This document shows, piece after piece, positions 1 to 64,000 of a stretch of 64,000 nt of DNA. Source of the stretch: a virus; IMG/VR virus record IMGVR_UViG_3300025096_000004, positions 32,001-96,000 of that record. One strand, written 5' to 3'. A model generated the notes under the pieces. That model was not told the origin of the DNA. It worked only from the letters and a program-made list of their open reading frames with translations, and did no database searches. The position numbers and the translations under genes were made by a program. Each line of letters opens with the position of its first letter. Position 1 is the first letter of the stretch.

Positions 1-17
1 GTTTTTTAGAAAGAACC

Positions 18-569
18 ATGTCTGAGAAAGCAACAAATTTAATTGAAGAATGGTGGAACCAGCACCATCACCGGTTCTTCTTTAATATGTATTCTCACTT
101 GGGACCGCTAGCTATCGGGGTGAAACCAACATTGGCGTTCAGCATGAAGATCGATATGCACGAAAAGTTCTGGCGGGAAGAGTTCCCCGAACGGGCCAGT
201 GATACCGGGTTTATAAGAGGCACAGAACTAGAGATGGCACACAAGGCTTTTACCAATAACGGCGGCATGATGAATGGAATCTATTATCCAATTAAAAATG
301 AGGATAATATGAATAGATACATTCAAAAGATGAGGTCCTCTATATTTCCAAGACAGGAAAGAAGAAAATTTTTAAGCCACTTTGATGAGGAGATGGAAAA
401 AGAGTGGGCGGATGCTTTAAAAGAAGTTGAAAGACAGGCTGCTGTACTTAGAGGCGATACTGACTTGGCCGAGGTTTGGAAGAAAAATGCAAATATTAAA
501 CCCAAGAAAAAGATCAATGTCCATGAAGCAGCAGCCAAAAACAATTGGTATAGGAAGAGACAGAAATGA
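18..569 (+). CDS. Hypothetical protein (183 aa)
   Basis: ORF whose stop overlaps the next start (ATGA); no recognisable motif. Confidence 0.7.
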   Translation: MSEKATNLIEEWWNQHHHRFFFNMYSHLGPLAIGVKPTLAFSMKIDMHEKFWREEFPERASDTGFIRGTELEMAHKAFTNNGGMMNGIYYPIKNEDNMNRYIQKMRSSIFPRQERRKFLSHFDEEMEKEWADALKEVERQAAVLRGDTDLAEVWKKNANIKPKKKINVHEAAAKNNWYRKRQK

Positions 570-1255
570 AACTTATAATGGAGACATGGCGAAGGTATTT
601 AACAGAATCCCAAGTGACAAAGCTTAGGATTTTTGACTTTGATGAGACCATTGCCTTTACAAAGTCTTCCGTTCGAGTAATAACCCCAAGGGGAAAGAAA
701 ATTGAATTTCCTTCTCAATTAGAATATGATAAGTGGATCAGCAAGATGGGACAAGAACTTGACATTCAAGACTTCGATCCAGTAGGTGCGATGGTCAGGA
801 TGGGCTTTAAATTCGATTATAGTGATTTTGATAAAGTTATCGATCCGGAAGAAAATAATAGGGTTGTCAAGATTTTAGGACGTGTTGTTGGAGCGAACCG
901 ACTTGATCCGCAGAGAGAAGTTTATATTATGACTGCTCGAGGTCCAGAAGCTAAGAAACCAATAATGGATTATCTTATGACTTTAAAGAGAGAAGATGGG
1001 TCTCCAAGGTTTGAAAAAAGTGACTTCACCGGCATACTCACTTTGACAGGGCAATCCAAACAACGAGCGATTGAAAAGCTTATTCTCAAACACTCAACAG
1101 ACGGGCAAACCTCAATTAGACAAATTTCATTTTTTGATGATTCTCAAAAGAACCTCGATGATGTCATGCAATTGAGAAACAAATATCCAGATATTGACAT
1201 TGCAATAGAAAAGGTCGAGCATGGAGATATTACAAGTTTGGAGGAAGAGATATGA
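566..1255 (+). CDS. HAD-superfamily phosphatase with N-terminal MKLIMETWRRYLTE tag
   Basis: Motif I IFDFDETIA, motif II IMTAR, motif IV FFDDSQKNL. Confidence 0.8.
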   Translation: MKLIMETWRRYLTESQVTKLRIFDFDETIAFTKSSVRVITPRGKKIEFPSQLEYDKWISKMGQELDIQDFDPVGAMVRMGFKFDYSDFDKVIDPEENNRVVKILGRVVGANRLDPQREVYIMTARGPEAKKPIMDYLMTLKREDGSPRFEKSDFTGILTLTGQSKQRAIEKLILKHSTDGQTSIRQISFFDDSQKNLDDVMQLRNKYPDIDIAIEKVEHGDITSLEEEI

Positions 1256-1542
1256 AACTCATAATGGAAAATTGGAGAAAATACATTAAAGAAGGTGAAC
1301 TTATCCAAGGTCCATGGGTTTCGGCCAAAGATCAAGCAGTTGAAGAATTTATAAAATTATTCCCTCCGGCGATGGCACCAGATGAAGTGGAGGCAGAGGA
1401 GTTCATATTTGCGCTTCAAAGTAAAGAGGTCGAGTCTGCTCTAAAGGCCATTGGTTATCGACCGGAGACCTTTGGTATGGACCATCTTGGAAATATCTAC
1501 ATTTGGGTTGACAGGTGGTTTAACAAAAAGAGTATGCTATAA
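1252..1542 (+). CDS. Hypothetical protein with MKLIMENWRKYIKE tag (putative internal head protein)
   Basis: Translationally coupled (ATGA overlap); N-terminus near-identical to the previous gene. Confidence 0.8.
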   Translation: MKLIMENWRKYIKEGELIQGPWVSAKDQAVEEFIKLFPPAMAPDEVEAEEFIFALQSKEVESALKAIGYRPETFGMDHLGNIYIWVDRWFNKKSML

Positions 1543-1785
1543 AGAATCAAGTTTGTAAACCTTTATGCGATCTACAGGTATAAGATATAGCGTAACACCC
1601 TTGGCAAACCATAAATCCACAACATCAATTCCGTCTTTTGAGTCATCTTGGTAAATATCCGATATAACTATCCCAAAGGTGCCAAATATATCAGTAACTC
1701 TTTCCAATATTTCAAGATATTTTTTCGTTTCAAGCTCATTTGGTTGCGAAAATACAACCATTGATCCTTTTTTTATTTGTTCCAA
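1537..1785 (-). CDS. Small SH3/KOW-like hypothetical protein; the only convincing minus-strand gene
   Basis: TTG start with a G-rich SD on the minus strand; fills the gap between two + genes; IKKGSMV...FGIVI pattern. Confidence 0.6.
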   Translation of the reverse strand: MEQIKKGSMVVFSQPNELETKKYLEILERVTDIFGTFGIVISDIYQDDSKDGIDVVDLWFAKGVTLYLIPVDRIKVYKLDSL

Positions 1786-1805
1786 TCATTTATCCCCCCA
1801 ATGTA

Positions 1806-1813
1806 ACTAATTA
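1806..1813 (+). promoter_or_regulatory. ACTAATTA putative late-promoter/regulatory motif
   Basis: Intergenic, upstream of 1837; recurs upstream of about ten genes. Confidence 0.55.
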
Positions 1814-1836
1814 CAACAAGTTTGGAGTTTTTTTAA

Positions 1837-4110
1837 ATGATAAAAATAAAGATTAGGAAGAATCCTGTGTTGCAAGAAGCGATGAAACTTGAAGGCATGG
1901 GTTTGCCAGCAATTTTAATCACTTCGATCAAAGAAGATCTCACTAAAAGAGAAGATCAAGTCCGCCTCGCATTAATGCTCAAAGATGAACCAATAAGTTT
2001 GCGGGCAGCAATGAAGGCCTCCAAGCTATTTGATTGGAATGGGCACAACCCATGGGTGGGTAATTTTTATAAACAAATGGAAAAGAAATATCTCAATCAT
2101 GATATAGGCATGAAAGAGTTTAAAGGCTTTTACGATAAATATTCCAATTATTTTGTCAATCACAAAGCTGTTGCAATGAGTGGCGAATATTATTGGAAAA
2201 GCAAATTGCAAAACCCCGATCGGCCAAGCCCTTTTTGGGTCAGAAATGGTGTTGACTCGACAAGACCTTTAAAACTTAAAGATTTGAAAGGAATGAGAAA
2301 ATCTGTTGCCAAGTTTATTAAAAAAAATGATGAATTGTCAACTGAACATTATACCAAAAAATTCAATGATGAAATGGATGGAACTATTCTTGAATTCTAT
2401 AATGATAAAATTAGAGGAAGTGGGTCTGGATCAAAACTAATCGCCTTTTTGAAAGAACATCCAGACAACCAACAATCGCTTGCAGGTATGGGTTTAAAGG
2501 AAGCGGTGGAGTTTGCTGAAGGTTATTTTAATGAAAAAGAAGATCCTGACAACATTATTAAAGATTACGGTAATGGATTTTTCTGGTACAACATAGGAGA
2601 AGATAGTTGTAGTGTCGAAGCGGCTCGCATGGGTCATTGCGGCTCAGCGGATAGAGGGATTTTATTTTCCCTTCGGTCTAAGGGTCGGAAGCAAAAAATT
2701 TCCGATTCCCATATTACTATCTCGTTTGATGGAGGAGAGGTATTTCAAATCAAAGGAAAACAAAATTGTACACCTGATGAGAAGTATGGCAAGTATATTA
2801 TTGATTTTTTAAAATTTATGGAAGTAGAGGTTATTCATGAGTCAGGACAACATTCAAGTTGTGATTTTGGGCCATTTCTTGAATGGCTCCAAGAGAAGTA
2901 TCCCGAAGCAGAATATCCGGGAAATATGGAAGAAGAACTCATGCAAACCATCAATGCAATAAACAATGGTAATTACAACACAGAATATGTTGAGTTTTAT
3001 TCAGATTGGGTAGATGACCCTCATATAGGGAGGCCTCAAATTTATATTGATGCAGAAGCTTTCTTTCGTGTGGAACTGCCTTTTTTAAATGATTTGGATT
3101 GGGAATTTGTGGCAGATATTTATAACGATGAAGAGGAAAAGTTAAAAGAACTCATTGTTGAGGCGTGTGACTTTGAAGATTATGATGTATATTCTGATGC
3201 TATTGATATTCACCTCCGAGAGGGCGAGTTTTCCGATGAGGGGCTCATGTTGGATGTTAGACTTCGTCTTTCTCCAGATAATAACAATTACGCTGAAAGT
3301 CAGGAAGAGGCGGAAGGAAATATAAGAAACATCTATTATGGTTATGAAGGGGACAACATTGAAGACCATCAAAAGAAAATACAAACGGTTTTCATGCGAG
3401 AGTATGACGATGTTATTAACCCCGCCGGGCGGGAAGAATTCCAAGGTGTTTTGGAAAGAATCGAAGAATTAAAGCAACAATATAAATTTTTTGATGTATA
3501 CGTTGACGATGAGTCCGAAGAGATCTCAATGGAAGCAAAGATCCCGCTGCCAATTAGATTTAAATTTATTCAGAATGCGGGACGATACAGCAGAGATCAA
3601 ATTGGAAGAGCTATCAATACTTATTGGCAAGAGTTGGAAACCATATTCCCGACCAAAACAATTGCAAAAGATATAGAAAAAGCAATGGATGATAGACATG
3701 ACAAGATAAAGGCTGCTGCCGAAAAACAGGTTCAAATACCCTTTCCGGGATTTGAAGTTGAAAAACCTCACCAAGGGAAACTTAAAAAGCCATTTTCTTT
3801 TGAAATGGGAATTAAGAGACCAAGCACGGCTGCGCTGAGTGGTGCAATCAAAGGGGCAGAGTGGCTTGTTCCAAAGTTGGCAATGGGCATGATGATAAGT
3901 TGGCTAGATAATAAAGACACGATTTTATATGTTATGGAATATATCGACTTCCTTGAGGATGAGATAGAAAATATAATAAATGGTCTTCCTTTGGACAGAA
4001 TGCAGAGAGAAGTTAACGCGGCTCATAAAGAAGCAGTGAGTTCTCTTCCCAACTACACACAACTCTCCGAGAACAGAAAAAGAAGAAGAAAAATTAAAAT
4101 AATTAAATAA
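1837..4110 (+). CDS. 757-aa protein containing a PcfJ-like domain
   Basis: EAARMGHCG...LFSLR...HITIS...FQIKGKQNCTP at ~2560-2815 matches the PcfJ-like pattern; basic KIKI-type segments at both termini. Confidence 0.6.
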   Translation: MIKIKIRKNPVLQEAMKLEGMGLPAILITSIKEDLTKREDQVRLALMLKDEPISLRAAMKASKLFDWNGHNPWVGNFYKQMEKKYLNHDIGMKEFKGFYDKYSNYFVNHKAVAMSGEYYWKSKLQNPDRPSPFWVRNGVDSTRPLKLKDLKGMRKSVAKFIKKNDELSTEHYTKKFNDEMDGTILEFYNDKIRGSGSGSKLIAFLKEHPDNQQSLAGMGLKEAVEFAEGYFNEKEDPDNIIKDYGNGFFWYNIGEDSCSVEAARMGHCGSADRGILFSLRSKGRKQKISDSHITISFDGGEVFQIKGKQNCTPDEKYGKYIIDFLKFMEVEVIHESGQHSSCDFGPFLEWLQEKYPEAEYPGNMEEELMQTINAINNGNYNTEYVEFYSDWVDDPHIGRPQIYIDAEAFFRVELPFLNDLDWEFVADIYNDEEEKLKELIVEACDFEDYDVYSDAIDIHLREGEFSDEGLMLDVRLRLSPDNNNYAESQEEAEGNIRNIYYGYEGDNIEDHQKKIQTVFMREYDDVINPAGREEFQGVLERIEELKQQYKFFDVYVDDESEEISMEAKIPLPIRFKFIQNAGRYSRDQIGRAINTYWQELETIFPTKTIAKDIEKAMDDRHDKIKAAAEKQVQIPFPGFEVEKPHQGKLKKPFSFEMGIKRPSTAALSGAIKGAEWLVPKLAMGMMISWLDNKDTILYVMEYIDFLEDEIENIINGLPLDRMQREVNAAHKEAVSSLPNYTQLSENRKRRRKIKIIK

Positions 4111-4151
4111 CAATTATTTTACCCATAGTTACTAATAGGGGGGGCTATGAG

Positions 4152-5150
4152 GTGTTTTATTTAATTTTCTTTTTATTGTCTTGTGTTAATGACCATATGA
4201 TTGCCTATAAGGTCGTTGAAACGGAGACTGAGACCGTTCATGCGCAGGACATTTACGTCTATATTGAGGGTGACACGATTGAAGACACGGCGTTTGATGG
4301 TGCGCCAATATGGGTTGACTCATTTACACAACCATCGTCGGTCAACGGTGTTGACATTCTATGGGTTATTGATCCTTCGGGTTCTATGAATTCCCACCAA
4401 AGCAGACTGTTGGCTGGGATTGATGTGATGATGCAAGCCTTGCCGCCAAATGGATGGAGGTTGGCAATCATTCCGGCAGACTATAGGTTTGCAGAACAAG
4501 AGCAACAGTTCCCGTTGGTTCCGGGCGACACATATCAAATGGCAGAGAATATGTACATCCAATCCAAGAAGGGAGCCTTCGAAGCTGGGTTTGATGCTGT
4601 CTACGGTTATACAATGAACAATTCTTATTCATCAACATGGATGAGACATGATGCTGCGTTATTAATAGTTTTTGTCTCCGACGAACCGGAACAAAGCAAT
4701 GTGTATCTGCCGGCGACCACTGATTTCATAATGTGGGCATCAGCTTATAGAGAGAATGTCTTTGTGGCCTCGATTGTTAATATCGATCCACCGGAGACAC
4801 TCTGTAACCACTCCGGAATAAACACTGGTACGAAATATATCGATGCTGCTAATCATTTTAATGGTCAAGTTGTTGATATCTGTTCTGTAGATTGGACTGC
4901 TGGTGTTAATGATGCATCAAACCAAGTAGAGCCCTATGAAGAGTGGCCGTTGACACACGAGCCAGCAGACCCTGCACATATATATGTATTTCATGATGGA
5001 GTTCCAGTACCGGACAGTGACGGGGTTGATGTTTATTGGCATTATGATCAGTCATCAAACTCCATAATTTTTGATAAAGTACCAAGTTCTCAGGTTTTGG
5101 TTGAAATTGCTTATTATTATGAAGAAGAGGATCAAGATACAGGAAGTTAA
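4152..5150 (+). CDS. vWA-domain lipoprotein
   Basis: GTG start, hydrophobic leader ending LLSC (lipobox-like), MIDAS DILWVIDPSGSM, IVFVSDEPEQS. Confidence 0.75.
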   Translation: MFYLIFFLLSCVNDHMIAYKVVETETETVHAQDIYVYIEGDTIEDTAFDGAPIWVDSFTQPSSVNGVDILWVIDPSGSMNSHQSRLLAGIDVMMQALPPNGWRLAIIPADYRFAEQEQQFPLVPGDTYQMAENMYIQSKKGAFEAGFDAVYGYTMNNSYSSTWMRHDAALLIVFVSDEPEQSNVYLPATTDFIMWASAYRENVFVASIVNIDPPETLCNHSGINTGTKYIDAANHFNGQVVDICSVDWTAGVNDASNQVEPYEEWPLTHEPADPAHIYVFHDGVPVPDSDGVDVYWHYDQSSNSIIFDKVPSSQVLVEIAYYYEEEDQDTGS

Positions 5151-5157
5151 CTATTTA
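5150..5157 (+). promoter_or_regulatory. ACTATTTA putative late-promoter motif
   Basis: Upstream of the SD (GAGG) and ATG 5173. Confidence 0.55.
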
Positions 5158-5172
5158 TAGTTGAGGATCTGT

Positions 5173-6642
5173 ATGAAGGTTAAAATCAAAAGAAAGATGG
5201 ACGAGCTTTTTGCTCTTCCGGGTAAGCCCGGCAAACGAGTTGAAGAAGATGAAGAGTTCCCAGAATTAGTCCACAAGAAGGCCAACGAATGGGCTAGCGA
5301 GCCCGGAATGACACGCAAACAAGCTTATGGCAAGGCCATAGGTATGTATAAAAGCGGTGATCTTAAAGAAGTCTTTCCTCATGGTGGGTTGCCATATGGC
5401 GCAGCGAGAAAACAAAATGGTGAAAAAGAACATGCAGGTCATGTCGAGAGATCGTGTCATCAAGGGCTTCGAAATGTAATGAATGAAGAAGACAATCCCC
5501 ACATTCAGGCAATCCAAGATATAGGTTTTAGCAATATAGAATATATTAGTAAAGGGCTATATGGGTCGGTTTACCGAGGAACTTGGGATAATCACGATGG
5601 CGTTGAACATGCAATCAAAGTCCTCCCTGCAAACGGAGATGGGAGACACGAAGCCAAAGTTTATAGAACTATTTCCGATATGAGGTCAAAAGTAAAGTCA
5701 ATTGCCAAACATTTTCCGAGAGTAGACATGGTTCGGATGGATCAAAAGAGAAATTTAATCTTAATCGTCATGGAGCTTCTTGAAAATGATCCAAATGCTA
5801 AAGGAGTTATTCAAGATATATTTGGAGGAACAGAAGTTGCAGTCTGGAGGCCAGATCTGGCTCTTCAAGATCTAGATATACACAAGAATATCGGACACAG
5901 AGCGGACATGATGATAACAGATCCGAAGACCAAAGAGTTCGTTGTAAACAAATTGATACAAACTGTGCCGGCTGGTAAAGGATATGTCAAAGATGCCTTA
6001 ATGAGGGCTAATTTTCGAGGAATGAAATTTCCAAAATTAAAATGGCAAAATGCGATAGGAAAAATGAAACAGAACGCTCAAGTTTTTGATTTAGTTGATG
6101 TTATTTGGGATGATATGAAGACCCGAGATTTGGGACCATCGAAGGAAAGTTCCGGGAAAACATCAATTGCATTTTTAGCTTATTTTCTCAATGCTGCTGT
6201 TGAAGCATGGGAAAAAGATTTTGATGTTGAAAAAATGGGTTATGATGCACTATTTGATGAACTTTATCTTTCTTTAGAAGATTTTATACATATGTATCGT
6301 TCTTGGACACCAATTGGTATATCGCCAGACGGCTCCACCGACATGATGAAGGGTGCGCCTCCAGAGATAAAAGGAGCGGGATACCCCGGAACAGAAAGTC
6401 TTTTAAAGGCCATTAAGGCTGTTCGGGCAACAACGGGTCTTGGAGCATACGATATGCATGACGACAATGTCTTGGTCCGGCCGGGGACAAAAGATTTGGT
6501 TATAGTTGATGTCGGACTGTTCAGAGAGAAGTCCGCAAGAATAAAAAGCCCAGATAAACAGGTGACAGCACTTGGCGAGGTCAACAAAAAAGACTTTTTG
6601 AGAGTTATTATACAAGAAATACAAAAATTTAACTTGACATAA
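5173..6642 (+). CDS. Protein-kinase-fold protein (Ser/Thr kinase-like) with a long insertion
   Basis: G-loop SKGLYGSVY, HAIKV lysine, catalytic DMHDDNVL, DVG. Start moved to ATG 5173 (GAGG upstream). Confidence 0.8.
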   Translation: MKVKIKRKMDELFALPGKPGKRVEEDEEFPELVHKKANEWASEPGMTRKQAYGKAIGMYKSGDLKEVFPHGGLPYGAARKQNGEKEHAGHVERSCHQGLRNVMNEEDNPHIQAIQDIGFSNIEYISKGLYGSVYRGTWDNHDGVEHAIKVLPANGDGRHEAKVYRTISDMRSKVKSIAKHFPRVDMVRMDQKRNLILIVMELLENDPNAKGVIQDIFGGTEVAVWRPDLALQDLDIHKNIGHRADMMITDPKTKEFVVNKLIQTVPAGKGYVKDALMRANFRGMKFPKLKWQNAIGKMKQNAQVFDLVDVIWDDMKTRDLGPSKESSGKTSIAFLAYFLNAAVEAWEKDFDVEKMGYDALFDELYLSLEDFIHMYRSWTPIGISPDGSTDMMKGAPPEIKGAGYPGTESLLKAIKAVRATTGLGAYDMHDDNVLVRPGTKDLVIVDVGLFREKSARIKSPDKQVTALGEVNKKDFLRVIIQEIQKFNLT

Positions 6643-6662
6643 CAATCGCAATATGTTATATT
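6634..6662 (+). promoter_or_regulatory. sigma70-type promoter
   Basis: TTGACA-17 nt-TATATT with extended -10 TG. Confidence 0.85.
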
Positions 6663-6681
6663 ATTATAGGATTATCTTAAA

Positions 6682-7386
6682 ATGAAGCAGTTAATGGAAA
6701 ATTGGAGACAATATCTCGAAGAAGATCAACTTGAAGAAAAACTATCCCTCAAAAAAGGTAAAATGGGTTGGTGGAAGTACTCAGAACTTGTTGCGGAGGC
6801 CTATATGACTGCTCCAGCATATGATTCTGCTGTTGAACCCCTTTATGAGAAGCTTGGATTGTGGCTTGAAGGTACTTTTGGTCGAATTTCAAGTCAACTT
6901 GAGATCAAATTTGTCCCAGAACACCCCTACACCTCCGCCAAAGAGATGAGACAACGCGTAAATAAAGAAAAAATCATGTATGTTTCGACTTCAGACGCAG
7001 AACATCCGGTGTGGACAGGCGAAAAAGGCCTAATTTGGAACACCATGTTTCGTGCTTGGCACGATTGGGAAGGCCACATAGCCAAAGGAAGAGGTTTCAG
7101 GCTCCAAGGGGAAATAGCAGCTTACAATGCACACGCAAAAACAGTACCAAGAGCGTGTATTCCCATACTCTTTACCGAAGTGGTGGGCCAAATCTGTTGT
7201 TTTTATCAATCAGGTAAGCAAAATTGCGAACAAAAAGCTATAATTATGCCAGAATTCGATTATATTAACGTTGGAAATCTAACTTCGGAGGGCGAATCAA
7301 GGTTTGGAATGAGATTAAACTCACAAACGAAGCTTCTGGAGCCAATCAATGATTCGATTGGCGCGGAAATCGATAAAAATGAGTAA
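6682..7386 (+). CDS. Hypothetical protein with MKQLMENWRQYLEE tag and FRAWHDWEGH motif
   Basis: Downstream of a promoter and AGGA SD; tag shared with 566 and 1252. Confidence 0.75.
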   Translation: MKQLMENWRQYLEEDQLEEKLSLKKGKMGWWKYSELVAEAYMTAPAYDSAVEPLYEKLGLWLEGTFGRISSQLEIKFVPEHPYTSAKEMRQRVNKEKIMYVSTSDAEHPVWTGEKGLIWNTMFRAWHDWEGHIAKGRGFRLQGEIAAYNAHAKTVPRACIPILFTEVVGQICCFYQSGKQNCEQKAIIMPEFDYINVGNLTSEGESRFGMRLNSQTKLLEPINDSIGAEIDKNE

Positions 7387-8581
7387 TACCGTAACATTTG
7401 ACTTTGATAATACCATTGTAATGTCCTACATGGACATTGAAAGTGATGATTTAAAGTATAAATTCCAAGGTTACAACAAAGAAATGATAAAAATTCTTAT
7501 GTCTCACATCCAAAAAGGAGATGATGTACACATTGTCACGTCAAGACATGAAGAAAAAGAAGGAATGTTCCCCGAAGATACAGTTCAAAAACATCTTGAA
7601 GGCCTAAATTTGGCAAGATTCTTCTGGCCTGATAAGGTTCATTATACAAATGGCAAATATAAGACCGAAATATTAAATAAATTGGGTTCAACTTTGCACT
7701 ATGACGACGATATGGAGGAACATATCAACAATCATGGTGGCATTTCAGTCAAAAACCCACTTGATTTCTATCCAGACTCCCATATTGTGGGTAAAGCGGT
7801 CATTTTTGACATGAATGATCGGCTTTTATTGCTCAAAAGGGGCGATACAGGCAAAAAATGGGACCTTCCCGGAGGACACATCAAAGAAATTGAGGCTCAA
7901 AGGGGTGAGCAAGGCTTTTTAGATGGCCTTGAGAGGGAAGTCGCCGAAGAAACAGGCATTATTTTGCCATTTGCGGACAAAATTGGTGACCAAGCATTCG
8001 AATTTAAGGGCAATAAGTCACATGTACACGTATACATGGTCAAAATGAAGCAATCTCAACCCAATATTAACCTTGATATGCAGGATTTTCGCGAAAATGA
8101 GGAGTTTCGGTGGGTTTCGATGGACGAAATCGATCATTATCTGTCAAATTCGACCCAAGTGCTCCAAAAAGCCATTGAATTCGCCAAAAACAGGGGTTTA
8201 TTAACCGAAAAAGAGGCTTGGTACCTCCGAAGACGTCGGAAAGACGTTAAAAATCGCAAAAAACTCATTGGAATGGGCGGAAACAAACACACAGGCGGCG
8301 GAAAAGGACACAAAAGGCCCAAAATGGGGTCTCCAAAGAGCGCTCCTGCTGCTGTTGGGGTCCTAGAAGAGGAAAATGAGACAAAAATGAAGAAAATTAA
8401 GGTAAGAATCAAGCCAAAACAATCGAATATAGAGGAAAAAAGACGGAAAAGACGGAAAAAACACAAAAAAACATCTAAAAGACGTCGAAATAAGGGGTCA
8501 AATTGGCCCTATATTGGCAGTTATATCCATGATTTTGGTGATTCTGGTGGCGATGCGGGTGATGGCGGCGGTGGAGAATAG
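7379..8581 (+). CDS. HAD phosphatase-NUDIX hydrolase fusion with a highly basic C-terminal tail
   Basis: TFDFDNTIV, IVTSR, LHYDDD (HAD); LPGGHIK...LEREVAEETGI (Nudix box); Arg/Lys-rich tail. Start moved to ATG 7379. Confidence 0.8.
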   Translation: MSNTVTFDFDNTIVMSYMDIESDDLKYKFQGYNKEMIKILMSHIQKGDDVHIVTSRHEEKEGMFPEDTVQKHLEGLNLARFFWPDKVHYTNGKYKTEILNKLGSTLHYDDDMEEHINNHGGISVKNPLDFYPDSHIVGKAVIFDMNDRLLLLKRGDTGKKWDLPGGHIKEIEAQRGEQGFLDGLEREVAEETGIILPFADKIGDQAFEFKGNKSHVHVYMVKMKQSQPNINLDMQDFRENEEFRWVSMDEIDHYLSNSTQVLQKAIEFAKNRGLLTEKEAWYLRRRRKDVKNRKKLIGMGGNKHTGGGKGHKRPKMGSPKSAPAAVGVLEEENETKMKKIKVRIKPKQSNIEEKRRKRRKKHKKTSKRRRNKGSNWPYIGSYIHDFGDSGGDAGDGGGGE

Positions 8582-8623
8582 TGTTTTATTAGCGCTAGTT
8601 ATAACACATGGAGTATCTAGCGT

Positions 8624-8902
8624 ATGGATTTCGTTAAATTAGCACAAAAAATAGCAAATTTATTAAAAAAAGGCGAAAAAAATAACCTTGATGCCGTGAT
8701 GATCGAAGGAGAGGGGGCAGGATATTACTATAACCTTTCAACAATGCAGTTTTGCCTAATACAAAGAAAATCTGAAATGTATTTTTTGCCGCTGGAGCCC
8801 GATGAGATGGGAAATTTTTATATTTTCTTGCCCTATACTTTTTCTCAAGGGGCTATAATATTAGTACCGATCGAAGAGGTTGATTTTATAGGGTCGAATT
8901 GA
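8624..8902 (+). CDS. Hypothetical protein (92 aa)
   Basis: GGAG upstream; preceded by GCTAGTTA motif variant (8594-8601). Confidence 0.7.
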   Translation: MDFVKLAQKIANLLKKGEKNNLDAVMIEGEGAGYYYNLSTMQFCLIQRKSEMYFLPLEPDEMGNFYIFLPYTFSQGAIILVPIEEVDFIGSN

Positions 8903-8908
8903 GGACAT

Positions 8909-9046
8909 ATGAACGAAAATTTATTGATAAATTTAGCCAGTCAAGTTATTTTTTTACTAATGTGGCTCTTATTATACATTATTTTAGATTTTGAGACCAC
9001 CGTTGTTTTGATATTACTATTTATTTTAACCAGAATGAGGAAATAA
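8909..9046 (+). CDS. Small 45-aa membrane protein (not in ORF track)
   Basis: GAGG SD, then MNENLLINLASQVIFLLMWLLLYIILDFETTVVLILLFILTRMRK*; two hydrophobic stretches; fills the intergenic gap. Confidence 0.6.
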   Translation: MNENLLINLASQVIFLLMWLLLYIILDFETTVVLILLFILTRMRK

Positions 9047-9048
9047 AA

Positions 9049-9357
9049 ATGAAAATTGATAAAAAAAGACTTGTTCAGATAATTGAAGAAGAAATGGATA
9101 TGATGAACAAACACCATCATCGAGGCGAACATATGACAGATCCCGATAAAGAGGGTAAAATGGCTATGTCACAGCTTAAAAATATAGCTGAGTATGCCAT
9201 GGAACTACATCAAATGCTTGAGCCATATGGTGATAACCTTCAGCTTGAGTCTTGGGTACAGTCAAAAATCACTTTAGCAAATGATTATATGTCAAAAGTT
9301 AAACACTTTCTTGAAAACGAATTAAATGTTGGACCTTCTATCGGAGGAGAAAAATAA
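9049..9357 (+). CDS. Hypothetical protein, putative internal head protein
   Basis: GAGG SD; ACTATTTA at 9016-9023; N-terminus KKRLVQIIEEE; EGKMAMSQL...SWVQSKITLANDY motif. Confidence 0.75.
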   Translation: MKIDKKRLVQIIEEEMDMMNKHHHRGEHMTDPDKEGKMAMSQLKNIAEYAMELHQMLEPYGDNLQLESWVQSKITLANDYMSKVKHFLENELNVGPSIGGEK

Positions 9358-9358
9358 A

Positions 9359-9697
9359 TTGTTTACTGTTGATCATATAGCTATTAGGGTTTCAGATTTA
9401 GATCGAGCCCAAGAGTGGTATGAAGAAAATTTAGGAGCAGTACTTCAATTTAAAGACCGTTTTTACCGAAGAATGTCCCTAAATAACACAACTTTAGCAC
9501 TCATAGATGAAAACCGGTACCCAAGTAACCATATAGGCGTATTGGTCGAGAACATTGCGAATTTGCCAGATGTTGGGACAAGGGTTGAACATCGAGATGG
9601 AACTATCGGAGTCTATGTGGAAGACCCATTCGGAAACGTGGTTGAATATATATGGTATTCGTCCGGGGCCATTCAAAAATTTACAAAGGAAAATTAA
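9359..9697 (+). CDS. VOC (glyoxalase/bleomycin-resistance) family protein
   Basis: DHIAIRVSDLDRAQEWY...HIGVLV...YVEDPFGNVVE; TTG 9359 with GGAGG upstream. Confidence 0.85.
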   Translation: MFTVDHIAIRVSDLDRAQEWYEENLGAVLQFKDRFYRRMSLNNTTLALIDENRYPSNHIGVLVENIANLPDVGTRVEHRDGTIGVYVEDPFGNVVEYIWYSSGAIQKFTKEN

Positions 9698-9698
9698 A

Positions 9699-9980
9699 AT
9701 GAAATATAAAGAAATATATGGAGATGTTAGTGATGGCGCGTTGAATATGATTGATAGAAATATGAGAAAAGTTAATGATAATTATTGGAAATTAGGGAAA
9801 GGACATTTTCCAAGAACGATGAAGGCATCATATGTCAATATTATGATGATTTGCCCCGACACCGGGGATAAAAAGAAACATATTATGGGACCTTACTCTA
9901 AAAAAATAGCAGAATCTATCATGACTGATTATCTTAAGCAGGGACAGTGCTGTTGGGTTGAAGAAGATTATATCCGATAA
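9699..9980 (+). CDS. Hypothetical protein (93 aa)
   Basis: ATG right after the previous stop; start moved from 9555. Confidence 0.65.
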   Translation: MKYKEIYGDVSDGALNMIDRNMRKVNDNYWKLGKGHFPRTMKASYVNIMMICPDTGDKKKHIMGPYSKKIAESIMTDYLKQGQCCWVEEDYIR

Positions 9981-10215
9981 GCCATTTGGTGCCAGCGCAT
10001 TAAAAAAAGTTAGTATTGGTGACTTGGTAGAATGGGCTTCGCTTGAAGTAGACGAAAACAATAAATGGTTTGAAAAAAAGTCTCAAGGAATACTAACTGA
10101 TATAACTATCGAATATATTGGCGGAAGAAATGTTTATTTTGGTACAGTTGTACCAGTAAAAAATCAAATTAGTTGTAATGTCTTTCTATACTTGTTAGAG
10201 AAAGTAACTATTTAA
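9958..10215 (+). CDS. Small SH3/KOW-like hypothetical protein
   Basis: VSIGDLVEW...GILTDI pattern; start uncertain. Confidence 0.6.
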   Translation: MKKIISDKPFGASALKKVSIGDLVEWASLEVDENNKWFEKKSQGILTDITIEYIGGRNVYFGTVVPVKNQISCNVFLYLLEKVTI

Positions 10216-10219
10216 TAGT

Positions 10220-11005
10220 ATGAAATATATTATTAATGCTAAAGATTATTCCAATGAAGTAAAGGGTTTAACAAATTTTGCTCGAAAAAGATTCGGCTTT
10301 TCTCAACAACCCAAGATCTTATTTGATGATGATGTCCCGAATAGTCACAAAACCTTGGGAAAAACAGGGCATTATGATCCGGGCAGCATGCAGATACATA
10401 TATATGCCACTGGGCGACACATTAAAGATATTTTAAGATCTTTGGCACACGAACTGGTTCACCATATGCAAAATGAAAATGGTGAACTTTCCCATGATGG
10501 GTATATGGGACAAGGATATGCACAAAAAAACCCTCACATGAGGGAAATGGAAAAACAAGCATATGAAATGGGTAACCTCTGTTTTAGAGATTGGGAAGAT
10601 AGCTTAAAACAAAAACACCCAACTATTTATAATGAAAGGAGAAATCATCAAATGTCACTAAAAGATTGGAAAAATAAAGAGTTAAACGAAAACCTCAATG
10701 AAAAATGGGGATTTAAAATGAAACTCAATGAAATGGGGATGCACCCCGGAGCCCAACAGGGAAGTATAGAACGAATGAATAGTATCTATGGTGCTGAACC
10801 ACCTCTGGCTCCGGAAGAATACATAGATCCAGAAGAATGTGAAGCCGTCGATCCAGTTTCTGGGGAATGTCTTGACCCTCCAGAAGAATCACCCTGTGCA
10901 ATGGCACAGCAGGAAAATCCATCCCCAATGGGATCGGAAATGCCAAGAGACGTACCATTTCAAGAGTCTCTCAATAGGAAAATCCGAGTTAAAATTAAAA
11001 AATGA
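10220..11005 (+). CDS. Zincin-like metallopeptidase with a low-complexity C-terminal region
   Basis: RSLAHELVHHMQ (HExxH) with downstream EMEKQAY; ACTATTTA at 10207-10214. Confidence 0.75.
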   Translation: MKYIINAKDYSNEVKGLTNFARKRFGFSQQPKILFDDDVPNSHKTLGKTGHYDPGSMQIHIYATGRHIKDILRSLAHELVHHMQNENGELSHDGYMGQGYAQKNPHMREMEKQAYEMGNLCFRDWEDSLKQKHPTIYNERRNHQMSLKDWKNKELNENLNEKWGFKMKLNEMGMHPGAQQGSIERMNSIYGAEPPLAPEEYIDPEECEAVDPVSGECLDPPEESPCAMAQQENPSPMGSEMPRDVPFQESLNRKIRVKIKK

Positions 11006-12051
11006 AATTTGAAAAATTAAATCAATTTATTATTGAAGCAGTTCAAAATTACAATGAGGACGAAGTCATTGAAATTAAATCCTTTAAGGATCTTATGGAA
11101 GTCTCTGGTGTAAGTGGGCTTGCTGGATATGCAGGAATTCCATTTGGTAAAAAAAATGAAATCGAAGAGTTTAACAAAAAAGAAGAATTAAGACAACGTC
11201 TTAAAGGAAAAAAAATATCTGAAGGAGCAAATAACATGATTAAGAGAGAAAATATCCTCATTGAAAGAAGAATTCGACAGTATATCAGAACCAAAATTAA
11301 AAACCTAATGCATGAACAAAAAAAGGCGGAGATGCAAGAAGAAATGCAATTACGCCATGTTATTCGTCATTTGATCAAAGAAGGTGATATCTCTGATATT
11401 CATCCTCACCGATCTACTGGTATTAATATCTTGGAAGACCTTCTTAAAAAAATGATTCCAACTCTTCGGACTGATTTCAAACGATTAACAACAGATAAAT
11501 CTCAAAGGGATTCTTTCCGGGCTCATTTGGTTAAAGCTATCAAAGACTCACTTATGCCAATGATGGTAAATGATAAATATCGACCTGAAGACGAAGAACC
11601 TGCTGCTCCGGTGGCTGAACCGGGCGCACTATTAAGTGAACCTCCTGCTGATGTAGGTGCAGGTGAAGACGAAGAGGTTTTGGCCAATTTAGAAGAAATG
11701 GTGATGGCTGAACTTGGGGATCTGACGGAAATAGATATTGAAGTGCAGGACGGCGATGAAGAAAAAAAGGTTCCTGTCGAAGATGACGATACTCCTTCAG
11801 ATGAAGAAGCCTTTGGGACGGGCCTCGAAGGCTTGGATGAAACGGGGAGGAATATGGCTTTTACCTGTTTTAAAAAGGTTAGTCAATACATCCTTGATGC
11901 CTACGATTCGTTGGCCAATCCCAAAGACAAAGAAATCTTCATCGATTATTTGGTCACCAATGTTAAATTGTATTTTGATAAGTTCGAAGACGAGCTTGCA
12001 AAATCTGTTGATGAACCAACAACAAGTCAATATGATGATGCCATTGCTTGA
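11002..12051 (+). CDS. Acidic hypothetical protein (349 aa), putative head/scaffold-associated
   Basis: ATGA coupling; many [LI]-x-E sites and an acidic linker. Confidence 0.7.
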   Translation: MKFEKLNQFIIEAVQNYNEDEVIEIKSFKDLMEVSGVSGLAGYAGIPFGKKNEIEEFNKKEELRQRLKGKKISEGANNMIKRENILIERRIRQYIRTKIKNLMHEQKKAEMQEEMQLRHVIRHLIKEGDISDIHPHRSTGINILEDLLKKMIPTLRTDFKRLTTDKSQRDSFRAHLVKAIKDSLMPMMVNDKYRPEDEEPAAPVAEPGALLSEPPADVGAGEDEEVLANLEEMVMAELGDLTEIDIEVQDGDEEKKVPVEDDDTPSDEEAFGTGLEGLDETGRNMAFTCFKKVSQYILDAYDSLANPKDKEIFIDYLVTNVKLYFDKFEDELAKSVDEPTTSQYDDAIA

Positions 12052-12058
12052 TATATAT

Positions 12059-12087
12059 AATATAACTTGCTTTTGTAATCTTGTCAA
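12059..12087 (-). promoter_or_regulatory. Antisense-oriented sigma70-type promoter
   Basis: Minus strand reads TTGACA-17 nt-TATATTATAT, the same architecture as the sense promoters. Confidence 0.7.
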
Positions 12088-12104
12088 GGATAAAATGTAA
12101 AAAA

Positions 12105-12470
12105 ATGGCTTGGAAAAAGAAACTTAGCTCATATCAAGGGAAGAACAAGGATTATTCATTCAGAAATAAATTAAAAAAAGATAAAAAACTGAATGATACA
12201 TTTGAATCTATATTAAGTTCTTTAACATTAGAAGAGATTATATCTTTAAAGTTAGAATTATCTTCTTCTTATATTAATAATAGATTATATAATATACCTA
12301 TATATAATAGTTTAATATATATAGTAAAAGAAGCATGTCTGAAATATGCACTCTCCGCATGTCGAACTAAGGGAGATGCTGCTCGGATGCTTGGATTGTC
12401 GAAGGCTAATTTTCAGACAGAATTGAAGAAATTCGGAATCAGACAAAAAAAACTTGAAGAAAGTACTTGA
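12105..12470 (+). CDS. Protein with a C-terminal Fis-type (HTH_8-like) helix-turn-helix
   Basis: VKEACLKYALSACRTKGDAARMLGLSKANFQTELKKFGI; start moved to ATG 12105. Confidence 0.65.
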   Translation: MAWKKKLSSYQGKNKDYSFRNKLKKDKKLNDTFESILSSLTLEEIISLKLELSSSYINNRLYNIPIYNSLIYIVKEACLKYALSACRTKGDAARMLGLSKANFQTELKKFGIRQKKLEEST

Positions 12471-12495
12471 CAACTTCTCAGTTATAGGTTATATT
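12467..12495 (+). promoter_or_regulatory. sigma70-type promoter
   Basis: TTGACA-17 nt-TATATT. Confidence 0.85.
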
Positions 12496-12512
12496 ATATA
12501 TACTGGATTACT

Positions 12513-12791
12513 ATGGGAGGTAAGATGACAGTAACTGTAGATGATATTATAAAGAAATATAAAAACAAGAAAGGTGATATAGAGTCTGAAACGATACTAA
12601 TTGATAATAATTACGAGCGGAAAGCCAATGGAACAGTATCTGTTTGGGGATGCACAGCAGATATTGCGAATATAGCGGCAAGATGTAGAGACCAAATTGT
12701 CTCCATCCGCGATGATGCTGATGGTTGTTCTCTAGAAATCAATAGAAAGGCATTCAGAGGCGTTTTATACGCCTTTCGGAATGTAAAATGA
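12513..12791 (+). CDS. Hypothetical protein (92 aa)
   Basis: First ORF after the promoter; coupled to the PMM gene. Confidence 0.7.
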   Translation: MGGKMTVTVDDIIKKYKNKKGDIESETILIDNNYERKANGTVSVWGCTADIANIAARCRDQIVSIRDDADGCSLEINRKAFRGVLYAFRNVK

Positions 12792-13666
12792 GTTATGGCA
12801 AAAGAATAACTTGGCTTAATGATATAAAAAAATCTCAGCAGACTTCTGAGTGGGAGTTACCCCACCCAAAAAATATTATTTTGTTTGATATGGATGGGAC
12901 GTTGACTGCTCCAAGACAATCTTTTGATATGAATCTTTTGCAGCCTCTCCGAAAACTTTCTGAGATTGCTGATATTGGGATAGTATCAGGATCAGACTTC
13001 GATTATATTAAAGAACAATTGCATTATCTGCTTTTTAAATCAGAAATAAGATTTAAACTGCATTTATTGCCTTGCAATGGTACAAAATACTATGCACCAC
13101 CTACTTTTTCAACAGATCAATATATTTTGTCTCACAAAGTTAATATGAAAGAAGAAATAGGATCGCTGTCTTTTCATCAAATGATGAAAATTCTAACATC
13201 ATTGCAGAGTCATATAGCAGAGTTGGGAATCCCACTATCAGGAAATTTTATTCAATATAGGGGTTCCATGATTAATTGGTGTCCTATAGGTAGGAACGCT
13301 TCTCTTGAAGAAAGAGAACAATTTGTCAAGCGCGATCTTGAGTCAAATATTCGGAAAGACTATTTGCGGAGATTAAAGAGAAAACTCTCTCTTTCTAATA
13401 TGGATAAAAAAATAACTTGTACTTTGGGAGGAGAAACAAGTTTTGATATTTATCCAAATGGGTGGGATAAAACCTATGCCCTGCAACACTTTGAACATCA
13501 AGATGTTTGGTTTGTCGGTGATCGATGTGAAGATGGCGGAAACGATCAAGCTTTATATGAAGTTTTGATCAACAAGGGTCGATCCTATAAAACAAAAGGG
13601 CCAAAAAATACTAGAGAAATTATTGATGTAATAGGTCAACATTTATTAAACTTGGAAGATGAATGA
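12788..13666 (+). CDS. pmm: Eukaryote-type phosphomannomutase (HAD IIB, PMM family)
   Basis: LFDMDGTLTAPRQ, IVSGSD, YRGSMINWCPIGRNAS, GGETSFDIYPNGWDKTY, FVGDRCEDGGND. Confidence 0.9.
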   Translation: MSYGKRITWLNDIKKSQQTSEWELPHPKNIILFDMDGTLTAPRQSFDMNLLQPLRKLSEIADIGIVSGSDFDYIKEQLHYLLFKSEIRFKLHLLPCNGTKYYAPPTFSTDQYILSHKVNMKEEIGSLSFHQMMKILTSLQSHIAELGIPLSGNFIQYRGSMINWCPIGRNASLEEREQFVKRDLESNIRKDYLRRLKRKLSLSNMDKKITCTLGGETSFDIYPNGWDKTYALQHFEHQDVWFVGDRCEDGGNDQALYEVLINKGRSYKTKGPKNTREIIDVIGQHLLNLEDE

Positions 13667-14019
13667 AATCGGATGATAATAATTATTTTTTGAACATGAT
13701 TGTGAGAATATTGGAAGATGGTATATATTTGGGTGAAATTTCATCTTCAAAGGAATACTTAGATGATATAGCTAATTTTTTTAATCAAGATGGAAATCTA
13801 TATTGTAAGTTTGACTATAAAACTTTGGTTATTGAAGATTCAATGTGTAATCCAATTTTAAATTTGGTGATTAGAAGCAATACTTTATATATCTTACCTT
13901 CAATAGAAGATAATTTCTTTTCTTGTTTTGTTAAGATCATCTCTTATGTCTCCACCCCAAAGAGAAAGAAGAAAAATGTCAAAAAAGAAATCGACGAAAA
14001 AGAATTTGAATGGATTTAA
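13663..14019 (+). CDS. Hypothetical protein (118 aa)
   Basis: ATGA coupling to PMM. Confidence 0.65.
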   Translation: MKSDDNNYFLNMIVRILEDGIYLGEISSSKEYLDDIANFFNQDGNLYCKFDYKTLVIEDSMCNPILNLVIRSNTLYILPSIEDNFFSCFVKIISYVSTPKRKKKNVKKEIDEKEFEWI

Positions 14020-14044
14020 GAATCTCAAACGTGGGAGAAAAATA

Positions 14045-14371
14045 ATGAAAATATTTTATTTAAAAAGGGTTGAAGATGAATCTGGCGTGTCCGGAACAGG
14101 CCGCATTGCTCAAGGGTTTATTTTTGATAATGGAAAAGTTGCCCTGACTTGGCTTTCAGAACACCCTTCTGTTACGGTTTACGATAGTATAGGCGAGGTC
14201 CGCGCTATTCACGGCCACGGTGGCAAAACAGAAGTTATTATGGAACCTGACTATAAAAGGGCATATAACGAAGTGAAGAGCTTTGTTGACAACTTTAAAC
14301 TGGAGGATGTTATGAAAGATAAACTCCCTGTTGAAGGTTCCGCCGCCAAACTATTAAAGGAGAAAGAATGA
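14045..14371 (+). CDS. Conserved phage hypothetical protein
   Basis: FYLKRVEDESGVSGTG...DNGKVALTW...HGHGG motif; GGAG upstream; start moved to ATG 14045. Confidence 0.75.
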   Translation: MKIFYLKRVEDESGVSGTGRIAQGFIFDNGKVALTWLSEHPSVTVYDSIGEVRAIHGHGGKTEVIMEPDYKRAYNEVKSFVDNFKLEDVMKDKLPVEGSAAKLLKEKE

Positions 14372-14799
14372 ATAAAAAAATGATAGCAATAAGTGGGGGA
14401 TTTGACCCCATTCATGTTGGTCACATCCGCATGATAGAAGAGGCATCAAAGCACGGGTCTGTTCTTGTTATCCTTAATTCTGATGATTGGCTTCAAAGAA
14501 AGAAGGGTTATGTGTTTATGGCGTGGAAAGAACGAGCATACATAATGGGAAATATCAAGGGTGTTTCTGTAGTAACAAATGTAGATGATTCCGATGATAC
14601 AGTGTGTCAAGCTCTCCGTCGACACAAGCCAGATGCATTTGCAAATGGCGGAGATCGCAAATCCAATAACACACCAGAAATGCAACTATGTAGCGACCTT
14701 GATATAGAATTGTTATGGAATATTGGCGGTGAAAAGGTTCAATCTTCTTCCGAGTTGGTTACCAACAGTCAAAACCAAAAAGGAGCAAAGCATGTCTGA
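14368..14799 (+). CDS. Cytidylyltransferase-like nucleotidyltransferase (TagD/RfaE-like)
   Basis: ISGGFDPIHVGH (HIGH-type), VILNSDDWL, FANGGDR, KVQSSS. Confidence 0.85.
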   Translation: MNKKMIAISGGFDPIHVGHIRMIEEASKHGSVLVILNSDDWLQRKKGYVFMAWKERAYIMGNIKGVSVVTNVDDSDDTVCQALRRHKPDAFANGGDRKSNNTPEMQLCSDLDIELLWNIGGEKVQSSSELVTNSQNQKGAKHV

Positions 14800-15046
14800 A
14801 AAATATAATCCCGGCGGAGCGGATAGGTTGTTGGATCGAGTGGAAAAAGACAAAACTGGTAAAATAAAAAAACTAGTTCTAATGTTGATGGATTCTGTGA
14901 AACGATTATCTATGGAGGGTATTCCGATTGATGAAATTGCCGCGACGACTACAATGGCATGGTACATCGGTCAAAACCCAGAAATGGAAAATATTGTACA
15001 AGCGTTCGCAAATTTGGACCAATCTGATGAAAATAATTATAATTGA
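14792..15046 (+). CDS. Hypothetical protein (84 aa)
   Basis: AGGAG SD; start moved to ATG 14792. Confidence 0.7.
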   Translation: MSEKYNPGGADRLLDRVEKDKTGKIKKLVLMLMDSVKRLSMEGIPIDEIAATTTMAWYIGQNPEMENIVQAFANLDQSDENNYN

Positions 15047-15050
15047 ACAC

Positions 15051-15077
15051 AAAGGAGGGAGAAATCTCTCCTTTTTT
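15051..15077 (+). terminator. Rho-independent terminator
   Basis: AAAGGAGGGA-GAAA-TCTCTCCTTT hairpin (one G-U pair, GNRA loop) followed by a T-run. Confidence 0.8.
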
Positions 15078-15109
15078 GCTATTTAGAGTATGATATAAGA
15101 GGAATTTAG

Positions 15110-15721
15110 ATGTCCACTGCCATGAGATTGATAATGGAAGGTTGGCGAGAGTTTTCTATTTTGGAATCAATTCTTGCTGAAGATAAAAAAGCAACACAAA
15201 TGAACATTGACCAGCTTGCTGATGTTCAAGCAAAATATGCAAAAAATCCAGAAATCCAAAAGAAAATATATATCGCCTTAACTTCAGACCCAGAGGTGCA
15301 AAAGCTCGCAGCTTTTCTCGTAAAATCTATCGAATCCGGAGTTGAAAGTTCTGAAGAGATTTCTGGCGATGCTGCTACAGATCTCGAATCAGCCGGACTC
15401 CAAGAGGGATTGGGAGATTTTGTTCAAGCAATCACTGATGCGATGGTCCTCGCCGGCGCTGGAGAAATGGAAGCTGCTTTGCGCTCTGTTGGTTTAGGTA
15501 TGATTGCGGATGCAAATCCAAAAATTATTGGAGCAGCAGTGCTGGCCATCACCGCCGGGGCGTCGTTAACCGGCGCCATAGACCCTCTTGATGCAGTTAA
15601 ATTGGCAGGTATCGGTGGCAAAATTGCAGTTGGCGGCATTGACAGCGCAACACCAGAAGATTTTGCTGATATTGCCACTTCAGCCTCCGGCCTCGAGGGT
15701 GGCAAGAAAGCAGAACAATAA
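15110..15721 (+). CDS. Ala/Gly-rich hydrophobic protein with MRLIMEGWREF tag (putative ejection/internal virion protein)
   Basis: GCTATTTA at 15078-15085, GAGG SD, tag variant, hydrophobic IIGAAVLAITAGASLTGAI segment. Confidence 0.7.
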   Translation: MSTAMRLIMEGWREFSILESILAEDKKATQMNIDQLADVQAKYAKNPEIQKKIYIALTSDPEVQKLAAFLVKSIESGVESSEEISGDAATDLESAGLQEGLGDFVQAITDAMVLAGAGEMEAALRSVGLGMIADANPKIIGAAVLAITAGASLTGAIDPLDAVKLAGIGGKIAVGGIDSATPEDFADIATSASGLEGGKKAEQ

Positions 15722-15738
15722 CCTTTGGAGTGTAAAAA

Positions 15739-18700
15739 GTGAATATAGCTAAACAACTAATTGAAAGTGCCGTAAATGAACTTATGGAAGAATATAATCT
15801 AGATGAAGGACCACTTGCCGACCGAACCAAGGCCGCCGCATCAGAAAAATATCCAGATGCCGCAGACAAAGATCTAGAAGATGCGGGCATTGAATCAGAA
15901 AAAGAGGAGGCCGCACCCGAAAAAGAAGATCCAAATATAAAAATTCTTAAAGAGTTGATTCAAATATTGTCTCAAAAAGACCCATCCGTCATTGCCACAG
16001 AACTCAAAACCGATGCAAAAAAAGAACAATTCGACAAAATCCAAAATGCCATCGAAGCTCTCGGGGGTCTTGAAAAAATAATGTCTGATCCCAACCTTGA
16101 GGCCAAGCCAAAAAAATTGTTGCAGCAATTCGCCCAAGCATTGGCTCAAGCCCCAGACCAAGAGACTTCCAAAGAGGTAGAGAGGTGGTTTGCCAACAAT
16201 GATCCCGATGGTGCATTTTTAAAACTACTAGACGATAAGGAAAAAGAAGCATTTTCAACCTTATTTTCAATCTTGCTCAAAGGTAAGGTTATATCTGAAG
16301 ACAGCTTCATAGACACAATTGATAACAGCCCAATTGACCGGATGAAATTTCTTGTGGCATTAAGGGATGTCGGCGGTCCTGCCGCCGAGATTATTAAAAA
16401 TGCTTTAATAAAGCCAGAAACCGCCAAGGCGTTCATCGCAATGATGAAATATAGCAAAGGTGAGGCAACCCCTGCCGAAAAACCAGAAGATGCTGCTGAA
16501 ATAGAAGAGTTGAGTGATGAAGTTAAAAAGATTGTTGAGGAACTCAATGCGGCCAAAATCGCATTACAACCTCAACAAATTAAAGTAATCCAATCAATAT
16601 ACAACACAATAAAAGAATACGCTTCGACATTACAAGAAGTAGGAGACCTTCCTCAAGTCAGAGACCCGGGTGATCTCCCACAGGTTAAAAAAGAACCATC
16701 CGGTGAGATGGCAAAAGATGTTTTATTGGGTTTTATTTTCAATATTATCCAAGATGAGGACAAATCAGTTGAATTGTTTAAAAAAATTCAACCAGATATC
16801 CGACAAGAGTTTAAAAAGATCCTATCCAACTCCGCCGCACAGGATATTCTGAAAAAAGGATTTGAGGGCATCTCATCAAAACAGCCACAAGATCCAGAGA
16901 AGAAAAAATCACCCGCATCTCTGGGCGCCACAAAACCAGAAAATATTGATGCAGTCGAGGGGCTTGTTGAAGCTCTCGACGAGTTCATGGGCCAACCCCC
17001 CGGAAGCGAACCAAATTTTTCTTTTCCAGAATCTAACCTGTTAAAGGATCAGGGTGTCATGCTTATGGGGTTGTTTTCTAAAATTCGCATTCTTTTGGGC
17101 ATGCCAACAATTGAAGCTCACAAGGCTTTGTTGGCGATTAATAGAAGAAACACAGGACCAGATCAGGAATCTCCCGGAAAACCGGCACCAGAGCAAGATA
17201 CTTCAAAGCCCGAATCTTCGCCTCCTGCTCCCAAGAGAGATGATATTTATGAAGCGAAGGAATTGGCACCCAACGAGGTAGAACCCAAAAACTTGGTTAT
17301 TCTTCGGGATTACATTAAGGAAGCAATAACAACGGTTCAAATTTATCTTGAAACTGCCAAAGAAGGCAAAAAAGGTTCAGAAGAATTGTATAGTAAATAT
17401 GGAAATGTTCTTGGACAAGACGCTTGGGATCCAAAAAAGGTTCTATATCAGATTAATTTGAAAAATATTATAAATCTATGTAATGCTTTTATTACACATC
17501 TTGATACGATTATGAAGAAAGCAGATGTCGAAGAAGAACCTCTTCAAGAGGCCCAAGCTGTTCCCTTTGCTCAAATTGTAAAAGAGGTCGAATCTGTATT
17601 CAATTTTGTTGTAGAACAGGGCACCCAATTGAAAAAGATGATTGCTGACCATGCTGTTGAGACCAAAGGAGATGAAAAGCCCGCCGCTAAGCGCGATGCA
17701 CTCTATGAAGCCGAAGAAGACAAGAATATAGCCGATCCGGCAGTGAGAGCGTCCCAAGCCGCATCCTTGGCATCCTTCGACGTTCAACTTGTTGAACCTC
17801 AAGTCGATGCAATTCGTAAAACAGGCCAAGCAATCCATGATCAACTTGATTCAATAAAACAGCATTTTCCATTGGTCAATCCTTTTGATTCAGATCTATA
17901 TGGAACCAAGGGTTTCGAAGATGCTATCAATAAATTAAAAAGTCTTTTGAAGGATATCGTAAATATTTCGGGACAAATTAGCAGTGCCCAAAGTTTCGCC
18001 GAGGTCACCCCAGCCGCGAAGAAAGTTTTATATGACACTCTTGAACGGATTGTTAAAAATATCAAAGATACCTTCACCGGTGGGTTTGATAAACGCCCAG
18101 CGGTCAATAATGAAACAGACTCCAAAGATTTTGAAGACAAGGCACCCCAAATTGGTGGAGATGAGGCAGAAACTGAAGACCCCGGAGAAGAGGGGACTGA
18201 AGATGATGAGTTATCACAATATCTCACTCAAGAAGAAAAATTTTATAAAAGAATACTGGGCATAAGAGACCAATTTAGAAAAGACGGCCTAAAGGGTATG
18301 GATATCGAGGAAGCCGCAATCAAAGATCCGATAAAATACCTCGGAGATTTAAGAATAAAGATTGAAGAATATGAGGCCAAACTAAAAGAAGATGATATAA
18401 AAGCGGATAAATTTACTTTTCGACAAGCAATGAAGGTCTATGAGCAGTATCTTGAAAGATATATTACTGTTTATGAACAATTTAAAGAAGGTAACCTTGA
18501 GGTTTCATTTGCCCAAACTCCAGAAGAAATAGCCGGTGTTTGGTTGAATGAAAAACAACTAGAATTTCTTAAGGGTGTGATGGAAGAATATGCCAACTTT
18601 CACGAAGCGGTTACTCAGTTCAATTTATCCGTCAAAGGCGGGAAACCAAGCGCCCAAACCGTTGGTAGAATTATGGATGTCCTTCAGGTCGCCGGTGGCA

Positions 18701-20271
18701 AAGCTGGAAAAGTAACAACACTACCTGCTGTCGTCACTTCTGCCGAAAAGGAGAATAGAACGACAAAAGCAACACAAGAAAGACAAAAAGAACGTGCGCT
18801 AAAGTCTAAGAAAAATATAGCCTCGCTATTTGTTTCAGGTGGTGTATCGGCACTAAAGAGAATTATAACTCCAGCCAATATTTTTGCCGCCGCCGCAGGC
18901 GTGGCTGGCGGCATCAAAGCCGCCAAAGCCCTTGGAGCTTTCGAAGAGGCTCAAGAGGAACCAACCGACCCAGATGTCGCTGACGACCTCCTAGACGATC
19001 CAGAGATGGAAAAGGCCGCAGAAGACTATGAAGCCCTTGAGGGCATAGGCAAAGAGTTTGCTGATAAGATGCAAGAGTTTGATATGAATTATCAACTTGG
19101 GGAGCACTTTAAAGAAAATATAGTCTCTTATTCAAAGGAGATTAAAAGTAAATTGGGAGTCATACAAACACATGCAAAGTTAATTCGCAGACAAGCTAGA
19201 GAACTTGCCAGTTTTATATCTGAAAATTCTGATCAAATTAGAAATAGTTTAATAAAGGTTGCCAAGATCAAACTACCCGGATTCAATCCAGAAAATGTCG
19301 CCGACATGCAAGACGAACCAAAAGGCCTCCCCGGTGAGACTGCAATTGAGGTAAAATATAAGAGGGTTTTGGATAAATATGACGGACCCCAGCGTGTTGC
19401 TTTGGAGACACTATTAAATAAATTACAAGAACTCGGCGAAGAAATGTTACAAGAGCACAAATGGCTTGCTGAAATGATTGAGCGCGAGTTGGACCTTATA
19501 CAAGAAGTATCATCATTTCCACCAAGACCAACAACTGGCCCCCACTCGGCTTCTCAAGATATTAAACAGCGTTCCGCCGAAACCGGCAAAACGTCTGATA
19601 AAGGTCGTCAAACGACAATGCGTACCAAATCCGGAGAAGAATTTGAAGAATTGCCAATGACAGATGTCGGTCCCGGCGGCAAAAAGGCGCCCCCAAGGGC
19701 CAAAACTCTAGAAGAGCTTGTCACCGCTGTTTTAGGAAAAGGAAATTTTGATAAATTGAAACAAGGCAAGCACAAACTTACAGATCAACAAATAAGCATG
19801 CTTACTGATATGTTCAACAAAGACGATAAACTGACGAAGGAGATTTTAAAAATATCAAAAAAATCGGCCCGGCGTTACCCCGATGATCGGGTCGACCGGT
19901 CGGAAGAGCGCTTCGAAGCCGCGAAAGCCATAGCGAAAGCATCAGAGATTATGAGCGTAGACAGTTTGGTTAAGAGCACCGGCTGGGAGCAGAAGTGGGC
20001 CAGACAAACTCTTGACCGCTTAGAAGATGAAGGCATCGTTGGTCCTTACAATAAAGAAAAAGGAGGCTTCCCTGTAATAAAAACCAGCAAAGATGAACCT
20101 GAAGAAGAATTTATTCAAGGTGAAGAGCCTTCCGCTGCCGACCTTGCCGCCGCAGGCCCGAATAAGCCAGTTCGTGTTGCTTCACCACGCAGGAAGATTC
20201 CTACTTCTGAGGCTCTGATGGAAAAGCTAATACCAATAATCAAAGATATGATGCGAGGCTCAAATGGCTAA
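15739..20271 (+). CDS. 1510-aa acidic helical protein with a C-terminal FtsK-gamma-like winged helix (putative internal virion protein)
   Basis: GTG start with GGAG SD; repeated L/I-x-E-A sites; ERFEAAKAI...LDRLEDEGIVGP at ~19900-20085. Confidence 0.7.
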   Translation: MNIAKQLIESAVNELMEEYNLDEGPLADRTKAAASEKYPDAADKDLEDAGIESEKEEAAPEKEDPNIKILKELIQILSQKDPSVIATELKTDAKKEQFDKIQNAIEALGGLEKIMSDPNLEAKPKKLLQQFAQALAQAPDQETSKEVERWFANNDPDGAFLKLLDDKEKEAFSTLFSILLKGKVISEDSFIDTIDNSPIDRMKFLVALRDVGGPAAEIIKNALIKPETAKAFIAMMKYSKGEATPAEKPEDAAEIEELSDEVKKIVEELNAAKIALQPQQIKVIQSIYNTIKEYASTLQEVGDLPQVRDPGDLPQVKKEPSGEMAKDVLLGFIFNIIQDEDKSVELFKKIQPDIRQEFKKILSNSAAQDILKKGFEGISSKQPQDPEKKKSPASLGATKPENIDAVEGLVEALDEFMGQPPGSEPNFSFPESNLLKDQGVMLMGLFSKIRILLGMPTIEAHKALLAINRRNTGPDQESPGKPAPEQDTSKPESSPPAPKRDDIYEAKELAPNEVEPKNLVILRDYIKEAITTVQIYLETAKEGKKGSEELYSKYGNVLGQDAWDPKKVLYQINLKNIINLCNAFITHLDTIMKKADVEEEPLQEAQAVPFAQIVKEVESVFNFVVEQGTQLKKMIADHAVETKGDEKPAAKRDALYEAEEDKNIADPAVRASQAASLASFDVQLVEPQVDAIRKTGQAIHDQLDSIKQHFPLVNPFDSDLYGTKGFEDAINKLKSLLKDIVNISGQISSAQSFAEVTPAAKKVLYDTLERIVKNIKDTFTGGFDKRPAVNNETDSKDFEDKAPQIGGDEAETEDPGEEGTEDDELSQYLTQEEKFYKRILGIRDQFRKDGLKGMDIEEAAIKDPIKYLGDLRIKIEEYEAKLKEDDIKADKFTFRQAMKVYEQYLERYITVYEQFKEGNLEVSFAQTPEEIAGVWLNEKQLEFLKGVMEEYANFHEAVTQFNLSVKGGKPSAQTVGRIMDVLQVAGGKAGKVTTLPAVVTSAEKENRTTKATQERQKERALKSKKNIASLFVSGGVSALKRIITPANIFAAAAGVAGGIKAAKALGAFEEAQEEPTDPDVADDLLDDPEMEKAAEDYEALEGIGKEFADKMQEFDMNYQLGEHFKENIVSYSKEIKSKLGVIQTHAKLIRRQARELASFISENSDQIRNSLIKVAKIKLPGFNPENVADMQDEPKGLPGETAIEVKYKRVLDKYDGPQRVALETLLNKLQELGEEMLQEHKWLAEMIERELDLIQEVSSFPPRPTTGPHSASQDIKQRSAETGKTSDKGRQTTMRTKSGEEFEELPMTDVGPGGKKAPPRAKTLEELVTAVLGKGNFDKLKQGKHKLTDQQISMLTDMFNKDDKLTKEILKISKKSARRYPDDRVDRSEERFEAAKAIAKASEIMSVDSLVKSTGWEQKWARQTLDRLEDEGIVGPYNKEKGGFPVIKTSKDEPEEEFIQGEEPSAADLAAAGPNKPVRVASPRRKIPTSEALMEKLIPIIKDMMRGSNG

Positions 20272-21613
20272 AAAAAACTATGTGATTGACACATCCGTGT
20301 GTCTAACTGATGCCGATTGTATTTTGAGGTTTGGATATAATGACGTATTCATCCCCCTAAAGGTTCTTGAAGAAATCGACAAACATAAAAAACGACAAGA
20401 TTCTGTTGGATTCAATGCTCGAAAGATAATTAAACATTTTGATGCATTTCGATCAAGAGGTTCTTTGGATAAAGGCATTCGTATTGGAAAAGGTAAAGGA
20501 GTAATTAAGGTTTGTCAACCATCAAAATTGCTTCCAAAGTCTCTTGATACAAGAGTGGCGGATCATATTATACTATCATCTGCTCTTGCAATTCAACAAG
20601 AATGGGAAAAACGAAAAACCATTGTTGTATCCAGAGATATTAATATGCGGGTCATTGCCAATTCTATTGGACTTGAGTCGGAGGATTATAAAACAGAACA
20701 GGTCATCGACGATGCAGACAAACTTTATTCAGGTTTTGAACAATTGGTTGTGGATGGTGAATTAATTGATCAATTCTACGCCGGCGAAGGTATCGTTATA
20801 TCTAAAGATTTGGCAATGTCTCAAAAGTGCAAGCTTTATCCAAATCAGTTTTTGATGTTGATATCTTCATCAAACCCAAAGAAGACCGCCTTGGCAAGAT
20901 TCAAGGATTATTCCAACCCTATCGAGCCGACCAAGAAGTGGAACGGCAATTTGTCTTGGGGAATCACTCCAAGAAATAAGGAACAATCGTTCGCATACGA
21001 TTTACTATTTGATCCCAAGGTTCCGCTTGTGACTTTAATTGGAAAAGCCGGATCTGGAAAAACCTTGATGGCGATCGCCGCCGCAATGGAATTATCTCTT
21101 GACACGAAAAGAGCACTTGATTTGTCTAAAGCCCAATATAAAAAGATTGTTGTGTCTCGACCAGTCCAGCCACTTGGAAAGGACATTGGGTTTCTTCCCG
21201 GTTCAATGCACGAGAAGATGATGCCATGGCTTATGCCCATTCAAGATAATATGCAATCCATTCTTGGCGATGATCGAGCAAAACTCAAAGAATATCTTGA
21301 AACTGGACAGATTGAGATTGAAGCCTTAACTTATATTCGTGGACGATCAATTTCAAACGCCTTTATCATTATTGATGAAGCTCAAAACCTGACAGCGCAT
21401 GAGGTTAAGACCATCATCACTCGAGTTGGAGAAAACACAAAAATTGTTTTAACTGGTGACATTGAACAAATTGATAATATTTATACTAATGAGACCTCCA
21501 ATGGATTAGCATATGCGGTAGAAAGATTCAAAAATAGCCCACTTTCTGGACACATCACGTTCAAGAAGGGTGAGAGGTCACAAATAGCTACATTAGCTTC
21601 AAAGATTCTATAA
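20264..21613 (+). CDS. phoH: PIN-PhoH fusion (PhoH2-like ATPase/RNase)
   Basis: YVIDTSV...EEIDKHK...ADHIIL...VSRDINMR (PIN); GKAGSGKT, IGFLPG, YIRGRS, IIDEAQN, LTGDIEQID (PhoH). Confidence 0.92.
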   Translation: MAKKNYVIDTSVCLTDADCILRFGYNDVFIPLKVLEEIDKHKKRQDSVGFNARKIIKHFDAFRSRGSLDKGIRIGKGKGVIKVCQPSKLLPKSLDTRVADHIILSSALAIQQEWEKRKTIVVSRDINMRVIANSIGLESEDYKTEQVIDDADKLYSGFEQLVVDGELIDQFYAGEGIVISKDLAMSQKCKLYPNQFLMLISSSNPKKTALARFKDYSNPIEPTKKWNGNLSWGITPRNKEQSFAYDLLFDPKVPLVTLIGKAGSGKTLMAIAAAMELSLDTKRALDLSKAQYKKIVVSRPVQPLGKDIGFLPGSMHEKMMPWLMPIQDNMQSILGDDRAKLKEYLETGQIEIEALTYIRGRSISNAFIIIDEAQNLTAHEVKTIITRVGENTKIVLTGDIEQIDNIYTNETSNGLAYAVERFKNSPLSGHITFKKGERSQIATLASKIL

Positions 21614-21625
21614 TAGGGGAATGTT

Positions 21626-22303
21626 ATGACTATTCTGATGATGTTTTGGGTGTTCTTTACATCCGCACTGGCAGAGGCACCGGATCATGCGATCGTTGTC
21701 GAAGAAAAGAGATCTGACTATCAAGTTATCCAAATCTACGTTGATATTACGGAGGTTCATGCACCTGATGGATCAAGGGGTACCTCAATTCCGTTGAACC
21801 TCATGGTTTCATCCGAGGCCCAAAAAACCTCAATGCTCAATCACCGATTGCAATACCTCGCCGCCCATAATATTTGGAGTGGTGAGATCAATGTCTATGA
21901 TTGGAGAAATGTTCAATATCTTCCAACTTTTAATAAATGTGATTATTCTGATGCTGTCCGCTGTGGAATGCAGAATAGCCACTGGACTCTTCGAACAATT
22001 GTATCCGTCGGAGAGAAGTTCTCTCTTTTACAAATAACGCTTTATGATGAGAAGGGCAAGATCATTGGCAATTCAAGTCAAACCGCATGGGGCAGAATTC
22101 GATGGAAGCCTCAATGGAAGATAACAAAGGTTAAACAAAATACAATGTATGGCCCCTCGACAACTGAAGTATTCGAACAGTGGCCACCAAAGATGGAGGA
22201 GATTCCACCTTTAATAACACCCTATATGGTGGGCCAATCTGTATTTAGTTTCTATGGCGCCGCCGCCAAAACAGCTTGTAGATTAAATTTTTGCAGAAAG
22301 TGA
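21626..22303 (+). CDS. Exported hypothetical protein
   Basis: Signal-peptide-like MTILMMFWVFFTSALA-E; GGGG SD. Confidence 0.65.
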   Translation: MTILMMFWVFFTSALAEAPDHAIVVEEKRSDYQVIQIYVDITEVHAPDGSRGTSIPLNLMVSSEAQKTSMLNHRLQYLAAHNIWSGEINVYDWRNVQYLPTFNKCDYSDAVRCGMQNSHWTLRTIVSVGEKFSLLQITLYDEKGKIIGNSSQTAWGRIRWKPQWKITKVKQNTMYGPSTTEVFEQWPPKMEEIPPLITPYMVGQSVFSFYGAAAKTACRLNFCRK

Positions 22304-22313
22304 AAAAAAATAC

Positions 22314-22342
22314 TTGACAACCTCATCATGCCATGTTATATT
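22314..22342 (+). promoter_or_regulatory. sigma70-type promoter
   Basis: TTGACA-17 nt-TATATT with extended -10 TG. Confidence 0.85.
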
Positions 22343-22361
22343 ATATACATAAGGACAAAAT

Positions 22362-23033
22362 ATGACTTGGATACATGAAACCGCTCAAGTGGGAAAACAA
22401 ATGAACAATTTTTATTCCTTTAGTGGGACTGATTTATATATCATGCACCCCTTGCCTGAGCATATTTCAATCGAAACTGTGCTTGAATCTGTTGCTTCAA
22501 GGGTTCCAATACATCTTCAAAAAGGCGTTGATGTAATTTATGTTGGATACTTTCAAAATATGGTTGATCGTGAAGTAAATGCGTTATTTGAAGATGGCGC
22601 AATATATGTTAGTAACGAACAAGATGATGAAGAAGACATGATCGATGATATTGTGCATGAAATTGCACATTCAGTCGAAAAAGAATATCCGGATTTAATA
22701 TTTGAAGATGGAAGATTATTTAAAGAGTTTATTGGAAAAAGAAAAAGACTTAACAGTATGTTAGAATCCGAAGGTTTCGACGTTGATCCAATCTTCCGAA
22801 CGAGACCAGAATTTAATCAAAAAATAGATGATTTTCTGTACAAAGAAGTGGGTTATGATTTACTAAACGCTTTGATTATAGGTTTATTTCCGGGACCCTA
22901 TTCAACAACATCATTAAGGGAATACTTTGCTGTTGGCTTTGAGGAGTTTTTTATCGGAGATCGACAACATTTAAAAGAAATATGTCCAATTTTGTATACC
23001 AAGTTGGAATCACTAGCATCCTTGGGGGGATAA
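22362..23033 (+). CDS. Zincin-like metallopeptidase
   Basis: DIVHEIAHSVE (HExxH) and SLREYFAVGFEEF third-ligand region. Confidence 0.75.
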   Translation: MTWIHETAQVGKQMNNFYSFSGTDLYIMHPLPEHISIETVLESVASRVPIHLQKGVDVIYVGYFQNMVDREVNALFEDGAIYVSNEQDDEEDMIDDIVHEIAHSVEKEYPDLIFEDGRLFKEFIGKRKRLNSMLESEGFDVDPIFRTRPEFNQKIDDFLYKEVGYDLLNALIIGLFPGPYSTTSLREYFAVGFEEFFIGDRQHLKEICPILYTKLESLASLGG

Positions 23034-23812
23034 TGAAAAAACATATATCGTATTCAGAACTAAAAATTTGGTCTGAATGTGCGTTTAAGCACAAACTTGT
23101 CTATATAGACAAAATAAAAAAATTCATTGGTAATGAATTTACTGCCTTTGGCAAAGCTATTCACGCTGTATGTGAGCTTACTGCTAAGGGTGAGTTGCCA
23201 GATGATGAACAAGAGCAATTCTTTGATTATGAATTCTTGCGGGAACTGAAGGCACTCAAGGGCGAGGTCGAGTTTCGACCAAATCTGGTGGAGGAAATGA
23301 GAAGACAGGCTAAACAAATCACCCCCCAAATATTCCCTGCTTTAGCCAAAACATTCGGCAATTATGAAGTCTTCTCTGTTGAAGAACAACTGTTCGAGGG
23401 TATATCTGAGTTTGAACCTGAAGAGATAAAGCTTAAAGGGTTTATAGACTTAGTTATTAAAACCGAAGATGGCAAATACCACGTCATCGATTGGAAATCT
23501 TGTTCATGGGGTTGGAATGCAGAGAAAAGATCGAACAAATTGATAACATATCAATTAACCTTGTATAAAAAATATTTTTGTATAAAACACAAGGTTGACC
23601 CCAAATTAGTCGAAACTCACTTCGCCCTTCTTAAACGCACTGCAAAGAAAGATAACGTAGAGATCTTTAGAGTTTCTTCTGGTCCTCGCAAGACCGATAA
23701 TGCAACTAAATTATTGACCAATGCTCTTCATAATTTACATTCAGGCTTTCCTGTTAAAAATCGAAGTAGTTGTGAAAAATGTGAATTTTATAAAACCACC
23801 CACTGCCCATAA
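23033..23812 (+). CDS. PD-(D/E)XK nuclease (RecB/Cas4-like exonuclease)
   Basis: ISYSEL..WSECAFKH, FGKAIH, GFIDL, VIDWKS, YQL..Y, terminal CEKCEFYKTTHCP; start moved to ATG 23033. Confidence 0.85.
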   Translation: MKKHISYSELKIWSECAFKHKLVYIDKIKKFIGNEFTAFGKAIHAVCELTAKGELPDDEQEQFFDYEFLRELKALKGEVEFRPNLVEEMRRQAKQITPQIFPALAKTFGNYEVFSVEEQLFEGISEFEPEEIKLKGFIDLVIKTEDGKYHVIDWKSCSWGWNAEKRSNKLITYQLTLYKKYFCIKHKVDPKLVETHFALLKRTAKKDNVEIFRVSSGPRKTDNATKLLTNALHNLHSGFPVKNRSSCEKCEFYKTTHCP

Positions 23813-23825
23813 AGAGGAATTAAAA

Positions 23826-24824
23826 ATGACAGTATTAGCAGAATACATTTGGATTGATGGAACCGATCCAACTCCACTTCTAAGAAGTAAGACAAAAATT
23901 TTAGATAGTGATGAAGATCCCCCGCTCTGGGGGTTTGATGGATCATCAACAAAACAGGCCAATGGAACCAATAGCGACTGTGTTTTAAAGCCAGTTTTGG
24001 TCACCCCCGATCCCATTCGCGGAGCAAACAGTGTTCTTGTTTTATGCGAGGTTTATAACACAGACGGCACACCGCATGTTTCGAACAAAAGACACGCATG
24101 TACCCAAGCTGAAGAGCAATATAAAGATCATGAGTGCTGGTATGGGTTAGAACAAGAATATACTCTTTTAAAGCCCGATGGACGCCCTATTGGTTTCCCA
24201 ACAGATACAAGTAAATTTCCAGAACCACAGGGAGATTACTATTGTGGTGCAGGAACCGGCCGAGCGTTTGGTAGAGAAATAGCAGAAGTTCATTTATTTA
24301 AATGTCTTCAAGCTGGTCTTAAAATTAGCGGTATCAATGCTGAAGTTTGCCCGGGACAATGGGAATTTCAAGTTGGCCCCTGTGGAACAGTAGAGGCTGG
24401 AGATCATCTTTGGCTTGCGCGTTATCTTTTGGAAAGAACAGTTGAGAATTATGGAGTGATGGTTTCGCTTGATCCAAAACCTGTTGAGGGAGATTGGAAT
24501 GGCGCTGGTTGTCATACTAATTTTAGCACCAAGGAAATGAGAGGTTCATATGATGCCTGTATAACAGCAGCAGAACGCCTCGGAGAGAACATTCAAGAAC
24601 ATATTGAAAATTATGGCCACGGCATTGAACGCAGACTTACTGGAAAACATGAAACCTGCTCGTATAAAGAATTCAAATGGGGTGTTTCAGACAGAACAGC
24701 GTCTATTCGAATCCCTTGGCAAGTGGCCAATGGTGAAACTGGCTATATTGAGGATCGAAGACCGAATGCAAATTGTGACCCATATGTTGTTACAAGACTT
24801 ATCATAAATACAGTGTGCAGTTGA
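23826..24824 (+). CDS. glnII: Glutamine synthetase type II
   Basis: AEYIWIDG, LRSKTK, WGFDGSST, YGLEQEY, NAEVCPGQWEFQVG, WNGAGCHTNFS, GYIEDRRPNANCDPY; start moved to ATG 23826 (GAGG SD). Confidence 0.93.
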   Translation: MTVLAEYIWIDGTDPTPLLRSKTKILDSDEDPPLWGFDGSSTKQANGTNSDCVLKPVLVTPDPIRGANSVLVLCEVYNTDGTPHVSNKRHACTQAEEQYKDHECWYGLEQEYTLLKPDGRPIGFPTDTSKFPEPQGDYYCGAGTGRAFGREIAEVHLFKCLQAGLKISGINAEVCPGQWEFQVGPCGTVEAGDHLWLARYLLERTVENYGVMVSLDPKPVEGDWNGAGCHTNFSTKEMRGSYDACITAAERLGENIQEHIENYGHGIERRLTGKHETCSYKEFKWGVSDRTASIRIPWQVANGETGYIEDRRPNANCDPYVVTRLIINTVCS

Positions 24825-25126
24825 TGTCAAAGGATTTAGAAATAGATTGGTCTGAAGCAACAAGATCATATATCAAAACAAGCTTTATTGAGACCCCACC
24901 AGTCCACCCAGATTATACTGTCAAGATGAACCCTAGATTAAAAAAGGGAGATTTGGTAGAAACACATGATTTAAAAATAGGGCTGGTGCTGGGTATCGAA
25001 GAGAGTGATTTAAATATTCAAATATACATCAATGGTGCCGATAATAAATATTATAAAATTATGGTTGGCCAAGAAGAAAAAGTATATGTTGGATATTCTT
25101 TAAAAAAAATTGAAAAAAAAACTTGA
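24824..25126 (+). CDS. Small SH3/KOW-like hypothetical protein
   Basis: TGATG coupling; LKKGDLVET...IGLVLGI. Confidence 0.6.
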   Translation: MSKDLEIDWSEATRSYIKTSFIETPPVHPDYTVKMNPRLKKGDLVETHDLKIGLVLGIEESDLNIQIYINGADNKYYKIMVGQEEKVYVGYSLKKIEKKT

Positions 25127-25151
25127 CACATTTGTTAAGGTGTGTTATAAT
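25123..25151 (+). promoter_or_regulatory. Consensus sigma70 promoter heading the glycosylation cluster
   Basis: TTGACA-17 nt-TATAAT with extended -10 TG. Confidence 0.9.
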
Positions 25152-25165
25152 AATATTATATAATA

Positions 25166-26428
25166 ATGGAGTTTAAATTGTCTAAGAAAATTAGAGTCCT
25201 AACATTGGGAGATCATCCACTTTCTCCTTCTGGAGTCGGGACGCAAACAAAATATATTTGTCAAGGTCTATTGGACACTGGCAATTTTTCTATTTTGAGT
25301 CTTGGTGGAGCAGTCAAGCACAAAGACTACCGTCAGGTTCAAGTCGAACCTTATGACAATGATTGGAGAATTATTCCGATTGATGGTTATGGAACGCCGG
25401 AGATGATTCGTTCTGTAATTAGAACAGAAAGTATCGACATGGTATGGATTATGACAGATCCTCGTTTCTGGGATTGGCTTTGGATGATGGAAAATGAAAT
25501 ACGACCGCTGTGTCCGTTGATTTATTATCATGTGTGGGACAACTTTCCCGCACCGATGTTTAATAGAGATTTTTATTTGTCAAACGATCATATAGTTACA
25601 ATCTCAAAAGTAACAGATGCGATTGTCAAAGAGGTTGCACCAGAGGTACCTAGAACATACTTGCCTCACGCCGTCGACCAAACCATATTTAAACCATATT
25701 CAGATGATGAACTGGTCAAAGTAAAACATCAACTTTGGGCACAACAAGATCACGACCCAGATGTTTTTACTGTATTTTGGAACAATCGAAATGCCCGACG
25801 AAAACAATCTGGAACTTTAATATATTGGTTTAAATATTTTTTAGATAAGGTTGGTCATGATAAAGCTCGATTACTTATGCATACGGACCCTAGAGATCCC
25901 CATGGACAAGATTTGCCACTTCTCATCGAGAGCCTCGGGTTGAATAATAAACAGGTGATGCTTTCTACGGAGAAACTTCCACCTGAACATTTAGCTGCAA
26001 TTTATAATGCAGCCGATTGCACAATAAATATTTCTGACGCCGAGGGTTTTGGCCTCTCTACTTTGGAATCTTTGTCCTGCGGCACACCTATCATTGTTAA
26101 TTTGACAGGGGGACTTCAAGAACAAGTAACAAATGGTACAGATTGGTTTGGTTTTGGCATACCCCCCATTTCTAAGGCCCTGATTGGTAGTCAAAATGTT
26201 CCTTATATTTATGAAGATCGTATTAGCAAGGATCAATTTGTAGAGACCTTATTTAAAATGTATTCAATGACTTCTCAATCTAGACGAAAAATGGGCATGG
26301 AAGGTCGATTGCACGTAGAGGCGAATTATAATTTTAATAATTATAAGAAACAATGGGCGGAGTTGATGATGAAGATCTTCGAAGAAGGTAACAGCTATAA
26401 TAATATTATGTTTAAGGAGGTAGCGTGA
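25166..26428 (+). CDS. GT-B glycosyltransferase (GT4-like)
   Basis: SGVGTQ, NRNARRKQ, IYNAADC...SDAEGFGLSTLESLSCGTPII...GGLQEQ. Confidence 0.88.
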   Translation: MEFKLSKKIRVLTLGDHPLSPSGVGTQTKYICQGLLDTGNFSILSLGGAVKHKDYRQVQVEPYDNDWRIIPIDGYGTPEMIRSVIRTESIDMVWIMTDPRFWDWLWMMENEIRPLCPLIYYHVWDNFPAPMFNRDFYLSNDHIVTISKVTDAIVKEVAPEVPRTYLPHAVDQTIFKPYSDDELVKVKHQLWAQQDHDPDVFTVFWNNRNARRKQSGTLIYWFKYFLDKVGHDKARLLMHTDPRDPHGQDLPLLIESLGLNNKQVMLSTEKLPPEHLAAIYNAADCTINISDAEGFGLSTLESLSCGTPIIVNLTGGLQEQVTNGTDWFGFGIPPISKALIGSQNVPYIYEDRISKDQFVETLFKMYSMTSQSRRKMGMEGRLHVEANYNFNNYKKQWAELMMKIFEEGNSYNNIMFKEVA

Positions 26429-27651
26429 AAAAGAGAATTTTAGTCAGAGGTCCTGTTTTGTCTCAATCTGGTTATGGAGAACAAGCCCGGTTTGCTCTTC
26501 GAGCCTTAAGGTCACAAGAGGATAAATATGATATACATATCCAACCAATCAGGTGGGGTCAAACAGGCTGGATTTGGGAAGATACCGAAGAACGCCGCTG
26601 GATGGACGAAATGATTACTAAGGGCGCAAATTATATGCGCCAAAAGGGACAGTATGATATTTCATTACAGATTACTATTCCAAATGAGTGGGACCAAACC
26701 GCGCCTCTTAATATTGGATACACTGCTGGTATTGAGTCCGACCGCGTTGCTCCACAATGGCTCTTTAAAGCGAATCAAATGGACAAAGTGGTTGTGGTAT
26801 CTAATCATTCAAAAACTGTATTTGAAAAAACTCAAGTTGAGGGGAAGGATCCCTCTACTGGCCAAACAATGAAATATGAACTGACAACCCCAATTGATGC
26901 TGTTGGTTATGCTGTAACTGATTATCCAACAGAGAATATTAAAGAATTTAGCCCCACCACTGATTTCAACTTTTTGTGTATTTCACAATGGGGCCCAAGA
27001 AAGAATTTTGAAAACACTATTAGATGGTGGGTTGAGGAATTTCATGATCAAAATATTGGCTTGATTCTTAAAACTTCGATTGCAAGCAATAGTACTATTG
27101 ATAAAACTAAAACAGAAGAATTGTTGACCTCGATTTTATCTAAATATAAAAGTCGAAAATGTAAAGTTTATATGCTTCATGGGGATTTATCTGCCGGCCA
27201 AATGCGCTGGCTATATAGCCACGAAAAAGTAAAATGTTTGATAAATTTGGCACACGGCGAAGGCTTTGGACTTCCAATGTTTGAGGCTTCTCAAAATGGT
27301 TTGCCCGTTATGACCATTGGCTGGTCTGGACAAATGGACTATTTGACTCAAGATAACAAAGAATACTTTATTAAAATTGATCATAAATTGGAGCCAATAG
27401 GGACCAATGCTGTTTGGGATGGTGTATTGCAAGCAGATTCAAAGTGGGCATATGCCGAACAGGGTTCTTTTAAGATGAATCTCCGAAAGGTCCGGAAAAA
27501 TTGGAAAAAATTCAAAAAACAAGCAACAAAACTACAATCATTAATTAAAGAAAGATATACTCAAGAAATTATGTATAAACAGTTTTGTGATTCAATAGAA
27601 AATATAAAACTTCATACTCACCCTATGTTTGGAGAACTAGAGACAGAATGA
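26425..27651 (+). CDS. GT-B glycosyltransferase
   Basis: SQSGYG, QWGPRKN, HGEGFGLPMFEA...GWSGQMDY. Confidence 0.85.
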   Translation: MKKRILVRGPVLSQSGYGEQARFALRALRSQEDKYDIHIQPIRWGQTGWIWEDTEERRWMDEMITKGANYMRQKGQYDISLQITIPNEWDQTAPLNIGYTAGIESDRVAPQWLFKANQMDKVVVVSNHSKTVFEKTQVEGKDPSTGQTMKYELTTPIDAVGYAVTDYPTENIKEFSPTTDFNFLCISQWGPRKNFENTIRWWVEEFHDQNIGLILKTSIASNSTIDKTKTEELLTSILSKYKSRKCKVYMLHGDLSAGQMRWLYSHEKVKCLINLAHGEGFGLPMFEASQNGLPVMTIGWSGQMDYLTQDNKEYFIKIDHKLEPIGTNAVWDGVLQADSKWAYAEQGSFKMNLRKVRKNWKKFKKQATKLQSLIKERYTQEIMYKQFCDSIENIKLHTHPMFGELETE

Positions 27652-28628
27652 GAACAGCTTTTATAACTGGGGTTAATGGACAAGATGGTTCCTATTTATC
27701 TGAATATCTATTACAAAAAGGGTATAGGGTTGTTGGTTTAATAAGAAGAACAAGCACATCAGAGAGAGAAAAATATAAAAATCTTGAAAATATCTTGGAT
27801 AATAAAAATTTCATTTTGGAGACCGGAGATTTAACGGATATAACTTCAATAATAAGAATTATAAAAAAACATAAGCCCCACGAATTATATAATTTGGCGG
27901 CACAATCCCATGTTGGGGAGTCTTTTAATAGCCCCGTAATGACAATGAATGTTAATGCTCTAGGCACAATAAATATTTTAGAAGCCATTAGGATTTGTGA
28001 CAAAAATATTAAATTATATCAGGCTTCAACTTCGGAAATGTTTGGAGACTTGAGCGCAATCCAGAATGAAAATACCACATTTAACCCTGTTTCTCCATAC
28101 GCATGCTCTAAGGTGTGTGCCCACAACATGGTAGTTAACTATAGAAAGGCATATAATTTGTTTGCAAGTTGTGGTATATTATTTAATCATGAATCTCCAA
28201 GACGAGGTGAAGATTTTGTCACCAGAAAAATAACCAAAGCCGCCGCCCGAATTAAATTAGGTAAACAAAGCAAGATTTACCTAGGGAATATAAAAACTTA
28301 TAGGGATTGGGGATATGCTGGTGATTATGTCGAGGCTATGTGGAAAATATTAAATCACACTAAGCCTGATGATTTTGTTATAGCAAGTAGTAATAGTATC
28401 ACCGTTGAAGATTTTTTGAAAATTGTTTTTAATATAGCAGATTTAGATTATAAAGACTTTCTTGTCATAGACAAGTCTTTGTTTCGACCACATGATGTTC
28501 CGTATTTGAAAGGCGATGCGACAAAAGCAAAAGAAGTATTGGATTGGAAACCCAAAACCACCCTAGAGGAACTTGCCAAGATGATGTATGAAAATGATTT
28601 TGTATTGGAGAGCAAAGATGTCAAATAG
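27648..28628 (+). CDS. gmd: GDP-mannose 4,6-dehydratase
   Basis: FITGVNGQDGSYL, YNLAAQSHV, YQASTSEMFG, SPYACSK, GILFNHESPRRGEDFVTRKIT, RDWGYAGDYV. Confidence 0.95.
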   Translation: MRTAFITGVNGQDGSYLSEYLLQKGYRVVGLIRRTSTSEREKYKNLENILDNKNFILETGDLTDITSIIRIIKKHKPHELYNLAAQSHVGESFNSPVMTMNVNALGTINILEAIRICDKNIKLYQASTSEMFGDLSAIQNENTTFNPVSPYACSKVCAHNMVVNYRKAYNLFASCGILFNHESPRRGEDFVTRKITKAAARIKLGKQSKIYLGNIKTYRDWGYAGDYVEAMWKILNHTKPDDFVIASSNSITVEDFLKIVFNIADLDYKDFLVIDKSLFRPHDVPYLKGDATKAKEVLDWKPKTTLEELAKMMYENDFVLESKDVK

Positions 28629-29523
28629 TGTGACTGTAGTATGTTTTGGGGCGTATGGAGATATCTTAAATTCAACCCCAATAGCAAAGCATTACAAAAT
28701 GGAAGGAAAAGATGTTACTTGGGTGACCAAAAGAAAATATTCATCTTGTATAGACAATAATCCATATATTGATCAAATTTTTTATTTTAAAAAAGATATA
28801 GAAAATCAATTTGATTATGTATATATGACTTTTAGCTGCATGGAGCATCCTTTATTCAATACCCCATCATCAATGTCTATATCTAAGATATTGCCAAATT
28901 CAAAAGTGATCTTTTCCGCTCCTTATGCATCACCATATGCAGATGGCAGCCCAAGAAGCACTTTACTTAATATAATAAAAGACGAATGTAGTGGAATAAA
29001 AGAGTGGAATTGTGATTTTATTCCTATTGTTCGCTTGGCTTCCACCGAAGAAAAAGAAGCCATTAAATTTTACAGCAAGCTACAGGGCAATAAGAAAATT
29101 TTAATAGAATACGAATTTCACTCCGCTCAATCAATGTGGGACAAAGAATATCTTATTGAGACGTGTAAATATTTAAACAATAAAGATGTGGATATAATTT
29201 TAACTGGCAAGAACGAATTACCCTACTTAGAAGAATTAAAAACCCAATTTGATATCAATTTTTATCATTATCATGGCAGTTTTATGTCTAATGCTAAATT
29301 ATATAATCTAGTTGATATGTTTATAGGAGTCTCTTCAGGGATTACTTGTTTGACATCGTCTGATTATTGCGATACAAACAAAGAAAGAATTGAAGTAATC
29401 AAGGGTCCACATTGGGGCACTGCGGATTGGAAACACAATCAAGAAAACAAGACAATATGCTATAATTTTGATGAATATTGTAGAGCCCTTGATAAAACTA
29501 AGGAAGTTTTAAAAAGTGCTTAA
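28618..29523 (+). CDS. GT9/heptosyltransferase-like glycosyltransferase
   Basis: GAYGDILNSTP...WVT...NNPYID N-terminus and DMFIGVSSGIT C-terminal motif; start moved to ATG 28618. Confidence 0.6.
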   Translation: MSNSVTVVCFGAYGDILNSTPIAKHYKMEGKDVTWVTKRKYSSCIDNNPYIDQIFYFKKDIENQFDYVYMTFSCMEHPLFNTPSSMSISKILPNSKVIFSAPYASPYADGSPRSTLLNIIKDECSGIKEWNCDFIPIVRLASTEEKEAIKFYSKLQGNKKILIEYEFHSAQSMWDKEYLIETCKYLNNKDVDIILTGKNELPYLEELKTQFDINFYHYHGSFMSNAKLYNLVDMFIGVSSGITCLTSSDYCDTNKERIEVIKGPHWGTADWKHNQENKTICYNFDEYCRALDKTKEVLKSA

Positions 29524-30193
29524 TATTATTTATTTGAGCAATGAGGGGGATTTTGGAAAAAAAGGATTACAGTTATTGGAAGAAATAACCAATTTAGAGG
29601 TAAAAGGTAAATTTTTTGGGACAGAGATGACAAAGGGTGATATACCAGATAACACTGATTTAATAATTTCTTTTTGTTATCCCAAGCTTATCAAAAAAGA
29701 AGTTTTTGAAGTCGCACGTTTTGGGTGTATAAATTTCCATCCTGCCCCCCTTCCGGAATATAAGGGCTTCGCCGTGTATAATTTTGCAATACTAAATGGC
29801 GAAAAAGAGTGGGGTGTTTCTGCACATTTCATTGATCAAAAATTTGATACTGGAGATATTATAAAAGTTAATAGGTTTAAAATTGGTAAAGAAACAGCCC
29901 ATTCGTTGAGAAAAAAAAGCAGAGATAGGTTGCTTATTTTACTCAAAGAAGTAGCCAATGAATTTGCTTTGAGTGGTAAACTAACATCAATCAAGCAAGA
30001 CAAAAATAAAGGAAAATATTATTCGAAAAAGATGATGAATGAAAACAGAGTGATAACCCCATCCGATGATGCTATCACGATAGAGAGGAAAATTAGAGCA
30101 TTCTGGTGCCCCCCTTATGCCGGCGCCGCTATAAAATTAAATAATATTGAGTATACTTTAATAAATAAAGAGATATTAAAAACAATAGAATAG
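29516..30193 (+). CDS. Formyltransferase (likely sugar-nucleotide N-formyltransferase)
   Basis: CINFHPAPLPEYKG, GVSAHFID..FDTGDI; sits in a sugar cluster. Confidence 0.85.
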   Translation: MLNIIYLSNEGDFGKKGLQLLEEITNLEVKGKFFGTEMTKGDIPDNTDLIISFCYPKLIKKEVFEVARFGCINFHPAPLPEYKGFAVYNFAILNGEKEWGVSAHFIDQKFDTGDIIKVNRFKIGKETAHSLRKKSRDRLLILLKEVANEFALSGKLTSIKQDKNKGKYYSKKMMNENRVITPSDDAITIERKIRAFWCPPYAGAAIKLNNIEYTLINKEILKTIE

Positions 30194-30201
30194 GAGAAAA
30201 A

Positions 30202-30510
30202 ATGGCCGATACACTTGGAGGTTTAATAGATAAACTCATCACTATCGATATGAAAATGTGGAACAATCAAGAGTTTCTCTATGAAGTGAGGCGCCTTTCC
30301 TTTGATGAGTTTCAAAAAAAATACACTGAAACAGAGAAGAAAAGAATAGATTTGTTTAGTTCAGTTAAAAAATGTTGCGACTTAAATATGCAAAGGAATC
30401 AACTGATTGATGAAATCGATGAAAAAATAATAGACATTGTCAAGACAGCCCTTTCGGGCAAAAATATAGATGATGGAAAATTTATTCAAAGAAAACATAA
30501 AACATATTAA
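30202..30510 (+). CDS. Small helical protein (DUF4254-like)
   Basis: TLGGLIDKLITIDMKMW...LNMQRNQLIDEID; AGGAG SD. Confidence 0.6.
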   Translation: MADTLGGLIDKLITIDMKMWNNQEFLYEVRRLSFDEFQKKYTETEKKRIDLFSSVKKCCDLNMQRNQLIDEIDEKIIDIVKTALSGKNIDDGKFIQRKHKTY

Positions 30511-30533
30511 TCGAAGTCCTTAAGAGATACCAT

Positions 30534-31640
30534 ATGATAAGAATTTATGAACCATATTTAACAGAGTCAACTAAGAAGTACGCCCATGATGCAATAGAGT
30601 CTGGGTGGATTTCTTCTCAAGGCTCCTATATTGCTGTGGCTAGAGAAAGTTTGGCATCACTTATGGGAGTGAAACATTGTGTTCTTTTATCAAATGGAAC
30701 AACTGCAACCCATTGCTTGTCTAAAGGATTAAATTTTAAATATCCAAAAATAAAGAATTTAATTGTACCAAACAACGTCTATGTAGCAGCATGGAATTCT
30801 TTTTTACACGATGGTCAATATGAAGACATTACTGCGATCGATGCTTGCGAAGATACGTGGAATTACAATTTGGACAAATTATATAAAACTCTTGAAGAAG
30901 TAGATTTTGATACAACAGCGCTCTTGTGTGTTCACAATTTGGGAAACATTATAAATATACCGAAAATCAAAAGAGATTTTCCATCTTTGGTTATCGTTGA
31001 GGATAACTGTGAAGGGTTTTTGGGAAAATATGAGAATTCTTACTCTGGTACTCAATCTTTCTGCGCTTCAGTTTCTTTTTATGCTAACAAGAACATTACT
31101 TCGGGAGAAGGCGGCGCCTTTTTCACCAATTGTGATGAGACATATCATTATATTTCGTCATTTATAAATCAAGGAAACACAAAGGAGAAGTTTATTCATG
31201 ATAAGTTGTCGCAAAACTATAGAATGACAAATATCCAAGCCGCTCTTTTATTGGGACAAATTGAAGATTTGGAGTTGATTCGAGAAAAAAAGAATGTTAT
31301 TTTTGAAAAGTATAAACAAAAATTACCAAATATTGATAATGTAACAATCCAATCAAGAGAGGCTAATACAGACCCCGCCGATTGGATGATGGGCGTAAGA
31401 GTTACAAATGGCAAAACCTATAGCACCATTGAGTCGGAATTAAAATCAATGGGCGTCGAAACCCGTCCTATGTTTTATTGTTATAATAGACACAAACATC
31501 TTAAAAAGATTATAAAATCAGAAACAAACAAAGTAGCCGAACACCTTAGCTTATGTGGCTTTATGATACCAAGCCACCCCTTGTTGTCTGAATATGAGAC
31601 AGATTTTATAATAGATAGTATTGCAAAAATATCAAAATAA
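30534..31640 (+). CDS. DegT/DnrJ/EryC1/StrS PLP aminotransferase (perosamine synthase-like)
   Basis: SGWISSQG, NGTTATH, IVEDNCE, SFYANKNITSGEGG (PLP lysine), NYRMTNIQAA, ETRPMFY. Confidence 0.9.
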   Translation: MIRIYEPYLTESTKKYAHDAIESGWISSQGSYIAVARESLASLMGVKHCVLLSNGTTATHCLSKGLNFKYPKIKNLIVPNNVYVAAWNSFLHDGQYEDITAIDACEDTWNYNLDKLYKTLEEVDFDTTALLCVHNLGNIINIPKIKRDFPSLVIVEDNCEGFLGKYENSYSGTQSFCASVSFYANKNITSGEGGAFFTNCDETYHYISSFINQGNTKEKFIHDKLSQNYRMTNIQAALLLGQIEDLELIREKKNVIFEKYKQKLPNIDNVTIQSREANTDPADWMMGVRVTNGKTYSTIESELKSMGVETRPMFYCYNRHKHLKKIIKSETNKVAEHLSLCGFMIPSHPLLSEYETDFIIDSIAKISK

Positions 31641-31652
31641 AGGAGAAAACAG

Positions 31653-31868
31653 ATGAAATTAAGCGATCAAGCAATGGGGGCTATTATGATGGCCTTGCAG
31701 AAATCTCTAATGGAGCAGAGTGACATTGTTCCGTTGCTGAAGGAGATGAACTTTGTTGAGATGGACAATGGAGAATTGTTGGTTGAAAATCCGCCAACAG
31801 TTAAAGCTCCTAACACAGGTGTTAAAATTGTTGAAGAGGACAAAACAGTTTTAAACTATGGGAATTGA
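31653..31868 (+). CDS. Hypothetical protein (71 aa)
   Basis: AAGGAG SD. Confidence 0.7.
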   Translation: MKLSDQAMGAIMMALQKSLMEQSDIVPLLKEMNFVEMDNGELLVENPPTVKAPNTGVKIVEEDKTVLNYGN

Positions 31869-31872
31869 ATGG

Positions 31873-32121
31873 ATGCCAAGATATGTTTACAAGTGTAAAG
31901 ATTGCGAAGCCAGCTTCATGACTGTGCATGGTATTATGGAGGATCAAGATCATTGCGAGGTTTGTTTTAATTTTGGTTCAGTCTTTCGAATCCCCCAGAT
32001 GCCAACCGTCAGGGTCACCAAAGAAAAATCAGGCAATCTTGTGAAAGAGTTTATAGAGGACTCAAGAAAAGAACTTAATGAAGAAAAGAAAAAATTGACA
32101 AGTGAGGAATATGATCGATGA
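31873..32121 (+). CDS. FmdB-like zinc-ribbon protein
   Basis: MPRYVYKCKDC...HCEVC; start moved to ATG 31873. Confidence 0.8.
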   Translation: MPRYVYKCKDCEASFMTVHGIMEDQDHCEVCFNFGSVFRIPQMPTVRVTKEKSGNLVKEFIEDSRKELNEEKKKLTSEEYDR

Positions 32122-32531
32122 CGATACTTAATATATGGTTAATAGTGGCCTTGACTCTTTCGTTAACAGCAAATATTTTGTTGGTGTGGTACCTTCGAAA
32201 ACTTCTTGATAAATTTCTATTTATATCCCAAAACCTTGGTGATTTAGTAGAAATGGTTGAAAATTATCATGCGCACCTCAAACATGTTAATAATATGGAA
32301 ACTTATAATGGAGACGAAACAATAGAGTACTTACTACGCCACACACATAGTTTGATTGATTTAATGGATGATTATAGAGATGTTTACGATATTAGCATAC
32401 CTTTAGAAGGAAAACAGGAGAACCTAGATAATGAAGAACGAGACACCCAAATTGAAGAGGAGGAGGCGGAGCCGGTCTCGATCTCCGAAGAAAATGTATT
32501 TTACGCAGGAACACGAAGACGCAATAGTTAA
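32118..32531 (+). CDS. N-terminally membrane-anchored hypothetical protein
   Basis: Hydrophobic IWLIVALTLSLTANILLVWYL; acidic tail overlaps the sigma gene. Confidence 0.7.
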   Translation: MTILNIWLIVALTLSLTANILLVWYLRKLLDKFLFISQNLGDLVEMVENYHAHLKHVNNMETYNGDETIEYLLRHTHSLIDLMDDYRDVYDISIPLEGKQENLDNEERDTQIEEEEAEPVSISEENVFYAGTRRRNS

Positions 32532-33153
32532 ATATGCTCTTACAAATTGCAGAGAGGTAAGGACAGAGCTTTATGTTACGCTGCTTAAACCAGCATTTGA
32601 TGAAATGGTTGATAAAATAGTTTTTACTTATAAATTTACAACTTTGCCAAATATTGATGAATTAAGAGATGAGTGTAAGGTATGGCTAACTACTATTCTA
32701 GATAAGTATGATCCCAACAAGGGGTCCAAAGCTTTTTCATATTTTAGTGTTATAACGAAAAACTGGTTTATTCATAAGGTTAAACAAACAACTCGCCGAG
32801 CAAAGAGAGAAGTTGACTATGAATTGGTTGCAAAAGAAGTTGATGAAAAACTTGTTGATAACAGGAATATCTATGTTGAAACTCGAGAGAAAAAAGAGTT
32901 CTGGCAAAATCTTTGGAAAGAAATCGAAAGTTGGCAACCCGAAATGATGAAAGAGAATGAACGCAAGGTGTATGAAGCAGTAAAAATCCTTTTACAATCT
33001 GTGGATCAGATTGATATTTACAACAAAAAGGCGGTTTATCTTTATTTGAGAGAATTAACTGATTTAAACACTAAACAAGTTGTTAATCAACTCAATAAGA
33101 TGAGAAAAAAATATAAGGTATTTCGGAGGAATTGGGATGACGGGAAAATTTAA
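32431..33153 (+). CDS. Phage sigma factor (region-2-like; candidate late sigma)
   Basis: YFTQEHEDAI, DKYDPNKGSKAFSYFSVITKNWFI resembles sigma region 2; lies just upstream of the baseplate module. Confidence 0.7.
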   Translation: MKNETPKLKRRRRSRSRSPKKMYFTQEHEDAIVKYALTNCREVRTELYVTLLKPAFDEMVDKIVFTYKFTTLPNIDELRDECKVWLTTILDKYDPNKGSKAFSYFSVITKNWFIHKVKQTTRRAKREVDYELVAKEVDEKLVDNRNIYVETREKKEFWQNLWKEIESWQPEMMKENERKVYEAVKILLQSVDQIDIYNKKAVYLYLRELTDLNTKQVVNQLNKMRKKYKVFRRNWDDGKI

Positions 33154-33159
33154 CCTGAG

Positions 33160-33167
33160 ACTAGTTA
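33160..33167 (+). promoter_or_regulatory. ACTAGTTA putative late-promoter motif
   Basis: Heads the 33172-46229 structural gene run; 4 nt before ATG. Confidence 0.5.
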
Positions 33168-33171
33168 AGGC

Positions 33172-33477
33172 ATGGCAAGCGAATTAGATAAATATTTACA
33201 AGAGACAGTGGACAATATCCGCAATGATAGAGAGGTCACCAAAGAATTGTTAGATGATGCAATGAAATGGTTAGCCAAGGACGAATCTCGTCATCGTGAG
33301 TTGGGACTTGTATTATCAAAATATGTTGAAACATTGCAGAGATCAAATGAGCAGTTGGTAAAAGTGGCCTCTCTTATTTCAAAAAAAGCATCATCCCAAG
33401 ATCTTACTGATGATGACAAAGAGCAAATATTTGATATGATCAAGGGAGATGAAAAAGATGAAACATCACAATCCTGA
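33172..33477 (+). CDS. Hypothetical coiled-coil protein (101 aa)
   Basis: ORF with KYVETLQRSNEQL; function not recognised. Confidence 0.7.
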   Translation: MASELDKYLQETVDNIRNDREVTKELLDDAMKWLAKDESRHRELGLVLSKYVETLQRSNEQLVKVASLISKKASSQDLTDDDKEQIFDMIKGDEKDETSQS

Positions 33478-34642
33478 TTTGTTAGCAGATGATCATAGTC
33501 TAAGTCAAGTTCGTCAAGATATGGAGGATGATATAATTAAAGATGCTTTTTTTGATTTTACCAAAGGTAAGAGAAATTGGAGAGCAGTTTGTTTGACCGA
33601 TTCGGACTCATCAGATAAAAAAATGATAAATTCGCTAGATGGCTCTCGACTGCCAATCAAACTAAGAGTGTTGGATACATTGGATTCTGTTCTACCCAAC
33701 CCCTGTGCTCTTAAGTTTTCTGAGCCCGAGGTGAAAAAGATAGTTTCACTTTACCCAACCGGATGGTCAACACAGCCATTCGAAAATCGATACTCTTTGC
33801 CGTCATTTGGGCATGTATTAAGGGTCTCTTTTAATGAAAAAGGCCCCGCCGAACAAGGCCGCCACAGAGGTCTTCAGTACACATATAAGACAGATAAAGA
33901 AACAGAACGTTACGACTGTGAAACACGAAAGTTTATGGGCGGCCTAACTAGTTTTACAGGAAGAAATGCTAGATTATTGAGGTCTGTTGCCCCCGGTGCC
34001 GCCGGACCTCATGGCGCCATAGGCCCTCCTCTTGGCGCCGCCTCTTGGGATGACACCGTCGGCGCGGGTGAAACACATTGGTCTAATGAAGATACGAAGA
34101 ATAACTATATGGACAGCAATCACTCTAATCGAAATTCATATGATGATTTGATTGTCAAGTGGTCGTCTCAATATAATATTGATCCAAATTTGGTCAAAGC
34201 ACTCATATGGGCCGAGAGTGGTTTTAAAATCAAAGCTCAATCGAACAAAGGCGCCTCCGGCCTGACTCAGATCATGCCAGATACTCAAGAGAGTATTAAT
34301 AAAGTTTTAAAATATAAAACAATAAATTTGGGAGATCCCGACCAAGCGGTTCATTTTGGCGTTTATTATCTTGTAAGAAAAATAAATCAAGTCGCAGAGA
34401 AGAATTATGTAGACAAATATAAGGACGTCGAAAATGTAAACGCCGGCGGTAAAGGATATAGTGCGCTTGAATTGGGCTTAATATCATATAACTCTGGTCG
34501 AGGAAACTTGGTAAAATACGGCCCAAAGACAGTTATGGGTGAGAGATGGGACTGCAAAAACAACGCTTGTGGTCAAACAAGAAAATATGTTCGAAAGGTG
34601 ACAGCATGGTATGAATGGCTCCTCGCGAATGAAAAATTATAG
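33458..34642 (+). CDS. Baseplate-associated protein: shared N-terminal domain plus SLT lytic transglycosylase
   Basis: YDDLI...YNIDPNLVKALIWAESG, GASGLTQIMP, SYNSG, TRKYVRKV; start moved to 33458 (GGGAG SD). Confidence 0.85.
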   Translation: MKHHNPDLLADDHSLSQVRQDMEDDIIKDAFFDFTKGKRNWRAVCLTDSDSSDKKMINSLDGSRLPIKLRVLDTLDSVLPNPCALKFSEPEVKKIVSLYPTGWSTQPFENRYSLPSFGHVLRVSFNEKGPAEQGRHRGLQYTYKTDKETERYDCETRKFMGGLTSFTGRNARLLRSVAPGAAGPHGAIGPPLGAASWDDTVGAGETHWSNEDTKNNYMDSNHSNRNSYDDLIVKWSSQYNIDPNLVKALIWAESGFKIKAQSNKGASGLTQIMPDTQESINKVLKYKTINLGDPDQAVHFGVYYLVRKINQVAEKNYVDKYKDVENVNAGGKGYSALELGLISYNSGRGNLVKYGPKTVMGERWDCKNNACGQTRKYVRKVTAWYEWLLANEKL

Positions 34643-34657
34643 AAAGAGGTACGCAAA

Positions 34658-36025
34658 ATGACTTATTTAAATCCTGACTTGATAGCTGATGATTTTTCGC
34701 TAAGCCAAATTCTCGAGGAGAAGGTAGCGAATCAACATGATGATATTTACAATAATACAATTAGGGGCAAGGAGCATTTTACAAGCAGGGTGATAACAAA
34801 CAGCGCATTACGCGGAAAAGATGAAAACTATACTGGCCGTCATTTTTTCTGTAAGGCACGTCCTCTTGACACAATGCATGATCATTGTGTTCCTGATCCA
34901 TGCACCAACCACAAGCTTGGAAAGGAGCAGCAAAAATTATTAATTAGCCTTCATCCCACTATGGTCTCCAAGAGTCCAATGAATGAGAATCAACGACCGC
35001 CAAGGTTTAGTGATAAGATAAAAATGTCTTTTTATGGAGAGGGTCCAAATGGAATGACAGCAAAAATGCGCGATATTAGATATTCCCACAAAAGCAAAAT
35101 AGATGAATTTCAATATGCATGCGCTTTTGAAGAGATAGAAGAAATGGCAGGTATGTTTGGATCTGGCCTCCCTTCAGAGCCCTTAAACCGATCAGGTGGG
35201 AACAGAAAACAGAGAGGTGACTTCCCCGACGCCAGTCTTTTTCACAACACGACTGACGGCCTCCCTGACAACCCATCGCCCAACATCCCCGGTCCATTTT
35301 CGAAATATTATGATTGTTCTAAAAAATATAAGTATACAGGCCAGCACCCTGACTTTCAAGGTCAAGAAATATATAATGGCCAATTTCCCAATGAACTCTT
35401 GGCCCTTGCTAAACACGGAAAAGGCGGCGGTGCTGGGCAAGAGAATGGAAAAACCATTTTGGCTCGCGAGGCTGTTAGATCATATGATGAAATGGCAAAA
35501 GCATATCACGCCGACACCGGCCGCGATCTTGTTGCTTCGGGCTATCGCCCGGTATATCGTCAACAGGACGCCCGCCAAGATGCTATTAAAAAATATGGTT
35601 CTCATTCCGGCTCGAAGGCATACAAAAAAACTGCAACCCCCGGAAATTCAAAGCATGGCCTCGGCCTTGCCGTCGATTTTAAGAATGGTAACATTGATCA
35701 CAGTGTCTATGGTTGGACAGATAAAACATATTATTGGTTGGTTGACAATGCCAATGCCTTTGGCTGGTACCACCCTTCTTGGGCTGCAAAGAATGATGAT
35801 AATGAACCGTGGCATTGGGAATATAAGTTTGCAGATAAAATTTTAAAGCTGAATACTGAATCCAAATCAGAAGCCCGAGCACGTCGAAGAGCTTTTGAGA
35901 AAGCCAACAAAATCGATTGCTCCAAGCGCAATCCAAAACTAAAAGTTTCGATAGATCCACTTGACACTGATACGACTTTATTTGATAGTCCTTTACTTAT
36001 TCAAATTCAACAGGGAGTGGCATAG
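34658..36025 (+). CDS. Baseplate-associated protein: shared N-terminal domain plus M15 (VanY-like) peptidase
   Basis: SGYRP, ATPGNSKHGLGLAVD (SxHxxGxAxD), EPWHWEY. Confidence 0.85.
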   Translation: MTYLNPDLIADDFSLSQILEEKVANQHDDIYNNTIRGKEHFTSRVITNSALRGKDENYTGRHFFCKARPLDTMHDHCVPDPCTNHKLGKEQQKLLISLHPTMVSKSPMNENQRPPRFSDKIKMSFYGEGPNGMTAKMRDIRYSHKSKIDEFQYACAFEEIEEMAGMFGSGLPSEPLNRSGGNRKQRGDFPDASLFHNTTDGLPDNPSPNIPGPFSKYYDCSKKYKYTGQHPDFQGQEIYNGQFPNELLALAKHGKGGGAGQENGKTILAREAVRSYDEMAKAYHADTGRDLVASGYRPVYRQQDARQDAIKKYGSHSGSKAYKKTATPGNSKHGLGLAVDFKNGNIDHSVYGWTDKTYYWLVDNANAFGWYHPSWAAKNDDNEPWHWEYKFADKILKLNTESKSEARARRRAFEKANKIDCSKRNPKLKVSIDPLDTDTTLFDSPLLIQIQQGVA

Positions 36026-36028
36026 ATT

Positions 36029-37690
36029 ATGGGCGTTGAATATTATACAAATAATTTAGATGCTCTTGCTGATGATCATTCTTTAAGGGATATGCGTCGT
36101 CAACTTCTTTCTGATGCTTTGGATCAAAATGAGTTTAACACAAAAAAAAGAAGAAATGAATATATTGGTACTGTTCTTTCGAACGAGCAAGAGGCGGATT
36201 TCCCACAGGCCTCCGCCGGAGGCCAATCTATTGCTGTAAAGGTAAGGCTCGATGAAGCTCAAGAAGAATATTTGCCAGATTTTTGTGCTGACACTTGGAC
36301 TGAAAAGCAAAAATTTATTCTCTTGTCTTGTCATGGATCCGCCGTTAGTCATACTCCGCTCGTCGATGATAACGGCGAAAGAGTTCCTAAATTTGGGGAT
36401 CGATTGAGTCTTTTTTTCTCTGAGGAGTCTCCTGATTTCTATGGGAGAATGAGGGATTTAAGATATAGATACCCAACTAGCGAGGGGGAGATGTGGAAAA
36501 AGAAGTGCCCTCCAGCAAAACCATTTCTATTAGCTGAGATTGTCGGAGACAAGATTCAAATCAATGAAGAAATATTTTTTGCTTTTGACAAATGGGATAT
36601 AAAAGAAGTCAGCTTTAAAGTTTTATCCGCTGTTGCAAAAATCCTTAAAGCCAATCCAAGAATAAAAATCAAACTTGATGGACACACTGATAGTCGTGGC
36701 AGCAATAAATATAACATGGCTCTTTCCAAAAAGAGAGTGGCTTCTGTTTTTAAGCACTTAACAGAAGTAAACGGAGTGTCGGCATCTCAAATACCAAAGC
36801 GACAGGGCCATGGCGAAACAAAGCCATGGAGCAAGTTGTGTGACCAATATGGGGATCACCTCAAGAGAAACCCACCTAACACACCTAGAGGAAAAAAAGA
36901 ATGGACCTATTGTCACGCCAAAAACCGTCGGGTTGAATTTAATATTATTGAAGGATTGGAATCCGGCGCTGCTAGTTATGGCTCCGCCACCGCAACTACC
37001 GAACCCACCAAAACCGCCGCCGAATCCACCTCTGAAGCAGACACCTCTTCTGAAAAAAGACGAAAACATGAGGAAAAGGCCAAAGAGGGTCAAGAAGATC
37101 CATCTAAACCAGAAGAAGTCCGCGACGATCCTTCCCAATCCGAAGCATACATAGAAAAATCAGCAGAAACAAATTCAGAAAATTGGCAAAAGTGGTATGA
37201 ACATAAACTATCATCAGAAACAGATCCTGTCATGAGATCGACTCTAGAAGAATATATTCAAAATGAAAAGAATTATAGAAGAGATCGCCCTTATGGCGAA
37301 GACCCCATAAACATTTATCCGCCCCGCTGGCGCGGAGGAAATTCTTTAGAAGAGTGGCATAGACCTGCACCTCAAACAGATTTCGAGACAGGCCACAACA
37401 CTCCCTCTTCCGGTGATGCCTATGCTTGGGTGCCGTCAGTGGACATGACCATCGAGGCCGCCAAGGGATATATGGAACATCAACAGAGCAAGATGCAAGA
37501 TTTGTTTAACGAGTATGAACTACAACACAAAAAAGAAGGATATGACGCAGTCAATGAGTTTCTTCCTGATCCATGCGCCCCCGGGCTTTCTGAACAAGAA
37601 CGTCAACGAATTTTGTCAATGTACCCACTAGACCACCCACTCAGGACGGGAGAGAGGGATTGCTATGGCATCCCTGCTGATGCGGGCTGA
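36029..37690 (+). CDS. Baseplate-associated protein: shared N-terminal domain plus OmpA-like peptidoglycan-binding domain
   Basis: IFFAFDKWDI, LDGHTDSRGSNKYNMALSKKRVASV, GHGE, KNRRVEF. Confidence 0.85.
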   Translation: MGVEYYTNNLDALADDHSLRDMRRQLLSDALDQNEFNTKKRRNEYIGTVLSNEQEADFPQASAGGQSIAVKVRLDEAQEEYLPDFCADTWTEKQKFILLSCHGSAVSHTPLVDDNGERVPKFGDRLSLFFSEESPDFYGRMRDLRYRYPTSEGEMWKKKCPPAKPFLLAEIVGDKIQINEEIFFAFDKWDIKEVSFKVLSAVAKILKANPRIKIKLDGHTDSRGSNKYNMALSKKRVASVFKHLTEVNGVSASQIPKRQGHGETKPWSKLCDQYGDHLKRNPPNTPRGKKEWTYCHAKNRRVEFNIIEGLESGAASYGSATATTEPTKTAAESTSEADTSSEKRRKHEEKAKEGQEDPSKPEEVRDDPSQSEAYIEKSAETNSENWQKWYEHKLSSETDPVMRSTLEEYIQNEKNYRRDRPYGEDPINIYPPRWRGGNSLEEWHRPAPQTDFETGHNTPSSGDAYAWVPSVDMTIEAAKGYMEHQQSKMQDLFNEYELQHKKEGYDAVNEFLPDPCAPGLSEQERQRILSMYPLDHPLRTGERDCYGIPADAG

Positions 37691-37716
37691 TAATACAGAA
37701 ATAAATCAACAAATAA

Positions 37717-37724
37717 ACTAATTA
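37717..37724 (+). promoter_or_regulatory. ACTAATTA putative late-promoter motif
   Basis: Intergenic, upstream of the GGAG SD and ATG 37742. Confidence 0.55.
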
Positions 37725-37741
37725 TACTTTTTGGAGCGAGT

Positions 37742-38713
37742 ATGCCAACAGATAAGAAAAAACATGTAAATCAATTGTGCTTAAAGCCAAATAACCCCTT
37801 GACCTTTTGGAAAAAATTGGGCTATCCCCCCGGTCAATTTTGTACTGCATTAGATGAATATTTTCCAAAACTTGAAAGGGCGGGCTGTGAAGTGATTTAT
37901 AGTGGCAAAAATAATAGCGATATTGTCCTTGGGCGAGATCGAGATGCCTCTCTTGCGTCTGGATACGGCGGGTCTGGTGGAACTCAATGTGGAATGATTG
38001 ATATTGTTGTCGGCCGCTTGGCATGTCAACCAGTTCAAAAATGTGAGGTTATTACTGGTCCGAATTTTTGTGATGACGGTGCTCGTATTTATTTAACCCA
38101 ACGAGGAGATATAGATAAATATTTTGGTCTCCCCAAGGGAAAGGTTAGTGGGAAAACGGATAATAGTGCAGCCATTGGCATTAAGTCTGATCATACTAGA
38201 ATAATTGGCAGAGAGACAGTTAAAATATATGCTGGCCAAGGAGATTTTCAAGGCTTGGGTATGAATGGTGAACGAAATTCCAAGGGTGGCAGTATTGACC
38301 GTCGTGGGGTTATTGAATTGATAGCTGGATATCGAGATCCTAAATACATCCATCCCGCAGTCTTGGGAACTAACTTAGTAGAGTGTCTAAAGGGGCTTTA
38401 TAGATTAATAGCTCAAACTTTTTCTGCGCTTCATCACACTCACCTTATTCAATCGAAGATGTATGTTGCACTGTCCGGACATTCACACCAAGGCACCGGC
38501 ATCGGTGCTATTACTACTTTTCCAGACCCAATGTTGACTTACAAATCATTCAAGTCTTTTGCAAAAGCCGCCGCTTCCGGGTTTGATGACATGTTGTCGA
38601 TTATGAACACAGCTAGAGACGAGATGGAATATTGCGGCGTGGGTGATCCTAAGACAGGAGATCTCATTCCCGGATGGAAAAATATAACGAGTACAAAAGT
38701 CTTTTTAACATGA
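37742..38713 (+). CDS. Putative baseplate spike/gp5 C-terminal-like protein
   Basis: Short beta-strand repeats (NNSDIVLGRDR, GARIYLTQ, AIGIKSDHTRIIGRETVKI); position in the baseplate module. Confidence 0.5.
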   Translation: MPTDKKKHVNQLCLKPNNPLTFWKKLGYPPGQFCTALDEYFPKLERAGCEVIYSGKNNSDIVLGRDRDASLASGYGGSGGTQCGMIDIVVGRLACQPVQKCEVITGPNFCDDGARIYLTQRGDIDKYFGLPKGKVSGKTDNSAAIGIKSDHTRIIGRETVKIYAGQGDFQGLGMNGERNSKGGSIDRRGVIELIAGYRDPKYIHPAVLGTNLVECLKGLYRLIAQTFSALHHTHLIQSKMYVALSGHSHQGTGIGAITTFPDPMLTYKSFKSFAKAAASGFDDMLSIMNTARDEMEYCGVGDPKTGDLIPGWKNITSTKVFLT

Positions 38714-38720
38714 GGTAAAT

Positions 38721-41700
38721 ATGGCAGAAAAAACAATAAGGGATTTCCAGACAGATGTTTGTGAACCCCTAAAACCCCCTACACCAGAAAGAGCCTGTCC
38801 AGAGTGTATACCCAACCCAGATGCAATTCTTGAGGATTGGACGCTTTCTGATGGAGAGCCGTTTTTTAACGAACGAACGTGTGAATATCAAGTTGCAGTT
38901 ATGATTAACCAAGATGGTGATTATTATCGTGCGAAAGAACTCCGCGAAGCTGATGAGAAGGGCATAGATTTTGAAATGGTTTTACAGTCCTTTGTCCTTC
39001 CCGGGTTGCGAATAATGCTTAGATATTATGATAAAGACGAATCCGATAAATTTGTGTGTGCCTTCCCGCCAGAATTCGAACACCAATATGAAAAGTCCGG
39101 TGGTGAGTCCGCCACCGAAGTTGTCACTGCTATGGGAGTTGGTTTTTTATGGGGCGGTATACCGGGAGCCATCATTGCTGGTGGGCTTGAGGTCGCCTCC
39201 GAAGTTGCAGAATGGGTTATGGATGAGAAGACCACGGAAGACAGAGCCGCCGAGGGACAGAGCGGCACAGGAGATTCAGACAAATATGGATATGACCGCG
39301 TTGCTGAGGACTACGAACGGACCCAAAATGAGATTGTGGAGGATTATAAAAATATGGTCGAAATGAGAGAAAATAATATCTCAAAGCAATCTCTTCGCTG
39401 TCGATCAATTTATAAACAAATGGTTGACGGAACACTGCCAAAGCATTTTCACAGCCAAGTCACAAAGAAGATAGAACTAACAACTGGTTTGCCAGATGGA
39501 AGTACTTTTGAAATAGTCATCCCAAACCCAAGTGGTCTTTTGGCATACCAAGAATCCAATAATGAAATTAAAAACCCTGATGCTTTGGAATTGTACGCCA
39601 GAGCAATAGATTTTGACTATGGACAAACCCCGGGCGAACCAATGATGGTTTTGGTATCAATTCCTTCCTATATAATGGACAAGGTTCCTCCCCATCCAAC
39701 TCCTGAAATAACCGATTTTTCCGGTCCACAAGAGGTCGTGCTCGATGGCCCACGAATATATGCCATGACAAGTCGATTGTCTGAAGCTTTAAGAGTTTAT
39801 GGCAATTATCAGGCGTATTGGTGGCAAACAGAGCGAGCTACCCTGTATCAGAAAATGATGCTACCAGATGGCACATTTGTTTCTCAAACCACCGGCGGCG
39901 CGGGAGCAGCCTTCTCAGAATCTTCTTTAATTAGTGAGATGGTCGGAGGCAGCGTAGAGGTGGAAACCCCAACAGATTATGAATTAGTTGGTGATCCACA
40001 AGTATTTTATATTATTCAATACCAACAAGCAATTGTCGATTTTTATATGGCTTTACAGGAATTATTGGAAAAAAATGATTTTCGTTTAACCGCATGGCCC
40101 AATTTTCTAGGAGATCGAGCAGAAGAGGTTAAAATAGTATTTGAACAAGTTGAGCCCCCAGACACAACCAAGTCCACCGACCCATCGACACCCGCCCCCT
40201 CTGGACATTTTAAAATAAAATCAGTTTGGGCAAAATATGATTTATGTGGTTGGCACAAAATGAAACAAATGGGGGGATTCTTAAACCACCCCTCGGTGAG
40301 GAACGAAACAATAATGGGGTATGTTTCCAGATTACCAGAAATAGATACCGCTTTGACTGCAAAGTCGACACCCCCGTGGTTAGATTTTATTGTTCAATAC
40401 ACATATCCTCCTTTGGATGTCAGATATCATTCTGATGCTGGTTCCCAAGGAAAACCTGCTGTCGGTGGCTGTTTTCCACTGGGCGAAGGGGGCGCGGAAG
40501 CCTTTAGAGATTGGGTTTTTAACTCAGTAATGTCCCTTGGAGAAGCTGTTGCATATCAATTTAACAAATCTTCTTGTAAGTTGCTGACAGATCCTACATA
40601 CCGCCCAACAGAAAAAAAATGGGCCGACTGGCGCAAAGGACAACGAGAAGAACACATAAAAAGAATAAACGAACACTATGCTCGAGAAGAGGCCACCATT
40701 ATGGCCGCAGGTCAAAGAATTAGAGAAAAGGAGTATAAAGATCCTCTCACAAAATCCGCAGACTACCAAGCCCAGCAACAAGCCCTTCAGTCTAGCAGGG
40801 ACAATAGAAAGGAGGCCCTTAATCATCCTTACAGGTCCGCCGCCATTGATGCCGCTTTACAAGAGTTTGATATGGATAGTTCCCTGATTGGTCTTTTTAT
40901 AGATCAAGCTGAACTTCGTAAACTCGGCCTTGGCACATCAATTTGGAAAGGCTTTAAGGGAACACTTGGGGGTAAAGACCCCGGAGTTAGTAAATTTGAA
41001 ATGTTCAAGACTAGAATAGATAAGTGTGGTTTTTCAGCGATGCTGTTCAAAACAATCCAGTGCTTAATGGGCGGCGTCACCGCCGCCGCCGCTTACGACG
41101 CCGCAGCGAAAGCCTTACTTAAATCTTTAGAGAAGGCCAATTGGGAGATTTTATTTGTTGGTATACCTTATCACAAACAGATTGAAATAAAGGACAGAGT
41201 TAACAAAGAAATGGGTAATTTGCCTCCCCCTTGGGAGTGGGTTCCCGGAAAGAATGAAATTCCTGATGATAAAATGAAAGTTGTTGAGCATGCCGACAAT
41301 GTTAAGTCTTATGAGCAACAAATCATGATAAATGACGAAAAATTGCAATCGCTGGACACCGAGTGGTTCGGTATTAATGATTCCATAGATCAGACCATGG
41401 CAAAACAGAGCCTCGCCCAGAACGATGATGAAAGACAGACATGGTTTGATATGCAAAAAGAACTAGAAAAAAAGCAATCTGACGTCGATGACCGGATGGA
41501 GGACATAAAGCGCCAAAACAAAAAATTGAAAGCAAAGACTGGAGCTTTCTGGAAATCTGATGATAAGGCCTATAGTGATTTTAAGGCTTTGTCTGACGAC
41601 GACAAAGAAAGAATCAGAAAGGAAACAGCAGCTTATCAAAAATCTCTCGGTTCAGACCCACAGAGTCGATATACTCAAGGCTCTGTCGGCGGAGGTTTGG

Positions 41701-44700
41701 GAAAAGCACAACAAGCAGCTTTTGACATCTATATTGATGCGATTATCGAAGTTTGGGGCGGCGAGCATGTTTTAAACTTTTGCGAAAGGTTTCCCGGAGC
41801 TAAGTTTATAGTTGATGCGATTAGGAGATGGGATTGTCCATATCCAAATCTTTTTAATCCACCAGCCGGCTCCTTTATGGAATCATTTAGTTTGGATATT
41901 TGTTCTGGAGATGCAAGTGGCAAATTGTCGATGCCTCATTTAATGTCTTTTGGTAACCTTACTTGGACAAATATTATTAAGATTTTGTGGCAAGCGATAT
42001 TGAAACAAGTAACTGCATCTCTTTTTAAGGTCTTGGTTACAATGATAGTAAAGGTATTGCAGATTCTGGAATCTGCCCTTTGCAAAGCTATAGAGCTTGC
42101 GGGCCGCTTGGCTGTGAACCTCATTACTCCCGGCGATCAAGGTGGGTTCATGGGGGCAATTTCGGATGTTTTTTGCGGCGACCAAGGGACTGCTGATGAT
42201 GAGCAGGTTACCGCTTCAAATCTTTTTTCTGCTTTGGGAATTAATCCCTCTGATATTCAAGGAATGAATCAAGAAGATCTCATGGATTCCCACATGAAAG
42301 TCGCTCAAACGCTGTCATCTGTTAGTACAAGAAATGAGATAAAAGAATTATTTATTTCAGATTCGCGTGATCATGACCAAAACGTTCTTAGAAGAATATC
42401 AAAAGCAGTATCGTTAGTCAATCCAGAATATGCTTCTATTTTTTCTGACCCCAATAATATTTCACAGCTTTTCGCAGCCGCGAAGAATTATTTAACACCA
42501 ACTCAGCTTATGGCCCTCCGAGAGGAATTGGATGCACCAGAGGATGATGTTCCTGTTGACGATAGTATTTGTTTGACCAAAGCCCAACTTGACAAGTGGA
42601 ATGAAGATAGAGAAGCTATATTTTCCGAGCTTCCCGGTGATTTGGCCAAAGAGTGGGTAGATAAACAAAACGATAAGGCAAAAACCGATCTAATTGAGGT
42701 TTGCTCGTTGGCCGCGAGAGGGGTTGACGGACCCATGCGCGATGAGCTTGATAAATTACTTAACTTTGAAACCGCCATGGGAGATCCGGCATGTAAAAAA
42801 AATACATCTGCCATCAGTTTTCGGACTCCCGAGACCGACGCTGCTGATGAAGAAGCTGCAAGTGGCATCTTTCGATCTTTGACAAAAGAATTTCAAAAAG
42901 ATATGATTGGCGGCGGCTGGATTTGGAACAAGTATGGGGTGGTTGATCATATGCTTGCGGATAGGAGAGGAACCCCTCTTAGAAAACATGAAAATAGAGT
43001 TAGATCGAGCTTTTTATGGCCCAGTTGGGCGAATACTCAAGAGGATTATGAAGCGAAAAAAGATGATTTAGCTGAATTTCTTGGCATTCCTGAAGATTTT
43101 ATAGATTGGATTTTGCCAGAAGATGCTTCGGGGATCTTCCCCGATACAGTTGGGATCTTGTTGCAAGATGAGTTATTTAAAAATGATTTCCATTCTGATC
43201 CAAAGTTTTCATATGGTTCCGGTACAAGCATCGCCCCACAGACCGGCTTAAAAGAGCGGTGGTTTGGAATTGATTATAGTTTTACCTATTCAAAGCCAAT
43301 TATGAAAGATGCAGATATGATTTGGACATATAAGGACAATTTGACTCCCCTTGAGACAGACAAGTCAGAGTATGGTTTTGCAATGCATTATCGTTCTTTT
43401 ATTATTAATGGTTTGAATACAAGCGAAACACCAATGGTATCAACCAAGTTTGATTATGAAATTAGTCTAGATTCTCACCTATATTACAATGAATCCATCG
43501 ATCCCGAAACCGGTGTTGCATCTCCAATGCCTGAGAGTGTCGTCAGTATAGAGAAATTTAGAATGAAGGTACAAAATGATATTGATCACCCTCGTCAAGA
43601 AATCATAGATTCATTGGAAATTCAATCATCGGACCTTGCTTCTATGAAATATACCTATGAAAGCCTTTTATGGTGGAAATATTGTGAAAGCAGGTGGTCT
43701 GAATTTGGCGTTTCTTTATCAAAATTTAACCTTGCGGAAACATCTTGGAAAAATATTTCTGGAAAAATGTTTGAAGATGTTGCCAACATGATGATGAATC
43801 CAAATGGAGATATTGCCAGTGGGTTTAAATATGGATATACCTCCGATTCATCGATTGGCTTTAAAGATCTCTTATATGTTAACCCCGGAGCAGACCCCGA
43901 TGATGAGAGTACGTGGGAATATACATACGATGAAGAAGAAAAAGTTTTGGGCAAATCAGCCACTAATAACCCTAGGGTCCACTTTCTTGACCCCGATATT
44001 CACGGCGGTTGGTATTCGTGGCCCAAAGTTTATGTGGATAGGTTTGAATATTCTGGCCTTTTAAGTGTGATTCAAATAATGGTTCCAGATATTGATGGTT
44101 GTCCACCCAAGACGACTGATTTTTTAGATTGGAAATATTTGTCTAATCGCCAAGTAGAAGTCAAGCAAAAAATGATTCCTGACAAGCGTTTGACAAAGGA
44201 TGAAGAGTGTGTGAAAAAAATCCCATTTGATCTTATTCAAACAAATGATATTCATGGTTATATCGAGGCATCGGTCCTTGCAACAGTTCGAACTTATGTT
44301 TCTGAATTCATATTGAGGTCCTTGCCTGTAATATCTGCTTTGGAATTTAATGATAGAAACTATGATGATGCTCTTGCGCAAATGATAGTGCAAAATATGG
44401 AAACAGAGTTGCCGGATCAGGGCTCGTGGCTTGACTGGACTTGGATTAAGCGATATGATTATTGGCTACACTTTTTAGAACAAGCATATCAAATAGTAGA
44501 ACGCAGAATCGATCTGAAAGAGTTACACCCCACTGAAGAAATGAACGAGGTTATTGATGCTATAAAAAAGATTCAAAGAAGTTATGTTCATGTTAACAAT
44601 GACGTAATGGAGAATCTTGAGAAGAACATCCACGCCGAATCTTTGCCACATCTTAGGGACAAGTACCCTGACGAAGATGATGAATATTTTAGGGGCCGGA

Positions 44701-46229
44701 GGGTTTTGTTCCTGAACGATGACCCACGACCCAAGGATGCAGATTATCAAATAATGAAGGGAGCGTCTATCATTTATTTTGGTCGAACCGCTGATCAAAT
44801 AACGCGATTTAGAAGACAAGGTAAAGCCAAATGGTATGATGGTATGGAGACTAGGTTCTCTAATAACTTTTTTACTATAGTTCATGCTCGACGATGTGCA
44901 AAATTATATTCTTTACATCGAGGCCGCAAGCATTGTAAAAAAATGTTAAAACATCTTGTAAAAGAAGAATTGCAAAACTATGCTGAAAAGATCTATAATA
45001 CTCTAAAGCCTGCTGCAACCATAACAAGTTTATCAAAATATTACATTGGAGCCAGTAATTCAATAATTAACGGTGGTTTGCGAACTGGAATCGCAGCCAC
45101 TGAAACTCCACATCCAGCAACTCTGGAATCAACTGGGGAAGTAATTGAAACCTATATTGAGTCTATCGGTGATTGTGTCGACGTTAGTTCTGATATAAGC
45201 CTATATAATCCTTTAGATGCTGAAGGTCTTGTTGTTCCTGATCTCGATGCCGGACAATTTGTAGTTGAGAAGTATGTGAGAATAATCGACAAGCCAGAAA
45301 ATGAAAGCGAAAATGTACCAGATTTTATAAAAAATAGACCAGATAATTTGAGGGGTGTTGTTAGTATAAAGGAATTCAGAAAATTTGTTAATGAGAATAT
45401 GATTAACAATCCACTATTTGACCAAGAAGCCTACAATTTGTCCGATTTGTTTGGCGATGCAGAGCTTTTAAGAAATTTGCAGGAAAAACCCACCGGCCTC
45501 ATTGGCTCTGTCGGGTTTAGATTTGGAGTTCGATTGAGTTTAGTTCCTCCTAATGGATTTACTGTCCCTGAACCAGACTCCGATATGCTAAAAATTGCCC
45601 AACGAGAAAAGGCCTTTTATTTAAAGAAATCTTCGCAAGGGGGTATGAATACGAGACATATTTTCCCGCTTGCAGTATTTGAAAAGGATATTTTGGATGA
45701 TAAAATATCAAAAATTGATTGGGAACATGAAGCTTTTGGAGAAGATTTTCGATGCTATATTGACAATTTAGTTGAAACTCCACAGTTTAGATTGGTTTTT
45801 GATAATATATTTCCACTTCGCCGGGCTTCTTCTATGGTTGCGATATACACCAATTTTGGTTGGCTTCCATCTATAGGAAAGTCCGACAAAGAACGAGATA
45901 CGGCATGGGGCGACCGACCAATACTTCTGGGAGGCTTGGCTGACCCCGATTCACAAGAGATTTGGGGTGAGGGCCTATTTGAAGGCACTAAAATATCCTG
46001 CTATAGGATGTTCCATGGTTTCTATGAATCGGATAGTTGGGATTGGGGATGGGACTGGAATTATGATTTTAACTTTTCAATTTGGTTTAAAGACATGATG
46101 CCAAAGATATTTATGAATATTGATCCTACAACCCGTTGGTGGCAACGATGGAGGATTGAGAGAGACCGTCCCTTTGATAAAGATGGCGAACAATGTGATC
46201 ATCTTTTGTCAAATTTATTTGTTTGGTGA
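38721..46229 (+). CDS. 2502-aa giant putative virion (baseplate hub/tail) protein
   Basis: Uninterrupted 7.5-kb ORF between the spike-like and gp25-like genes; Cys-rich N-terminus, coiled-coil inserts. Confidence 0.75.
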   Translation: MAEKTIRDFQTDVCEPLKPPTPERACPECIPNPDAILEDWTLSDGEPFFNERTCEYQVAVMINQDGDYYRAKELREADEKGIDFEMVLQSFVLPGLRIMLRYYDKDESDKFVCAFPPEFEHQYEKSGGESATEVVTAMGVGFLWGGIPGAIIAGGLEVASEVAEWVMDEKTTEDRAAEGQSGTGDSDKYGYDRVAEDYERTQNEIVEDYKNMVEMRENNISKQSLRCRSIYKQMVDGTLPKHFHSQVTKKIELTTGLPDGSTFEIVIPNPSGLLAYQESNNEIKNPDALELYARAIDFDYGQTPGEPMMVLVSIPSYIMDKVPPHPTPEITDFSGPQEVVLDGPRIYAMTSRLSEALRVYGNYQAYWWQTERATLYQKMMLPDGTFVSQTTGGAGAAFSESSLISEMVGGSVEVETPTDYELVGDPQVFYIIQYQQAIVDFYMALQELLEKNDFRLTAWPNFLGDRAEEVKIVFEQVEPPDTTKSTDPSTPAPSGHFKIKSVWAKYDLCGWHKMKQMGGFLNHPSVRNETIMGYVSRLPEIDTALTAKSTPPWLDFIVQYTYPPLDVRYHSDAGSQGKPAVGGCFPLGEGGAEAFRDWVFNSVMSLGEAVAYQFNKSSCKLLTDPTYRPTEKKWADWRKGQREEHIKRINEHYAREEATIMAAGQRIREKEYKDPLTKSADYQAQQQALQSSRDNRKEALNHPYRSAAIDAALQEFDMDSSLIGLFIDQAELRKLGLGTSIWKGFKGTLGGKDPGVSKFEMFKTRIDKCGFSAMLFKTIQCLMGGVTAAAAYDAAAKALLKSLEKANWEILFVGIPYHKQIEIKDRVNKEMGNLPPPWEWVPGKNEIPDDKMKVVEHADNVKSYEQQIMINDEKLQSLDTEWFGINDSIDQTMAKQSLAQNDDERQTWFDMQKELEKKQSDVDDRMEDIKRQNKKLKAKTGAFWKSDDKAYSDFKALSDDDKERIRKETAAYQKSLGSDPQSRYTQGSVGGGLGKAQQAAFDIYIDAIIEVWGGEHVLNFCERFPGAKFIVDAIRRWDCPYPNLFNPPAGSFMESFSLDICSGDASGKLSMPHLMSFGNLTWTNIIKILWQAILKQVTASLFKVLVTMIVKVLQILESALCKAIELAGRLAVNLITPGDQGGFMGAISDVFCGDQGTADDEQVTASNLFSALGINPSDIQGMNQEDLMDSHMKVAQTLSSVSTRNEIKELFISDSRDHDQNVLRRISKAVSLVNPEYASIFSDPNNISQLFAAAKNYLTPTQLMALREELDAPEDDVPVDDSICLTKAQLDKWNEDREAIFSELPGDLAKEWVDKQNDKAKTDLIEVCSLAARGVDGPMRDELDKLLNFETAMGDPACKKNTSAISFRTPETDAADEEAASGIFRSLTKEFQKDMIGGGWIWNKYGVVDHMLADRRGTPLRKHENRVRSSFLWPSWANTQEDYEAKKDDLAEFLGIPEDFIDWILPEDASGIFPDTVGILLQDELFKNDFHSDPKFSYGSGTSIAPQTGLKERWFGIDYSFTYSKPIMKDADMIWTYKDNLTPLETDKSEYGFAMHYRSFIINGLNTSETPMVSTKFDYEISLDSHLYYNESIDPETGVASPMPESVVSIEKFRMKVQNDIDHPRQEIIDSLEIQSSDLASMKYTYESLLWWKYCESRWSEFGVSLSKFNLAETSWKNISGKMFEDVANMMMNPNGDIASGFKYGYTSDSSIGFKDLLYVNPGADPDDESTWEYTYDEEEKVLGKSATNNPRVHFLDPDIHGGWYSWPKVYVDRFEYSGLLSVIQIMVPDIDGCPPKTTDFLDWKYLSNRQVEVKQKMIPDKRLTKDEECVKKIPFDLIQTNDIHGYIEASVLATVRTYVSEFILRSLPVISALEFNDRNYDDALAQMIVQNMETELPDQGSWLDWTWIKRYDYWLHFLEQAYQIVERRIDLKELHPTEEMNEVIDAIKKIQRSYVHVNNDVMENLEKNIHAESLPHLRDKYPDEDDEYFRGRRVLFLNDDPRPKDADYQIMKGASIIYFGRTADQITRFRRQGKAKWYDGMETRFSNNFFTIVHARRCAKLYSLHRGRKHCKKMLKHLVKEELQNYAEKIYNTLKPAATITSLSKYYIGASNSIINGGLRTGIAATETPHPATLESTGEVIETYIESIGDCVDVSSDISLYNPLDAEGLVVPDLDAGQFVVEKYVRIIDKPENESENVPDFIKNRPDNLRGVVSIKEFRKFVNENMINNPLFDQEAYNLSDLFGDAELLRNLQEKPTGLIGSVGFRFGVRLSLVPPNGFTVPEPDSDMLKIAQREKAFYLKKSSQGGMNTRHIFPLAVFEKDILDDKISKIDWEHEAFGEDFRCYIDNLVETPQFRLVFDNIFPLRRASSMVAIYTNFGWLPSIGKSDKERDTAWGDRPILLGGLADPDSQEIWGEGLFEGTKISCYRMFHGFYESDSWDWGWDWNYDFNFSIWFKDMMPKIFMNIDPTTRWWQRWRIERDRPFDKDGEQCDHLLSNLFVW

Positions 46230-46256
46230 TTCTGTATATTAAGTTTTGATAGCTGA

Positions 46257-46264
46257 ACTATTTA
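46257..46264 (+). promoter_or_regulatory. ACTATTTA putative late-promoter motif
   Basis: Intergenic, upstream of the gp25-like gene. Confidence 0.55.
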
Positions 46265-46302
46265 TTAATCCACGGGCCTTGTTTTTGATAGAGGAATAAA
46301 AT

Positions 46303-46683
46303 ATGTCATCCCCTAAAGCCGCACCAAAATTACCAATTGAAATTGTTAATGGAACAGTTGATTCATTTGATATTTCTGAAGTACAAGAGATTGTAAAACA
46401 AAATGTCAAAATGGTTGTATTAACTTATCCCGGAGAAAGGATAATGATGCCAGAGTTTGGCGTAGGTATGCCAAGATATCTTTTTGAACAAGCAGGTTCT
46501 GAGATCCCAGCAGAACTTAAAATGATTATAAGAGACCAATTGAAAAGATATATTCCATCTATTAATTTATTAAATGTCTCTGTAAGATCCGGTTTTGATG
46601 ATCATAAATTAAATGTTTCGATATCTTATGAGATTGACTTTTTAAGTATAAAAGATCGACTAGATTTGTTATTGGAGTATTAA
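46303..46683 (+). CDS. Baseplate wedge protein, GPW/gp25 family
   Basis: VKQNVKMVVLTYPGERIMMPEFGVGM...IRDQLKRYIP. Confidence 0.9.
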   Translation: MSSPKAAPKLPIEIVNGTVDSFDISEVQEIVKQNVKMVVLTYPGERIMMPEFGVGMPRYLFEQAGSEIPAELKMIIRDQLKRYIPSINLLNVSVRSGFDDHKLNVSISYEIDFLSIKDRLDLLLEY

Positions 46684-46697
46684 ACTTATTTAAAATT

Positions 46698-46705
46698 ACT
46701 ATTTA
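46698..46705 (+). promoter_or_regulatory. ACTATTTA putative late-promoter motif
   Basis: Intergenic, upstream of the gp6-like gene. Confidence 0.55.
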
Positions 46706-46728
46706 TTGACAAGAGGGCTTAATATAAA

Positions 46729-48534
46729 ATGGCAAGAAAAAAACAAATTCCAATAAAATATACTAGTAGAGATTTTATTTCCATAAAGAGTGAACTAATA
46801 GAACACGCAAGGAGATATTATTCCGAAACGTATAAAGACTTCTCCGCCGCATCTTTCGGTTCTTTAGTTATAGATACTGTTTCTTATGTGGGAGATGTGC
46901 TATCATTTTATTTGGACTATCAGGCAAATGAGAGTTTTATGGAGACTGCCATTGAGTCAGAAAATGTCCGCCGCCATGCCAAAAATTTGGGATATAAATA
47001 TAATACAAATAGTAATTCTTTTGGTTTTGTTTCGTTGTATATTATAGTTCCATCAAATTCCGATGGCTCTTCTCCTGATTTTTCTTATGTGCCAATTTTA
47101 AAATGGGGCTCATCATTTAAATCATCAACTGGTGCCGAATATAGTTTAACAGAAAATGTCGATTTTGGGAATGCGAAAAACGATATTGTATCTGCCCGAT
47201 TTGATTCAACCACTGGTATGACTACTCATTTTGCAATCCGTGCGATAGGCCAAGTGGTGTCCGGCCAGACTGGTGCCATATCGCTTGATTTAACTTCACA
47301 TCCTTTTGAAAAATTCAAGCGTGTCCGCCTTGGTGGAACAGATATCACTGAAGTCATTTCAATAACGGATAACGAAGGTCATATATGGTATGAGGTTGAT
47401 AATTTGTCTCAGGAGATAGTATTTTTGGATACGACCAACCGCAATGCTTTTAACGATGGCGTCCCAAGTATTATTAAACCATTTGTTGCAGCTAGGCGAT
47501 TTGTTGTGGACCAAGGTCCAGAAGGAACATATTTGCAATTTGGCAATGGGTCTGATTTGTCAACACAAGTAACGGGACTCCTCGAGCCAACCCGAGTTGG
47601 CATGAAACTTTATGGAAAAAGAAATATCTCCTCTTTATCATTTGACCCCACTCACCTGATTAATTCTGGAAAACTAGGTATGTGTCCAAGTGGCAAACAC
47701 CTTCGAGCAGTAGTTAAGATAAATCCTTTCACGCAGGGATATTCTTCTCCTGTTGGGTCGATAAACACTGCTCTCACTTTCGAACTTCAATTTGAAGATC
47801 CAACTTCTCTAGATCCAACGATCATAAACTCAATCATAGATTCTCTAGAAGTAAACAACGACGATCCCATTGTTGGGTCTAATGAAGAACTGACAAAAGA
47901 TGAAATTAAAATAAGAGCAAGGGCCCACTATGCAATGCAAAACAGAGCAGTAACCGCCGGCGATTATGAATCGTTGGTTTACTCTATGCCGCCTAATTTT
48001 GGCACAGTCAAAAGGTGTAATATTATAAACGATCCGTCTTCTGCAAATCGCCGACTGGCTATGTATGTCATCTCTGAAAATGAAGACGGCCACCTAACCT
48101 CAACAAACAATATTATAAAAAATAATTTAAAAAACTGGATATCGATATATCGTTCCATAAATGATGTTGTCGATATACTTGATGCAAAGGTTGTAAATTT
48201 TGGTGTTGAATTTTCTGTTGTAACGTCCGCACAGTACAATTCGCAGGATGTCATACAATCTGCAATTTATGAACTACAAGAATATTTTAAGGATGGTATG
48301 TATATTGGAGAACCTTTGTATCTTAGTGAGATTTATAGGGCATTGAATTCAACTCCCGGCGTTGTTGATGTGAAAAATGTTAAGATAAATATTAAATCTG
48401 GCGGAGTGCATTCCGCTAACACTCTAGATTTAGATGAAATATTGTCCCGAGATGGTACATACTATAAGGTTCCAAAAAATGTAATAATGGAATTGAAGTT
48501 CCACCAGTTGGATATTAAAGGTATTATTAGATAA
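46729..48534 (+). CDS. Baseplate wedge subunit, T4 gp6/baseplate-J-like
   Basis: YTSRDF..IK..L, YVGDVLSFYLDYQANESF, LQFGNG, QNRAVTAGDYE. Confidence 0.88.
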   Translation: MARKKQIPIKYTSRDFISIKSELIEHARRYYSETYKDFSAASFGSLVIDTVSYVGDVLSFYLDYQANESFMETAIESENVRRHAKNLGYKYNTNSNSFGFVSLYIIVPSNSDGSSPDFSYVPILKWGSSFKSSTGAEYSLTENVDFGNAKNDIVSARFDSTTGMTTHFAIRAIGQVVSGQTGAISLDLTSHPFEKFKRVRLGGTDITEVISITDNEGHIWYEVDNLSQEIVFLDTTNRNAFNDGVPSIIKPFVAARRFVVDQGPEGTYLQFGNGSDLSTQVTGLLEPTRVGMKLYGKRNISSLSFDPTHLINSGKLGMCPSGKHLRAVVKINPFTQGYSSPVGSINTALTFELQFEDPTSLDPTIINSIIDSLEVNNDDPIVGSNEELTKDEIKIRARAHYAMQNRAVTAGDYESLVYSMPPNFGTVKRCNIINDPSSANRRLAMYVISENEDGHLTSTNNIIKNNLKNWISIYRSINDVVDILDAKVVNFGVEFSVVTSAQYNSQDVIQSAIYELQEYFKDGMYIGEPLYLSEIYRALNSTPGVVDVKNVKINIKSGGVHSANTLDLDEILSRDGTYYKVPKNVIMELKFHQLDIKGIIR

Positions 48535-50549
48535 TGGCTATTATAAGATACACTGCTAGCGCAGACAACACAATAACAAATGCTTTTACTGAGACAATCT
48601 TGTCTTCACAGAGAGCCACCGGATCGAACATGGGAAAATCCGATGTGCTTGAAGTATTTTCTATATATGGCCAGAGTTCCGGGTCCACAGGAGTTTCATC
48701 CGAATTGTCGAGGGTTTTGATCAAGTTCAACACAACAAAGATTGCTTCTGATCGCAATACATCAGCAGTCTTGCCGGCTTCCGGGTCTGTTAATTTCTAT
48801 CTTTGTCTTTATAATGCCCCGCATGTTTCAACCCTTCCAGAAGACTATAAGTTAACAGTAGCTCGTGTAACAAATGACTGGGAAGAGGGCTATGGCCTTG
48901 ATATGGATAATTATACAGACAAGACATATGATGGTATCGGCTCTAATTGGGTGAATGCCCAAGGAAGCCCAGCAGCAGCAACATTGGTCGATGCGATTGA
49001 TCTGACCGGCGTTTCCTATGGTGATAAATTTACGATGACAGTCCCAACCTCCGCAGGTGGAGATGGTGTCGCCCACCAATTTGTATTTGATCGTCATACC
49101 GACATCGACAACCTCTCCGATACAACTGGTTTTGGTATTAACACCCAGCATGCCGCCGACGATGCAGCAAAGGCTGCAATCTTGATTAATGCTATAAATG
49201 GAACAGCCGATACTAACAACTATCAATACGGCGGTGCTGCCCTCAGTGCCGGATCAACCCTAGCGGCTGGAACATTGGGACTCACAGCAAAGCAAGGCTC
49301 TAGCACCTCCAAGATTACTTTAACAATGGACGACAAAGGCGATGCTGGAAATGTGGCAGTTCTGACCCGTGTTACTGGATTTGCTGGTAGCAAACTAGTC
49401 ATCACCGCCGCCACCGGCGGACAGGGCCCATGGACAAATTTCGGTGGAGATTTTGTAACAGCCGCCAATAGCGGCATGGACTTTGTTGATGTATCTTTTC
49501 CAGATGGCGATGAGGATATTAAAGTGGATATCACATCAATTGTTGAGGGTTGGGTTACCACTGGTAATACAAACTATGGATTGATAGTTAAGATGTCTTC
49601 AAGTTATGAGGCATATTTTTCTGCATCCTCCGGCGCTGATACGGCCACTGCAACACACAACACATCTGGCGCCAAGCGATCTTATTATACTAAGAAATTC
49701 TTTGGCCGAGGTACTGAGTATTATTTTAAAAGACCTGTCATAGAAGCTCGATGGGATGATTCAGTCAAAGACGATAGGGGCAATATTTATCTCTCAAGTT
49801 CATTGGCTCCTCAAGCTGATAACCTTAACAAAATTTACTTATATAATTACATCAGGGGCAAACTCACAGATATCAAAGGCAACAGCAGTGAGGTACCCAA
49901 TGTTAAATTTTATTATTCCTCCGGCTCTGTACCAGAAGGCCTGCCGAGAACCTTTATTGAAAGTAATTCTTCTAAAACCAGTAACAACGCAACCCGGATC
50001 TCGAAGGGGTTATACAGCATCTCTTTCGCAATTAACAAAGATCAATTTCCAGATGGCTATCCATATCTCATCGATGTTTGGGCCCATGAGGGCAAGGAAA
50101 TACACACTGGCTCCGCAATGTTGCCCAAGTCTTTTGGATTTTCAAGTGTGAATCCAAATTCTCAATATGTTCTCGCAATATCAAACATGCGAAAGTACTA
50201 TAACAAAGATGAAACTGCAAGGTTTCGAGTATCAATTCGCTCAAAGGATTGGTCACCCACCATACACACAATAGCCTCAAACAATGTTGAATTGGCCACG
50301 GTTCCGAGTGCTTCCTACGAAATTTATAGAGTTATTGATGAAGAGATCGTCATTCCTTTTGGAACTGGTTCAATAGCACACACTATGTTATCACATGATG
50401 TGTCTGGAAACTATTTTGATCTTGATATGGGTAATTTAGAGCCGGGCTATTCTTACGGCGTTAAAATATCGATATACGAAGATTCAATCGGCTCATATCG
50501 AGAACAGCCATATACATTTAAGTTTAGAGTAAGAAAAGATGAGTATTGA
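48534..50549 (+). CDS. 671-aa baseplate/tail protein (DNRLRE-like beta-sandwich with insertion)
   Basis: YTASADNTI, SRVLIKF, VARVTNDWEEG, RPVIEARW; coupled to the gp6-like gene. Confidence 0.6.
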   Translation: MAIIRYTASADNTITNAFTETILSSQRATGSNMGKSDVLEVFSIYGQSSGSTGVSSELSRVLIKFNTTKIASDRNTSAVLPASGSVNFYLCLYNAPHVSTLPEDYKLTVARVTNDWEEGYGLDMDNYTDKTYDGIGSNWVNAQGSPAAATLVDAIDLTGVSYGDKFTMTVPTSAGGDGVAHQFVFDRHTDIDNLSDTTGFGINTQHAADDAAKAAILINAINGTADTNNYQYGGAALSAGSTLAAGTLGLTAKQGSSTSKITLTMDDKGDAGNVAVLTRVTGFAGSKLVITAATGGQGPWTNFGGDFVTAANSGMDFVDVSFPDGDEDIKVDITSIVEGWVTTGNTNYGLIVKMSSSYEAYFSASSGADTATATHNTSGAKRSYYTKKFFGRGTEYYFKRPVIEARWDDSVKDDRGNIYLSSSLAPQADNLNKIYLYNYIRGKLTDIKGNSSEVPNVKFYYSSGSVPEGLPRTFIESNSSKTSNNATRISKGLYSISFAINKDQFPDGYPYLIDVWAHEGKEIHTGSAMLPKSFGFSSVNPNSQYVLAISNMRKYYNKDETARFRVSIRSKDWSPTIHTIASNNVELATVPSASYEIYRVIDEEIVIPFGTGSIAHTMLSHDVSGNYFDLDMGNLEPGYSYGVKISIYEDSIGSYREQPYTFKFRVRKDEY

Positions 50550-53500
50550 AGACCTATTTAGAAAAAAAACAGTTGTATTTGATAGCTATGCTTCCGCCTC
50601 CGTTGATGCAGAATCATCTGAATTTATTTCATCATCGATCGCTGAAAATCAAACATTTTTGCCTGTTATTGATTTTGGCACCGCCTCTAATTTTGTAAAA
50701 TACGGATCTGCTGAACTTTATTATGAAAATGCAATAAAGAGAATTTATCAACGTTATCCTTATGATGGATCCTTGTCTGAAAAAAATGAATATCATTTGT
50801 CATCCTCAGCTTTAGATCGATGGATATATAACTATAAATACCCTAAGACGACTGGATACATAAATCTGGGAACGACCGGTCAATGCACTGACAATGATGA
50901 TCAGGGTTATTACCAATCTGCTCCGACATCAACAACTCCTAATAGTTGTACATCGGGCGTAAATGAATACATAAGAGTAAATGGAGGAATTCATACAGCC
51001 TCTGTTGGAATGGAAGGCACACCGCTAGCTGATGTTTATGATGACGCTGTTATATACCATACAGCGTCTAATCGAACAACTTCGCTTAGGATGAACTTTC
51101 AATCTGGTTCAACGATCGAATTTTGGCTTAAGAAAGATAGTTTTGCCCACGCTCGTAGTGAGGTTATATTTGACGCTTGGAATGGCGTTTTGTCTAGTTC
51201 TAGTGGTTATGGTCGATTAAAATTATATATGGATACCTATGGGTATACAAATCTTGGCAACAATTCGCCTTTGTTTGTTACTGTCTGCTCTTCATCTACT
51301 CCGATTGATAACACCTCTGCTGGTCGAATTGCAGTTAAAAATATTGGGAAAAATATTGGTAGCTCTGTTGCTCCTTATCCAATTGATTGGACTCACATCG
51401 CAGTTAGTTTTCTGTCTGAATCAAATGGCATGAGGGTTAAAACTTATGTTAATGGTGAAGAGAACGATGACCAACTGTTGGGTTCAATAGGATTTAATGA
51501 GGTAACTGGGGCCATTACTGCTAACATTGGGGCCCTTCGTGCTACTCCTCCATCTGATTCTGCCACGGCTAATCATGGTGCAAACGATCACGATATAATG
51601 AATGGATACGGCAAACTATCTGCATCTCTTGATGAATTTCGATATTGGAAAGTCAAAAGGACCTCTGAGGAGATCCAAAAGAATTATTGGCATCCGATTG
51701 GTGGAGGTCAAAATAAGAAGCACCCCGATGAACAATTAAGAAATTTAGGAGTTTATTTTAAATTTAACGAGGGTATCACAGGCACCTCATCTACAGATTC
51801 TGCCGTCTTGGATTATTCTGGTCGAATTGCTAATGGTAATTGGGTCGGCTTCCCCGGCTCGGTTGCAAGAAATACAGGCTCTGCATTTGTATCCGCCTCC
51901 GTGTTAACCTCTGAACCTCCCGATCCTATTATATATTCTTCTCACCCAGAAGTTGTTTCTTTATCATCAGAAATGCAAGAGTCAGGATCATTGCATGATA
52001 GAGTGAGTGGCAGTTTTTTATATGAAACTATTCCACACTGGATTCGCGAAGAGGACACCAAAGGAAACACAAAGGCTCTTTTTCAAATCATGTCAAGTTA
52101 TTTTGATACATTACATTCACAAATTACTGAATTGACAAAGTTGCAAGAAAAAAGATATTTTAATATTGACAATCCTGATTATGAGGTTCGACCAACAGAC
52201 TTTGCCAAAAAAATGCTTGATGGTCGAGGCCTGCTGGTTCCTGAGCTTTTCCCAAATACTTCTGTGTTAGAATATTTCATGCAAAGAAATGAAGATAAAA
52301 TAAAGTTTGATCATAGCATTAATGATATTAAAAATATGATCTATCAAAATATTTATAACAATTTAGAATACATTTTTAAATCCAAAGGAACCCATGAAGG
52401 TTATCGTAATTTATTGAGATGTTTTGGCATTGATGATGAAATACTTAAGTTAAATATGTATACTGACAAGGGTATTCATTACTTTAGAGATAATGTAAGA
52501 CATACTTCGGTTAAGAAAAAGTATATAAATTTTAATAGTTTAGATAAGATAGAAGCAACAGTTTATCAAACAGCATCCACCTCTGGTGGTAATACTTTTA
52601 TTGCCGGCACCAAGACGGCTTCTAGTTATGAAAGATATTCTTCATTCACTTATGAGGTTGACTTAATAGTGCCCTTTAAGGTAAAGCCCGGCCTTTCTGG
52701 ATATTATTCTATTGATTTTGTAACAGCTTCTATATTTGGCCAACATGAGGCAAAATCAACCGCATCTGACTATACATGGGGTGAAGGCCCTGTTGATGAC
52801 GCCGCATTTCAAGTTTATTTAATTCGAGAAGAAAGTAATTCTGAAAATGCTTATTTTATGCTAACCTCCTCTGTCTTGGGAGTCGAATTAAAGACTCCAA
52901 CATATTATAAGATTTATGACAACGAGCGTTGGAATTTGGCTGTTAGGATAAAACCAGAGCATTTTCCATTTGATGGAGGTGTAACTAGTCAAATAGCACC
53001 TTCTTATGTTGTGGAGTTTTATGGTATTAATTACGCACTAGACAATGTTCGCAATGAGTTTGATCTTAGTACTACAATTAGCAATGCCTTGGGTTCTGCC
53101 CTTCAACATGCCAACAAAAGGGTTTATATGGGCGCCTATCGCACCAATTTTACCGGTTCGGTGTTGCAAAAAACTGATTTGCAGATTGGATCTCTCCGTG
53201 TTTGGATGGATTATTTAGATAATAGTGTGATAAAACAACATGCATTGGATCCGTTTAATTATGGTGCATCAAAAAATGCATTTTCAAATTCTACCATGTT
53301 TACATATAATTTGAGTGGATCTCATATTCCAAAGTATGATTCTTTGGTATTATTTTGGCAATTGGACACTTTAACTGGATCTGATTCGAGTGGCTTTTTG
53401 GCTATTGATGATTTCTCAAGCGGTTCTTCTGATTCTGTATATGGTTGGGTAGATAATATTATAAGAGAAAAACACCCAGCAAAGGGCCAATATTTCCCAG

Positions 53501-56500
53501 CCTCATCAACTTCACCAATTTCAAATGAATTTATTTTTGCTAGCAGAAAGCAGCTACCTGAAGTGTCGGTATCTTATGACAGGATATTCGTCAAGGAAGA
53601 CGAAGAAAAATATTTTATTGAAGATGACGATCTAAGTGACAATTTTTATTCTCTGGAGAAGAGTTTTTATGCTAATGTTTCTGAAGAAATGTTGGACACC
53701 TTTTCAACAGTGGCTGAATTGTCAAATCTTATGGGAAAATATCAAGATCGGTATAAGAGAAATTACACCAAGATGGACCATCTTAGAAAATTGTTCTTTG
53801 AGCGGGTCGACGGCGATTTAGATTTTGACCAATTTACTTCTTATTTCAAGTGGATTGATTCTTCTATTTCGACAATAGTTAGGCAACTTGTTCCTATTTC
53901 TGCCAGAATTTCTCCTGATGTATCCAATATGATTGAAGATCATATGCTGGAAAGGAACAAATATGATAATAAATTTCCATTATTAGAGCGAGAAGTACAA
54001 GATCCTAAGTTTGGTTCCATAAAAGCAATTAACGAGTTAAATTATAATTGGAAATTTGGCCACGCTCCAATTGAAACCGTAATTCCTGAAACTGCAACCT
54101 GTTTGTTCATCGACAATCACAATCAGGTTAACTCAGTTGAATATTTAAAAACCGAATATTCAAGTTTAGACGGTGGAAATAGCACTTTGACAACATTTGC
54201 GCCAACTGATTTTACCATTTCAATGTGGTTAAATCCAAGTTCTTTGATGAGTTCCAAGGCAATAATTTTTGCTCTTCATCGCTCCAATACATTTATAAGT
54301 CCGATACAAATTGGCATAGGTTCTAATAATAAATTGTTTTTTACGACAATCTATAGTGGCGACATGATTACGTGGGAGGCTGATGCATTGCAGTGGGGAA
54401 ACCAACTCCCCTTGGATCAATGGTCACACATTTCCATAGTATTTAATGGTTCCGCCACGAATGGTGCCCAATCTGACTCAACAGTGACTTTTTATACCAA
54501 TGGGTCGCCATATTCGGGAACCATAAACAGAACTACATCTGGCGGTTCGTTCCCAACGGGCAGCCCTGATTCTTATGAAGACACTTCAGGTTGGCTTCTC
54601 GGTGTCGGCATGGCCGGCGGAGCCTTTGAATTTATTGGAAAAATTGATGATTTGGCTGTTTGGAAAACTTTGCTATCTTCATCTGAGGTATCTGCGGCCT
54701 ATAACAGCGCCACCCCGGTTGATTTGAAAACAGTTCAAGCATCTAATATTTTAGCTTGGTGGAGAATGGGAGATAGCCATCACGACACTGATCCTCCTCA
54801 ATTAACGGTGTACAATGAAATTGACTCAAATTTTCCTCTTGAGCAGATCGGAGAAGCAGGGGCAATAGAATTTCAAACTGGTGTTACAAATGTATATAGT
54901 ACAACTGTGCTAGCCTCATCGGATCCAACGTTTGATAATAGACATTGCTTGTGGTGGGATGAACGCGCCCTCCGGGACCATGATGTAACAACGAGTAATT
55001 CAACAAATGATGAACAAAGAGAAACAATAAGAAAATTAAGCACATTTGAAGTCTCTTCCTCTTCTCCTATTTTTTCTAAAACAGATAATACAATATATTC
55101 CGGCTCTGCTTATGCAATACGAAGATTCTCAAAGCCTTACAAATTGACGGCCATCGAGCAACCAGTGATCCATGCTGGAACGAATTATGATAGAAGAAAA
55201 AATCGAGATATAATCCACAATGCAGTTCACATTCATGGACCATATGCTAGCACTGGTGTTCCTTCGAACATTGTACTGGTCGGTGCCCTCGGCGGCGATG
55301 GTCTAACCAAAGAGATAGATTGTGTTGACATCGAGGAGCCAACTTTGGACTCTTCGGGGACATCTATTATTGCCAGAAAGAAGAAAAGGAATAGTGCTGC
55401 CATCATGGGGCGCGAATACGAAGATGAAAAACATACGCTTGATAGAATTCTTCCCGGTGATATGGTGTTACCATTTAATATTTATTCCTCTTCAACTGAC
55501 GGTATGGATGGGACTTATAAAGCTATACGATTTACCTATGCTAAGAATATTATTTTTACAAACTTGCATTCTGACACCTATGGAAATCAAAATGATATAG
55601 GTCTTCAAGGCCCCTTTTCAGATACTTGGGTCGGCGGCCATCAACATCGTCATGTTCCATTAAACCATCCAGATGCAAATTATATATCATACACGCCATC
55701 AAATAACCCACAGAAACCAAACCCAACAACTCCTCCTAATAATTTGGCAGACCTTCACACGAGACCAGAAGCTTGGTATATTTATCATCAATCTGCTGGA
55801 AACCTTGAGGATCCTTTGGGTAATGGCCCAGACACCGACGGTATCATTGGCGTTGTAGGTCCTGACTATGGTTTCGGATATCCATCTCCTTTTATGAAAT
55901 ATGCTTATAAATATCGTGATGAAAGGGCGAAGAGACCGTTTAATATTAGAAATATAAAAACAATCCGACCTCAGTTTGATTCAACTGGGTCCTATCTTCT
56001 TAACACCGATGGTATCCACCGCCAGTCTCATCCATATTTTCACTCATCCTCTGGTCAGAGTCATAAAATGACCGGGTCTGCTAGACTGGGGAATTTTTAT
56101 TCTAATTATGAGGTGGTTCAAACTACCGGGCGCTCTACCAACAATCTTTATCTCAGAAAAGCTTTTGGATCAGCAGATGTGGATGGTCAGGAGTCTCCAT
56201 TTTTACCAGAGGCGATGAAAAGTGCTAACTCAGAAATATATTCTGGCAACACTTTGTTAACGAACGCCACTCACTATTCTTCATTGTATGGTCGAAGACC
56301 ATCTGTGTTACACACCCAAGCAAACCATTTTTTGCGAACTCCATCTGCGGCCGAGGGCATTGGCCACTTGGGAACCAAACAGTATTGTGTTGATTTTACC
56401 CAAACACCAGACTCTGGTTTATCTATTCGGAGATTGTTTACCAACTTACATCAAATTAATGGTACGGGAATCTTGAGTGAGTTCTGTTTTTCAATGTGGT

Positions 56501-58893
56501 TTGGGGTTTCTCTTTTATCTCTGGGAAATGATAGATACACTATCTTGGCCAAATTCGGTGACAACTCTTTGGACTATACCTCTGAGGTTCATTTGTGTAG
56601 AAAATCAACAGGTGATATGGGTCTTAGAATTGTCATTGGTGGTTCAGCCTCTATTGGTGTTTGGGAGTCTACAGTTGATAATCTTGAATCTTTGGGCACC
56701 AATTGGAATCATGTTGTTATTGAGTTCACTGCAACGACTCAGGTTCCTCGGGTCTTTTTAGAGGGACAAGAAGTGGAACTGACTCAAACTCAAACACTTG
56801 ACGGTTATAATTCTGCTTATCAATCTGAAGGTCATTTATGTATGTCGGAAACAACAACTACATATAAAGTTGATATGACAAACACAACCACACTAGGCCC
56901 CACCACTTTGAGTAAATATGTTGGCTATTTGGGTGACTGTTTTATGGTATTGCATAAATCACAATCCACAGGGTTTTCAGATCGCCTCTTGAAAAGGTTT
57001 TATAATAGAGGTCACTTGTGTGACCCAACCACCTTGACCGACAGGGAGGTGTTATTTTGGTTCGGGATGGGAAGAGGCCCCTCTGATAAGCTTTTGTCGC
57101 AGGGCCCGTATGGAACCAATGTATCTGTTTATGACTCCTCTCTTCTTGAGATGGAAGATGGTATTAAAATATTCAATTTAGTTCAAAAAACAGCACCTCA
57201 TATTGATATTATTTTGGACCAACAGGGCACCGGCGGCCCTAGTGACTACAATCAAACAACTACTGAAAACTCTTTTAAAAGCCGCGACGGCATTGGCTCT
57301 GGTCCACTTCTTGTTGACAACAGCGGTTATCATTGGGAATATGCGTTTGATAAAAATCCAAGTCTTACTGGCTCTAATTCGGATTCTGTGTTTGTAAATC
57401 GATTTTCTTCTCCCGGCGGTCCGGAAGTAATGAGTCGTGGGTTTTTAGACGCCGCCGCCGGTGAATATTCTGTTTATAATGCGCTGCCTTGGAGAAATTT
57501 GAGTGTTCGAGGTTTTAAGCCAAAATCCGGCCCGGTCAATTATGGTGTAATATTTCCAATAATGGAAGATTCTGGGCCCTTTAATGGAACCAACTCTTCT
57601 CAATCTGGCATACATGTTGTTGATCATCACAATGAATTTGATGGATTGGTGGCCAGATTGGCAAGACACTCTGGAATATATGGCACTGATCCGAAAAAAG
57701 TTAGACATATTGATATAACAAACGAGAATGAGAATGCATCGTTTTTAGAAGAGCGGTTTAATATGCCATCATGGCACAAACAGCAAAGAAACATAAGTCG
57801 AGTTCCCACAACAGCCTCAACAATTTCCTCTCCGGAATTTAGAGAAATATTTGATAATGCTTATTTAAACACTCCAATTCCAAGATCCGATTTCCAATAT
57901 TCTTGGATCACAGACTCTTTGGGTCAAGACTACAATATCCACAGTGGAAAGCAACGGGTATATGGTTATACCCCTCGAAATGGAGAAGCAATTGTCAGAA
58001 CTCCCACTACCGTCAACGGAAGTTCTCATTTGCTTCAATTGTCATCAACTAACATTGGGTATAGGGTAAATCCACTTGCGGATTTAACTAAATTTTATAA
58101 TCAACAGTGGACTTTCGCCGCATGGATTCGCCCCGATTTCAGTGGCCTCTCCACTTTCCGCAATTTTCTATACAAAGTTAATATGCAGAATCCACAAGGC
58201 GCTACTATGCAGACATCGATTTATATCTCTGGCAATGTGGCAAAGTACCTGTATGTAAGAGTGCCAAGTGTTGACGGCACTTGGACTGATTGGTATATTC
58301 CTTTCGATAGTTATTATGACCAAAGGTGGCTTCATGTAGCAGTCTCTTTTGATGGTAGCGAAGAAAAAATATCTAATCCTATTTATATTTATATAAATGG
58401 TATCAAAGTGAATACCACTCAATCGGGAACTTGGGAAAACCCCTCTGTTACAACTTGGAACTTTCCTAAAGTTAATTTGTATTGCATGAATATAACTGGC
58501 AATGGGTATAACTTCGTCGGCGCCGTTGATGAGACTGTGGTTTATAATAGGGCCCTAAACAACAATGAAATAGAAAAAATCTATAATCTTGGAAAGGCTT
58601 ATGACTATAAGGACAAATCGGCGGTTTATGGTGTATCCGCGTGGTGGAGATTCGGAGATTCAAATGATTTTCAAGGAGACTCTCACAATGTGCAGGACTC
58701 TGCCGCCGATGGAAGTCAAGTTAGAGATCGATCTGGCAGTGAACTTCACCTTAAAGTAGCTAATACGGGTGTAGATATATTTCAAATAGAACAAACAAAT
58801 GTGATTGGAACCTTTGATCACAAAATAGTGGGAAAGAAGTCGCTTGTAGAAGCAATCATTTTCCCAAGCGCATCAGAGATAATAGGAGTTTAA
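50539..58893 (+). CDS. 2784-aa baseplate/tail protein with multiple LamG/ConA-like domains
   Basis: TIEFWL/WTHIAVSF/DEFRYW; FTISMWL/WSHISIVF/IDDLAVW; FSMWF/WNHVVI; FAAWIRP/WLHVAVSFDG/VDETVVYNRAL; KSKGTHEG wedge-like motif. Confidence 0.75.
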   Translation: MSIEDLFRKKTVVFDSYASASVDAESSEFISSSIAENQTFLPVIDFGTASNFVKYGSAELYYENAIKRIYQRYPYDGSLSEKNEYHLSSSALDRWIYNYKYPKTTGYINLGTTGQCTDNDDQGYYQSAPTSTTPNSCTSGVNEYIRVNGGIHTASVGMEGTPLADVYDDAVIYHTASNRTTSLRMNFQSGSTIEFWLKKDSFAHARSEVIFDAWNGVLSSSSGYGRLKLYMDTYGYTNLGNNSPLFVTVCSSSTPIDNTSAGRIAVKNIGKNIGSSVAPYPIDWTHIAVSFLSESNGMRVKTYVNGEENDDQLLGSIGFNEVTGAITANIGALRATPPSDSATANHGANDHDIMNGYGKLSASLDEFRYWKVKRTSEEIQKNYWHPIGGGQNKKHPDEQLRNLGVYFKFNEGITGTSSTDSAVLDYSGRIANGNWVGFPGSVARNTGSAFVSASVLTSEPPDPIIYSSHPEVVSLSSEMQESGSLHDRVSGSFLYETIPHWIREEDTKGNTKALFQIMSSYFDTLHSQITELTKLQEKRYFNIDNPDYEVRPTDFAKKMLDGRGLLVPELFPNTSVLEYFMQRNEDKIKFDHSINDIKNMIYQNIYNNLEYIFKSKGTHEGYRNLLRCFGIDDEILKLNMYTDKGIHYFRDNVRHTSVKKKYINFNSLDKIEATVYQTASTSGGNTFIAGTKTASSYERYSSFTYEVDLIVPFKVKPGLSGYYSIDFVTASIFGQHEAKSTASDYTWGEGPVDDAAFQVYLIREESNSENAYFMLTSSVLGVELKTPTYYKIYDNERWNLAVRIKPEHFPFDGGVTSQIAPSYVVEFYGINYALDNVRNEFDLSTTISNALGSALQHANKRVYMGAYRTNFTGSVLQKTDLQIGSLRVWMDYLDNSVIKQHALDPFNYGASKNAFSNSTMFTYNLSGSHIPKYDSLVLFWQLDTLTGSDSSGFLAIDDFSSGSSDSVYGWVDNIIREKHPAKGQYFPASSTSPISNEFIFASRKQLPEVSVSYDRIFVKEDEEKYFIEDDDLSDNFYSLEKSFYANVSEEMLDTFSTVAELSNLMGKYQDRYKRNYTKMDHLRKLFFERVDGDLDFDQFTSYFKWIDSSISTIVRQLVPISARISPDVSNMIEDHMLERNKYDNKFPLLEREVQDPKFGSIKAINELNYNWKFGHAPIETVIPETATCLFIDNHNQVNSVEYLKTEYSSLDGGNSTLTTFAPTDFTISMWLNPSSLMSSKAIIFALHRSNTFISPIQIGIGSNNKLFFTTIYSGDMITWEADALQWGNQLPLDQWSHISIVFNGSATNGAQSDSTVTFYTNGSPYSGTINRTTSGGSFPTGSPDSYEDTSGWLLGVGMAGGAFEFIGKIDDLAVWKTLLSSSEVSAAYNSATPVDLKTVQASNILAWWRMGDSHHDTDPPQLTVYNEIDSNFPLEQIGEAGAIEFQTGVTNVYSTTVLASSDPTFDNRHCLWWDERALRDHDVTTSNSTNDEQRETIRKLSTFEVSSSSPIFSKTDNTIYSGSAYAIRRFSKPYKLTAIEQPVIHAGTNYDRRKNRDIIHNAVHIHGPYASTGVPSNIVLVGALGGDGLTKEIDCVDIEEPTLDSSGTSIIARKKKRNSAAIMGREYEDEKHTLDRILPGDMVLPFNIYSSSTDGMDGTYKAIRFTYAKNIIFTNLHSDTYGNQNDIGLQGPFSDTWVGGHQHRHVPLNHPDANYISYTPSNNPQKPNPTTPPNNLADLHTRPEAWYIYHQSAGNLEDPLGNGPDTDGIIGVVGPDYGFGYPSPFMKYAYKYRDERAKRPFNIRNIKTIRPQFDSTGSYLLNTDGIHRQSHPYFHSSSGQSHKMTGSARLGNFYSNYEVVQTTGRSTNNLYLRKAFGSADVDGQESPFLPEAMKSANSEIYSGNTLLTNATHYSSLYGRRPSVLHTQANHFLRTPSAAEGIGHLGTKQYCVDFTQTPDSGLSIRRLFTNLHQINGTGILSEFCFSMWFGVSLLSLGNDRYTILAKFGDNSLDYTSEVHLCRKSTGDMGLRIVIGGSASIGVWESTVDNLESLGTNWNHVVIEFTATTQVPRVFLEGQEVELTQTQTLDGYNSAYQSEGHLCMSETTTTYKVDMTNTTTLGPTTLSKYVGYLGDCFMVLHKSQSTGFSDRLLKRFYNRGHLCDPTTLTDREVLFWFGMGRGPSDKLLSQGPYGTNVSVYDSSLLEMEDGIKIFNLVQKTAPHIDIILDQQGTGGPSDYNQTTTENSFKSRDGIGSGPLLVDNSGYHWEYAFDKNPSLTGSNSDSVFVNRFSSPGGPEVMSRGFLDAAAGEYSVYNALPWRNLSVRGFKPKSGPVNYGVIFPIMEDSGPFNGTNSSQSGIHVVDHHNEFDGLVARLARHSGIYGTDPKKVRHIDITNENENASFLEERFNMPSWHKQQRNISRVPTTASTISSPEFREIFDNAYLNTPIPRSDFQYSWITDSLGQDYNIHSGKQRVYGYTPRNGEAIVRTPTTVNGSSHLLQLSSTNIGYRVNPLADLTKFYNQQWTFAAWIRPDFSGLSTFRNFLYKVNMQNPQGATMQTSIYISGNVAKYLYVRVPSVDGTWTDWYIPFDSYYDQRWLHVAVSFDGSEEKISNPIYIYINGIKVNTTQSGTWENPSVTTWNFPKVNLYCMNITGNGYNFVGAVDETVVYNRALNNNEIEKIYNLGKAYDYKDKSAVYGVSAWWRFGDSNDFQGDSHNVQDSAADGSQVRDRSGSELHLKVANTGVDIFQIEQTNVIGTFDHKIVGKKSLVEAIIFPSASEIIGV

Positions 58894-58894
58894 G

Positions 58895-61800
58895 ATGGGA
58901 CAACCAGTAGATTTTATTGGACTAAACACGTTTATATATGAAGCGTGTGGCTATAATTCAAACAAACAAGTAACAACCGAAGGGCCGCAAAGGGAAGCCC
59001 GTCCCTTGTCTGATGGGTCGACGATTATTCATATGGAGGTGTTACAAAACCATATTGGTATCCAACCCAACCAATCAGACCTTTTCAACTATGCTGAACA
59101 AGAAATACTTAATATGATATGGTACCAGTTCTCTATACAAAATTTTCCGTTCCCACTGGAACTTCCTGATCCGACTACTGGATTGGTAGCAACCACATTA
59201 CAGGAGAAGTTGAATGCTACAGCCTCCTATTTTCCTGCTCTCATGATGCGTCGAAACGGCCCTTACGGCTGGCCTACGTGGAAACAAATTCGTTCTAGTC
59301 ACAACCCTTTGATCCGAAAACAAAGAAAAAATTCAATTTTTACATATGTCGAAGAGCCGGGAAAAGAGATACAATATTTTGGCCCAAACGGGACTCTAAC
59401 CTTGCCTCAAGCTTTTTCTGATATAAAGGTTTATGAGGAATCTGTTGTTGCTTCTAAGTTCAAACCAGTTACTATTTTGGGTTCTTTAGAATCCGAGTTT
59501 ATGCTTACAAATGCAATCAAAATATATGCCACTCTTGGAAATGAGATGATATATTTTGATAATTATCAACCAAATAGGTATTTTGGGGTATCTAGTGAAG
59601 TAAGTAAGTATTACAAAAATATTAAACAGTTATATTTGAATGGAAGACTTCAGTCCCCTGAGTCGGATTTACAATCTTTTGCTTCTTTAGAATATCGTGA
59701 AACAATATATCCTGCCATTACAAATATTTATAAAAATTATACAAGGTTTAGGCCAACATTTGATTTCCCTTGGCGCGATGATATTCGGGCTTCCATGTAC
59801 CCGGGAACTAGCCAGACTGCCGATGAATATTATAGTGCTCAAACTAGTCCAAAGATTGACAATGGTTTTGGGTTTAATGTATATTATCAAAATCGATGGC
59901 TTAAGCATACAGCATGGAATTCTGACTCTTTCAGCCCAGAAACAGACTCCAAATATTTAGTTAGCGGATCGTTCGCTGGCGCAAAATCGTTTGATGACTA
60001 TCAGAGAGTATCAGATACTAGAAAATCTTTAGACTCTTCAAGTATATTTTTTCCTCCTGTCGGCGGAGCCCGAGCATTTGGGGAATCTCTTTCAGATCCC
60101 TATTCAAGAAGACAAGCAGAGTTGACCAATTCTGCTGGCGGAGACGGCCAATTGATGAACACATATTCTCTTTTTTCTGATTGGAGGCAGGTCTCCAATA
60201 GTTCTGGTTATGCAGATTCAATTGACAATTTCTTAACAGCCTCAGCTTTCTATTCTCGATTACATGTTATACCGTCACCATATTCTATGGCCCATCCACA
60301 TGGTATGCCAATACCAGAAACGGGCTCTTATGTAGAAAATGATATCTTTTTGCCAATTGAGCAAAATTTTGGTGGATCAACCAAATGGCAAACTAACACA
60401 ACTAGAAAAGTGCTAACACCATTTTTTGGCGGCGAAGCCTTCGAGAAAAGAAACCCATTTGCCGATTCTTATTCTGATTTTTCCGAATATACAAGACTTG
60501 TTGGGAAGGATTATTCTTTGGTTCCTGAATTTAGAATCAGTAATCATGTGGAAAATTATTTAATCTCGAACGAAATTGATGGCGAAGACAACGGTATTTT
60601 CGAAATTAGCGGAGGCCTTGAGTCAACTTCTAGTTCTGACGTTACAGAATTTTATAAAATATATTCAAATTCTGATTTTATGAAGCATTTTGAGTTGGTT
60701 CGGACTGATCATTCTGGATTTATAGATCCGACTGCGATCGCGCTAAAATGTAAGATAGTTAAGAAATTTGTTCCTTATGAGGGCTTTTATCCATCACAAC
60801 GCTGCATGCAGATGGCAAAACAGTTTTATAAATCTTATGGAGATTATTTTGAAAATTTAGAATCATTTGTTTTGGAGGCAGAAGACCCAACTCAATTGAC
60901 GGGTGAATACGCCCAAGCCCAAATAAGATTATTGGGAGATTTCTTGTATCCTTATTATGAACTGACACCCGGAAAAACAACAGCTTATGGTGACAGTTAT
61001 GCAAACAACAATTATCAAGATCGAGGAAATCGCGCCCCGATAGCGAATTTGTCAACAGAGGCTTCATCTGATGGGCGATCCGTATTGGGTCCAATGGTCT
61101 GCGAATGTGGTTCACGGAACTGGACCAACGGCTCTGGTTATCATTATGATAACTCATGGAGCACGAACTTATCATATGCTTTTTATTCCCACACTGACCA
61201 GAACCCCAACAGTCCTGAACACAAATCATATAGAGACAATCATGGTTTTATATTGCAAGATGTAAATCGACTTTGTGTCTATGTACAGCTTATCGATGGT
61301 AAAATTTGGGACTTATTTACCGCAAGTGATTTTTTTCAAGATCCTTCCCTGCCTCCGGGCCAAATAAGAAACTATATGTTCCCCTTAGCTGATTATGGCG
61401 CATCCGGCAATCTCCATCGCCAACCCCTTTTGATTAAAGACACTGATCTCATTTTCGCCAATCCCAGTTGGAATTCGGACTGGAATCAATACACACTTGC
61501 TGCCACCACTGGTAACGATCATCTCCCACCAACCATGATTCCAGTTATTTGGGTTCGAGGAGATGACGACCAGACTCAAAACGATCATGTTCGTGTGGCT
61601 AAACATACTGCTCGAAACATTCGAGACGCTATCCAAGCTCTGCATAATAATTCACTTGCTAAGGATGTGGTTAATAAAGATGTGGGCCCCACTTCTAATT
61701 TACTTCATTGGTTTAATAGAGCAACAGATATTAATGGTATTGGTCTAACTTGGGAACGCCAATGGGGCTATTCGATATTTGTCCCCGGACAATCACCAAC

Positions 61801-64000
61801 TGTTGACACTACATTTCCTACAAGCACCGGTACCGGCCCTGCAAGCTGGGGAGTTAGTGCAGCGATAATAAACAGCATACCTTCCTCCAATCTTAGTCCA
61901 GAGTGGGATGATCATGTAATAAAATTTCAAGACAACAGCATCGCTGTGCGAGATGAAGATCAAAGAATGATTATGAACTTTTGTTATGGAATTTCTACAT
62001 CTACTTCACAAATGGGCGCCGAATTCGAATTATCCGAAGCTCCGACCACTCCAAATCACACAGGGATGTGGACGCTATATAATTCTTCTATGATAAACAC
62101 CAATCATGTGATTCAAAATTCGTATGGAGAAGATAGTTCCAAATATACAAGAACTCAGCCTTTTCTCACTCCGTTATTCGCCCCCGGCGTATTATTTAAC
62201 ACAATTAAAGCCGGCGTTGCGTGTGATTATCCCCTCATGACAGATAATCTTAATCGTGTATTGGCAACGGTTAGTTCTTCTCAAGAGGGTACAGCATCTT
62301 TTTGGATGATTGGATCAAGAACTGCCGCAACATCTTCTTTTATTGGTCCCACAGATTATAATTATTTTGAGAATTATAAAGATAATCCTTCCACCTATAC
62401 CACCAACACAGCCCTCCTTGGCGGCGATAACCTCGACGCTGCCGGAAATGTCATTGGCTATTTGTCAAGTTCTCATTTTAGGACAGCCAATGGGGAGCTT
62501 GGTCGTGTCGCTGACGAAGAATCTCACAATTCTTACGGTGTATTGGCAACCGCTCGTAATCTTAATTCAAATCAATTCCGAGGTTTTAACTTGAGGGTTC
62601 CATTTGAAGCTCTTTTAGAACCAGAGGGATATTTGGCACACCGAGCCATGGTTAACCAAGAGCCAGATAACTTTTTATATTTTAATAAATATTTAAGGAT
62701 AAGCTACAAGGCCTTTTGGGATGGCCAAGGAGATAAGTTATACAAAAAGATGGCTCACAATTTTTTGGCCGAAGTTCCTGAATTCTTTTTGAAAAATGGT
62801 GAATTCAAGTCGTTCAAATCATTGAAACAAGGAGATCCTAATTTTGGAATGGTTGAGGGTATAAATGCCGAAGAACATGGCATCGATGAAACCACAGATG
62901 ATAGAGACATAATTCCAAAAACATACAGTATGCGTCTTAAAATGTATCGAAGCACATTCGGCCCCAAAGGAAAATTTTGGAATAATGGTGTTGTCATTTA
63001 CCCACCTCAAGATTGGCCCGGTGAAAACCCCGAGATCTCCCAGATCCCAACGTTTTCAATGTATTCTCGCCCTTCCGCCTTTGGGCCACCCACATGGGAT
63101 GGGTACACTAACATGTCCGGCAACGGCGATGTTCCCGGAAATGACAATAGAATGGGATATAACTTTCCTTTTACACCCCCATATTATCACGGCGATGCTT
63201 GGGCGGATATCACATTTAAGCCGAATCGAATCGGAAAACACACATTGGATGAAATTATAGCCTCTTCATCTGTTGAATATTATCGCTATTGGCATCCCCG
63301 AGCAAACTTGGCAATGAAAAAGATGGAAGGAAATGCCAATACGGGCGCGTTCCCATTTTATTGGACAAACTGGACAGGCTCTTTGGCTAATCAAACATCC
63401 TCTCTTGGATTCATTGAATCTCAAACTATGCCGAACGGTGAAGCATATAGTGTTCAAGTTGATGGAAATTGGTATGGCCCCCAACATCCTTTGTTTGTCA
63501 ATGATAATGCAATGCAATTGGATGCTTCTTTGAATATTTTTAGCAAAGAAGAAAATTTAGTGTTGCCTGAAGAAATTTTAGATGATGGAACCATCGATGC
63601 GACGGGCATCCTCTCAACTATTGATCAAAATGAATCAAAGTGGGCTATCCAGACAAAATTCGAAACCCCCATGTTAAATTTTATGCATGTATCAGCCTCG
63701 GGCCAGCAACAGATTATTGAGATTGATGTTGCTGACTATTTCAATAACAAAGACAACATTGACACTGATGGTGGAACTGCTCCTGTTACATTTACTTATG
63801 GCCCTCAGTCGTTTGGTCCATACACATACAATCAAAGTATTGCCTATCAGGACAATAGGATTGTTATATATGACGGTATTACTCCTTATCATATATGGTT
63901 TGCAAACACCACCACCGAAAATATATGTCGAACTTTTTTGCCGAATACTCCTTTTGAGATTACAATTTGCGAATCAACCGACTTTGAAGATGCTGATCCG
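58895..64000 (+). CDS. Giant structural protein, >=1702 aa, truncated by the window end (absent from the ORF track)
   Basis: ATG 2 nt after the previous stop (MGQPVDFIG...). The frame was open at every point checked (e.g. DYSLVPEFRISNH ~60510, LYKKMAHNFLAEVPEFF ~62740) and in the last line; not every codon was read. Confidence 0.8.
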   Translation, partial: MGQPVDFIGLNTFIYEACGYNSNKQVTTEGPQREARPLSDGSTIIHMEVLQNHIGIQPNQSDLFNYAEQEILNMIWYQFSIQNFPFPLELPDPTTGLVATTLQEKLNATASYFPALMMRRNGPYGWPTWKQIRSSHNPLIRKQRKNSIFTYVEEPGKEIQYFGPNGTLTLPQAFSDIKVYEESVVASKFKPVTILGSLESEFMLTNAIKIYATLGNEMIYFDNYQPNRYFGVSSEVSKYYKNIKQLYLNGRLQSPESDLQSFASLEYRETIYPAITNIYKNYTRFRPTFDFPWRDDIRASMYPGTSQTADEYYSAQTSPKIDNGFGFNVYYQNRWLKHTAWNSDSFSPETDSKYLVSGSFAGAKSFDDYQRVSDTRKSLDSSSIFFPPVGGARAFGESLSDPYSRRQAELTNSAGGDGQLMNTYSLFSDWRQVSNSSGYADSIDNFLTASAFYSRLHVIPSPYSMAHPHGMPIPETGSYVENDIFLPIEQNFGGSTKWQTNTTRKVLTPFFGGEAFEKRNPFADSYSDFSEYTRLVGKDYSLVPEFRISNHVENYLISNEIDGEDNGIFEISGGLESTSSSDVTEFYKIYSNSDFMKHFELVRTDHSGFIDPTAIALKCKIVKKFVPYEGFYPSQRCMQMAKQFYKSYGDYFENLESFVLEAEDPTQLTGEYAQAQIRLLGDFLYPYYELTPGKTTAYGDSYANNNYQDRGNRAPIANLSTEASSDGRSVLGPMVCECGSRNWTNGSGYHYDNSWSTNLSYAFYSHTDQNPNSPEHKSYRDNHGFILQDVNRLCVYVQLIDGKIWDLFTASDFFQDPSLPPGQIRNYMFPLADYGASGNLHRQPLLIKDTDLIFANPSWNSDWNQYTLAATTGNDHLPPTMIPVIWVRGDDDQTQNDHVRVAKHTARNIRDAIQALHNNSLAKDVVNKDVGPTSNLLHWFNRATDINGIGLTWERQWGYSIFVPGQSPTVDTTFPTSTGTGPASWGVSAAIINSIPSSNLSPEWDDHVIKFQDNSIAVRDEDQRMIMNFCYGISTSTSQMGAEFELSEAPTTPNHTGMWTLYNSSMINTNHVIQNSYGEDSSKYTRTQPFLTPLFAPGVLFNTIKAGVACDYPLMTDNLNRVLATVSSSQEGTASFWMIGSRTAATSSFIGPTDYNYFENYKDNPSTYTTNTALLGGDNLDAAGNVIGYLSSSHFRTANGELGRVADEESHNSYGVLATARNLNSNQFRGFNLRVPFEALLEPEGYLAHRAMVNQEPDNFLYFNKYLRISYKAFWDGQGDKLYKKMAHNFLAEVPEFFLKNGEFKSFKSLKQGDPNFGMVEGINAEEHGIDETTDDRDIIPKTYSMRLKMYRSTFGPKGKFWNNGVVIYPPQDWPGENPEISQIPTFSMYSRPSAFGPPTWDGYTNMSGNGDVPGNDNRMGYNFPFTPPYYHGDAWADITFKPNRIGKHTLDEIIASSSVEYYRYWHPRANLAMKKMEGNANTGAFPFYWTNWTGSLANQTSSLGFIESQTMPNGEAYSVQVDGNWYGPQHPLFVNDNAMQLDASLNIFSKEENLVLPEEILDDGTIDATGILSTIDQNESKWAIQTKFETPMLNFMHVSASGQQQIIEIDVADYFNNKDNIDTDGGTAPVTFTYGPQSFGPYTYNQSIAYQDNRIVIYDGITPYHIWFANTTTENICRTFLPNTPFEITICESTDFEDADP

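Follow-up and report, generated by a model that had tools for sequence, protein, structure and literature searches.

Can three neighbouring phage genes, each joining one common domain to a different wall-directed module, supply the subunits of a single tail spike? The question arises from the 191-kb genome of an uncultured marine T4-type phage, of which a stretch of 64,000 nucleotides (the window) was analysed. An earlier note, made from the letters of the window, had described three tandem paralogues (here A, B and C; Table 1) in which a shared N-terminal domain precedes a lytic transglycosylase (SLT), an M15 peptidase or an OmpA-like module, and had proposed that they load a set of cutting and anchoring tools on the baseplate hub. 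Our preferred reading, to which we give a probability of roughly two in three, is that A, B and C are a triplicated spike-head adaptor similar to gp5* of phage T4, consisting of an OB domain and a payload with no beta-helix, and that the triplets most likely assemble as an A-B-C heterotrimer.

Three paralogues in a baseplate gene block

Six triplets of matching motifs recur in the alignment of the three N-termini, and BLASTP comparisons of the first 150 residues in pairs gave 26-30% identity, with E-values of 8e-20, 1e-18 and 3e-16. Judged by sequence, the N-termini of A, B and C are homologous, far beyond chance, as had been claimed. The shared domain had been taken to end near residue 145; the domain is real, but it extends to about residue 175, the common part measuring about 160-175 residues and the 67% identity to the relative P0002 stopping at residue 177. 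The Gly/Pro-rich linker described for all three proteins is clear in A and B, whereas C has only a short CPPAKP stretch.

That the modules behind this domain differ, and that all are directed at peptidoglycan, is borne out by Pfam matches and by intact signature motifs. A matches SLT (PF01464, residues 234-358, E 1.8e-21, 76.3 bits against a cut-off of 21.3), and its translation retains the AES (catalytic Glu-Ser), GLTQ and YNSG motifs; B matches VanY (PF02557, residues 268-389, E 6.7e-17, 62 bits against a cut-off of 25), with the zinc-ligand motifs SxHxxGxAxD (SKHGLGLAVD) and ExxH (EPWH); C matches OmpA (PF00691, residues 183-267, E 1.3e-15, 57.9 bits against a cut-off of 27.2), with the motifs GHTD..G....N..LS..R and NRRVE. 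When the family profile was compared with PDB sequences, the VanY part alone found matches, solved D-Ala-D-Ala carboxypeptidases among them. The 59% identity between C and its orthologue in locus L099 is limited to residues 1-331, and the OmpA-like domain is conserved there.

The open reading frame of gene A has alternative starts at 33449 and 33458, the latter favoured by its ribosome-binding site. B starts 15 nt past the stop of A, with a ribosome-binding site of its own, and C starts 3 nt past the stop of B; ribosome-binding sites are present at both gaps, there are no terminators between the three genes, and no T4 late promoter (TATAAATA) adjoins the genes of this region.

Table 1. Features of the adaptor locus, in window coordinates.
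Feature	Coordinates	Strand	Remarks
gp55-like late sigma factor	32431..33153	+	phrog_234 late sigma, E 2e-4; homologues upstream of adaptor genes in surveyed loci; conserved upstream module boundary
p101, conserved acidic protein of ~100 aa	33172..33477	+	directly before adaptor gene(s); overlaps the start of gene A
A	33458..34642	+	adaptor ~33458-33980, Gly/Pro linker, SLT lytic transglycosylase domain ~34148-34522
B	34658..36025	+	adaptor ~34658-35125, linker, VanY/M15 peptidase domain ~35459-35824
C	36029..37690	+	adaptor ~36029-36496, OmpA-like peptidoglycan-binding domain ~36575-36829, acidic Ser/Thr-rich stretch, variable tail
Partial second copy of adaptor core (LPDPC...SMYP), C-terminus of C	37493..37675	+	E 1.8e-4 against residues 59-118 of A; HMM positions 76-106, E 8.5e-4
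H, conserved 323-aa partner protein	37742..38713	+	always directly downstream of adaptor gene(s)
Giant 2502-aa protein	38721..46229	+	position conserved
gp25-type baseplate wedge protein	46303..46683	+	PF04965, E 3.4e-13; phrog_261, E 1.2e-21
gp6 / Baseplate_J-type wedge protein	46729..48534	+	phrog_219 and phrog_6, ~E 6e-16; PF04865

The baseplate setting proposed for the three genes is upheld: with homologues of gp25 and gp6 downstream, A, B and C are encoded inside a baseplate/tail module, and the order sigma factor, p101, adaptor gene or genes, H, giant protein, gp25 and gp6 is kept across about 50 complete metagenome loci. Most of the surveyed loci whose sequence reaches far enough upstream have a homologue of p101 ahead of the adaptor gene or genes, and the relatives of the giant protein are 2100-2700 residues long. 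Pfam and PHROGs contain no family matching the adaptor, H, p101 or the giant protein, and no match to a gp27-like hub protein was found.

This setting bears on the idea that A, B and C are endolysin-like enzymes of the lysis stage, acting outside the virion, with the N-terminal domain as a regulatory or export module. Endolysins, too, can contain SLT and VanY domains, and some of the best PHROG matches of the enzyme parts are labelled endolysin; others are tail and tape-measure lysins, which speaks against the idea. So does the position of the adaptor genes, which lie within the late baseplate operon in 50 of 50 complete surveyed loci, and no holin or spanin gene was recognised among the flanking genes examined. 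One paralogue, moreover, is a pure binder, and one in the triplet of locus L085 has no payload. We consider a role confined to lysis very improbable.

Predicted folds of the adaptor and of protein H

The AlphaFold2 model of the adaptor of A (pLDDT above 90 over residues 11-160) has an N-terminal helix at residues 9-35 followed by a five-strand OB barrel. The gp5/VgrG-type OB fold suspected in the earlier note is thus recovered in the prediction, the best matches being spike domains of the gp5, VgrG and gpV types. The top structural match was a chain of the P1 baseplate (9vzk_q, Z 6.2); the model also matched the A-1(L) spike (8kea_D, Z 5.4-5.7, aligned from the N-terminal helix, residue 1, onward), T4 gp5 (1k28_A, residues 6-128, Z 5.4, 93 residues aligned) and the VgrG1, PVC, AFP and eCIS spikes (Z 5.1-5.3). 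In a second structural search 9 of the 11 best matches were spike proteins. The spike scores (5-6) are middling and lie just about one unit above those of generic OB folds such as IF1 and RNase II; by its best matches the adaptor would be a spike-type N-terminal OB-fold domain, with a small margin over generic OB folds.

Beyond the OB domain the model of A comprises the linker and a helical SLT domain only, with no beta-helix or needle. Neither Gp5_OB (PF06714) nor Phage_base_V (PF04717) matches A, B, C or the 121 family members, nor anything else in the 191-kb genome at E <= 10; the genome likewise has no match to Gp5_C, and no other gp5-like gene or spike OB candidate is detectable in it.

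H, called spike-like in the earlier note and having 599 relatives at E <= 0.001, is a candidate for the shaft or tip of the spike. Its AlphaFold2 model (pLDDT 87) combines a beta domain with a helical hairpin at residues 209-298, and is not a beta-helix; an HxH motif stands at the tip of the hairpin in 37 of 69 relatives. Weak leads from the Atlas point to Gp5_C and DUF2345, a profile search of PDB sequences returned nothing, and fold searches were swamped by helical hairpins and were uninformative for the beta domain. The suggestion that H carries the OB fold of the adaptor was rejected, as hhalign found no relation between the two; nor is H related to OB profiles.

These results leave some room for an adaptor that docks away from the spike axis, either on the tape-measure protein in the tube lumen, as ejected proteins, or at a peripheral site of the baseplate, its likeness to spikes reflecting a common fold only. 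Such docking would agree with Z scores that hardly separate spike from generic OB domains, with the lack of a beta-helix and of sequence-level membership in spike families, and with the possibility that H is itself the whole spike. Several observations favour the axis instead: helix and OB barrel are laid out as in the A-1(L) spike, beginning with residue 1, spike proteins dominate the second search, the genome offers no other spike OB candidate, and H shows a relation neither to the adaptor nor to OB profiles. We judge docking off the axis unlikely.

Copy number, triplication and exchange of payloads

The adaptor family comprises 116 representatives at 50% identity, the domain being N-terminal in all of them. 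Its fusion partners are of at least 15 kinds, mostly wall-directed, and include VanY, SLT, Amidase_2, tail lysozyme, M15_4, LysM, M23, OmpA, YkuD, muramidase, GH19 and others; a further payload, that of P0002 and of the first adaptor genes in loci L099 and L100, was assigned to no family and may resemble lambda-R-type lysozymes. A tblastn search among 50,697 phage records found neither the adaptor nor H in cultured phages, and the adaptor is missing from Microcystis phage Mel-JY01 and Flavobacterium phage immuto, which judged by gp6 are the closest cultured phages. A scan of IMG/VR with a hand-made pattern gave two distant loci.

The swapping of payloads anticipated among related contigs was seen, on a conserved adaptor. 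Over the adaptor, A and gene 1 of L099 share 68% identity, but they have no similarity beyond it, and gene 2 of L016 (VanY) and gene 2 of L008 (LysM) share 46% identity in the adaptor and none beyond; between A and P0004 identity is 55% over the adaptor and 59% over the SLT part. In trees, adaptors from different genomes cluster with those at the corresponding gene position, while the payloads of such positional orthologues differ. Because close adaptor orthologues carry unrelated payloads, the swapping is real as far as sequences can tell, and consists in payload exchange on a conserved adaptor.

Copy number was counted from complete intervals among the best 80 of 554 H-anchored metagenome loci. 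Within that sample, 41 of the 50 distinct complete intervals hold one adaptor gene, 6 hold three, and none holds two or four; L037 and L078, which are cut by contig ends, hold at least two adaptor genes each and could be doublets. The triplet of L085, which includes a payload-less subunit of 204 residues, is monophyletic (support 100/100), and its phylogeny clearly indicates a separate triplication. A single old triplication common to the lineages of the window and of L008/L016 was not rejected by AU tests (p 0.12-0.27). The idea of three independent triplications was dropped, as these tests allow a common origin of the window and L008/L016 triplets; the trees argue firmly for just two.

A spike has exactly three OB positions, and three tightly coupled genes would therefore most likely give one subunit each. 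We conclude that the triplets probably form a heterotrimer, the evidence for an A-B-C assembly being copy number and gene coupling. Mixed trimers were reportedly proposed for the VgrGs of Vibrio cholerae by Pukatzki in 2007; they are also mentioned for this species in PMC4453574.

Alternatively, each paralogue could form its own homotrimer at the spike head, so that each burst would release virions of different kinds, every one with three copies of a single module, as a hedge against differences in wall chemistry. The solved phage spikes that were retrieved are all described as homotrimers, single-copy relatives of A, B and C must be homotrimers, and VgrG heterotrimers are not general, Serratia VgrG1 and VgrG2 forming none (PMC4924876). 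A virion with the OmpA-like binder alone, or with the payload-less L085 subunit alone, would however have no enzyme, and the tight translational coupling fits equal amounts of the subunits. The restriction of copy number to one or three, rather than two or four, also tells against separate homotrimers, as does the composition of the triplets in the window, L008 and L016, each a set of glycan cutter, peptidase and binder. Separate homotrimers seem to us rather unlikely.

For the preferred A-B-C heterotrimer we infer presence in the virion, a position at the hub and the following order of action. The module of helix and OB barrel would be the docking adaptor, A, B and C each giving one subunit per spike; by analogy with solved spikes, the barrels would be placed along the three-fold axis within the hub of the baseplate, the N-terminal helices touching the end of the tape-measure protein and a flexible linker after the barrel carrying the payload. 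Contraction of the tail would deliver the payloads to the periplasm; the OmpA-like module may then grip peptidoglycan, with glycan strands cut by the SLT domain and stem peptides or cross-links by the M15/VanY peptidase, and their combined action would open the wall locally for the tail tube. A stronger version, in which the heterotrimer is obligate and breaks the three-fold symmetry of the baseplate centre, having arisen more than once by triplication of one gp5*-like gene with payloads exchanged position by position, is tentative, and we hold it at somewhat less than even odds.

Relation to known spikes and tail hydrolases

Tail-associated wall hydrolases and the gp5 lysozyme of T4 are textbook material. 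Like A, B and C, T4 gp5 (in the gp27-gp5 cell-puncturing device, PDB 1K28), and in particular gp5*, the N-terminal product of its processing with OB domain and lysozyme, joins an N-terminal OB barrel through a linker to a peptidoglycan-cleaving domain and is encoded in a baseplate gene block. A, B and C differ in having an extra N-terminal helix, in lacking the C-terminal triple-stranded beta-helix and any Pfam match to Gp5_OB or Gp5_C, in carrying SLT, M15 or binder modules in place of a T4-type lysozyme, and in being three paralogous genes rather than one.

The layout of N-terminal helix and OB domain is shared with the spikes of simple myophages (A-1(L) gp25, PDB 8KEA; P1 gp5, PDB 9VZK; Mu gp45; P2 gpV). 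In the A-1(L) spike the helix, part of a tripod on the C-terminus of the tape-measure protein, is followed by the OB fold and then by a beta domain (PMC10966104). Unlike A, B and C, the simple-myophage spikes lack enzymes and have a beta domain and an apex after the OB domain; the enzymes of A-1(L) belong to its hub protein, gp15, rather than to the spike.

The analogy with evolved VgrG proteins drawn in the earlier note stands as a working principle, since these too (for example V. cholerae VgrG-3, with its peptidoglycan-targeting C-terminal domain) combine a conserved spike scaffold with exchangeable effector domains. It does not extend to architecture, A, B and C having no gp27-like domain or beta-helix and bearing the payload straight after the OB domain, nor to context, a secretion system in one case and a phage virion in the other. 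Virion-associated peptidoglycan hydrolases also place modular wall-degrading domains on structural proteins of the tail, with frequent domain shuffling; here, in contrast, the domains are carried by a small adaptor family dedicated to this role, for which Pfam and PHROGs have no entry, its genes come singly or as three in tandem, and its payloads include pure binders (OmpA, LysM).

What appears new is a family of spike-head adaptors split from the needle, with at least 15 kinds of exchangeable module and one or three tandem genes, of which the searchable literature holds no published description. It also allows names to be given to hundreds of proteins annotated as hypothetical in a marine T4-type lineage that is abundant and uncultured. 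If the triplets are heterotrimers, nature would here have converted a symmetric phage organelle into a device with three tools, and they would offer a scaffold, ready for use, on which wall-binding or wall-cutting domains of choice could be fixed to a phage tail; if the heterotrimer is obligate, the tools of each virion would be one glycan cutter, one peptide cutter and one peptidoglycan anchor, no more and no fewer.

Adaptor genes and their payloads

The earlier note described A, B and C, three tandem genes of the window, as paralogs sharing an N-terminal domain (here the adaptor) followed by different cell-wall modules (the payloads), and both halves of this description hold. BLASTP of the first 150 residues gives pairwise identities of 26-30% (E 8e-20, 1e-18 and 3e-16), the motif triplets quoted in that note are all present in the alignment, and Pfam hits far over the curated cut-offs identify the modules as SLT (A, E 1.8e-21), VanY (B, E 6.7e-17) and OmpA (C, E 1.3e-15). 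Each translation preserves the signature motifs of its module intact, namely AES, GLTQ and YNSG (A), SxHxxGxAxD and ExxH (B), and GHTD...LS..R and NRRVE (C). The Gly/Pro-rich linker assigned to all three is found in A and B, while C has a short Pro-rich connector only. The genes are spaced by 15 nt (A-B) and 3 nt (B-C), a ribosome-binding site precedes each, and no terminator-like sites were found between them; the fit of the ribosome-binding site favors the start first assigned to A (33458) over an ATG at 33449. The C-terminus of C holds a partial second adaptor core (E 1.8e-4; LPDPC...SMYP, HMM positions 76-106), absent from the ortholog of C at the related metagenome locus L099; a fainter echo of the core is seen at the C-terminus of the LysM paralog of locus L008.

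Genes and features of the window around the adaptor genes
Feature	Position	Strand	Content
Sugar-modification block	25166-31640		upstream of late sigma factor
Acidic protein	33172-33477		~100 aa, overlaps start of A
A	33458-34642	+	adaptor, then SLT
B	34658-36025	+	adaptor, then VanY
C	36029-37690	+	adaptor, then OmpA
Second adaptor core	37493-37675		partial, C-terminus of C
H	37742-38713	+	323 aa
Giant ORF	38721-46229		2502 aa
Further giant ORF	50539-58893		
Further giant ORF	from 58895 on		

The parent IMG/VR record (191,495 bp, complete by CheckV), of which the window is bases 32001-96000, encodes a PhoH-like protein, a gp55-like late sigma factor and the wedge proteins gp25 and gp6/Baseplate_J, gene content that marks it as an uncultured marine T4-type myovirus; the closest cultured phages by gp6, Microcystis phage Mel-JY01 and Flavobacterium phage immuto, show only ~30% identity. 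The sugar-modification block includes a glycosyltransferase (phrog_2170) and, by translations alone, formyltransferase-like and DegT-type aminotransferase-like ORFs; comparable blocks in relatives (locus L016) contain DegT, epimerase, sulfotransferase and acetyltransferase genes.

Fold of the adaptor domain

Searching 1.84 billion representative proteins with a profile built from the three N-termini (E <= 0.001) defined a family of 116 representatives, in every one of which the domain is N-terminal; Pfam and PHROGs contain no model for it. The AlphaFold2 model of A, built with an alignment of 121 family members, has a long N-terminal helix (residues 9-35) and then a five-stranded barrel with an inserted helix, with pLDDT >90 for residues 11-160. 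Contractile injection systems supply the top matches of an exhaustive structural comparison, all of them central-spike proteins: a baseplate chain of phage P1 (Z 6.2), the spike of cyanophage A-1(L) (Z 5.7, aligned from residue 4), those of PVC, VgrG1, AFP and the Streptomyces CIS (Z 5.2-5.3) and that of phiKZ (Z 5.1); in a second comparison, the OB domain of T4 gp5 (residues 6-128) matched with Z 5.4 over 93 aligned residues. The suggestion that the N-termini be tested for a gp5/VgrG OB-fold was thus well placed, the modeled barrel finding its best matches among spike OB domains. In A-1(L), the spike subunit consists of an N-terminal helix, an OB fold and a beta domain, and the helices of the three subunits stand as a tripod on the C-terminal helices of the tape-measure protein (PMC10966104); the same helix-plus-OB layout is seen in the modeled adaptor.

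Generic OB folds (IF1, RNase II) rank below the spikes at Z <= 5.0, so the predicted OB fold is secure, but placing it in the spike class depends in part on gene context; a less likely reading is that the adaptor docks at a site other than the spike axis. Profiles of the Gp5_OB, Phage_base_V, Gp5_C and gp27 types match nowhere in the 191,495-bp genome, which leaves no competing spike candidate, yet no sequence-level membership for the adaptor either.

Locus conservation, triplication and payload exchange

The locus survey was anchored on H, the protein encoded directly downstream of the adaptor genes; the best 80 of 554 metagenome loci were fetched and others added by exact look-up. The conserved order is late sigma factor, a ~100-aa protein, adaptor gene(s), H, a giant protein of 2100-2700 aa, gp25 and gp6. 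Since this baseplate context is invariable, a lysis-stage role for A, B and C is poorly supported.

Among 50 distinct complete intervals, a single adaptor gene is clear in 36 and present with weak adaptor signal in five, six have three (the window, L008, L016, L085, L099 and L100), and none has exactly two or four; one locus (L092) pairs one adaptor gene with an unrelated 675-aa gene. Of the loci cut by contig ends, L020 has at least three adaptor genes, and L037 and L078 at least two each. In gene order, the payloads are SLT/VanY/OmpA in the window, M15_4/LysM/SLT in L008 and weak LysM/VanY/SLT in L016; L099 has VanY and OmpA after a first gene with no payload identity, and L020 has M23 after two such genes. 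In L085 the first gene (L085:4593-5204) encodes a 204-aa adaptor without any payload, the second carries Amidase_2 and the third has no payload identity. The genes of the L085 triplet form a distant monophyletic group (100/100) and so stem from a separate triplication. Monophyly of the L008/L016 genes has a support of just 82/82, and AU tests do not reject trees that pair them with the lineage of A, B or C (p 0.12-0.27); on these trees, therefore, two independent triplications are firm and a third possible.

A Pfam census of the 121 family members found VanY (24), SLT (7), Amidase_2, tail lysozyme and M15_4 (5 each), LysM (4), M23, OmpA, dual-specificity phosphatase and DUF2272 (3 each), and YkuD, muramidase and GDSL lipase (2 each), with T4-type lysozyme, GH19 and others also represented. 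Those not obviously directed at the wall, namely the dual-specificity/tyrosine phosphatases (three members) and GDSL lipases (two), occur among proteins P0006-P0119.

Exchange of payloads, which the earlier note had proposed looking for in related contigs, is evident where positional orthologs combine a conserved adaptor with unrelated payloads. The closest relative of A, L099 gene 1 (P0002), has 67-68% identity to it across residues 8-177 and no similarity afterwards, whereas the more distant P0004 matches it at 55% identity over the adaptor and 59% over the SLT part; likewise, the second genes of L016 (VanY) and L008 (LysM) share 46% identity in the adaptor and nothing beyond. Maximum likelihood trees of the adaptor cluster genes by position across genomes: A with L020 gene 1 (97/89), B with L006 (L099 lineage) and L020 gene 2 (97/98), C with L005 (L099 lineage) and L020 gene 3 (87/91), and the first, second and third genes of L008 with those of L016 (100/98, 83/85 and 99/99). 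Positional orthologs differ in payload as OmpA versus M23, M15_4 versus LysM and LysM versus VanY.

A putative spike head and its neighbors

Among the possible readings, the evidence best supports the adaptor as the head by which the central spike docks on the hub. A, B and C would then be equivalent to gp5*, the processed N-terminal part of T4 gp5 (OB domain and lysozyme), without the needle; docked on the baseplate hub, they would have their payloads carried into the periplasm upon tail contraction, where the wall would be bound and opened. We infer one subunit of each kind per spike, because complete loci have one adaptor gene or three, coupling between the genes is tight, a set of glycan cutter, peptidase and binder recurs in the window, L008 and L016, and the L085 triplet includes a payload-less subunit. 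Against such a heterotrimer, the solved phage spikes in the retrieved literature, including A-1(L) (PMC10966104), are all homotrimers and VgrG heterotrimers are not general (PMC4924876), points that speak for the less likely alternative that each paralog forms its own homotrimer.

H, which shows no relation to the adaptor, may be the shaft or tip that such a split gp5 would need. It has 599 relatives (E <= 0.001), and its AlphaFold2 model (pLDDT 87) combines an N-terminal beta domain with a long helical hairpin (residues 209-298). Fold searches returned generic hairpins only, profile searches against PDB sequences gave no match, and a protein language model search pointed only weakly (0.82-0.84) to DUF2345, Gp5_C and a cluster with the automatic name 'putative Base plate lysozyme'. 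The tip of the hairpin carries an HxH motif in 37 of the 69 relatives compared and a hydrophobic Gly/Ala/Pro loop in the others; the motif is reminiscent of the metal-binding apex of gpV-type spikes, although the fold of H differs. The H-containing module occurs twice (L071 and L072), ~185 kb apart, on the 630-kb metagenome scaffold JGI24652J20063_1000001, possibly because a phage genome was concatenated during assembly. The ~100-aa acidic protein between late sigma factor and adaptor genes, conserved in most surveyed loci that extend far enough upstream, has no family match and may act in assembly or as a cofactor of late transcription. The 2502-aa ORF matches no family of Pfam or PHROGs and keeps its position between H and gp25 in every relative seen; two further giant ORFs lie downstream.

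The alignment, the OB fold and the payload swapping all support the adaptor-plus-payload interpretation. On this interpretation, A, B and C belong with the known tail-spike-associated wall hydrolases of the gp5 type; the phosphatase and GDSL lipase payloads hint that the adaptor may deliver other effectors too.
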